Shown: positions 1 through 64,000 of the stretch, piece by piece
Layout of the letters: each line of letters starts with the position of its first letter
Position numbering within the stretch: position 1 is the stretch's first letter
Origin: Octopus bimaculoides
Taxonomy: Eukaryota
Assembly: GCF_001194135.2 (NCBI RefSeq)
Contig: NC_068993.1
Location: 9,520,181-9,584,180, forward strand
DNA: 64,000 bases
Reading direction: 5' to 3'
Translations under genes and position numbers: made by a program
The notes under the pieces: model-generated
Told to the model about the DNA's origin: nothing
Database searches by the model: none
What the model saw: only the letters and a program-made list of their open reading frames with translations

Positions 1-707
1 ATAACATAAAAAAGGAAAGTATATAATACAAACCCACACTGTTAGGTCATACATCTGTACTTGAAATACAGTTTTGCAAGAGGTTTACTCATTGTAAGAT
101 GGGTAACTTTGGAATACATCATCATCATCTCCAAGGTTAACTTTGCTCTCATCCATTTGGAGTTGATTAAAACAAAGTATCAGTCAACTACTTGGGTCGA
201 TTTAATCAACTTTCCCCCTCCCCTTAGAATTGCTCGCCTTGTGTGAAAATTAAAATTATAGAGATACTGTATAAATAAAATGTAAAATCTCAAGTCTATT
301 CAGAAGACATGAGCTGGTAGAAATAGCAGTCAAATCTCCACTGGATCACACCCTCCTGTCTTAAAAAAGAAAGGAAGAAACCGAATAATGCCGTTGTTAA
401 TCCATAGTAATAAAAAAACCAAAAAAAAAACCCAGGAATATGCTATTTGAGGCATTACTTCACAGTTGGATGCCTTTACTTTCAGTTACTGTCACCCATT
501 TCTAAGCAAGGTAATATTTCCCTACAGCCCAATATGTTTTTGATAAAATTGAGTACTAGGGTCAATGCAATCGACCAACTCCCTCACCCCAAATGTCAGG
601 CCTTGCCCCTGTAGTAGAAATGATTATTATTATCATTATTAAGGTATCATTAACATTGGAATGGTTTCCGGTAAAAATATTTTATTTCGTTGGTAAATGT
701 TACTAAC

Positions 708-793
708 TTGTGAGAATTGACTTCAACAGTAGCCACTCGACCATCATCGGTGCCATAAGCAAGGAGACCTTCATATGTGGGGTGCCATCGGAC
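708..793 (-). CDS. GEMIN5: GEMIN5 exon 8 ([28 protein letters not shown])
   Basis: tttcaag acceptor, gttagt donor, phase 0-2; no further exon found in 1-707. Confidence 0.9.
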
Positions 794-3700
794 CTTGAAA
801 TAAAAGACAAGATAGATTAGAAACAAGAGAGATTAAAGGCGGGAAGTAGATTACTTTCAATATCTACTGGTTATTGAGAGGGGATGGAAGAGGGAGAAAG
901 AGAGAAAGAAAGGAGAGGGAGAAAGGGGGAGAAAGAAAGAGGAGAGAAAGGAAAAAGAAAGAAAAAGAGGAAGAAAGAGAGGGAGTTGAAAAGAGAGAGA
1001 GAAAAGAACATACCACAGTCACTTTGGATTTAATTTTCTGCCAAATTTGTACAAGAAATCGATTAGAATCTTTGGTACGGTTCCAAATTCTGATGGTGTT
1101 ATCACCAATGCCAAGTGCAATTCGTCCTGAAAGAAATGAGAAAATCATATTTATTTTTTTAATCTTCCTCTTCCCTGTTGGTGGTATTTTGTAATTTCCA
1201 TACAGTAAAACTCCATGTAAACCATGCAACTTTTATTCCCCAAAATCAAGATTAAAATTAGGGGTGGATATAATACATAAAAATAATAACACCAACCACT
1301 GTATAAGGTGTACTGGATGCTTTTTACGTGGCACTGACAGAGGTGCTTTTATGTGGCACCACTTTGGGTGCCTTTTTATGTTGAAGAAAAGTAGGGTGAT
1401 AAAGAGGGAGCGATTCATGTAAAAACAAAATAATGGGTTCATTAGGTTAAGTCTTATTGGTGAAATACAGTTGCTTTGAATTTGCTTCAGAAAGGGGTCT
1501 ACGTTTGTGATGGTTAGTCGGGGGTGGGGGCACTAGGAATGTGGCTTGGGTGTCAAGGGGTGAGGGCAGCCCGAAAAAGTTTGGGAACCACTGCTTCAGA
1601 TTTGTGAAATTTCAGTAACAATTACATATCAGAAAAAAAAAACCCCTAAAAAGACTCTGAAAAACACTTACCAGGGTCCAAGGGAACAGCATGCACATCA
1701 TACACAAACCCTCCAAATGTAGATACAATGTGAATGCTTTTACATTTGTCAACATCCCAAAAAATCATCTGAAAGAAAGAAAAAGAATGTTCATTAAAAG
1801 TGAAAGACCAGAATTATGAAGTCCGAGAAATTATTTCAAAATATGGTCACTTCCATACTCACATCAAAAACACAAACAAGTATTTTAACTTTCATCCAAT
1901 TCACAGTATCAGTTCTTGGCCATTTATTTCATGAATGAATCCTAGAATATAACTGGTATTCATCTTTTATTTGTTTCAGTCGTCAGAATGTGGCCATGCT
2001 AGGGCACCACCTTGAAGAACTTTTAATTGAACGAATTGACCCCAGTCCTTATTATTTTTTGTAAAGCCTGATACTTATTCTATTGGACTCCTTTGCCGAA
2101 CTGCTAAGTTGTGGGGACATAAATACACTAACACCGGTTGTCAAGCAGTGGTGGATGACAAATACACACACACACACACATATATATGGGATTCTTTCAG
2201 TTTCTGTTTACCAAATCCATTCACAAGGCTTTGGTCAACCCAAGGCTATAATAGAAGACACTTGTTTAAGGTGCCATACAGTGGGACTGAACCTGGAACC
2301 ATGTGGTTGGGAAGCAAGTTTCTTACCAGATAGCCACACCACTGCCTATTTATCTTGATAATCCAACAAAAACAATAACTGTTTCTAAATTTAGACACAA
2401 GCCTGTTGTAACGAGAGTACGACACCCTCTGACGAGAATAGATGGGACCACTACATTTAAATAGTAGTGGCCTGACATAATCGGAAGTCCATATTTTGTT
2501 ACTACTGTAGTTTATCATCATCATCATCGTTTAACATCCGCTTTCCATGCTGGCATAGGTTGGATGGTTTGACTGAGGACTGGCAAGTCAGATAGCTGCA
2601 CCAGGCTCCAATATAATCTGGCATAGTTTCTACAGCTGAATGCCCTTCCTAATGCCAACCAATCTGAGAGTGAAGTGGGTGTTTTTTATGTGCCACCGGC
2701 ACGAGGGCCAGTCAGGCGACTCTTTATGTATCATCCACTCTATTAACCACACTACAATAATGGAGGCATAAGGATATAACAAAGGCCAACAATGTTTTAT
2801 CAATTCTCCTCTATTTCAATACACAAATTTATAGATTTCATCACATTGGTCTATTATGTTAACCATTATGATACTAACCTAACTGAGACATAAGTATAAA
2901 AAAATATAATTTATGTTAAAAAGAGTAATGTCCTATGGTTGAAGGTATATTCGTTAAGTGTAGGAACTGGAGTAGTTTGAAACCCGTTGTGGGAAGCAAG
3001 TGAAGTTTACTCTGACAAATATTATACAAAAATGAGATTTGGTATATTTGTAAAAATTAACACTTCCTTCTCCAAGCTTAGAATAATATTGTAGAAAGAT
3101 AGTGTATAATAATGAAGATGGACTCACATTTCTGTCTTGTGAATTGGTCAGCAAAATGTTGTGGTCAAGTCCAAGTGAAGCAATATTGAAAACAATACGA
3201 TTATGAGAGCAGTTTGATGCGGCACTGAAAATAACAAACTTCTTTTTCCCAGGATAACTAAGATCCCACTTGAGCATTACGCCTCTGGAACGAAAAATAT
3301 AAAAATATAGTGATTAATGGATATGAACATTGTACTTTGGGAGGATCATTAGGCCAATAATAAAAAAAACACACTGATTCTATTTCACTTCTTTTATTAT
3401 TATTAGTCAACTCATTAATACTTAACCAATTAACTAACTGACTGTTTGATAAATCATCCGAGAAGCAATTAAAATATGTTTCAACACACAACTTCACATT
3501 AATAATCTTGCAAACCAAACACAAAAATGGATATGAATGTAATTGGACAGAAATGAGCTGAGCAGATGGGTTAGCTGGATATGCAATGATTGAGCAAAAC
3601 TGAGTTGAGGAAGGCTCTTTAATATCAAAGGGTATTGTTGATATGAACTGACTGGTAGACTTTATTTTGGTGGGGTTTTTTATGTAAAGAGGGGCAGGCT

Positions 3701-4780
3701 TTGAATAGCCTGAGGCTATAGAAGACACCTGTCAAAGGTGCCACACAGTGGGAATGAACCTGGAACCATGGCTGGGAAGCAAACTTTTTACCAAACAGTC
3801 ACACAAGACAAGGACACACACAGTGTGGGTGTATACACATATATACAACAAACTTTCTCAGGTTTCAGCCATCATATCTACCCACAAAGCCTCAACCAGC
3901 CCAGAACTACAGTAGAAGGTACCTGCCCAAGGTGTCACTGAGTGGGACTGAACCCAAAACCATGCAACTGGGAAGCAAACTTCTTAACCACTCAGCCATT
4001 AAAATTTACAGCAAGATCTTTTGTCTATTGCTCTACAAGGGACAGGAATAGATGATTAGGATTAATTAAAATGTAGTGCTGGTGCCACACCCATACCAGG
4101 GTCATGAAATGGCACCCGGTGCACTCTGCAAAATGATTGGCATTAGGAAGGATACCCAGCCATACAAACCATGCCAAAACACAAGACTAGAGCCTGGTGC
4201 AGTCTTCTGGCTAGCCAGCTCTTGCCCAGACAACCAAACGGATGTTAAATGATGATGATGATGCAACAGTAAGAAAGTCAAAATCCTACTCACGAATATA
4301 CAGAGGAGACTAAATTGTGAGGATGCTTTCGTGGCCAGTGTAGAGCTACCCACAGCCGCACAGTTTCTGAAGACTTTTCTCGTTTCGTACCAACATTATT
4401 TGGTAGGGACATTGAAGTTAAACAATAGTCTTTCTTAGTACTCCAAATACAGATTTTCTGGTCTTTACTGCCAGAAGCAAATAAGTAGCCAGTCTCTGTG
4501 GTTGGGCAACTCTCAGTATCTGAAAAAGAAAAAAAAAAACAANNNNNNNNNNNNNNNNNNNNNNNNNNNNNNNNNNNNNNCACATGTGAATCGTTGGCGA
4601 TTTTCTTCCTCCATCTTCCCTTCTATTGGACTTTCTTCTGTTTCTGAAGAAGAGCGTCTGCTCGAAACGTTAAGCCATCTTTCTTTCCTTCCCTGAACGT
4701 CTGCTAATACTTTACATGTGCCACATCCTTGCATTGTTGTTTTTTTGTGTTTGTAGTTCCTTTGGAGATTTACTATATAC

Positions 4781-4828
<48 letters not shown>

Positions 4829-7503
4829 GCACACACACACTCATGCTAGGGCTGGATTAAGACCCATAGAGGCCCCAAGCACTCAAAAGATTTTAGTGCT
4901 TCCATATATATATGATTCAAAATGTAAACAATAATAAACCAGAAAATTAATTTTTATTCTTAAAAACTAACAGAAAAATGGGAAATAATGTTTATTTTTT
5001 TATGCTTCTACTTTCTATTCTTTTACTTGTTTTAGTCATTTGACTGTGGTCATGCTGGAGTACCATCTTTAGTCAAACAAATCAACTAGGCCACACGCCT
5101 TCACTCTATGATCAACCAAACCAAACCAAAAATCCTACAATGAGAATAAGTAAAAAGAAATAAAATCTCACTTGTGTCTGTTTCCGCTTCGTTGGGTTTC
5201 TGAGCACAAAACTGTTCCCCAGGCTGGGGACACCACACCAAAGATGTTATATCATCATGATGGCCTGGAAATTTCTTTACAACTGTTAACGACGTGGTAG
5301 ATACATTCATTAAAATAATGTTTCCAGATTTATAGCTGAAAATAACAGAAATACATAAATATTTTATGATGTTTTACTAAATCAACACAAGACATTATAT
5401 TATATTTATTATCATTATTTTTGCTTCGATTATTTTTCTCCTCTTCTGGCATGAGCTAGATAATTCCTAAAGCAATGTTCCACAGTTGGATGTTCTCCCT
5501 AGTACCGACTCTTAGTTGTTTTACAAGGTGTTATTCCACATCTCTGAACATTGTAGTGTTGCCGGATGTTTTGTTTGTGGGTTTACTGACATGGTATCAA
5601 TGTGAAGACACATGATTATAAAGACACACATGATGACTGTCAATTTGTTAAACTTTTACTGTCAGATTCTCTTGTTTCTGGGGGCTTTTTTTCAGTGATC
5701 ATAGGACATACCATCTCTCATAAAGCCAGCAGTGACTTGCACTTCTTGTTGCAGATGTGGCATTCATATTTATATTGCAGTGGAATATTCACCCTGTACA
5801 GCACCTCCATTGCATACATGTTGTACCTTATGAGTTCAGATCAACTGGAATTTTTTTACCACAGAGATTGCGTATCAGCTGAGCTGCTAGGAATTGGTTG
5901 TCTTCAACCTGAGGCCTTGCAGTGTATGCAACTTGTGAGGCAAACTCATTTGCAATCATCATACTCAAAACAATATATATACATATATATAATACCTTGC
6001 TGGAAACAGGTGAAGGTTGGCATCCAGCCATAGAAAAATCTGCCTCATGCAAGCGTGTAAAAATGGATGTTAAATAAGATGAGGATATATACAAAGAAGA
6101 TGGAAAGGAAAGAGCTGGAACACCCATAGGAATAGATCTGCTCAGTCATGGCTGAGGCTAAACAACAATCAATCTTTCCTCTTTGCTGAGTTGAAATCCT
6201 TCTACGGCTCACTCCACTGATAGACTGGATATGAAAATCCTCACTTGTACGATGGTGACGCTTATTTATGGCCATCATGAGATGTCTAGACAAAGATATA
6301 CACATACAGCTGCGTGGTAAGAAGTTTGCTTCCCAATCACATGGTTCTGGGTTCAATCCCACTGAGTGGCACTTTGGGCATGTGTATTCTACTATAGCCT
6401 CAGGCTGGCCATAGTCTTGTAAGAGGATTTGGTAGACAGAAAGTGAAAGAAGCTTATTGCATGTGTGTGTGATTGTGTCTGTCCCCTACCACTGCTTGAC
6501 AACTGGTGTTGGTGTGTTTACATCCTCATAACTTAGCGATTTAGCAAGAGAACAATAGAATAAGTGGTAGGCTTAAAAATAAAAGTAAATGCTGGAATTG
6601 ATTCATTCGATTAAAATTTTTCAAAGTGGTGCCCCAGCATGGGCACAGTCTAATGACCAAAACAAGTAAGAGATAAAAGATCTATATAACCCACACCAGT
6701 ATGTAACATGGATATCTGATCAAATCCACTCACAAGGGCAAGTGTCTTCTTTAGTAGAAGACACTTGCCCAAGGTGCCATGCGGTAGGACTGAACCTGAA
6801 GCCACATGGTTGGGAAGCTTCTTAACCTATAGATCAAAATAAAATTTCTAAAAATGAGAAACAAAAAGGAAAGTTCACTCACCCAACAGCCAATAGATCC
6901 AAATTGTGAGGAGAAAAAGTCATACAAGAGACTTGACATTTCTCAGGATGATGTAACTTTAAAGAACAGTTTGTATCAAATTTAAATAAAGCAATAAAGC
7001 CCCTTTCATCACCAGTGATGACAAAATCGGGTTCAGACAGCGACCATGCTGTAGCAGTGACTTTTGACTGAAAGTAGAAATAGACAAATTTATAAATGGA
7101 TTGCCATGCATGAGTTTTCAGTTGTTTGATCAAATGGGTAAACAAATTCATTGAATTAGCATGTAAGTGGCTGAGTATTCCACAGACATGGATACCCTTA
7201 ATGCAATTCTCAGGTGGAATTAGTATGAGACAGTATGACAAAGCCAGGCCTTTTAATTTCAGGTATACTCTGATGGATTTCTTAATAGGAGCAGGGGTGG
7301 CTGTGCAGGTGAGAAAACTGCATTGCAACTACGTGATCTCGGGATCAATTCTGCTGTGCAGAACCTTGGGCAAGTGTCTTCTACTGCAGCCCCAAACTGA
7401 CTAATGCCTTGTCAGTGAATTTGGTAGACAGAAACTATGGAAAACTTTACCATGTATATATGAACATACACACAAGCATATATATATATACACACACACA
7501 TGC

Positions 7504-7540
<37 letters not shown>

Positions 7541-8845
7541 TGTGCATGCATATATATATATTCTTTTCTTTTACTTGTTTCAGTCATTTGACTGCAGCCA
7601 TGCTGCAGCACCACCATTAGCCAAACAAATCGGCCCCAGGACTTATTCTTTGTAAGCCTAGTACTTATTCTATCAGTCTCTTTTGCCGAACTGCTAAGTT
7701 ACAGGGATGTAAACATACTAGCATCGGTTGTCAAGCGATGGAATTTCTAGCCGAAAGTTGTACTAACAGTTCCATCAATTGCATAAATCAAATAGAATGC
7801 CTATAATGTTTTGAGATTAATTTAAGAAACATCGTTTTTATTATTTATGTTAAGCGTCTAGTATTGATTTATTTAAATGATCAATTGTCTTTATTACATG
7901 AGTCATGCGGGTTCAAATAAAGATCGAAATAACAGGACAACCACATGGGTTATGCGTTTTACGAAGCTGGCACCAAATTTGCGAAACGTCCTCTAGAGTA
8001 TGGTGAAATTAAGTTAAAAAATATTGTAGTGGCGAAAAGAATTTTCGGTATAACTTTCCAAGTTGTTTTTGTCATAGTCAGAACTTCACACATGAGTTAT
8101 ATTAAAAAGAATGTTGTGGAGGTAAAGCATACGTACTCCACCCGTTTTCGGCGTAACAAAAACCCTAACCCTAAACACCGGGTGTATGTATTATTTACTT
8201 TCGCCAGAATGTTTGCGTTATTTTGAGAAGAATAAACTATGGGAACATACTGATGAACTAACGCAAACAGTCCGTGCATCTCTTTTAATAAACACCTTGT
8301 TTATTCATGAAAACATGCTAGAGTTCTGGTTTGGCTGTGACAAGAAAAACTAGAAAGAACACGGAAGATGTAATGCTGTTAAAATACATTTTAATCATAA
8401 TTTTTAATTGCTAGAATAATAAAATACATACTTTATGCTTATCATGATATTGTATTTCTTTCTGACTGAATACGTCCCACAGGTGGACGGTTCCGTCATC
8501 ACAGCATGCAACAGCGAGGACCAAATCGTCGTCTTTGGCTATTCTGTGCCGCGGTCCTAAAGCTGTAACGTGCACTTTTTCGGCATGAGACAGAGAAGCG
8601 AGTAAATTGTAACTTATTAATTCATTACTCGTCGACGTAACGTCCGAATCCACCGCCAATTCTGCCGCTGTGGTCAGTTTATTTACTTTAAAAACGTTGA
8701 GGAAGTTGCGAGAGGCACACACAAACACACCAATTTCATTCCCGTCGCAACCATAAGACGTATACCAAGTTGGAGAAGGTGGTAAAAGACTTTCAAGCAC
8801 TTTGCACGGCTGGTCAGCATACACTGCGTCTTTTCCATCAGCCAT
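708..8845 (-). CDS. GEMIN5: Gem-associated protein 5 (WD40 N-terminal part), 8 exons; gene continues off the left edge
   Basis: Join of 8432-8845, 6883-7067, 5172-5335, 4294-4519, 3128-3284, 1672-1768, 1014-1126, 708-793. All introns are GT-AG and all phases are consistent. Translation has Gemin5-typical motifs: [118 protein letters not shown]. Confidence 0.95.
1014..1126 (-). CDS. GEMIN5: GEMIN5 exon 7 ([15 protein letters not shown]...KSKVTV)
   Basis: ctttcag acceptor, gtatgt donor, phase 1-0. Confidence 0.92.
1672..1768 (-). CDS. GEMIN5: GEMIN5 exon 6 (MIFWDVDKCKSIHIVSTFGGFVYDVHAVPLDP)
   Basis: ctttcag acceptor, gtaagt donor, phase 0-1; absent from the ORF track. Confidence 0.9.
3128..3284 (-). 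CDS. GEMIN5: GEMIN5 exon 5 (GVMLKWDL...HNRIVFN...SQDRN)
   Basis: ttccag acceptor, gtgagt donor, phase 2-0. Confidence 0.92.
4294..4519 (-). CDS. GEMIN5: GEMIN5 exon 4 (...[15 protein letters not shown]...LWVALHWP...)
   Basis: poly-T-cag acceptor, gtgagt donor, phase 1-2. Confidence 0.92.
4640..4675 (+). ncRNA. Minimal type I hammerhead ribozyme motif (Penelope-type)
   Basis: GUUU-CUGAAGA-A-GAGC(GUCU)GCUC-GAAAC-GUU-AAGC. Confidence 0.6.
5172..5335 (-). CDS. GEMIN5: GEMIN5 exon 3 (YKSGNIIL...[17 protein letters not shown]...)
   Basis: ttttcag acceptor, gtgaga donor, phase 2-1. Confidence 0.92.
5430..5950 (-). mobile_element. Decayed LINE 3' end (RTE-like) in GEMIN5 intron 2
   Basis: YECHICNKKCKSLLAL resembles the RTE C-terminal zinc finger; (AAT)-rich tail; many stops. 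Confidence 0.35.
6883..7067 (-). CDS. GEMIN5: GEMIN5 exon 2 (SKVTATAW...DLLAVG)
   Basis: ctttcag acceptor, gtgagt donor, phase 0-2, WD40 repeat. Confidence 0.93.
8432..8845 (-). CDS. GEMIN5: GEMIN5 exon 1 (MADGK...HDKHK)
   Basis: ATG at 8843-8845; 138 codons; donor gtatgt; LLPPSPTWY motif. Confidence 0.93.
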
Positions 8846-9083
8846 AGTATTCTTTTAAAACCTCACTGGAACGGTAACTAGATATCAACAAGTTCTTTTT
8901 AGTCACCCTACTTGTGCGTAGTTTCACTTCTGTCACGCCGTAAATACGAAATAGCGCGCGCATATCACGTGTCTAGGCGGTATCAACGACAAAACGTCCC
9001 TCCTGAATGTCGTGTCTCGTCCAACTTCGGAAGTCTGACAAGAGATACTAAAACAAAACAAAACGGAATTAATAATAAAAAAG
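8846..9083. promoter_or_regulatory. Probable bidirectional promoter and both 5' UTRs between GEMIN5 and the Ly6-like gene
   Basis: 238 bp between two divergent ATGs; repeat-free, CpG-enriched (GCGCGCGC); E-box CACGTG at 8966-8971. Confidence 0.7.
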
Positions 9084-9141
9084 ATGGGCTTTTATACTTT
9101 CCTTGGCCCTCTGTTCTTATTAATAGTTCTCGTAAATAAAT
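9084..9141 (+). CDS. Ly6-like exon 1 (signal peptide)
   Basis: AAG ATG G start context, hydrophobic FLGPLFLLIVLV, donor gtaagt, phase 1. Confidence 0.85.
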
Positions 9142-10036
9142 GTAAGTACGATCTGTTAATTATTATAATTTGTGTGCTGGTGGGAGGTTCTCTGTTTGGT
9201 GTACGTAAACAGAAATGATACCTTAATTTTCAAATTAATCATTTGACCCGATTGACAACTAACATTAATTAAAACCAAGATAATTATCATTTTATGGTGT
9301 ATATATATATATATATATGAACATGAAACAGCACACCTTAGTATTTTTGTAAACACTCTGGCGATTCCATTTAATCTTCTAAATCTTAATGAGTCATTGA
9401 GGGATCCTGTGATTTCTATGACTAATTAAACAATGAAACACCAAACTCAAGGATTTATTTTAGACATTCTAATATGTTGTTTATATATGATCCCTTGTGT
9501 TTTATACTGGAGATCTTTGTTTACGTACATATTTGACAACTTTTGTCCTCCTTTTTTAAATATTAAAAAAAAAAAATCTACACCTATTGCTACCTGCAAT
9601 TGGCATTTCCGTTTCTCTTGTTTTGATTACCTGAATATGACAATGTGTAATGACCACACTTTTGTTGGGGTGGGGTGTTAGCGATGTGGTACGTATTACT
9701 TTTCCAGCATACTCTTTGACTTAATGGGGGTATTTAACTTGTTACTCTGTGATTCACCTGTAACTGTTTGCAGATAACGAGAAACTACCGTTTGATCCTC
9801 TATCTGACCGCTGACCAGGTAGAAATAGCTGCCAAATCTTAAGTAAAAAATACATTCCGTACCAATTCCCAAAAATACGGGATGGTCATGGTGGGGATGT
9901 CTTTGATCAAAAGACTGGACGTTCGAGACACACCTGGGGTAAACAATTACAAGTTATTTATTATTATAATTAAAATATGTGGGTGTTGTTTCGTTTGATA
10001 CTGTCCTAATTGTTGACTAAATAGTCGTAGAATTAG

Positions 10037-10071
<35 letters not shown>

Positions 10072-13000
10072 GAAATTATTGTGTATGGTGCTCAGGTGCA
10101 CTACAGCTCATCAAAGGTGCGTGTACAGTAAATAGAATTATGTACAAAAGTCAGGTAAGTGAACAGTGTATGAGACATGATATACGTGTGCATGCGTATG
10201 GAGGTGGGGGGTATTTCGGGAAATTATAGTAGGGTTTCACACTTAATAAAGTTTACGCCCTTAGTTCAAATTCAGGATTATAGTCATTGCATTTTACTTG
10301 CTACTTATTAGAATGGACATTTATCAAACAAGGCAGAACCTGTTTTGAAGCAAATTGTGGTGTATGTAAACTGCAGTTTCTGTATTGAACATGGCGGGGT
10401 TAATCTCTAGTTTAACACCCGATCACAAAAACGAGAAAAAAAAATAGGTAATAAGTGTGAAACAATGTGTAGTGAACGAATATGAAAAAGAAAAAAAAAG
10501 GTTAAAATGCGCGCTGACGAACGGTGGAGTGGGGGAGCGGACTCGGAAAATACTCGATGTGAATTTTCCGAGTCCTCTCCCCATCCCACCCCGTTCGTCG
10601 GCGTAATTTTTTTATTTTTTTATATTCGTTTACTACACATTATTTTACACCTATTTCACTATTTTCTTTCATTTTTGTGCCCGGGTAGGGGTGGAGCGTG
10701 ATAAGCAGCGTAGGAGTGGCTGTGGTAAGCAGCTTGCTTACGAACCACATGGTTCCGGGTTCAGTCCCACTGCGTGGCACCTTGGGCAAGTGTCTTCTAC
10801 TATAGCCTCGGGCCGACCAGGTTATAGGATGATAGACAAAGTTGGCCTTGTAAGAATTTGAACAGAGGACTTGAAGGGTCATAACTAAATACATTCTTTG
10901 CTCGCGTTCACCCAGGAGGTAGTTTCGCCTTTCAATCTTCCAGAATTGATAAAATAAGGTACTAGTAGGGAAGTCCTCGTACCCTTATAATCAACTCCTC
11001 CACCCACCTTAGTTGTATCTCTTTTAGACATCAAGGTTATCGGGTTTTTATTTGTATTTGTATAAATCGTTTGTATGTTTCTTTACAACAGTTTGATGAG
11101 GTCAATTCAGTGTAGAGACACTGCAGCCCAATTAATACAAAAGACGATTACAAATCAAGCTTATTTACGTTCTGTTAGCTAGTAAAGTACTGCTGTTTAG
11201 ATCTAGTTTTCAAAATCTAGTCACGTAATCCTCTTTTTCATGCTAAGTAGGATAAATGTAAATGCTTATTTCAAATATTGGCATGAGGCCAGTAATTTCA
11301 GAGGAGGAGATAAGTCGATTACATCAACCCCAGTGATCTACTGGTACTTATTTTATTGACCCCAAAAGGATGAAAAGCAAAGTTAATAGCTCCAGAATTT
11401 GAACTCAGAATGTAAAGTTGGACGAAATGCTGCTAAGCATTTTTCCTGTCATGTTAATAATTATGCCAGCTCACTAACTTATGGTTACAAATTTTGGCAC
11501 AAGGCCAGTAGTTTTGGAGCAGGGAGTTCCCAGTGTTCAACTGGTCCTTATTTATCAACCCTGAAAAGATGAAAGGCAAAGCTGACCGTGACAGAATTTG
11601 AACTCAGAACGTAAAGATGGATGAAATACTGCTAAGCACTTTGCCCATCGTGCTAATGATTCTACCAGTTGACGAGCTTGGGATAGATGTAAATATGATA
11701 AAAATTGTTTTTTTTGCTGGCACAAGATCTGAAATACTTTTATTTTGGAATGGCAGCACTGAATTAACCATTAAGCAAAAATAAGTACATGTTTAGGGTA
11801 TCAAGGGAAGCAGGGCACCACAGAAATGGTGTATGGTCTACAGTACAAAAGAAATCACTTTCAGTTTGCTAAAATAATACTCTAAGTGGTTTATATGATC
11901 TGAAATATTATTTCGAAGTCTTCATGGTATCATAGTGAGGATCTGATCAAAGATTTTGTAGTTAAATAAAGTAGGAGAAAACTTTTCAAATATAAATAAA
12001 GTGGAAGTATACAAAAATAAACATTATTTCCCATCTCATGATTAGTTCTGTTTCATTTTGAAAAATAGAAATATATTGTATGGTTTATTATTGATTATCT
12101 TTTGAATTACATATATATGGGAACAGCAAACTCTTTTCAGTGCTTAGAAACTCTATGGGTCTTAATCTGGCCTTGCAGAATAGGGACACTGTGTTTAATT
12201 TTTCTTTTGTGCAAGCTGTCGAGTTTATCCTGAACATGCTGTGCAATGTTGACAGAAACAAATATATTCTAGAATACACTATAACATCTTTCTTCTATTT
12301 TGCAGCAAGCGCCATCAAGTGTTATTCCTGTTCTTCATTCGACGACCTAAATTGTGGAGATGCATTTGACTTCAAGTATGTGAAGGCTTATGCTTGCGCA
12401 GGATCTTGTAAAAAGACAAGAGGATTAACCAAAAGTAATTATGCAAAAATCATTTATCTAAAAACTCTCCTTTCATTTCTGTTTCTTAACCCTTTTGCAT
12501 TCAGATAACTCAACTGTAATACTTATCCATTCACATTTTGAATTGTGCACTTTATCAAAGATAAGAGATTTCAGTGATGTGAAGGTTTATTTTTACAATG
12601 ACATCATAGGGTAGGTCAGATAAAGCCGATTTGAATATAAAACAAGTAGAATATTTGAGCCAGATATGGCTGTTTTAAATGCTAAAAAGTTAATCTTACC
12701 AAATTAATAATGAATAAAAAGAAAATTCTAAATCAGTTACCTTCTAAAAACATAACTTTAATTAACTAACTCACAATCTGTATAATTTTTTTTAAGTGGG
12801 GTCTTTTGTATATTTTAAACACCTGAGACTGCCCCTGGTTCAATCAAATTTTCTATTTTAAAATGATCTACATTAAAATCTTCCATCAGTATTTCATATT
12901 AATTTATGTTCCCTAAACCTGCTTAAAACAAGAACCTATTTTACTAAATTTTTTATCATTTTCAAAACTAATTTAAACAAAAGCAGAGTATTTCAGCACA

Positions 13001-13429
13001 AAAATGGAACTGAAAGTGTTAAATGTAACTAAAACTGTTGAAAATCATTCAATTACTTGTTTCATTTTTTTAATCTGATATTCTGAGATGAGAAATTATT
13101 AGCATTACAATTACTCTATTCTCTCTGTCCCATACCTGACTCCCTCTCTCTCTGCTCTCCACCTCTCACTTGAGTCCCTTTCTCTTTCTGTCTGTCTGTC
13201 TCTCTCTCTACTTCTCATTTTTCTCATTACAGACAATGATGCAGAAATAAACAGAATGTGTTCCTCGCTAGAAAAGGATTCTTGCTACTCTTCACCTTAC
13301 AACGACATTGATGTTACGGCTTGTGTCTGCAACACAGATTACTGCAATTCAGCACCACTAAAACACGTCTCTAGTATCACTTTAAACTTTTGTCTGGCTA
13401 CTCTTACATATCTTCTAATACATCCATGA
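9084..13429 (+). CDS. Ly6/uPAR three-finger protein (quiver/sleepless-like), signal peptide plus probable GPI-anchor signal, 127 aa, 3 exons
   Basis: Join of 9084-9141, 12306-12434, 13233-13429 (phase 1 introns): MGFYTFLGPLFLLIVLVNKSSAIKCYSCSSFDDLNCGDAFDFKYVKAYACAGSCKKTRGLTKNNDAEINRMCSSLEKDSCYSSPYNDIDVTACVCNTDYCNSAPLKHVSSITLNFCLATLTYLLIHP*. Ten domain Cys with CxxC start and CxCxxxxCN end; hydrophobic N- and C-termini. Confidence 0.9.
10417..10686. repeat. Foldback (palindromic) MITE in Ly6-like intron 1
   Basis: ACCCGATCACAAAAA / TTTTTGTGCCCGGGT ends; central GACTCGGAAAAT / ATTTTCCGAGTC. Confidence 0.75.
12306..12434 (+). CDS. Ly6-like exon 2
   Basis: polypyrimidine-gcag acceptor; SAIKCYSC...GSCKKTRGLTK; phase 1-1. 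Confidence 0.9.
12490..12689. mobile_element. piggyBac-type MITE in Ly6-like intron 2
   Basis: TTAA flanks; degenerate TIR CCCTTTTGCATT / AATGCTAAAAAG. Confidence 0.45.
13233..13429 (+). CDS. Ly6-like exon 3 (to stop)
   Basis: ttctcattacag acceptor; ...ACVCNTDYCNSA...LLIHP*. Confidence 0.9.
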
Positions 13430-15112
13430 AATCAGATTTTGCATTCCATTCATTTGATTTCATATCATTTAATTCATATCACATCATGTCATAATAAGCA
13501 CTTTCTTCATATCAACTTTGCCTTTCATCCTTTCAGGGTCGATTAAATAAGTACCAGTTATACACTGGGGTCAATGTAATCAACATAATCCTTTCCCCCA
13601 AATTTGAGGCCTTGTGTTTCCAGTAGAAAGGATTATTCTAATGGTTGTTGCAACATCCTTTAAGCTTTAATCTTTACACCCTGATAAGTTTCAGTCATTG
13701 AATTACCACCTTCTTAATGCAAATCCTTCAAGTTTTGTTTGAATTAATGTCCCAAAGATACTATCAATAAACCTGGCTCAACCAGTAATGCTTCTTGATT
13801 TATGAATGGCTTAGAAAATTATTTTAAATATAAGGTTAGGAGCTCAAAATTTGATACAACTTTTGCTTAGGGTTCATTACTCCTCTGNNNNNNNNNNAAT
13901 AAGGAAATGAGACTCGAATGTAAAAAAAAATTATGTAAAGCAGTTTTAAAAAAAAAAAAAGGTAAAAAAATGAGGTGAGGTATTTGTTAGGTGGTTGTGT
14001 CCAGTTTGTAGGACACAATTCTTAGAGACTGCTTGCTTCATTCTGTTCAGCTTAGCTCAGCTACCACTCTGACTTCAAAACTGAATAGTTATAAGTAACA
14101 GGAGCAGACATCCAGCTATAAAAAAAACTGATGCTTGTATGGAAAATAGCAGGAAAAAATAACAAAATAACAAAAACAACTAACTCTGCGTTACCTGTTT
14201 ATTAAGGGAAGTAACTTTTGACAGCATACACACTATGTCAATGATATTAATGTTTTTGATTTTCCAAAGCAGAGTGAATGATGGGAAAGAGAATGACAGG
14301 GAAAAAATATCTTGCAGTATCTGGTTACAATCTGAGAAATAAATGAACACCACAACATCATTTTCCATTCTTCTTATAAGAAAGAAAAGAAAGCAAGCAA
14401 TGATCATCCAACTTGTTAGAAGTACCAACTGTACATCACTCAAATTAGGCCATACCATTCTATACATATACACTCACATACATACATGTATGTATGTAAA
14501 AGACACTTTGGATGACATTATGTCTGAATATCATAATGATGTTGAAGGTCATGGTTTGAAATGCTTTGACCATAGGCCAGTTTGATAAGCCCGATCTCAG
14601 GTTAATTGTAATGGTGTATATAATGTTGGTTAGAGTCTTCAACTCTAAAGTAACTGTTTCAACAATTCCAGTACAAAAATTTGAAGACCCATATAACCCC
14701 CATGCTTCAGAACCAAATATTAAAAAAAATTTGTTTGCCAGTACCACAAAAATGCTACAATCTGAACTTGAAGTGCCATGGTACCATGACACTATGCTCC
14801 AGCTGTGTCTGCGTTCATGCAACTGGAGTTATTAGACCAATGATATATATATATTCTCTGTCCTATAGAACCAAAATATCTATTCTGAAATTAATAACTA
14901 ATATTATGTTATAAATGCATTTAAATCAATGTTTCTGATTGTTATGAAATACAGAAATAGTTTCATTTGATTTGGATTCATTATAAAAACGAAATAGAGC
15001 TGTTTGATCAAGGAAAACATGGGATCTAATGCATTTTAGGGTCTAATTTGCTTATTTAAATGACTTTTATAATAATTTAACTCTTGAATAAAATTTTGGT
15101 CAAATCATAGTG

Positions 15113-15155
<43 letters not shown>

Positions 15156-15315
15156 GTTTTAGGGAAAAGAACCAAGTTTCATGAACTTATCAATGAAAAT
15201 CCACTATCACATATATTTATATATATTTTAATCTGTAAAGCTCAATTTAATTTTGATTTTTTTATAAATTGATTTTAATTGAGTTTTTACTTGTAATTTT
15301 GGATTTTGTCCCTAT

Positions 15316-15373
<58 letters not shown>

Positions 15374-18300
15374 AACATTTATTGTCCTAAACATATTTTT
15401 AAAACCTTAATACTAACTAATTTTGGTGTGGAACACACCATACGATTTACAAAAGCCACAAGACCTATCACGTATATTGTACAGACAACCCTGCCACTCA
15501 AATTTTAATGTATTAAAATGAAACTATTTTAAAGTATTTTTTTCTTTTTAATATTCAACAACGAAAGTGATATAACTCATTATTTTGAAAATAGCGATTA
15601 GCATTTGCTACATAAAAAATATTTTTTTCAAAATGTTATCACAAAATGCCTTATCTGGTGAAATCCCAGAATTTTTTCACGGGATCCACTTTGAGAATCT
15701 GTGCCTTGGAAACGTTTCTTTGCCTAACGCGATTGAAATGTAAGGGAGATAATTCTTCACGATCAACTACCAGTTGTAGTAGACCAAGATGATTTCAGGA
15801 AATTAATTGAAATTGTCAAACGAGATAATTGCTTTAGATTTTAATTTTGTATCGTTAAATAAGTTTTTAAAACAAGTCTTCATGAAGGCACAGCAGCAAA
15901 AGAAGGATACCAACCTAAATATCTTAACTTCATTTCATTCCTTCTCGTAGAGATCAATTTGGTCTTTCATACCTGCATACACACATTCACTAAACTGTAC
16001 ACAAATTGAAAAATTTGCCTTGAACTTTCAGCTATATATCAATTTTGTGTAGAGATATTATTTATTATACATACACTTTCATATTAACATAATGATTTTT
16101 AATGAATTTATTATTATGATAATGTTATATTTTGTCTATCTATTGATCTTTATTATGTAGCTAACTTTTCCATTGAATAAACTTTTCCATTAGATAAACT
16201 ATGCTTTTTTTGTTTTTGTTTTTTTGTTAATAACTCATCTATGTGCGTGTGTGTGTGTGTGTGTATTTGATGACATAGAAGATGCACAGATATATCATAT
16301 GCATCTCAATTTCAGCAGCACATATTGAGGGGGGAAAAACAGTTTTAAATGCATTAAAAGATGTAATGTTTAAAGCAAGTTTGCATATAGAATCCTGAAT
16401 ATTCCCCACCTGCCAACCATTAAAAACAAAAATATTTTGAGACATTTTGGAGGAACAACAGTATGTCTTGTATACCTTCCAATGCAGAATTTTGTATTTA
16501 TGTAATTTACTTTTAGTTTGAAAAGTGTCATGGAAGAAACCTTTGGCCCCTGTATCACTTTGTAGCTTTTGCTGACTAAAAAGGAAAAAAATATTGTTCT
16601 TATATATTGTCAGTTTTCTGTTTAATCCGTCTGTGTGTGTGCTTGTCCCCTTCCGAGAGTGTAGTGGGTGCTTTTTACGTGCTACCAGCACAGGAGCCAG
16701 CCATAAATATATATATATATATGTATGTATATACATAAACATACATACACAAAGGAGCCTTTTTTTTTCCTTGTGGCCCCACACAGCAATATCTGGCTGG
16801 TTGTGTTTTAACCTGCGACTATTTCAATGAATATTCATTCTTTTGATCTATTGGTCCCAATATAGTCAACTTTGTCCTGTTGGTAATCTCATTTTCCTTC
16901 TTCTGTTCCAGACTGTTCTGGCCACCACATCATTGCTCATGGGAAGGCAATGTCAAGAAAGAAACCATTCTCTTGCAGTTAGCAATGTGGTTGTTGTCTT
17001 TATCTGTTTGTGTACAAGCTCAAAAGTAAATAGACACATCTCAATTTACCATTTCTTCTATGTGGCCACTACCTGGTGCTTCAAACTTTTTAATGTATTA
17101 TGCACAAGGCATGTCTACTACTTACTAGATTAAGCTTTTGAATACATCAAATGCCATCATTCTGTTTCAAGAAATAAATCTTTCAAAAGTAATTTCGTGT
17201 CTATTTTCTTTTGAAGTGTGTGTGTGTGTGTGCATGTATATGAATGTATGTGTGCATGCATGTGGGTGTGTGCAAGTGTATATATGTTTGAGTGTGTGTG
17301 TGTGTGTGTGCGTGTGTACACACTTCGTGCAGACACTTCTTATATCACAGAAATTTATCACACATTGTAATAATTCCTTTGCTGAAATAGCAAGTTGTTA
17401 ATGAATATAGTTTTTTCATGTGTTTTCTTAGAGGAGTTTTTCTCAAGCACAGCAAGAACAACACCTCACACAGGATTGCCATATTGAATACTGGGTACAA
17501 ATCTCCAGAATTATTACCAAGAAGATTCCTCAAAGGAGAAGGAAAAGAAGGTGAGGTTGGGAGAGACACAAAGAGAGGAGAAACAGAGACAGTAAGACAG
17601 ACAGAGTGAGTGGGGGACAGACAGACAGACAGAGACAGTGACAGAGAGAAAGAGAGGGGAGGAGAGAAAAAGATGGACAGACAGATAGACAGAGAAACAG
17701 AGTGAATGAAATAGATAGACAGAAAGGGAGAGAGAAAGACAAACAGACATAGTCTCTCACTATCTATCTATCTCTCTCTCACTATCACTCTCTCTTTATC
17801 TCTCACTCTCTCACACACTCTCTCTCTCTCTCTCACACACACATGCACAAACAGAAGCTTAACATATTTTTTTCTCATCTCAGAATTGCAGTTATTGAAT
17901 TAATTACATTAGATGTGACCCCCTGCAGGGTTGGTGGAGGGGAGGTGGGGGTTAATAATAATATAATATCAAAAAAGTTAGAATCTCTTTATCTTAAGCA
18001 TTGATACACTCTTTGGTTTCCTTTACATCCTATAACACTCATATATATACACCTATATACACTCACATACATAAGCGCCACACATTCGTATACATATATA
18101 CACACACATTCATTCATATATATACATATATATATATATACACATATATACATGCACACACACAGGCATACGCACCTATATGGTAAAATAAATAAGAGTC
18201 AAACATCAAATGTGTGTATTTCCTGCTGGCCTATTTGTAATTAGCTGTATTTATCAATGGGTAATTAATTAGCCTTGTTGATTTAAAGAGGGTAGATTGT

Positions 18301-18441
18301 TAGTGGCAAGCATGTCTACCTTGACTCCAGGGCATGAAATGATGTGAAAAAAAACAAAAAAATTGAAGGAAACTGGGAAATAGCCAAAATAATAACACAC
18401 ACAGACACATACATGTGTATGTATGCATGAATGTATGCACG

Positions 18442-18525
<84 letters not shown>

Positions 18526-18560
18526 ATAAATTCTTATAAAGATTTTATCCTATATTATAT

Positions 18561-18591
<31 letters not shown>

Positions 18592-18706
18592 GTGTATATA
18601 TATATATATATGTATGTGTGTATATATATATATATATATGTATGTACACACACACACATATATGTATATGTGTATGTATTTACATATATATATGTATATG
18701 TGTATG

Positions 18707-18743
<37 letters not shown>

Positions 18744-18847
18744 NNNNNNNNNNNNNNNNNNNNNNNNNNNNNNNNNNNNNNNNNNNNNNNNNNNNNNNNN
18801 NNNNNNNNNNNNNNNNNNNNNNNNNNNNNNNNNNNNNNNNNNNNNNN

Positions 18848-18897
<50 letters not shown>

Positions 18898-19520
18898 GCA
18901 CACACACACATATACACATATATACACATACACACATATATATAGAGAGAGAGAGGGAGGGGGTGGACTGAAACTAGGTCACAGATTCTGTTCCATGGCC
19001 CCACCTATAAGCTGTGTGCTCTTCCTTCGTTGATTAGTTGAGTTTCATTAAACTTCTTGCGGAGGTCTTCATTACAAGAATGGTTCACATCCTTCTTATT
19101 CTCTTACACGCAAGAATCCTTCATGTTGTTGCTGTTTTTGTTATTGTTCTTGCTCTAGTTGTTGTTGTTTCATCTTGATGCTCAAAATGTTTACACGCAT
19201 TGAATGAATGTATGTCATTCTTTCCATACACATACACACACACATATACATACATACATATATACATATCTATCTATCTATCTATATATATATATATATA
19301 TATATGTACGTATGTGTGTGTGTGTCTGTGTGTGTATGTATGTATGTATGTATGTGTGTATCTTTCTTCTTCAGAGAGAACAAAGATCTTATCCACTTCC
19401 TCTCCTTTCTCCTCTTCGTCTGTGTTTATATTATTCTGTTTCATGCTTGCATTCCTCTTCTCTCATCATCATCATCATCAGCACCATCATCACCACTGTC
19501 ATCATCAGCATTGCCGTTGC

Positions 19521-19554
<34 letters not shown>

Positions 19555-20328
19555 GGACTATAGATAACTAAATTACAACAGGTATATAGTCCATTTTTTG
19601 TATTATAGTGCATTGTTGTACCATTCAAAACGTTTTATTCTATATAAAAATGAATTATTCTTGATTAATTAATAAAAATTAATTGAAATGCACTGGTAAT
19701 GTATTTCATTAAAAAAGAAGAAACTATTGAAAGAGTTAAGCTAAACTTTTAACGCTAAATTATTGTTCATTCTAAACGATAATTTTGTTTTGTATCTTTT
19801 TAGCTGTTTTTGTGTCAGTCACAGACCAGCAATCAGTCTTTGCATTTTACACCGTTTTTTATTGGTCACGGTCTGGTGGTTACTTTTACATAATTGTTAT
19901 TTTAATTTCATTTAAATGGTCTATGTTATGTCATTTTGAAAATGTTTCTCTGTACTTAACATTGAGAATCCGTTCCATAATGCACATCATAAATTACTCC
20001 AAGATATAAAGAACAAGAGACAATATAAGCTTTTGTTAAATATTTCAGGAAATTTACTGTTGGAATATATTATAATCTCAGCAAACATTCTATGTTAAAT
20101 AAGAATATATATTTTGCCTTAGATGTGTTGTCATCATCATCAGTGACAGCTGTGTATGTATATATATATATATATATATATATACTTTTCTACTCTAGGC
20201 ACAAGACCCGAAATTTTGGGGGAGGGGGCCAGTCAATTAGATCGATCTCAGTATGCAACTGGTACTTTGAAACCAATTGCTATGAATGTATGTATGTATG
20301 TATGTAGGTATGTATGCATGTATGTACG

Positions 20329-20387
<59 letters not shown>

Positions 20388-23280
20388 GTACATACGTAGT
20401 TATGCCAATNNNNNNNNNNNNNNNNNNNNNNNNNNNNNNNNNNNNNNNNNNNNNNNNNNNNNNNNNNNNNNNNNNNNNNNNNNNNNNNNNNNNNNNNNNN
20501 NNNNNNNNNNNNNNNNNNNNNNNNNNNNNNNNNNNNNNNCCCATAGCTTAACAGATCAGCAAAAGAGACTGATAGAATAAGCACCAGGTTAAAAAAATAA
20601 GTACTGGGGCCGTTGATTCGTTTGACTAAACATTCTTGAATGTGGTGCCCCAGCATGGCCGCAGTCTAATGCCTGAAACAAGTGAAAGGTAAAAAATAAG
20701 AGAGTCAACCCAATATTCCAAAGGCTTCTCCCTCCACCACCCAAATATATTTGTGGAGAATAATCTCATTTGATATTTGTTGTTGGCACTCCGTCGCTTA
20801 TGGCGTCGAGGGTTCCAGTTGATCCGATCAACAGAACAGCCAGCTCCTGAAATTTACGTGCAAGTGGCTGAGCACTCCACAGACACGTGTACCCTTAATG
20901 TAGTTCTCGGGGATATTCAACGTGACACAGTTTGACAAGGCTGACNNNNNNNNNNACGTGTACCCTTAATGTAGTTCTCGGGGATATTCAACGTGACACA
21001 GTGTGACAAGGCTGACCTTTTGAATTACAGGCACAACAGAAACAAGAAAAAAAGAGTGAGAGAAAGCTGGGGTGAAAGAGTACAGCAGGGTTCGCCACCA
21101 TCCCCTGCTTTAGGTGTTGTCGCTCAATAAACACTCACAATGCCCGGTCTGGGAATTGAAACCGCGATCCTATGACCGTGAGTTCGCTGCCCTAACCACT
21201 AGGCCATTGCACCTTCACATTTGATATTTAGATATTAAAGAAAAGTTTAAAGAGTAAACATCAGGATTTGATGTGGTTAAGTCGGAGCATTTATCAGCTT
21301 AACCATGGACAGGTTAGACTTCCGTTCACAGAACTGTCTTTCTGTTTATTACAGAAACTTCCAAAATATTGTCCTAAATTCTAAATGGCTATTTATTTCA
21401 TATCGCTTTATTGTATTTATATTGGTTACAGACGGGTGATCTCATTCGCATCGTTGTTATTCTAATTTTATTGAGATGCCTCTGTTATGCCATTTTGGAG
21501 AATGCTTCTCTCTACTTAGTGTTAACAACTGAATGCATGTATGAAGCTTCTATCGGGAGAGAGAGAGAGAGAGTACATCGTTGTAGCAGGTGAGGGAAAG
21601 GTGTGTATGTTAACGTCGTACTTGATCTTACGTACAGTCATCCTTTATATTTTACATTGTGTTAACGACAATAGCCGTCAGGTATGCTGGGTTACGACTG
21701 CCTTGTATTTTATTAAGTATCATAAAGCCAGCAATTTGCTTCCTGTGATGTAAAACGATGTAAGATATAACTAGTTATTTCACCCTTTGCCTGCCCTGTG
21801 TATTACGTGTGATGCAGGGGACATATTTCCTTAGCATCCATGTATATATATGATACACATTCCCAGAGTAATTCGGGATTTGTGAATGGAAAGCATTGTA
21901 TTATTCAGAATATATAAGGCAGCGAGCTGGCAGAATCATTAGCATGCTAGACAAAATGCTATGTTCTGAGTTCAAATTCTGCTGAAGTAGTCTTTGCCTT
22001 TCATCCTTTCGAGATCAATTAAATAAGCACCAGTTACTCACTGGGGTCAATGAAATCGACTGCTCCCCCTCCACCAAATTTCAGACCTTATGCCTATAGT
22101 AAAAAGGATTATTCAGAATATATGAAACAAGCGTTAACTAAAAGTCTGAAAGTAAGCATGGATGTCTAGGACAAACTTATGAAAATGCTTAAAACAGGCA
22201 GGACATATTTCCCGGATGTCTCTGCATTGTATATGATATACATTCCTAATGTTGCTATCACCACTACATTATCATTGTCATCATTACCACCACCACCACC
22301 ACCACCACAACCGCCACCACTACCACCACCACAGTGTTATTTAATTGCAGATATTTGAATAATGGCCAGAATAACTTCTACCAGTTTAAATAATTTCTAC
22401 CACTTCCAAAAAACTGTATCACTTCTTTTTCATTTATCTTTTAATTTTTTTTTTTTTTTTACTTGTTTCAGTCATTGGATTGCAGTCATGCTGGGACACT
22501 GCCTTGAAGAAGTTTTAGTCAAATGAATAAACTTCAGCACCTTGTTTTTTAAAGCTTGACACTTATTTTGTCAGTCTCTCTTGTCAAACCACTAAGTTAC
22601 AGTGACGTAAAAGAAAACCAACACCAGCTGATGTACCCTCCAGCCTTCATCAGGTGTCTTGGGGAAACCAACACCAGCTGTGGGGCAATGGGTGAGTGGA
22701 ACAAATACACACACACACACACAATGGGTTTCTTTCAGTTTCCATCTACCAAATCCACTAACAAGCCTTTTAATCAGCCTGAGGCTATAGTATAAGATAA
22801 TTTCCCATGGTGCCACGCGGTGAAACTGAACCCAGAACTATGTGGTTAGGAAGTAAACTTCTCGCTGCATGATTTTTTTCCCCCTCATGTTTACAGTGAG
22901 TTGTCGTTAATGTCAACGACAGGAAAACATGAAAATATCTGTGTACATGTTTTTTTCTTTTTTGTAACATATTTCTACATTATAAATTATCTAACTGACT
23001 TATCAATGTCCGTTTCTAAACATACGCACACGCACACACACTAATAAATAAAGTTCTGAAGTTTTTTCAAGACAGAATTAGGTCCTCTTTTAACTTATAT
23101 TCTCTAACTATGTGCAATGGATGTAACTATGTAACTATTATTACATTATTCTACCAATCAGATGAGACGATAACTATGCATGTTAGTACAGGGTAATTCA
23201 AAACGAATGGGACAAAAATAAGATACACGCACAAACGCACGCACAGACGTGAGTGGTGTAATGAATATATTTTAAAGATA

Positions 23281-23370
23281 CAGATGTAACATGAAAGATT
23301 GCAGCATCTCTGGTGAATAATTCGGTAAAACGAGATTATCAGTGTTGCCAAACCTTTCATGTTACATCTG
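23281..23370. mobile_element. 90-bp Tc1/mariner-type mini-MITE
   Basis: Perfect 17-bp TIR CAGATGTAACATGAAAG, TA on both sides. Confidence 0.75.
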
Positions 23371-23931
23371 TATTTCTGCAATATATTCATTACCATTCAT
23401 TTTGAAATATCTTGTATTTAGGATATAAAATGGAAAAATATATATAACCAATGACCATATATCTATGAACAGTATTTTAATTTCCTGAAGATTCCCGAAT
23501 GTTGAGCATGTTTGATAACTGTTTATCAGGCATGTCTTTACATAGCTCGTCTCTTTGATAGAATTGTCCTCCTTGGTCAAGCTCTGTCCAAGATTGGTGG
23601 GATCCTGGCATCTAGAATGTCGTAAAGTTTGCAACAAGTTTGTTATAAAGTCATAAAGTCATAAGGTTTGCAACAAGTCGCGAGGTCGATTTATTCGCCT
23701 AAACCTGTCAAGTTAGTACCCCAGTATGGCCGCAGTCCAATGGCTGAAACATGTAAAATATGAACACGCGCTCGCGCGCGAATATTTATACCGGAACTAG
23801 GAAAACACTGAAAAATACCCACATGCTACGCTTGTGTATATATATAAAACACTTGTCAAGCATTTTGTTTTGACATATACACAAATACATAGTCAAACCA
23901 TATGTATGTAGGTATGTATGCATGTATGTAC

Positions 23932-23971
<40 letters not shown>

Positions 23972-24204
23972 NNNNNNNNNNNNNNNNNNNNNNNNNNNNN
24001 NNNNNNNNNNNNNNNNNNNNNNNNNNNNNNNNNNNNNNNNNNNNNNNNNNNNNNNNNNNNNNNNNNNNNNNNNNNNNNNNNNNNNNNNNNNNNNNNNNNN
24101 NNNNNNNNNNNNNNNNNNNNNNNNNNNNNNNNNNNNNNNNNNNNNNNNNNNNNNNNNNNNNNNNNNNNNNNNNNNNNNNNNNNNNNNNNNNNNNNNNNNN
24201 NNNN

Positions 24205-24262
<58 letters not shown>

Positions 24263-24475
24263 TATATTTATCTGGAGTTTTTTGGTAGTTTTTTAAAGGT
24301 ATCGGCACTTCAAGCGTGCTGGAGATAGGTCGTTTTCGCCCTTACCCCCTTAATATAATCATATACATATGTATATTATTATTAATTTAATACGCACACA
24401 CATATATATATATTTATATGTATATAATATTATATCATATTATATTATATTAAATTATATTATATTATATTATAA

Positions 24476-24835
24476 TAGGAAAAATCAAGACCAAGGCAGA
24501 AAGAGTATCTCAAGTCATTTATAATAATTTAATTTGAAGTCTTACAGTCGTTTCTGGGATAACCCAAGTGGTAGGTTAGCATGTCCATGCACTAGGTACA
24601 CCGTCATCAGAGACAATAAGTAATAAAAGAGAAGTATAAAGAGTAAAAGTGGTTAGAAGAGTAGTGATTCTTTACTCTTCTGTTTTATTCCTTATTGTCT
24701 CTGATGACGGAATACCCAGTGCATGGACATGCTAACCTACCACTTGGGTTATCCCAGAAACGGCTGCAAGACTTCAAATTAAATTATTTTAAGTGACTTG
24801 AGATACTCGTTCTGCCTTGATTTTGATTTTTCCTA
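24476..24835. repeat. 360-bp imperfect palindrome, probably inverted Penelope-like pLTRs, with a hammerhead-like core in each arm
   Basis: Arms at about 24476-24640 and 24672-24835 are near reverse complements; GUCU-CUGAUGA...GAAAC...AGAC at 24539-24614 (-) and 24697-24772 (+). Confidence 0.75.
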
Positions 24836-26366
24836 TAATATAATATATACCTGCTATAACAGAACCCTAGATCCAGCCTTAGCAGTGATCTTGGAACCTA
24901 AAGATGGACCTACTATAGCACTTACCCAGGATACCTATTCGTTTAGATCACAAGTGACCTAAACCCTTCATATTTTGTATATATATGAACACCTAATTGT
25001 ATATCTTTAGCCAACTCTGAAGAAATTCGACTTTTAAACGAATTTAATTATGGTAATTGATTTCTAAAGGTCTGGAATCGAAACAGCTGTCAGAGATGAT
25101 GTCTAAATTTTAATTGATAAATGATTATTAATAATCTATTTTCTTATTTTCTTTATATAAATATATGGTGGGGGGGGGGACAAGGACGCAAAACATCCAG
25201 ACAGTTAGGTGATACAAGAAAGAGACAAAACATACAGATAGACGATACAAGGAAACATGGACAGGCATTCGGAGTTTTCTCTCTTCATTCGAGATCCAGA
25301 TTATCCTTGTAATTTCGTCTGGTTATTCTCGATATTGCTCCAATGGAAAAAAAAAAAAAAGGGTCAAGGTAGAAAAGCTAAAATAATTTTATAAAAACCA
25401 TTTCAGTACCGGTTTCGGTCATTGAGACTTTTTCAACTGTAAGTATGGAAAACAATTGAATTTTGAAAAAATTAAATGAAAAGCATTTTAAAAGAATATT
25501 TGNNNNNNNNNNNNNNNNNNNNNNNNNNNNNNNNNNNNNNNNNNNNNNNNNNNNNNNNNNNNNNNNNNNNNNNNNNNNNNNNNNNNNNNNNNNNNNNNNN
25601 NNNNNNNNNNNNNNNNNNNNNNNNNNNNNNNNNNNNNNNNNNNNNNNNNNNNNNNNNNNNNNNNNNNNNNNNNNNNNNNNNNNNNNNNNNNNNNNNNNNN
25701 NNNNNNNNNNNNNNNNNNNNNNNNNNNNNNNNNNNNNNNNNNNNNNNNNNNNNNNNNNNNNNNNNNNNNNNNNNNNNNNNNNNNNNNNNNNNNNNNNNNN
25801 NNNNNNNNNNNNNNNNNNNNNNNNNNNNNNNNNNNNNNNNNNNNNNNNNNNNNNNNNNNNNNNNNNNNNNNNNNNNNNNNNNNNNNNNNNNNNNNNNNNN
25901 NNNNNNNNNNNNNNNNNNNNNNNNNNNNNNNNNNNNNNNNNNNNNNNNNNNNNNNNNNNNNNNNNNNNNNNNNNNNNNNNNNNNNNNNNNNNNNNNNNNN
26001 NNNNNNNNNNNNNNNNNNNNNNNNNNNNNNNNNNNNNNNNNNNNNNNNNNNNNNNNNNNNNNNNNNNNNNNNNNNNNNNNNNNNNNNNNNNNNNNNNNNN
26101 NNNNNNNNNNNNNNNNNNNNNNNNNNNNNNNNNNNNNNNNNNNNNNNNNNNNNNNNNNNNNNNNNNNNNNNNNNNNNNNNNNNNNNNNNNNNNNNNNNNN
26201 NNNNNNNNNNNNNNNNNNNNNNNNNNNNNNNNNNNNNNNNNNNNNNNNNNNNNNNNNNNNNNNNNNNNNNNNNNNNNNNNNNNNNNNNNNNNNNNNNNNN
26301 NNNNNNNNNNNNNNNNNNNNNNNNNNNNNNNNNNNNNNNNNNNNNNNNNNNNNNNNNNNNNNNNNN

Positions 26367-26405
<39 letters not shown>

Positions 26406-26536
26406 CGGGGAGATATGTATGTAATATAATTCTTTCTGAATTTTCAGATTTTTCAATATGCTAGGCCACTGGTTTTAAATTGATATTAATCAAATTAATA
26501 TTCAATTTTTCCCCTTATTATTTAAATTTAAAGTTA

Positions 26537-26553
26537 GATAGATAGATAGATAA

Positions 26554-26627
<74 letters not shown>
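26537..26627 (+). repeat. (GATA)n microsatellite
   Basis: Direct reading; one of many (TA)n, (CA)n, (GA)n, (CAT)n and (AAT)n tracts. Confidence 0.95.
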
Positions 26628-26628
<1 letters not shown>

Positions 26629-38723: not shown

Positions 38724-41700
38724 TTAAGATACTTGAGATTAACTTCTAGAAATTCATTCTGTATAATTCTAAGGTTTTTACGCAACTGCTAACTCTAGAT
38801 ATTTTTTATCAAAACAAGTTAACTTCACGGAACGATAATTGTTGCAATCAATTTTCATTGACATGCTGTCATTGTTGCTTTTTTTTTTCTTTTTGAAACC
38901 CCAAGTCAACCTTGATCAAAGCAATCTATGGTTACAGACATTCCAACTACGCCAATTCCGAAATTTATCAAGTGTTTCTAAGGTTATATTATCTCGTTTG
39001 ACTTCCTTGTTTTAAGACAGTAGAATGTGATGTGAAGGATAGTTGGCTGTTTTTTTCCAACAGGTAGAGATATCACTAAGAACAGGGATATCAAACATAC
39101 GGCTGGTGGGTCGGATCCAGCTCTCAGCAATTCTTAATTCGGCTCCTTGATTCAGTTTTATACAAAACAATTATTATTATTCAATTTTAAAATAATCTGT
39201 AAAATGTATATCGTTAGCAAGCGTTCAAAATTGAAATCTGACTCAAGTCATGATTAACACCGATTGTAATTCATCAAATCGTTGCACCTTAAAAGAATCT
39301 TTGTTATCTCAACTAATGAAAAAGAGGCTTGTGAGTCCATGTAGTAAAACATGTGGCCAGTTTCCACTTCAATTTGTCTTTATTCGCCGAGTCAAACGGG
39401 TTGATTTATCTAAACTTGAACAGCGCCGAAGTTTGTTTTTGCAACTGAAACAGTGCAAACTTTCTATCAAACATTGGTCCTCCCACCAATTGCAGGCATT
39501 CATTTGAACAATTTCTATCTCTATCCTCACTCTAAATACTCTAATTTAATTAGACCGTAACATATATCATGCAGACGAGTTTTTTCTCTGCACATCTCTA
39601 CATGCAAACTTTGCTGGCACCTGATATAATAATGTTGATATAACGTATAGTTACCCCTTTAAACCATTTCCTTTAACTGTCCCAATAAATAAGATTATAT
39701 CTAGGAGTGATTGTCCATATTCAACTCCCTTAATCTAATTTATGCTTCAATCTGGCTCACAAATCCAAATGAGTTTGATCTCCCATTACCCTTGAGGTTC
39801 CCCGTCGGTAGCGGCTGTGAGGAAGACGATGGAGTAAGCCATAACACATTACTAGAGTTAGAATATCGGCAGCTCGCCATACAATATGGCGCGGGAACAG
39901 GGCGTACAGGGTGTACGCTTGCAACCCCTAGATCTTTGTGGGGTGGGCAATGAAAATGCTTTGAACGTCTCCCTGAAAATTTTCATCGCCAAAACGAACT
40001 AATTTGAAACATTACATTTCCATTATTGGATTTATCTGATTTGATTAATGTACAAATAATAATGCTGCTAAGTCAGCCCTGCCTACCTACTTTCCCAAAC
40101 AGATCTCTTGTAATTTGAAGTCGTCAGTTGTCGGAATGAAATAACAAACGTAACACTGATCTAATACTGAAAGTCTACAAAACTACCGCCCTTTTCATGG
40201 ATATAAAATCGCACCGGTTGAGTGGCCCTCATCCCGAGAATTAGAATCTCTTGAAATGCGGTTTATATGTAACATGAGGTTTCCAATACGTAGTTCTTCG
40301 ATATATTGCAGAGTACTTGCTCTTTATTATAAACCGTATTTTACAAAAATAGAAGACGCACGGGTGTATTAGATGTACCCCCATCAAATAATATAAACTG
40401 AAGAAATGTTCCGTGTGTTGAAGCAGTGAAGTGGCGGAATCTGTCAATAATTGGAATTCAACTGACCTTAGTAAGTTGAGAGTGTGTGTGTGTTTTGTGT
40501 TTGCTAACTTTTAACCTCATCTCGCAATGTTAATCTTACCCCTAATCTTAGAATCAACTAGATAACCTTGTCAGTTCACCAAAACTGATTCCTTATCAAC
40601 ACTATCCGGAAATACATAGATAAATAAGGAGAAATAGAGTGCGGAAATAGAAGTGAAAGAAAAAAAGTAAAACAGGACGAAGACACCAATTCCAAAATAA
40701 CTGGGAACCCCTCCAACATACAAGCAGACCACCGAAAAAACCCCAGATAACGACGACTTGTGGGAGGAAGAGAGGAAGTGGTGATGAAGTAATGTTATGT
40801 TGTAAGGCGGAGAGATGACCCTCAGATTCTCAAGCATCACAGTGTCAACAGGGTTGTACAAGATTTCAAACAGTTTGCCAAATGAGGTGTTAAAAATAAG
40901 CCAGATAATAATTTTCACACAAATCTGTTTGCTATTTAGATACCAACATCGCGTGTGTGTGTGTGCATGTCTGTGTGTACGCGAATCCATTTTAATTAAA
41001 TGGGTTTGACTAAGTACTTTTTTCTTGTTCTTTTTACTTAGTTTTACTTAGTTTTATCATCCATATATCAGGGGATGGTTGAGTTGGTGGTGATGATGGA
41101 GCTGTGAGGCCAGGCTGATACGAAATCTAACAGGAGTTGAGTCATCAAGGACGACTTTCTCTTTTCATTTCTGTGAGCTCGATTAAAAATAGGTAACCAT
41201 TTGATGCATTATTGTAAACAAACAACGCCAGTTTAGAGAGAAAGTATCGTCGTCCATGATACATTCTACGGGAAGAGGGGGACACTATTTTACAAAAACT
41301 GAATTAACTGAATTATAGAGCTGTAGGTGGTAGGTGAAGCGAGTTACTGTTTCGGTGGTTAATTTCTATTATCACTTATTTTTTTCTAAAGTGAACGAAT
41401 ATTTCGATAAAGTATCCTTTTATAAACTTAATGGTTTCCTTTTCTTCTTTTTCTTCATTTTTTCCCCTGTTAATCACTTTATTTCTTCGTACATTGGCTG
41501 CTTTCAGTCGTTTTCTTAGTTAAAAAAACAAGTCCTTCCCATTTGTTATTTTTCATTGTTGAACCACAGATTGGTAACTTTTTGGTTCACTGAAGAAAAA
41601 TTGAACTGATTATTATTGAATTATTTTATTCTCTATAAAACAGAATTAATGACAAATAAAACTTGTACGTTAATTGAATAAAACAAGGGTCATTTGGTAC

Positions 41701-42346
41701 CAGGGCGTAACTTTTATTTCTACATTATTGACTATCTAAGTCTGCAGGGGGGACATTTTGCAATATATATGTACCTTACATAATAATAATAGTAATAATA
41801 ATATGCAAGTCGAAGAATACTAAAACAGCAAACGGAGTGAGTGATAGTCAGAGACGCTAAGTGCAGGCGAACCGTGATAGAACGGAATGGTCTCAAGTCG
41901 CTGGTATTTTAATCCGTAGTATTCCGTGATGTGCGACCCTTTGGGGTATTTGGTGTTAAATTGATGCTTCTTCTTTTCTTTTTCTTTCTTTATTTCCTCT
42001 TTTTCCTTTTTTCTCCTTTTTCTTTCTTTCTTTCTTTCTTCGCTCTTGTTTGTGTTTTCTTGGGTTTTGGAATTGTATTTTAATGTGGTCTGTGATTATA
42101 TATGTATCGTAGACATACCTACTATATTCCAATAAAAAGCTCCTTTTTTTTTTTGTTAATTAAAAAAATCAAAATAAAAGCAATTTTTTTTTTTATCACA
42201 GATTGTATTCCGTTTATCAGTATTGTAGATTATATTTAGTTTATCAGTTTGTGTGTGTGTGTGTTTTCCAAAATGTAACCACATGTAGATTGTTGGTGAT
42301 TTTTTCCCTCTTTCTTCCTTTTCTTTTGGACTTTCCTCTGTCTCCT

Positions 42347-42381
42347 GTTTCTGAAGAAGAGCTTTGCTCGAAACGTAAAAC
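42347..42381 (+). ncRNA. Minimal type I hammerhead ribozyme motif (Penelope-type)
   Basis: GUUU-CUGAAGA-A-GAGC(UUU)GCUC-GAAAC-GUA-AAAC, with perfect stems I and II. Confidence 0.65.
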
Positions 42382-43029
42382 ACCCGTTTTTCCGTCGAGG
42401 GCTTATTTGTCCCAATATTAAACTATTTACCTCAGTTAATGCACGGTGATATATATATATATATGCTAATAATTTACAGCAATGTCTGGTATACGGTTAC
42501 GTGAAGCAATGAATGACAGTTTGTGAAGTTTTTTGGTTCGGCTTCAATAAAATAGTGCGTGTGTATGTGTGTATGCATTCATGTATACATATATGTATGT
42601 GTATATGTGTTTGTACGAACTTACGTTTGTGTGTAATATCGAAACGAAACAGTAGAAATGAACAAAACTAAATAAAGTAAAATAAACAAGTAAAAAAAAA
42701 GGTGTTGGTATTCGTTGAGGCAAACAAAATGCAAACAGTTTACAGAGTGGAATTCCTCGCGGCAAACTAATTTATTATTCCGCATTGTGAACAGTTGGTA
42801 CGTGTTTATTCCTGTGTGGGCGCGCGCGGGCGTGCGTGTGTATTGCTCGCGGTTAATAGAAGCATTCTTTAAACCCTTCTGGGAGAAGGTTAATCTGACA
42901 TAATACTTGTGACTTGCCTCTCCAGCAGGCATTTTGTTTCAGATCAAATGAAGAAGCTTCTACGAGGTCATTGAACGTGCTAAAAATAGCAGCAAAATTT
43001 CTCTCGAATCACAACCGTACCGTTTAAAA

Positions 43030-43455
43030 CAGTGATTCTCAACCATTTTTAAATATTTTTTTTTGCCTATGGACCCCTATGATTCCTATTTTACTCAGGT
43101 GGACCCTCGATGTTTTTAAAAAAATCGTATTATATTTTTAAAATGAAATATTATTAGGAATTGTATAAAAAAAATTGTTAAAATATTTTGTGTATTGTAG
43201 AAATATAATCAATTTTATATGGGAGAATTTACGAAAAAAACAACGACAGACGAGAAAAGGTGGTGTAAACAACAAAAGGATGTATTAGTTTAACGCTCGG
43301 GAATAGAGAAAGTCTTTAACGTTTCGAGTTACGCTCTTCAACAGAAAGAATACGGAGAAAACAAGGAGAAAAAAAATTGAATATTTTGGTCAGCGATCTA
43401 TCATGGCGACTGCACCCCCACCAAGGATCAGATGAACCCTGGTTCAGAACCTCTG
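43030..43455 (+). mobile_element. hAT-type MITE interrupted by a Penelope-like fragment
   Basis: Ends CAGTGATTCTCAACC / GGTTCAGAACCTCTG; uninterrupted relative at 57553-57782. Confidence 0.55.
43220..43410 (-). mobile_element. Penelope-like terminal fragment nested in a hAT-type MITE
   Basis: Reverse copy of the 27340/33677 family; hammerhead variant at 43313-43349. Confidence 0.55.
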
Positions 43456-43721
43456 TCTAAAATAAGGAAAGAACATATCAGATACATTAGACATTGTAGT
43501 TCTTGTGATAATTGCATTAAGTACCAATTTATATCTCAAAATCGTTCTTTTTTTATTTGCGGGTGATCCTAAGACAGGAGAACTGGTCAGAATATTTGCA
43601 ACAGAATGGCTGAGTTATTAGCTCCACAGGACCAAGTTGTAATATTAAAATGAACAATGGATTAAATCCACCATGTAAGAGACCCTGACGGCTTTTTCTT
43701 TTGTGTTTATACATGATTTTG

Positions 43722-44024
43722 TCCCAAGTTGAACATCTTTTCTGACCACCACGGTCCCTAGATCTCAATATTATTGAACATTTATGGTGCATTTTAGAAA
43801 ACCAAGTAAGGAGTCGATATCCTCCACCATCATCACTACAAGAACTGGAGACTGTATTAGCTGAAGAATGGACAAAAATTCCTTTGGAAACAATTCAGAC
43901 TTTGTACAAGTACATACCTCATAGAATTCAAGCTGTAATTACTGCTAAAAGCGGTCCTACCTCATATCAAAATAAATTTGTTTGAAATTTTAAGGTGCTT
44001 CCATTATTTTGTCCAACTCCTGTA
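43722..44024 (+). mobile_element. Tc1-family transposon 3' fragment with terminal inverted repeat
   Basis: *PPRSLDLNIIEHLW...SLQELETVLAEEWTKIP...IPHRIQAVITAKSGPTSY (WPxxSPDLNxIEHLW motif); ends ...CTCCTG-TA. Confidence 0.85.
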
Positions 44025-44134
44025 CATAGGCAGTGAGTTGGCAGAACCCAAAGCGATGAGCTAGCAGAATCATTAACACGTTGGGCGAAATGCTTAGCGG
44101 TATTTCGTCTGCCATTAGGTTCAGGTGCAGGAGT

Positions 44135-44284
44135 TACTATGTGGTAAGTAGCTTGCTTACTAACCACATGGTTCTGGGTTCAGTCCCACTGCATGGCACC
44201 TTGGGCAAGTGTCTTCTACTATAGCCTCGGGCCGACCATAGCCTTATGAGTGGATTTGGTAGACGGAAACTGAAAGAAGCCTGT

Positions 44285-44347
<63 letters not shown>

Positions 44348-44545
44348 TTGTGTGCGTGTTTGTCCCCCTCCCAACATTGCTTGACAACCGATGCTGGTTT
44401 GTTTATGTCCCCATAACTTAGCAGTTTGGCAAAAGACACAAATTAAATAATTACTAGGCTTACAAAGCAAAGAGTAAGTCCTGGGGTCAGTTTGCTCGAC
44501 TAAAGGTGGTGCTCCAGCATGGCTGCAGTCAAATGACTGAAACAA
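44135..44545 (+). mobile_element. tRNA-headed SINE family A (representative copy)
   Basis: A/B-box-like head (GTGGTAAG...GGTTCAGTCCC), internal (TA/TG)n, tail GACTGAAACAAG. Other copies at about 1963-2343(-), 6309-6680, 22460-22860(-), 27025-27300, 28150-28690, 28855-29180(-), 33885-34390, 45355-45650(-), 61615-61970. Confidence 0.85.
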
Positions 44546-44561
44546 ATTTTTCTTAAAAATG

Positions 44562-44594
<33 letters not shown>

Positions 44595-44844
44595 ATGTGT
44601 GGCACGTAAAAAGCACCAACCGATCGTGGCCGTTGCCAGCCTCCTCTGGCCCCTGTGCCAGTGGCACATAAAAGCACCCACTACACTCACGGAGTGGTTG
44701 GCATTAGGAAGGGCACCCAACTGTAGAAACTCTGCCAGATCAGATTGGAGCCTGGTGCAGCCTTCTGGCTTGCCAGTCCTCAGTCAAATCGTCCAACCCA
44801 TGCTAGCATGGAAAACGGACGTTAAACGATGATGATGTTGATGA

Positions 44845-44887
<43 letters not shown>

Positions 44888-44939
44888 NNNNNNNNNNNNN
44901 NNNNNNNNNNNNNNNNNNNNNNNNNNNNNNNNNNNTATG

Positions 44940-45004
<65 letters not shown>

Positions 45005-45071
45005 GTATATATATATGTGTGCATGTGTGTGTGTAAACATGTATGTATAAAAATATCTTTCTATTTTTAAG

Positions 45072-45133
45072 ATTATGAATTTAATTCTACACAACCTACA
45101 AATCTCACTGAAGAAACTGATGGAAGAGTCACT
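45072..45133 (+). CDS. Cys-module gene exon ([21 protein letters not shown])
   Basis: ctatttttaag acceptor, gtaagt donor, phase 1-0, two N-x-T sequons. Confidence 0.65.
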
Positions 45134-45427
45134 GTAAGTTCTTTATATATATGTGTTGTGTGTATATATGTATGTATATATATATATATATACGAGTGTG
45201 TGTGTGTTGATAAATTATATGCTGCATTTTTGTGTATATATCTAATGATAAAATAAGGCACGAGTCTAACGATTTAATTAGGGATAACTGCTACAACTAA
45301 TAATATTACTAGAACCATTGTTGATGGAGTCCCTGTGCAGTCACTCTATCAGTGTCTTTTTGCCGAACCACTAAGTTACGGAGACGTAAACACACCAACA
45401 TCGGTTGTTAAGTGATAGTAGGGGGGG

Positions 45428-45458
<31 letters not shown>

Positions 45459-48400
45459 CACGTAAATATATATATATATATATATATACATATATGACGG
45501 GCTTCTTTCAGTTTTCATCTCCCAAATCCACTCACAAGGCTTTGATCAGCCCAAGACTATAACAAAAGACACTTGCCGAAGGTGCCATGCGTTGGGACTG
45601 AACCTGGAACCATGTGGTTAGGAAGCAAGCTTCTTACCACACATCCACACCTGTGACTATAACAACAATAATAATATTTAACTGTTTCAAATTTTAGTGC
45701 AAGGCCAGCAATTTCAGGGGTAGGGGTAAGTCGATTATATCGACCCCAGGACTCAACAGGGACTTGTTTTATTAACCCTTGAAGGGATGAAAAGCAAAGT
45801 CAACCTCGGTGAAATTTGAAGTCAGAAGATAAAGACTGTCGGAATGCTGCGAAGTACTTTACCCAGTGTGCTAATGATCCTGCCAGTTTGCTGCATTCGT
45901 GAAAATAATAACCCTTTATATTATAGGCACAGGGCCTGAAATTTAGTGGGGAGAGGGCTAGTCAATTTCATCGACCCCAGTGTTCATCTGGTATTTATTT
46001 CATCGACCCCCGAAAGGATAAAAGGCAAAGTCGACCGCGGTAGAATTTGAACTCAGAACATAAAGATAGACATAATATTGCTAAGCATTCTGCCCAGAAT
46101 AATAACGGTTTTAAATTTTGGCACAGGGTTAACAGTTTTTGAGGGGAGGGGAGAAGTTGATTACATGGACCACAGTATTTGACTGGTATCAACCCTGAAA
46201 GGATGAAAGGTAAAGTCAACCTTGCCGGAATTTGAACTCAGAACATAAAGACAGACAAAACACCACTAATAATAATAATAATAACAATAATTCTTTGTAG
46301 CATAGGCACAAGGCCTGAAATTTTGGGAGAATGGGCTTAAGTTGATTACATTGACTCCAGTATTAAACCAGTACTTATTTTATTGACCCAGAAAGGACAA
46401 AAGGCAAAGTCAGCCTTAGGGGAGTTTGAACCCAGAGCCTAAAGAGTCGGAAGAAATGCTTCCAAGCATTTTGTCCAAAATGCTAATAATTCTGCAAGCT
46501 TACCACCTTAACAACAACAACAATAATAATAACGATAATGATTGCAACATAAACAACCACAATAGGAAACGCCCATCCACCCCTAAGATAGAAATTTAGT
46601 TGCAGGATGAGGGTAAGAAAGAAAGAAAGAAAGAAAGAAGGCCAACATTTAATGGTTCTGTGCTATATTTCTCTCTAACATAATTAAAGAATTTTTTCTT
46701 TTTTTTATTTCTTTTGCTTAGTTTTTTGTGTTTTTGTTATCTCAATGGCCTTGGTAATGAGTTTCAAAATGGTTTTGATTTAAAAGGCAGGTGATATCCC
46801 ATGATACACTTTGTATTACTTGCTATTTATTGGCTGCGTTCATTGGTGGTGGTGGTAGTGGTGGTGTAGCGGGGTTCAGTGATAATGTATAATGGTAGTT
46901 GGTTAGTGTTGTTGCGGATGGCAGTGGTTGGGGGTGGGTGGCGGTGATGTCGGTTGGGGTGGTGGCTGTAGTTGTGATGATGGCAGTGGTGGTGGTGGTG
47001 GTGGTAGTAGTTGTGGCATTGATGGTAGTAGTAGCGGTGGTGGTGGTGGTGGAGGTGGTATTGGGGGTGGTAGTGGTGGTATGATATTTGCTGGTGGGAT
47101 GTTTTAAAGACATTAAATTAGTGGTGGTAGTGGTCGTCGTCATCATTGTCATCATCATCATCATTGTTGTCGTCATCGTCATGGTAGTAGTGGTTGGGAT
47201 AATGGGGATGGTACTGGTGGTGGTGGTGGTGGTGGTATGATATTTGCTGATGGGATGTGTTAGAAAGATGTTAAACTAATGGTGGTGATGGTGGTGGTAG
47301 TGGTTGGGGACAGTAATGGTGGTGTCGGTAGATGCTCCTTTGGGGTTGTTGGTGATTGTCAGGAAAAAAAATAAAAAGAAAGGCTCTGCTGTATTTATAG
47401 CAGCACTTAGAAACAGTTTGTGAGTTCAAATCCTGCTGATGCCAACTTCGCCTTTCATCTTTACAAAGTTGATAAACTAAAGTACCAGCAAAATACCAGG
47501 GTTAATATAACCCCACCAACCCACTCCACACACACGTACACATACGTATACACAAATACACACATACATACATACACACACGCACATACATACACACATA
47601 TACATACACACATACATACACACACACATACACACACCTACATACACACGCCCATACATACACACACATATACATACATACATACATACATACATACATA
47701 CACATATGCATACACACATCTATACACACACATACACACACATACATTAATACACACACACACATTTACATACACAAATTTCTGCCCTGGTGCCTACGTT
47801 AGTAGTACTTGTGCTGAGAATCATAATTCATGATGATGATGACAATGATGAGCTGATGTGGCATGACAACAATGATGATGATGATGGTGATGATGATGAT
47901 AATGATAATAATGATGATGATGACAACGATGATGATTATGATGATGATGATATCTTGGTTTTGCAGACAGAATCCTCATCTGTAAATGCAAGGAGATCGT
48001 TGCCCAGTATCAGGATCCTGACCAAAATCGAAAGCCCACGAAGGACACATGGTTATTGGCCAAACCAAAGAAACAAGGTGAGACATTTTCCACTGTCATT
48101 CAAAATTCGGGAAGATGATAGGTATTTAAAGTGTGGTTCTTATGTTGCTGTAGTTGTTGTTGATGATGATGATGTGTGTGTATGTGTATATGTATATGTA
48201 TATATATGTGTGTGTGTACATAATTTATATATTAATACTCTTGGCTCCTGTGCAGGTGGCACGTAAAATACACCATTTCGAGCGTGGCCGTTGCCAGTAC
48301 CGCCTGACTGGCATTCGTGCCAATGGCACGTAAAAGCACCCACTACACTCTCAGAGTGGTTGGCGTTAGGAAGGGCATCCAGCTGTAGAAACTCTGCTAA

Positions 48401-51400
48401 ATCAGATTGGAGCCTGGTGCAGCCATCTGGTTCGCCAGTCCTCAGTCAAATCGTCCAACCCATGCTAGCATGGAAAGCGGACGTTAAACGATGATGATGA
48501 TGATGAAGTTATAATAATAATAATGAAATTATTGTATACAGTGTTCAGGTGCACTACAACTTGTCAAAAGTGCGCATAAAGCATATGCAGTATTGTACAA
48601 ATGTCTGGAAAGTGAACAGTGTATGAGTCAGATACATGCTTGCGTATGTATAGAGGGGAGAAAATCAGGTGTAGTGTTGGCGAATCTCAGGAAGCATGGA
48701 AGTTTTGATGCCGACAGTTTGTTCCACACTTCAGCCTACTCTTAGCATGAAAATGTGTTTCCGAATGTCATGGAAGCTGTGCTATTTTCTGACTTTGTAA
48801 CCATGTCCAGACAGGGAAGCTCTCTGATAAAATCCTGTTTTGAATTATGTTAATTATTAATCAATGTTTCAAAAATATTTATTGAATGCTTTTTCTTAGT
48901 ATTTTCTGCCATTTGTTCTCTCTTAATTCTATTTTATTCCAAAATGTCCATATCTGAAATCCACTAATTGTATATTTTATTTTATAGGCATTCATTACTG
49001 GGAATATTCACAGACAAGTACCTCATACTGGAGGACAGTACCCTAGTCGGATACCACAGACAGGAGGGCAATACCCCAGTCGGATACCACACACAGGAGG
49101 GCGGTACCCTGGCCAGATACCATATACTGGACAGTACCCTAGCCAGGTACCACTTGCAAGAGGGCAATACCCAAGACGAGTACCAAACACTGGAAGACAG
49201 TATCCTGTCAGAGTACGAAATAATAGACTTCAATATCCAAGGCTGGTACCAAGTAATAGAGCACAGTTCCCTAGACAAGTCATAAACACTGGACGGCGGT
49301 ACCCTATTAGAGTACCCAACAATAGGGTACCGTATTCCAATTACTACCCAGAGTACCCTACATATAACCAGGGACATGAAAGAAATTCACAAACTTTCAA
49401 TGTTGATCAATCTGGCAAACCTCAATCTGTTTCAGATGTAAGTATTATTTTGTACCCTGGGGGGTTATTTTTTTTTTTGGTTTTTTGTTCCCCCCCACCT
49501 CATAAAGTTTTATTCTTCTTTTATTTTTTGCTTGTTTTGATCATTGGGCTGCAACCATACTAGGGGACAAACTTGAAGAGTTTAGGGGAGCAAATTGACC
49601 CTAGTACTTATATATATATTTTTTTATATCTGGTACTTATTCTTCTATCAGTCACCTTTGTACCTGGGTCGATTTGTTTAACTAAACCCTACCATTTTTT
49701 AAAAGCATTTAAACACATTTTTCACTGATGTTATTACTGTTATTTCTTTATTTTCTGCAAACAAAGAGCACAAAAAAGCTACACGTTTGCATTATGTTAT
49801 ATATACAATAATAATAAAGGACTTTACCGTATATATGTTTACAAACCAAGGACATTATATAAACCTCTTTGACTCAAGTTAGAGAAGGGGTGCGTATTAT
49901 GCACAAGGTTTAGGTTTTTCAGAGGTACAGCCCCCTAAAAATCCCCTGCGTATTATACTCAAGGGCGGACTATACTCAAGGATTTACGGTATTACATTTG
50001 ACAGAGTAATCTAAACCCTAAAGAGTTAATACATGTGCATAAGTGCAATTATTTATCATCTGCTCGCTTAAAAAATTAATATTTGTTTATACCATTTGAG
50101 CGTAATCGTTACCAGCATCGCCCTCTAGCACTTGTGCTGGTGGTACGTTAGAAAATCATTCCACTGAGGTCGTTGCCAGTGCCGCTGGACTGGCTCCCAT
50201 GCAGGTGGCACGTAAAAGACACCTTTTTGAGCATGGCCGTTGCCAGTACCATGTGACTGGCCCTCTTGCTGGTGGCACGTAAAAGCACCCACTACACTCT
50301 CGGAGTGGTTGGCGTTAGTAAGGGCATCCAGTTGTAGAAACTCTGCCAGATCAGATTGGAGCCCGGTGCATCCTTCTGGATTGCCAATCCTCAGTCAAAT
50401 CGTCCAACCCATGCTAGCATGGAAAGCGGACGTTAAACGACGATGATGATGATGAAGGTTTAATTTAGCCTAAACTCTGGATTCACAAGAAACACACTTG
50501 CAAGCTGCCTGAGAAAGGATGCACAGGTATAAAGCATGGATTAGAGAGGAACAAGAAGATATAATAAAGAGAGATAAAAAGGCAACACCAACAGAGACAT
50601 GAGGAAATGAATGTAGACAAACGTTAAGAATATTTAAAGAAAGCTTAACTATGAATGCTAGAAAAATACAAATCATTCTTTCTTTCTTCAATAGGTCCTC
50701 TTAATTTTTTCCGTTCTGTGGAATTTACATTAGTTATGAATTTTGCGTGTTATATTCCTTTGTGTATGTATTGTTTTATTTTGTCTCTTCCTCTGTAGAT
50801 CTGTCCTCAGATTGATGCTCCAATTCTTATCAATGGGGTACTATGTCCTGATGCCATTGACCGTTTTGGCAGCCACTTATGTTACACCTATGAACATTAT
50901 TACAAGTCTTGTTGCGAAAAATGTCATCAAATCAAAAACAAAGCAGAAATAGGTAAGATGAATTAACCACACACACACACACAAACACACACAAATATCT
51001 AAGAAATATCTAAGAATTATACATGTATCTATATAAGTATATACATGTATACAGACACACACACACACACACCAATATCTAAGTATATACATGTATACGC
51101 ACACATGCACACACACACACAAACACTTGGTTATTTATAGACCATGGAGACTGGTTAACTGGTTCTATGAGCCCTCAGACTTGAGACAGTAATGTCTAGG
51201 GAGACGTTGTCACTCAGTCTGCTAGAAATAGCAACCAAATCTTCCTCAAATCACACTCTCCTGTTTCACAAAGGGAATGTCACATTGGGTACTGCTGATA
51301 TGGGGAAACACCTGTTTAAATCATACAGTGTCTTAACTAGAAAACTATTTGATCAGTCAGACAGGACAGAGATGACTAAATAAATGTAACCACACACACA

Positions 51401-53459
51401 CACATACACACACCACAGGGATATTCATATAATACCTAAGTGAGTTTCTTTCTTTGAGTTAGGATGTGAATATGGAGATCACAGTCCCAAGTGTAAAAAC
51501 CTTCCTGCTTACCAATGTTATGAACACTACAACAGAGCGATCTGCTGTGAAGCATGCAAAATTCACAAGAAGAAATTGAACAGTGCAATCCAAAGTAAGT
51601 TAACTTGGCTTGTTTCTACTACTATTATTATTATTATTATTATTATTATTATCATCATTATTATTCAGTAGTCTTGTTTTTATAACGTGCTTTCACTGCA
51701 CTACTGAGCGCAGCTCTGTGTGCTTTGGGTATGTGCTGTGGTTTGTTGTAATGCTCATATATGTACTGTATTGAAAGTGTTTTACATAGGATGTGCGCAG
51801 TGCCCATAAGTGCTATTTTCTGAATGTTATATATATTTGTTAGTTCCGGTGTTTTTGTTATGTATTTGTCTGAATATTTTTTTATCATACCTAAGGCACC
51901 TACTATGATAGGAATTGTTACTGTTTTTAGACACCACATTCGAGTTACCTCTATTTCCAGGTCTTTGTATTTTGAAAATTTCTCCATTTCTTTTAGAGAA
52001 ACGTTGTCATCTGTTGGTATTGATACATCAATTAGAAAGCATTTTTTTTTCTTCATGATCTCTGACAACTATATCTGGCCTATTGGCCTTAATTATTATT
52101 ATTATTATTTTGATGTAAACTCTCAGCTTTTTTTGCTGGGTATGGTGGAAAGCCAGCAGATTAAAGTGACACTTATTTACTGATCATGCTTCAAAAACTC
52201 TTGCAGTTCCAAACAATGAGTTTTTTAATAATAATAAAGCAGTGAGCTGACAGTCATTAGCATGCTGGACGAAATGCTTAGTAGTATTTCACCAGTTGCT
52301 ACATTCGGGGTTCAAATTCCGCCGAGGTCGACTTTGCTTTTCATCCTTTCGGGGTCAATTAAATAAGTACCAGTTATGCACTGGGGTCAATGTAATCGAC
52401 TTAAGCCCTTCCCCCAAATTTGAGGCCTTGTTCCTTCAGTAGAAGGGATTATTATTATTATTATTATTTCATTTATGAACAACAGATTAACATTGGACTA
52501 CAGCAAGTAACCTTAGATGCCAAGTACCTTCCTAAATATCCTAGCTAATATGCTTGATCCTGACTGATCTGGGCTAAACTGCTTGATCCAAGCTCACCTG
52601 GAGTTAATTAAAACTCAATAACAGCTATAGCTAGTTGCAATAGTTTATTGTAATTAAATACTTGCCTCAACTACAATTGATGTTGTATATTTCTTTTTTA
52701 GCACCAGGTTGTGAATTTGGTGATATGTCACCTCGCTGTAAATACATTAAGCCTGCCACATGTTACCAACGAGACATTGAAAGGATCTGTTGCGAAACTT
52801 GTCCCAAGTTCAAAAATGAAAACAACAAAGGTCTGTTGAACAAGATTTTCCACTTTGCCATATTTGGCATTTATATACCGGGACACAAATAGGGTTTAAA
52901 ATTTACAACAGCTGCTCTGGTAGAATTTTATTGATGCATTCATAGATTAAATCATAGCATATATACTACAATCTTCAGGTAAAATTTTAAACAGGTGAGA
53001 TAATACCTTGATGATGACAATTTATCCAGCATTTTTGGGGGTAAGTATCCAAAAGATGTTGGTTGGATTCATAATCATCAAGGTATTTATTCTCTCACCT
53101 GTTTGTACCTGTTTAGAAATTTGCCTGAAGATGGTGGATTGTATGCTATGATGTAATTTATGAATACATCTTCATGAAGGGAGTCAGACTTTTGGTAATA
53201 TCTCAAGTGTGATTGTTTACTGGCTGCATACTCAAAACTTACTGCACATTCCATCTGCAAATTATGAATATTTAGATTATTATATAAATCCAAGCTTCCT
53301 GAAACAGCTGTCAAGTTAAGTATTCTTTGTGTTCTGTATTTTTTATGCTCTATGTAAATATATACGAATATATGTGTGTATATATGCATATATATTATAT
53401 ATAAATATGTATATATGTATACAAACATACATATATATATATTATATATATATATATAT

Positions 53460-53493
<34 letters not shown>

Positions 53494-55175
53494 GCATATA
53501 TATTATATATGTATATATACATGTATATATGTATACATACTTATATATATGCATATATATTATATATGTATGTATACATACGTATATATATATANNNNNN
53601 NNNNNNNNNNNNNNNNNNNNNNNNNNNNNNNNNNNNNNNNNNNNNNNNNNNNNNNNNNNNNNNNNNNNNNNNNNNNNNNNNNNNNNNNNNNNNNNNNNNN
53701 NNNNNNNNNNNNNNNNNNNNNNNNNNNNNNNNNNNNNNNNNNNNNNNNNNNNNNNNNNNNNNNNNNNNNNNNNNNNNNNNNNNNNNNNNNNNNNNNNNNN
53801 NNNNNNNNNNNNNNNNNNNNNNNNNNNNNNNNNNNNNNNNNNNNNNNNNNNNNNNNNNNNNNNNNNNNNNNNNNNNNNNNNNNNNNNNNNNNNNNNNNNN
53901 NNNNNNNNNNNNNNNNNNNNNNNNNNNNNNNNNNNNNNNNNNNNNNNNNNNNNNNNNNNNNNNNNNNNNNNNNNNNNNNNNNNNNNNNNNNNNNNNNNNN
54001 NNNNNNNNNNNNNNNNNNNNNNNNNNNNNNNNNNNNNNNNNNNNNNNNNNATTTGAGCCTTCTAACCTGCTAAATAGATTAATATTTATTTCAGAGGATA
54101 GATATAGAAGAAAACAAGAGACATGAAATACAATAAATGCTTTGTACAATATATATATATAATGATAAAATAAATATTTCCATTTTGGTATGTTTCTTAT
54201 TCAATATTACCTAAATTCTAAATTAAGGTGACGAGCTGGCAGAAATGTTAGCACGCCGGGTGAAATGCTTAGCGGTATTTTGTCTGTCTTTACATTCCGA
54301 GTTCAAATTCCGCTGCGGTCGACTTTGCCTTTCATCCTTTCAGGGTCAATAAATTAAGTACCCGTTGTGTACTGAGGTCGATCTTATCGACTGGCACCCT
54401 CCCCCAAAAATTTTGTGCCTTGTGCCTAGAGTAGAAAAAAATATTACCTAAATTCTAACATTTCTGGTGTGTGTGCACACGTGCGCGTGCGTGTGTGTGA
54501 GTGTGTTTGAGTGTGTGCGCACATGTATGTGTGTGTATAGAAACACACACACGGTGTTCACACTAAATTTGACCGTTTACATAAAAGGGAAATAAAACAC
54601 AATATTCCATCCAAAAACAAAAGCATTTTAGAAATGGCCACAGCTTTGAATCTGAAACAATTTAAAGATTAAAGATTTAGATTATGGCTGGGAGACAACC
54701 GATTACTCAAAGGAGCTGTGTCTAGCTTCCACCACAGCCTCAACACCAAATCACTCTGCAAAAATGTTCTGGTCTTTTAGCCTTGGTGTCAACAAGTGGA
54801 CACCCTTTCTAACACCAACTACTTTGCAGAATGTAGAGGGTTTTTTAAGCATGGTTTCTACAGCTGGATGCCCTCTCTAACACCAACCACCTTACAGTGT
54901 GTATTGGGAATTGTGAAAATGTAAGAAGAGTTATTGTAGTAATAAATAACATTGGAAGTTTGACCTTATAGTGTTTCATTTGAGGGCGTGGTGCAATGTA
55001 GAGGCAGCATTGTGGGGTGTGATGGTTCCAAGTTAATGTATTTGTCTGCATGTCTGGTAACAGGAGATCAAAACTTAGAAATGCATGTGTCTTTTGACTC
55101 TCAAACATGCAGTCAGAGAAAGGATACTGTTATAAATACATAAACTCACATAATTATACCTACATACATATACTC

Positions 55176-55213
<38 letters not shown>

Positions 55214-55309
55214 AACATTCGCACATTCATACAAACATAGATGCAAATACACCCTCCTCCTCACAAACACATATGTATATATGCATAATAGTATATGTAG
55301 GTATATGTA

Positions 55310-55340
<31 letters not shown>

Positions 55341-56259
55341 NNNNNNNNNNNNNNNNNNNNNNNNNNNNNNNNNNNNNNNNNNNNNNNNNNNNNNNNNNNN
55401 NNNNNNNNNNNNNNNNNNNNNNNNNNNNNNNNNNNNNNNNNNNNNNNNNNNNNNNNNNNNNNNNNNNNNNNNNNNNNNNNNNNNNNNNNNNNNNNNNNNN
55501 NNNNNNNNNNNNNNNNNNNNNNNNNNNNNNNNNNNNNNNNNNNNNNNNNNNNNNNNNNNNNNNNNNNNNNNNNNNNNNNNNNNNNNNNNNNNNNNNNNNN
55601 NNNNNNNNNNNNNNNNNNNNNNNNNNNNNNNNNNNNNNNNNNNNNNNNNNNNNNNNNNNNNNNNNNNNNNNNNNNNNNNNNNNNNNNNNNNNNNNNNNNN
55701 NNNNNNNNNNNNNNNNNNNNNNNNNNNNNNNNNNNNNNNNNNNNNNNNNNNNNNNNNNNNNNNNNNNNNNNNNNNNNNNNNNNNNNNNNNNNNNNNNNNN
55801 NNNNNNNNNNNNNNNNNNNNNNNNNNNNNNNNNNNNNNNNNNNNNNNNNNNNNNNNNNNNNNNNNNNNNNNNNNNNNNNNNNNNNNNNNNNNNNNNNNNN
55901 NNNNNNNNNNNNNNNNNNNNNNNNNNNNNNNNNNNNNNNNNNNNNNNNNNNNNNNNNNNNNNNNNNNNNNNNNNNNNNNNNNNNNNNNNNNNNNNNNNNN
56001 NNNNNNNNNNNNNNNNNNNNNNNNNNNNNNNNNNNNNNNNNNNNNNNNNNNNNNNNNNNNNNNNNNNNNNNNNNNNNNNNNNNNNNNNNNNNNNNNNNNN
56101 NNNNNNNNNNNNNNNNNNNNNNNNNNNNNNNNNNNNNNNNNNNNNNNNNNNNNNNNNNNNNNNNNNNNNNNNNNNNNNNNNNNNNNNNNNNNNNNNNNNN
56201 NNNNNNNNNNNNNNNNNTATATGTATATATATAAATACATATATGTGTGTGTGTATGTG

Positions 56260-56291
<32 letters not shown>

Positions 56292-56779
56292 GTATGCGTG
56301 AGCATATGTTGTTACCAAATAAAGAATGCTCAATATATGTAATAAATACATGTTTTTGTCTTTTACTCTTTGGAGCTGACTCTTGTTCCATTGAAATGCC
56401 ATCTGAGGACTGTCTGTTATGGCTACATTGGAACAATAGTCAACACCAATAAAAGAATACACATACAGACACACACACACATATGCATACACACACACAC
56501 ATAGATATATATACATGTACACATTCATGCATATGTATGTGTGCGTATGTATATATATATATATATATGCATAAACATATATATACAGACACACATATGC
56601 CTATAGATATATATACATATACATCACACATATATACATACATATGCCTATAGATATACATACATATACACACACATGTATACATATATATATATATGGA
56701 TGTATTTAGGTATACATAAACATATATGTATATATATGTATGTGTGTGAGTTTGTGTGTGTGGACATATGTAATGCGTA

Positions 56780-56837
<58 letters not shown>

Positions 56838-58726
56838 TAGAGTTGTATACATGTATGTACATGTATGTATGAATGGGTGTATGTATGTATGTTATGTATG
56901 AATGTAATGTGCTAATGTTCTCAAAGTGTCTCTAATACCAAACCTATCACTTTCATTATTGTGACACCCCAAATGTCCACATGGGTGGCTCTAAAAGTGA
57001 CATTTCCATTAGTCACCATTTCCTCCTTTTCCACTTCAACACACTCATATTTATTCCTTCTGTCAGTTACCAATTCTCTTTTGGCCATCAGTCTTACTAT
57101 GTTTATTCCAATATGTTTGTTCCTAGAAAATGAAGAAATTGAAGTCAAAATACACAGTAAAGCACACACGCACATATATATATATATATACCCCGCCCCT
57201 ACACACACACACACACACATAAGAAATTATGATACACACAAAATGCAGTCTGTATCATTTGTTCCCTACATATGTTTCACCATTGTGGTTATTTGCAGCC
57301 TCTACATTGGATGTTCTGAATGCAATTGGTTGCTGAAATACAGCAGATCAACAGAAGAATGTTTTATTGCATTATGTTACACATACATACGTACACACAC
57401 ACATACATACATATATGCATACGCACACAGACATACACACATACATACATTCATACATAAATACGGTCTGGGAATCGAAACCTCAATCCTACAACCATGA
57501 TTGCGCTGCCCTAACCACTGGGCTATTGCGCCTCCACCTTCTGCACTTATACTAATGATTCTCAGCCGTTTTTTTCCTATGGACTCCTTTGATTCCTATT
57601 TCACTCAGATGGACTTCCATAGCCACTCGATGTTTAAAAAGTTCCTATTGTATTTTTAGGATTAAATATCATTAAGAATTGTCCAAATAATTGTTAAAAT
57701 ATTTTGTGTATTGTACAAGTATAACGAAAATTTTAACAACAGAATCTCCAAGGGTCATATAAACTCTGCTTGAGAACCATTGACCTAATCTATTTTCTCC
57801 AATCACCTTTTTCCTGTACCTTCAGTTATCTCTCTTCTTGGCCATCCTCCATTTCACACTTCACAAATCTTACTACCTTTCTCTGCATCCTCTCATATCC
57901 ACCATCATACCCTCTCATTATAACCGCTGTCACATCCCCTACATCCCCCTCTTCAACCCTAACCCTAACCCTAACCCTAACCTTACACATCATCCCTTGC
58001 ATATAATCTACAATTGCACAAAACCCAATATTTCACACCTTGCACCTATGTTAGAAACTATCGTTTATCATATGAGATAACACTTTATGTAATCTGTTTA
58101 CTATCATTTTGATGTATCCTTTGCAGCATGTCCTTATGGCGACCAAAGCAGCTACTTGTGTAAAGCAGTCTTACTTGATATAGCACGTTGTTACTCACAC
58201 CAAACAGAGACCATTTGCTGTGACACCTGCAGCAAAGTGAAGAAAACGGAACCTGGTAAGTTATTTATTACTAGCTGACCACATAATAATCACACATACA
58301 AACATTCCCATATTTCCCTTGTACATACAACCCACATATACATCCAAGACTTTGCAGCATAGCAAAACAGACAGGTACAATATGTACTGGGGCCATAAGG
58401 CTGATTTGTTCTACTAAACCCTTCAAAGCAATACCCCAGCATGGCCGCAGTCCAATGGGTGACGCTAATAAAATATAAGAGATAAATAATAAAACCAAAC
58501 ACAAATGACAAAATCAGATAATTTTTTTTCTGGAATTTTTTTTTTTAAATAGTAAAAACAAATTATCTCCCTTTGTTTTACAGGTTGTGCTTATGGCGAC
58601 CATGCTGTAGTCTTCAACAGTCCATATGGAAGTTTGAACTGCGAACAGTTCATCCGTGTCTATACGAACAAGGAATGCAACAACCCAGTCATCAAATCTC
58701 GTTGCTGTGCCACTTGTGGACCCTAA
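45072..58726 (+). CDS. Uncharacterised, probably secreted protein: Ser/Thr linker, nine ~11-aa (Q/R)YP repeats, five 6-Cys PLAC/ShK-like modules; 5' exon(s) not found
   Basis: Phase-consistent GT-AG join of 45072-45133, 47967-48077, 48988-49437, 50799-50952, 51463-51594, 52702-52830, 58127-58255, 58584-58726 (TAA). Modules follow C-x8-17-C-x7-11-C-x8-9-CC-x2-C; four of the five start CxxGD. Further exons could be hidden in N gaps. Confidence 0.85.
46844..47330 (+). repeat. (GGT/GAT)n low-complexity tract with an internal ~55-bp duplication
   Basis: GGTATGATATTTGCTG(G/A)TGGGATG at about 47079 and 47235. Confidence 0.85.
47967..48077 (+). CDS. Cys-module gene exon ([10 protein letters not shown]...YWPNQRNK)
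   Basis: ttttgcag acceptor, gtgaga donor, phase 0-0. Confidence 0.7.
48250..48505 (+). mobile_element. Repeat family D with (GAT)n tail (SINE or LINE 3' end)
   Basis: GGCACGTAAAAGCACCCAC...CCCATGCTAGCATGGAAAGCGGACGTTAAACGATGATGAT. Other copies at about 2522-2715(-), 4080-4262, 44600-44848, 50105-50455, 61060-61260. Confidence 0.8.
48988..49437 (+). CDS. Cys-module gene repeat exon (150 aa, 33-bp unit)
   Basis: ttttatag acceptor, gtaagt donor; open only in the AFITG...QYPSRIP...SVSD frame with matching phases. Confidence 0.85.
50799..50952 (+). CDS. 6-Cys module 1 (ICPQ...KSCCEKC)
   Basis: ctctgtag acceptor, gtaaga donor, phase 0-1. Confidence 0.88.
51463..51594 (+). CDS. 6-Cys module 2 (CEYGD...ICCEAC)
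   Basis: phase 1-1, gtaagt donor. Confidence 0.9.
51666..52093 (-). mobile_element. 5'-truncated R4/Dong-clade non-LTR retrotransposon (RLE domain plus 3' UTR)
   Basis: RPDIVV...CFLIDVSIP...[13 protein letters not shown]...IPIIVGALG...[12 protein letters not shown]; (TAA)n at both junctions. Confidence 0.9.
52702..52830 (+). CDS. 6-Cys module 3 (CEFGD...ICCETC)
   Basis: tttttag acceptor, phase 1-1; alternative in-frame acceptor possible 6 nt downstream. Confidence 0.9.
52933..53170. repeat. Old imperfect palindrome (MITE-like)
   Basis: GATGCATTCATAGATTAAATCATAGCATA...CTTCAGG mirrored at 53080-53170. Confidence 0.7.
54228..54440 (+). mobile_element. SINE family B (representative copy)
   Basis: GAGCTGGCAGAA...GAGTTCAAATTCCGC...CTTTCATCCTTT...GGCCTTGTGCC with an (ATT)n tail. 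Other copies at about 11270-11660(-), 21915-22110, 30932-31270(-), 37590-38030, 45680-46510(-), 52240-52460, 62755-62955(-). Confidence 0.85.
57553..57782 (+). mobile_element. hAT-type MITE
   Basis: AATGATTCTCAG / TTGAGAACCATTG ends; internal similarity to 43030-43215. Confidence 0.55.
58127..58255 (+). CDS. 6-Cys module 4 (CPYGD...ICCDTC)
   Basis: ctttgcag acceptor, gtaagt donor, phase 1-1. Confidence 0.9.
58584..58726 (+). CDS. 6-Cys module 5, terminal exon (CAYGD...RCCATCGP*)
   Basis: ttttacag acceptor, stop TAA at 58724-58726. Confidence 0.9.
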
Positions 58727-58965
58727 ATACATTGAACCTTTCCCGATCAATTGGCTACTGATGCTTATTCATTACAGGAGGATATATAACCCAATTTTAC
58801 TTACGTTTTTGCATTCACATCTGTCTATCTATCTATCTATCTATCTATCAGTCTGTTGCTTCCTCTCTCTATATCTCTTTCACTCACTCCCACTCACTTT
58901 ATCTCTCTTCTTCACACTGTTTTCTTAGTTTCACACTACATAGTACATTTGTTTCATGCTATATG

Positions 58966-59020
<55 letters not shown>

Positions 59021-60258
59021 NNNNNNNNNNNNNNNNNNNNNNNNNNNNNNNNNNNNNNNNNNNNNNNNNNNNNNNNNNNNNNNNNNNNNNNNNNNNNNNN
59101 NNNNNNNNNNNNNNNNNNNNNNNNNNNNNNNNNNNNNNNNNNNNNNNNNNNNNNNNNNNNNNNNNNNNNNNNNNNNNNNNNNNNNNNNNNNNNNNNNNNN
59201 NNNNNNNNNNNNNNNNNNNNNNNNNNNNNNNNNNNNNNNNNNNNNNNNNNNNNNNNNNNNNNNNNNNNNNNNNNNNNNNNNNNNNNNNNNNNNNNNNNNN
59301 NNNNNNNNNNNNNNNNNNNNNNNNNNNNNNNNNNNNNNNNNNNNNNNNNNNNNNNNNNNNNNNNNNNNNNNNNNNNNNNNNNNNNNNNNNNNNNNNNNNN
59401 NNNNNNNNNNNNNNNNNNNNNNNNNNNNNNNNNNNNNNNNNNNNNNNNNNNNNNNNNNNNNNNNNNNNNNNNNNNNNNNNNNNNNNNNNNNNNNNNNNNN
59501 NNNNNNNNNNNNNNNNNNNNNNNNNNNNNNNNNNNNNNNNNNNNNNNNNNNNNNNNNNNNNNNNNCATTTATATATATATATTAACACATATCTATATAT
59601 ATACATATATTTCTACACACACACATGCATATATATATGTATGTATCCCCATAACACATATACCTATATCTCTCCCTTTCCTCTTTCTATGTCTTAAGTT
59701 TCCACAAAATCTCTCCTATTTCTTTCCTTCACAATATCTCCTTTTCTTCTAGAGAACTGTCTTCCAGAGCATTTAAATTAAAAAAAAGACACCCAAATTA
59801 ACCCAATTATTCACATCATTATCTACGAATCCATATCAGGATGAACATTTGTTCTTTTCCATGCACACAAAGATTTACAAAATCAATAATATTCTTTAGA
59901 ACAGAACACATACCGGACATATTCCATGTACAATAATTAGTTGGATACAATCATTAAAATTAGAAGATGCTAATGGTGATCTTTATCAGCCAACAGTCAG
60001 CAGTATAAGCAGCAATTGTATGACGTATGTTTTTGTATATCATATTTACTGTGGGGAGAGGAACACTCTGATGTTTTAGGCTCTGATAACGTTAGCTATT
60101 TGAGTTTGATGAGTTGCCTATACTGCTAAGCGCTTTATAGGTGTGAAACCAATGGCGACTCTATGACCTGGCATAACATTTAACTTCTTAAAAAATATAT
60201 TACTGCTTTAATGGTTTGGGGTATGCTTCTTCTTCAGATATATGAACTACTGACGAGA

Positions 60259-60297
<39 letters not shown>

Positions 60298-62982
60298 GTG
60301 TGTATGAAGTGAGAGAGATTAATACAGGTATGTGTATAGATGTGTACCGAGGTTAGTAGAGACACCAATAGTTATATGGTGATTAGCATATTACACTGCT
60401 TGACTCAATCTGATTTGCTGAAAACAAAACAACTTCTGTTTCACAGGTAAAATGCTTGTTGATTTGACAACATGGACATCCTTGATTCGAACCTAGTTGC
60501 AGCAATTGTGTTGTGCTACCATTAAGCAAGGGATTCAACTCTGCTTGTTAAGTGGAACGTTTACTTCACGTTTAAGGTAGTTGTTACCTGGGCTGCATGT
60601 CGTACTTATTCTACTTGCTGCTGTTCATTATAGGAGAAAAGTAAGAGTGATTACCTCTTCATGGTTCAGAGATTACTTTTAGAAAAAAAAGAAAAAAATA
60701 TATAAAACAAAGCAAAAAAAAACAACCTATAGCATCTGACTGACATTATATGCACTAACAATCTATATTAAAATATCTTAATTTCAGAAAACTCTTATCC
60801 ATGAGAATAAAAGCAAATTGTAAAACAATTTATGATAAATAAATGATTAAATTAATTAAAATTTTCCATTCAGATATTGAATTGTATTTTCAGGTTTGTA
60901 ATATCAAAATTAATATTATTTACAGAATGAAGATCAGTGAGAAATAGCAATATCCACATATTTACAGAATATTTTCTTTAAAGTTGGTAAATGGTTGCAG
61001 GAAATTACGAATAAATTACAAAATTTAATATATGCATGTATGATACCAGTGCCACATAAAAAGCAGCTGCCCTGGGGTCGTGTCAAAAGCACCCATGCCA
61101 GTGTCATGCATAAACCAACCGAGTTGGTGCCATGTAAAAAGTACCCAGTACACTCTGTAAAACAGTTGGCATTAAGAAGGATGTCCAGCCATAGAAACAA
61201 TGCCAAGACAGAAACTTGGAGCCTGGTGCAGCCCTCCAACTGGCCAGCTCCTGTGAAACTTGCAAATAAGCATTGGTAGATTTTACAGGAAAGAATATAT
61301 ATGAATGTTTATGGGTGTTCACAGTTATCCACTCCCAGCTTGTTGTCTCTCTGCATTACAGACCAATCATTTTGGATAACATTGATACCATGAAGATAAT
61401 GGTAATAAATGCCAGTTTTGGCATGCATATGCTAATTCTTATATGCCAGTTTTGGCATATTAAGAACTGAACATTTAAAAATTTAAGTATGTCAGGAATC
61501 AGGAAATAGTTACAGAAAGAAGACAAATGAATAATTACTAAAAGAAGCAAAAAAATTTTTAAATATATAAATTTGGTGATTCCTAACTGAAGCCTAAGTC
61601 CTCTTATAAAATATGGAGTGGCTGTGTGGTAAGTAGCTTGCTTACCAACCACATGGTTCCCAGTTCAGTCCCACTGCATGGCACCTTGGGCAAGTGTTTT
61701 CTACTATAGCTTCAGGCCAAACAAAGCCTTGTGAGTGGATTTGGTAGACGGAAACTGAAAGAAGCCCGTCGTGTGTGTGTNNNNNNNNNNCCCACCATCA
61801 TTTGACAACCAATGCTGGTGTGTTTACATCCCTGTAACTTAGTGGTTCGGCAATAGGGACAAATTAAATAAGCACTAGGCTTACAAAGAATGAGTCCTGA
61901 GGTCGATTTTTTCGACTAAAGGCGGTGGTCCAGCATGGCTGCAGTCAAATGACTGAAACCAGTAAAAGAGTTCCATGCATTTCTATCACTGCATTTGGTT
62001 GTATGAGTTTGATTTATTTTGGTTTTGTAACAATGGGCAGCTTTTCAAAATTAAGTTTGTGTGTGAGTGTGCATGTGTGCGTGTGTTTGCATGTGTGTGT
62101 GTGTATGTGCATGTGTGTGTGTGTGTGTGAAACATGAACCGTTTTAAGACAAGACAAATATTCAACACTGCAGAGGATGCCATGTGACCAAGAAGCATCT
62201 TATTTGGTGGAGGATGGTGGGAGAATGAGTGAGAGAGATATGAGGGAGAGAGAGAGAGAGAGATAAGAGAAGCAGAGGAGAGAGGGAAAGGGAAAGAAAG
62301 AGGAAAAAGGTGAGAAAGAGAGGGAGGGAGCATGAGAGAGGGGAGAAAGAGAGAAAGGGGGACAGAGAGGAGAAAGAGGAATATAGGAAGAGAGAAGGAA
62401 AGGAGAGAAAGTGAGAAAGAGAGAAAAGGCAGAGAGAGAGAGAGAGAGAGGGAGGGAGACAGAAATAATAAAGGAAGAGGGAGAAAAAGAAGGAAAAGGA
62501 GATAAAGGGAAAGGGAGAAAGAGAAAGATGAAAAGAGAGTGGGGAGATAAAGGAAGAGGGAGGGGGAGAGAAAGAGAGAGGACAAGAAAGAAGATTGAAG
62601 GCAGCGGTGGATTAGGTTACGCAGTAATAATGGAGAAAATAATGAGAGAAACTATGGACATTTTGCATCGGTAGTTTGAGAGAAAGCTGGCATTTAGAGT
62701 GGGCATAAAGGTCAGCGTGTGAGGAAGGAGTGGTGTAAAGTAGCAATGATAATCCTTTCCACTAATGGCACAAGGCCTGAAATTTGGGGGAAGAGGGCCA
62801 GGCGATTAGATCGACCCCAGTATGCAACTGGTACTTAGTTTATCAAAGGATGAAAGGCAAAGTCGACCTCAGCAGAATTTGAACTCAGAACGTAGTGATG
62901 AGCGAAACACCATTAAGCACTTCATCAAGCGTGCTAACGATTTTGCCAGCTAAATAATAATAAAGACTAATAATAATAATAA

Positions 62983-63235
62983 GAAGAAGGAATATATTCA
63001 CAGACACGACAGAGCTGGGACCTATATACACTGGAAGCTATGCCAACACTATGGAATAACAACAGAAAAAAGATGGTATAAACACACGCCAGAAAAGGTC
63101 ACAGAAAACGAGAAAGCAACCATACTCTGGGATATGCCAATACACACAGATAGAGAAATTAAGGCCAATAGACCAGATATAGTTGTCAAAGATCATGAAG
63201 AAAAAAAAATGCTTTCTAATTGATGTATCAATACC
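62983..63235 (+). mobile_element. R4/Dong-clade LINE fragment (post-zinc-knuckle and RLE region)
   Basis: YIHRHDRAGTYIHWKLC...[37 protein letters not shown]; nearly identical to the 51666-52093 copy where they overlap. Confidence 0.9.
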
Positions 63236-63662
63236 NNNNNNNNNNNNNNNNNNNNNNNNNNNNNNNNNNNNNNNNNNNNNNNNNNNNNNNNNNNNNNNNN
63301 NNNNNNNNNNNNNNNNNNNNNNNNNNNNNNNNNNNNNNNNNNNNNNNNNNNNNNNNNNNNNNNNNNNNNNNNNNNNNNNNNNNNNNNNNNNNNNNNNNNN
63401 NNNNNNNNNNNNNNNNNNNNNNNNNNNNNNNNNNNNNNNNNNNNNNNNNNNNNNNNNNNNNNNNNNNNNNNNNNNNNNNNNNNNNNNNNNNNNNNNNNNN
63501 NNNNNNNNNNNNNNNNNNNNNNNNNNNNNNNNNNNNNNNNNNNNNNNNNNNNNNNNNNNNNNNNNNNNNNNNNNNNNNNNNNNNNNNNNNNNNNNNNNNN
63601 NNNNNNNNNNNNNNNNNNNNNNNNNNNNNNNNNNNNNNNNNNNNNNNNNNNNNNNNNNNNNN

Positions 63663-64000
63663 GAAAACAGTCAGCCACCTTCTATATATGGATGACCTAA
63701 AATTATACGCCAAAAATGACAAAGAGCTGGAAACACTACTACAGACAGTACATGGCTTTACCAAGGAAATGGATATGAAATTCGGATTAGAAAAATGTGC
63801 CAAAGCAACAAGGAAAAGAGGAAAATTAGTTAAAAGTAGCAACATAACATTAGATAAAGCCAATGAAATAAAAGAACTAGACGAAAGCCAACCATACAAA
63901 TATTTAGGAGTCAATGAACTAGATAGGATATAACATACACAAATGAAAGAAAAAAAACAAAGAAAGAGTACTATAGACGAGTTAGATCAATACTAAAAAC
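63663..64000 (+). mobile_element. R4/Dong-clade LINE reverse-transcriptase fragment
   Basis: SHLLYMDDLKLYAK...MKFGLEKCA...YKYLG; premature stop. Confidence 0.9.

Follow-up and report, generated by a model that had tools for sequence, protein, structure and literature searches.

What does the run of short plus-strand exons at positions 45072-58726 of the analysed Octopus bimaculoides DNA encode: the end of an M12B/ADAMTS-like protease, a toxin, a material protein, or a protein of another kind? The whole stretch of 64,000 nt, hereafter the window, comes from a gappy octopus assembly, in which the exon region was unannotated. The earlier note on this DNA had proposed that eight exons splice in phase into a modular secreted protein, in which a cationic repeat is fused to five disulfide-rich PLAC/ShK-like modules.

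The gene and its Octopus orthologues

The eight plus-strand exons join in frame into an ORF of 435 residues, which is open from its first base to the TAA stop codon at 58724-58726. All eight exons are preceded by AG, and the seven internal donors read GTAAGT (four times), GTGAGA, GTAAGA, and GTCTGT. The spliced ORF is 90-93% identical over 100% of its length to the product of O. sinensis LOC115218597 (P0001, 458 residues), which is annotated as "uncharacterized protein", and likewise 90-93% identical to the O. vulgaris counterpart (P0002). A tblastn search with the O. sinensis orthologue recovered all eight exons with identities of 75-98%. The exons are real and their matches are not due to chance. 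The splice borders, the ORF, and the match across its whole length confirmed the proposed exon structure and showed that positions 45072-58726 hold coding exons 2-9 of the LOC115218597 orthologue.

Three exons encode the N-terminal part. Coding exon 2 (45072..45133, AG acceptor and GTAAGT donor) aligned by tblastn with O. sinensis residues 31-54 at 75% identity. It opens with two bases (AT) completing an Asp codon, followed by 20 residues with two N-glycosylation sequons; the N-x-T-bearing linker described before is present, with NST and NLT as its two N-x-S/T sites. The next exon (47967..48077), bounded by splice sites, encodes 37 residues with dibasic sites, resembles a pro-region, and matches O. 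sinensis residues ~52-91. The large exon 48988..49437, which encodes the cationic Tyr/Pro/Arg repeat region and a Tyr-rich linker leading to module 1, is 87% identical to its O. sinensis counterpart, and the indel between the two corresponds to exactly one 11-residue repeat. Repeat and composition analysis placed the repeat core at 49012..49332, where all nine units of ~11 residues claimed earlier were found, one of them having 10 residues; TRF detected the underlying 33-bp period in 4.8 copies at 49019-49172.

The five modules of the C..C..C..CC-x2-C type were also there as described, each on its own exon, and the Gigantopelta gene likewise has one module per exon. Against a family profile built from 20 relatives, the module exons gave E-values of 1e-11 to 1e-18 each. 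Module 1 (50799..50952; 41 residues, a variant with a beta-hairpin insert) matched profile positions 5-55 (E = 8e-18). Module 2 (51463..51594), a canonical 31-residue module, matched positions 53-97 (E = 1e-16) and gave E = 1e-13 against a single-module profile. Module 3 (52702..52830; 31 residues, donor GTCTGT) matched positions 97-141 (E = 3e-15), module 4 (58127..58255; 34 residues) positions 141-187 (E = 2e-11), and module 5 (58584..58726; 44 residues with a beta-hairpin insert, followed by GP and the TAA) positions 189-236 (E = 4e-17). The exons of modules 2-5 start in phase 1 and those of modules 1-4 end in phase 1, making modules 2, 3, and 4 phase 1-1 exons, and module 1 starts in phase 0. 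The six-frame translation of the window contained no family-profile match beyond these five exons.

The intron that separates the exons of modules 3 and 4 contains both assembly gaps (53595..54050 and 55341..56217). The five module exons cover the family profile contiguously from position 5 to 236, and therefore no part of the cassette is missing. Module 3 is joined directly to module 4 in the O. sinensis protein and in a cephalopod-like transcript assembled from Logan RNA contigs. Strictly speaking, a species-specific extra phase-1 exon could still be hidden in an assembly gap.

In the orthologues, the linker is followed by the repeats and the five modules as in the O. bimaculoides ORF, but there is one 11-residue repeat fewer (eight versus nine), and their second coding exon contains SKS as three additional residues; module 3 is missing from the O. 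vulgaris protein model. Whereas the orthologues, which both start with MLSYRWWYLLQISLCLIY, include a signal-peptide exon, the O. bimaculoides window does not. The absent first coding exon, MLSYRWWYLLQISLCLIYAESSTNFTAELK in O. sinensis, encodes the signal peptide and ~10 further residues, and was not found anywhere in the 64,000-nt window by searches including tblastn with the O. sinensis orthologue. The O. sinensis gene is 114 kb long, and the octopus signal-peptide exon is therefore most likely to be found upstream of the window. Secretion of the product is thus predicted from the N-terminal signal peptides of its full-length orthologues, in agreement with the earlier note. The full form of the cephalopod-like transcript (P0165) also has a signal peptide, and its five modules are joined at the predicted exon borders, whereas a non-repetitive linker of 99 residues takes the place of the repeat array. 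Together with the two annotated Octopus proteins, this transcript sets the length of the complete orthologues at 329-458 residues. The unannotated stretch has thereby become a confirmed gene model with the whole cassette accounted for.

A five-module cassette in molluscs and a brachiopod

Initially, a database search with the full protein matched the orthologues only. In the profile search against 1.84 billion representatives, 174 matches reached E <= 1e-3, of which 25 reached E <= 1e-30, and a single continuous match to the entire cassette was obtained for ~20 non-redundant proteins. In these proteins, the cassette is always C-terminal, with no more than 26 residues beyond it, and is preceded by a low-complexity region, which itself follows a signal peptide. 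The named molluscan members come from Liolophura, Gigantopelta, Haliotis, Lymnaea, Bradybaena, Plakobranchus, Dreissena, Mactra, Sinanodonta, Tegillarca, and Ostrea, and the brachiopod member from Lingula. Together with the cephalopod proteins, the family includes members from gastropods and bivalves, as well as from a chiton and a brachiopod. Except for the Plakobranchus protein, automatically named "ADAMTS 16", the named members are labelled "uncharacterized", "hypothetical", or "unnamed". Literature searches by accession numbers and LOC identifiers returned no functional, expression, or localisation report for any member.

All 30 Cys residues are invariant in the alignment of 20 cassette sequences. 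AlphaFold2 modelling on the same alignment (pLDDT 91.4, pTM 0.70) showed a confidently predicted and, in the model, rigid fold of the cassette. The octopus protein has the colinear M1-M5 cassette with the 30 invariant Cys at its C-terminus. It also follows the family layout, in which a signal peptide is succeeded by a short dibasic pro-region, a Tyr/Gly/Ser/Thr/Arg/Pro-rich low-complexity region, and the five six-Cys modules: the linker, RR sites, and a Cys-free repeat array are found in the octopus ORF, and the signal peptide in the orthologue. These results showed that the octopus gene is a member of an undescribed and unnamed family conserved in molluscs and a brachiopod. The suggestion that the gene is possibly lineage-specific had to be abandoned, as the cassette with all 30 Cys is kept beyond the cephalopods, in gastropods and bivalves as well as in a chiton and a brachiopod. 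An "uncharacterized" Octopus protein is hereby placed in a family of at least ~20 non-redundant members, none of which carries a Pfam domain.

What is octopus-specific is the 11-residue repeat, and not the gene. The octopus unit reads roughly P-x-T-G-(G/R)-Q-Y-P-x-R-(I/V), and the repeat core has a pI of 11.9, with Arg and Pro at 16.8% each, Tyr at 8.4%, and acidic residues absent; the repeat region is predicted to be disordered. Across the family, the low-complexity region varies freely in sequence and length while its composition is kept (Y 3-13%, G 6-20%, S+T 12-31%, R 5-16%, K 0-2%). Because the cassette is invariant while the repeat is not conserved, the sequence comparison points to the cassette as the selected, function-bearing end of the protein.

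The N-terminal segment has a family pattern of its own. A dibasic site after a hydrophobic/His stretch occurs at residues 22-58 in 11 of the 18 family members examined. The pro-region of the relatives bears a conserved ...h-x-H-x-L-x-KR-(Q/D/E/N) motif in the same place as the octopus exon at 47967..48077. The canonical KR is replaced in Octopus, and therefore cleavage there is uncertain.

The module and its relation to PLAC and ShKT domains

The module carries the signature CxYGD...C...CY...CCxxC. Modules 2 and 3 have the spacing C-x8-C-x7-C-x8-CC-x2-C with 31 residues from C1 to C6, a spacing that is also more frequent than any other in 727 modules of relatives. In hhalign comparisons with the canonical module profile, module 1 scored a Prob of 87% (C-terminal half), module 4 98.6%, and module 5 97.5%.

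The six Cys, the CC-x2-C ending, and the 31 residues, equal to the length of the Pfam model, liken the module to PLAC (PF08686), the domain found in ADAMTS, ADAMTSL, papilin/lacunin, and PACE4/PC5. The position agrees as well: in relatives, the modules lie C-terminal to M12B/ADAMTS-type protease domains, following reprolysin and ADAMTS_CR_2, and in the five-module family they form the C-terminus. PLAC profile positions 1-31 align with residues 28-59 of Ridgeia P0103, CVDHSVNMCQNILQPHHCYDARNRAICCATC, with all Cys in register, and this sequence resembles octopus module 2 by eye (both ...CY-x3-NRAICC-x2-C). However, a Pfam scan of the whole octopus protein gave no PLAC match at E <= 1, and when the modules were scanned singly, PLAC matched module 5 only (E = 0.11), with 13.7 bits against the gathering threshold of 26.4 bits. 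Relatives with locatable PLAC matches reached 17-19 bits, also below the threshold, and PLAC appeared at E <= 0.01 in 7 of 100 distant relatives (best 3.5e-7, in one relative). A signature of C-x-[YFW]-G-D following C1 and a CY pair at C3 further sets the module apart from PLAC, as does its occurrence in tandem arrays of 4 to ~20 as opposed to the single C-terminal copy of PLAC. The description of the modules as PLAC-like hence holds for length and Cys register, but does not extend to formal membership. The function of the PLAC domain itself is poorly defined. A binding role taken over from PLAC-bearing proteins would be an analogy, because the PLAC link is sub-threshold.

Formal membership of the ShK family was not supported either. 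Pfam ShK (PF01549) matched neither the octopus protein nor its modules nor any of ~100 relatives. ShKT domains and the CRISP cysteine-rich domain (PF08562) are likewise small helical six-Cys modules with similar C1-C3 spacing, but ShKT, with its C1-C6, C2-C4, and C3-C5 disulfides, ends in C-x3-C-x2-C, a pattern that the octopus-type module does not follow: the CC-x2-C ending was found in all five octopus modules and in all 727 modules of the relatives. All similarities to these domains were non-significant, including Pfam Crisp on module 5 (E = 0.038), the PDB entry of CRISP-2 (2cq7, E = 0.5), and a Foldseek match to natrin (E = 4.2).

As the earlier note had stated, such modules do occur on M12B/ADAMTS-like proteases. 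Among 100 distant relatives, 35 contain ADAMTS_CR_2 and ~30 reprolysin, and the modules begin directly after the disintegrin-like domain in lophotrochozoan M12B proteases. TSP1 was found in none of the 100 by Pfam, and a motif scan of relatives was also negative. More than 700 copies of the module were counted in roughly 180 fetched protein sequences, and it appears to be a standard ancillary unit of lophotrochozoan M12B proteases without thrombospondin repeats. The proteases carry arrays of generic units of the module 2/3 type, without the M1-M5 cassette; the homology is therefore at the level of the module, not of the cassette. Arrays of ~20 copies were also seen in single-pass membrane proteins. 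If this module were defined, hundreds of proteins from molluscs, annelids, and brachiopods could be annotated better, some of which are currently mislabelled, for instance as "ADAMTS 16", "notch homolog", or "TNFR-Cys", and a handle on extracellular matrix remodelling in lophotrochozoans would be gained.

Candidate functions

We consider it slightly more likely than not that the gene encodes a protein without a protease domain which works in the extracellular matrix or in a secreted material, with its three parts acting as follows. The short N-glycosylated dibasic segment would be a propeptide cut off by a proprotein convertase. The Tyr/Arg-rich region may provide multivalent self-association, possibly cross-linkable or glycosylated, in the secreted matrix or material. 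The cassette might dock the protein onto an extracellular partner, either the matrix or the sites used by module-bearing proteases, which would parallel the relation of ADAMTSL and papilin to ADAMTS. From the sequence, a structural, matrix, or adhesive role is plausible. A conserved cassette with a putative binding role, paired with a Tyr/Arg repeat that changes freely, could also be of interest for biological materials.

ADAMTSL and papilin are protease-free relatives of ADAMTS. The octopus protein resembles them as a putatively secreted protein with ancillary protease modules and no catalytic domain. In contrast to them, it has no TSP1, spacer, Kunitz, or Ig domain, and a disordered repeat region stands instead; TSP1, spacer, and Cys-rich domains were not detected by Pfam in the octopus protein. 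We tentatively suggest, at rather less than even chance, that the proteins form an ancient family, lophotrochozoan as sampled, in which a fast-evolving disordered Tyr/Arg region is joined to an invariant, rigid cassette, and that this family is the functional counterpart of ADAMTSL/papilin; in the ancillary region of the ADAMTS-like proteases of these animals, the PLAC-related module would take over from thrombospondin repeats. If so, the members might be matrix organisers or protease regulators in tissues or secreted materials, with cuticle, egg coats, byssus, shell matrix, and sucker linings as candidate settings, and the module would merit a domain family of its own.

A second reading gives the leading part to the repeat: the protein would be an adhesive or cement-type material (egg-stalk cement, sucker, or skin secretion) that works via cation-pi or DOPA-type chemistry, and the Cys modules would serve for cross-linking or stabilisation only. 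The mussel foot protein 1 decapeptide and the resilin-like Gly/Tyr/Pro/Arg repeats are Tyr-rich repeats of secreted materials. The octopus repeat is similar to them in its tandem units of ~10-11 residues, its Tyr and Pro, its high pI, and its predicted disorder, but shares no sequence similarity and owes its charge to Arg rather than Lys. The extremely basic, Tyr- and Pro-rich core of nine tandem units, the disordered Tyr/Gly/Ser/Thr/Arg-rich region in every family member, and the change in repeat number across Octopus species, which is typical of material proteins, all speak for this chemistry. However, even among cephalopods the repeat sequence is not kept, as the 99-residue linker of P0165 illustrates, while the cassette is invariant, and there is hardly any of the Lys that usually accompanies DOPA in mussel adhesives. 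We regard an adhesive with the repeat as its working part as unlikely.

Less probable still is a venom or salivary toxin, in which multiple ShKT-like modules would block ion channels or act on prey. Parallels are known from sea-anemone ShK, from CRISPs with their cysteine-rich domains, and from the vampire snail, whose salivary proteins include multi-ShK forms. UniRef automatically names both the O. vulgaris orthologue and a relative from Elysia "ShKT domain-containing protein", the weak CRISP similarities point the same way, and multi-ShKT proteins of gastropod saliva exist (PMC6409789). Neither the non-significant CRISP similarities nor the missing ShK match and the different Cys ending lend themselves to this reading, and one-to-one cassette orthologues with all 30 Cys are present in grazing gastropods and bivalves, as well as in a chiton and a brachiopod. 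Such wide orthology is in keeping with a housekeeping function outside cells and not with recruitment as a toxin. Moreover, the cassette is 94% identical between two Octopus species, whereas toxins usually diversify. The breadth of the family, including filter feeders and grazers, thus argues against venom or saliva, one of the options raised by the earlier note, as the primary role, and a venom role is unlikely to be ancestral.

That the eight exons are the 3' end of a larger M12B/ADAMTS-like protease gene with its catalytic exons upstream is very improbable, even though this module type follows reprolysin and ADAMTS_CR_2 in many lophotrochozoan proteins, one family member is automatically named after ADAMTS, and the first coding exon is absent from the window. 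Two independently annotated orthologues and the cephalopod-like transcript each have a signal peptide directly upstream, and exon 45072 opens with the two bases that complete the Asp codon after the O. sinensis signal-peptide exon. The same protease-free layout is found in ~20 relatives of other phyla and classes. The complete orthologues lack the HExxHxxGxxH reprolysin domain, and the 45 kb upstream show no plus-strand reprolysin or disintegrin-like ORF, which upholds the initial observation that no protease domain is present. Equally remote is a precursor of small bioactive peptides, with the 11-mer array processed into many copies: the conserved dibasic site after the short N-terminal segment and the RR pairs inside the octopus repeat region would suit it, but the individual repeats are not flanked by dibasic or Gly-Lys-Arg amidation signals, the repeat is not conserved among relatives, and the conserved part is a disulfide-rich cassette of 230 residues, atypical for neuropeptide precursors.

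As to the neighbourhood of the gene, the 45 kb upstream of it contain a minus-strand WD40 gene and a complete QVR/Ly6-like gene.

The octopus gene and its orthologues

The window is AT-rich with abundant microsatellites and N gaps, and its introns are spliceosomal. Between 45072 and 58726, we found eight joinable blocks on the plus strand, each with an AG acceptor, and the seven internal donors were all GT (GTAAGT four times, GTGAGA, GTAAGA, and GTCTGT). Two donor positions were fixed by the reading frame, and each then proved to be a full GTAAGT. Three coding exons (45072-45133, 47967-48077, and 48988-49437) precede one exon for each of the five six-cysteine modules: 50799-50952 (module 1), 51463-51594 (module 2), 52702-52830 (module 3), 58127-58255 (module 4), and the terminal exon 58584-58726 (module 5). 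The in-frame splice produces an ORF of 435 aa with a TAA stop at 58724-58726, which confirmed the proposal of the earlier note that eight exons join in phase into one ORF. The exons of modules 2-5 start in phase 1, and those of modules 1-4 end in phase 1.

Two assembly gaps (53595-54050 and 55341-56217) interrupt the intron between modules 3 and 4. When all six reading frames of the window were scanned with a family profile made from 20 relatives, there were exactly five matching pieces, covering profile positions 5-55, 53-97, 97-141, 141-187, and 189-236 with no hole. Moreover, module 3 is directly joined to module 4 in the Octopus sinensis orthologue and in a contiguous cephalopod-like transcript. 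Thus, both gaps are intronic and conceal nothing the family needs; a species-specific additional phase-1 exon could only conceivably lie inside one of them.

Three relatives were obtained when 5.8 billion proteins were searched: LOC115218597 of O. sinensis, an "uncharacterized" protein of 458 aa with 90% identity at 100% coverage; its O. vulgaris counterpart, auto-named "ShKT domain-containing" in UniRef; and an ORF of 314 aa from three Logan contigs derived from RNA (45% identity). All eight exons were retrieved by tblastn with these three. The O. sinensis protein has just 30 extra N-terminal residues, MLSYRWWYLLQISLCLIYAESSTNFTAELK, comprising a signal peptide and a third sequon, and orthology shows the octopus product to be a predicted secreted protein. 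No credible match to the signal-peptide exon was detected anywhere in the window by tblastn with the O. sinensis query at very permissive settings. Given this result and the 114-kb span of the O. sinensis gene, compared with the 13.7 kb of the octopus part visible in the window, exon 1 is probably located upstream of the window.

The gene was previously predicted, unnamed, in two Octopus annotations, and it is apparently unmodelled for the present O. bimaculoides assembly, since the protein search gave no window-encoded protein. We consider the statements on the gene, its orthology, and its family very likely to hold. The annotated O. vulgaris protein (P0002) lacks module 3, with module 2 running straight into module 4. 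As the exon is of phase 1-1, its loss leaves the reading frame intact; either the exon is skipped or the annotation missed it.

Protein regions and the six-cysteine module

The N-terminal linker of the protein bears two N-x-S/T sequons, and the basic stretch after it contains RR pairs. The tandem array consists of nine units, each about 11 aa long with the pattern P-x-T-G-(G/R)-Q-Y-P-x-R-(I/V), and is separated by a Tyr-rich spacer from the five six-cysteine modules, each of which has a CC-x2-C end. The repeat core has a pI of 11.9 and is free of Asp and Glu; Arg and Pro each make up 16.8% of it, and Tyr 8.4%. A 33-bp period persists in the repeat DNA over 4.8 copies. The repeat count is nine in the window protein and eight in O. 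sinensis. The first description from the sequence, with its N-x-T linker, nine repeats of about 11 aa, and five CC-x2-C modules, was right throughout.

Among 727 modules extracted from the fetched sequences, the commonest spacing was C-x8-C-x7-C-x8-CC-x2-C, and the consensus was xCEYGDxxxxCxxxxxxxCYxxxxxxxCCxTC. In hhalign comparisons with the canonical module, modules 4 (Prob 98.6%) and 5 (Prob 97.5%) appear as clear variants, and module 1, matching across its C-terminal half (Prob 87%), as a more divergent one.

The earlier note had described the modules as PLAC/ShK-like. The span from the first to the sixth cysteine is 31 residues, the same length as the Pfam PLAC model. Nothing exceeded the Pfam threshold in the spliced protein, the individual modules, or the orthologues, and the sole traces were in module 5, where Crisp had an E of 0.038 and PLAC an E of 0.11 (13.7 bits, with the Pfam cut-off at 26.4). 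Pfam PLAC was reported in seven of 100 more distant relatives, with a best E of 3.5e-7; the matches located individually, which do not include that best relative, fall on the modules with sub-threshold scores of 17-19 bits. In a relative from Ridgeia (P0103), the PLAC match spans profile positions 1-31 with six cysteines in register, on the module CVDHSVNMCQNILQPHHCYDARNRAICCATC, which is similar to octopus module 2 by eye. We named the module PLAC-like because the cysteine register and the context agree with PLAC but the profile score stays below the cut-off. The PLAC half of the original claim therefore stands for the register, the length of 31 residues, and the protease context, but not for the Pfam score. 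The ShK half was not borne out: Pfam ShKT matched neither the octopus protein, its modules, the orthologues, nor the relatives scanned, and the module ends in CC-x2-C as opposed to the C-x3-C-x2-C of ShKT. The report on Cumia ShKT proteins deals with canonical ones (PMC6409789).

Three independent but non-significant pointers led to the cysteine-rich domain of CRISP proteins. The PDB sequence search with the cassette gave no significant match, and a 78-module profile against the PDB returned just CRISP-2 (E = 0.5). Foldseek with the five-module model found natrin in the PDB with an E of 4.2, which is not usable, and nothing usable in BFVD.

The cassette family and module-bearing proteases

For structure prediction and the search of representatives, O. 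sinensis sub-sequences served as queries. The cassette profile, searched against 1.84 billion representative proteins, gave 174 matches with E <= 1e-3, of which 25 had E <= 1e-30. The complete cassette is matched as one colinear stretch by about 20 non-redundant proteins, and this stretch is C-terminal in all of them. The named members come from a chiton (Liolophura), gastropods (Gigantopelta, Haliotis, Lymnaea, Bradybaena, and Plakobranchus), bivalves (Dreissena, Mactra, Sinanodonta, Tegillarca, and Ostrea), and a brachiopod (Lingula), and almost all are labelled uncharacterized or hypothetical. All 30 cysteines are invariant across the 20-sequence alignment, and a distinct conserved signature characterises each module. 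With this alignment, AlphaFold2 produced a confident cassette model (pLDDT 91.4, pTM 0.70) in which all modules have short helices and modules 1 and 5 also form a beta hairpin; the two-sequence alignment gave a pLDDT of 35.

Every full-length member is headed by a signal peptide, and its cassette is preceded by a low-complexity region that is 80-600 residues long, lacks Cys, has abundant Tyr, Gly, Ser, Thr, Arg, Gln, and Pro, and contains almost no Lys. The octopus 11-mer array is a single lineage's form of this region, and the cephalopod-like transcript protein (P0165) has a 99-aa non-repetitive linker in its place. These comparisons show a conserved and rigid cassette and a variable, cationic disordered region. 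In 11 of the 18 members examined, the short segment between the signal peptide and this region carries a dibasic site after a hydrophobic/His stretch (e.g., ILHHLFKR/N, KVLRKR/E, HILTKR/E, and RRHKR/D).

The exon plan of the Gigantopelta gene matches that of the octopus, with exons for the signal, pro-region, and low-complexity parts ahead of the module exons. At least four of the modules have an exon to themselves; the module 2 exon is absent among the tblastn matches listed. In the Gigantopelta aegis locus (L005), the module 1 exon (12851-13003) is preceded by an intron in which its first 19 codons (CQETGIRLRINGMDCPRAI) recur at 11379-12628 in at least ten tandem partial copies, 95-100% identical.

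Among 100 distant relatives, the disintegrin-like domain of ADAMTS (ADAMTS_CR_2) is present in 35 and a reprolysin M12B domain in about 30; no Pfam TSP1 family matched any of the 100, and a motif scan of relatives for the TSP1 signature was also negative. The module-bearing proteases occur in molluscs and the annelid Helobdella, where the modules follow directly on the disintegrin-like domain in arrays of 4-17 copies. The modules are thus shown to be common to the octopus protein and ADAMTS-like proteases. We rejected the idea that the proteases share the entire five-module cassette: their arrays are mostly of the generic module 2/3 type, placing the homology at the level of the module. Further relatives include single-pass membrane proteins from Mactra and Mya, each with some 20 modules, and small secreted proteins with 2-4 modules. 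Several auto-names look misleading: "ADAMTS 16" for a cassette protein without protease (P0024), "notch homolog 1-like" and "TNFR-Cys domain-containing" for membrane proteins of about 20 modules (P0005/P0170), and "ADAMTS 7-like" for a protease without a Pfam TSP1 domain (P0029).

A literature search by identifiers and keywords found no paper on the five-module family or its module, and both are without a Pfam model. The family is of relevance to lophotrochozoan matrix biology and annotation.

Possible role, rival explanations, and neighbouring features

ADAMTSL proteins and papilin are protease-free proteins made of ADAMTS ancillary modules, which organise matrix or modulate proteases. By the closest analogy in logic, the octopus protein would be to the module-bearing proteases what ADAMTSL/papilin are to ADAMTS, although it falls outside that family because it has neither TSP1 repeats nor the spacer. 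We propose that the N-terminal segment is a propeptide cut off at a dibasic site and that the cassette is the end that binds a partner. The Tyr/Arg/Pro region could mediate multivalent self-association or cross-linking, or act as a glycosylated spacer, in extracellular matrix or secreted material. Taken by itself, this matrix or regulator mechanism is a tentative proposal that may well be wrong; together with the gene and family statements, it is the best explanation overall, towards which we lean slightly.

The composition is compatible with an adhesive or cement protein in which the repeat does the work, but no part of the protein is less conserved than the repeat. A primary role as a venom or salivary toxin is argued against by one-to-one conservation extending to filter feeders and grazers, and by the 94% identity of the cassette between the two Octopus species; a secondary toxin recruitment may have taken place within cephalopods. 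A precursor of peptides is unlikely because the processing sites do not flank the repeats. That the gene is the tail of a larger protease gene is essentially refuted, as the orthologues are complete with their own signal peptide and the window upstream holds a minus-strand WD40 gene and a complete QVR/Ly6-like gene, so that the earlier reading of a protein without a protease domain was upheld.

The WD40-repeat gene consists of several long ORF pieces on the minus strand within 1-8845 (e.g., 8411-8845, 6879-7328, and 5101-5310), with weak Pfam matches to WD40 and to WD40 of the WDHD1 type. If the octopus cassette gene spans 114 kb as in O. sinensis, the WD40 gene would lie inside its first intron. 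At 12140-13429 (Pfam QVR E = 1.6e-4), the small Ly6/uPAR gene of the "Quiver" (QVR) type has two exons and is on the plus strand, as is the cassette gene, with its own stop and no splice to the latter; its product includes AIKCYSCSSFDDLNCGDAF and CVCNTDYCNSAP and has a hydrophobic GPI-like tail. An SPCSKTCG string at about 39.3 kb with a TSP1-like look was treated as chance, being in an isolated ORF that neither module profile matched.

A SINE-like element of about 260 bp with a (GAT)n tail is present in four copies, 87-90% identical, at 44599-44844, 48240-48510, and 50191-50457 on the plus strand and 2511-2718 on the minus strand, three of the four lying in introns of the cassette gene; weaker fragments are at 61137-61236, 4112-4218, and 54845-54900. 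Downstream, an assembly gap splits a plus-strand retroelement reverse-transcriptase fragment into 62990-63235, without a Pfam match, and 63663-63930 (RVT_1 E = 3e-9). An interstitial telomere-like repeat, (CCCTAA)4, is found at 57957-57980, in the intron that precedes the module 4 exon and about 150 bp from it. Long imperfect trinucleotide arrays of (GGT)n and (GAT)n occupy 46840-47330 and 47830-47960 in the intron immediately upstream of the second exon, and a (GAT)n tract accounts for a spurious extension of a tblastn match into the intron.
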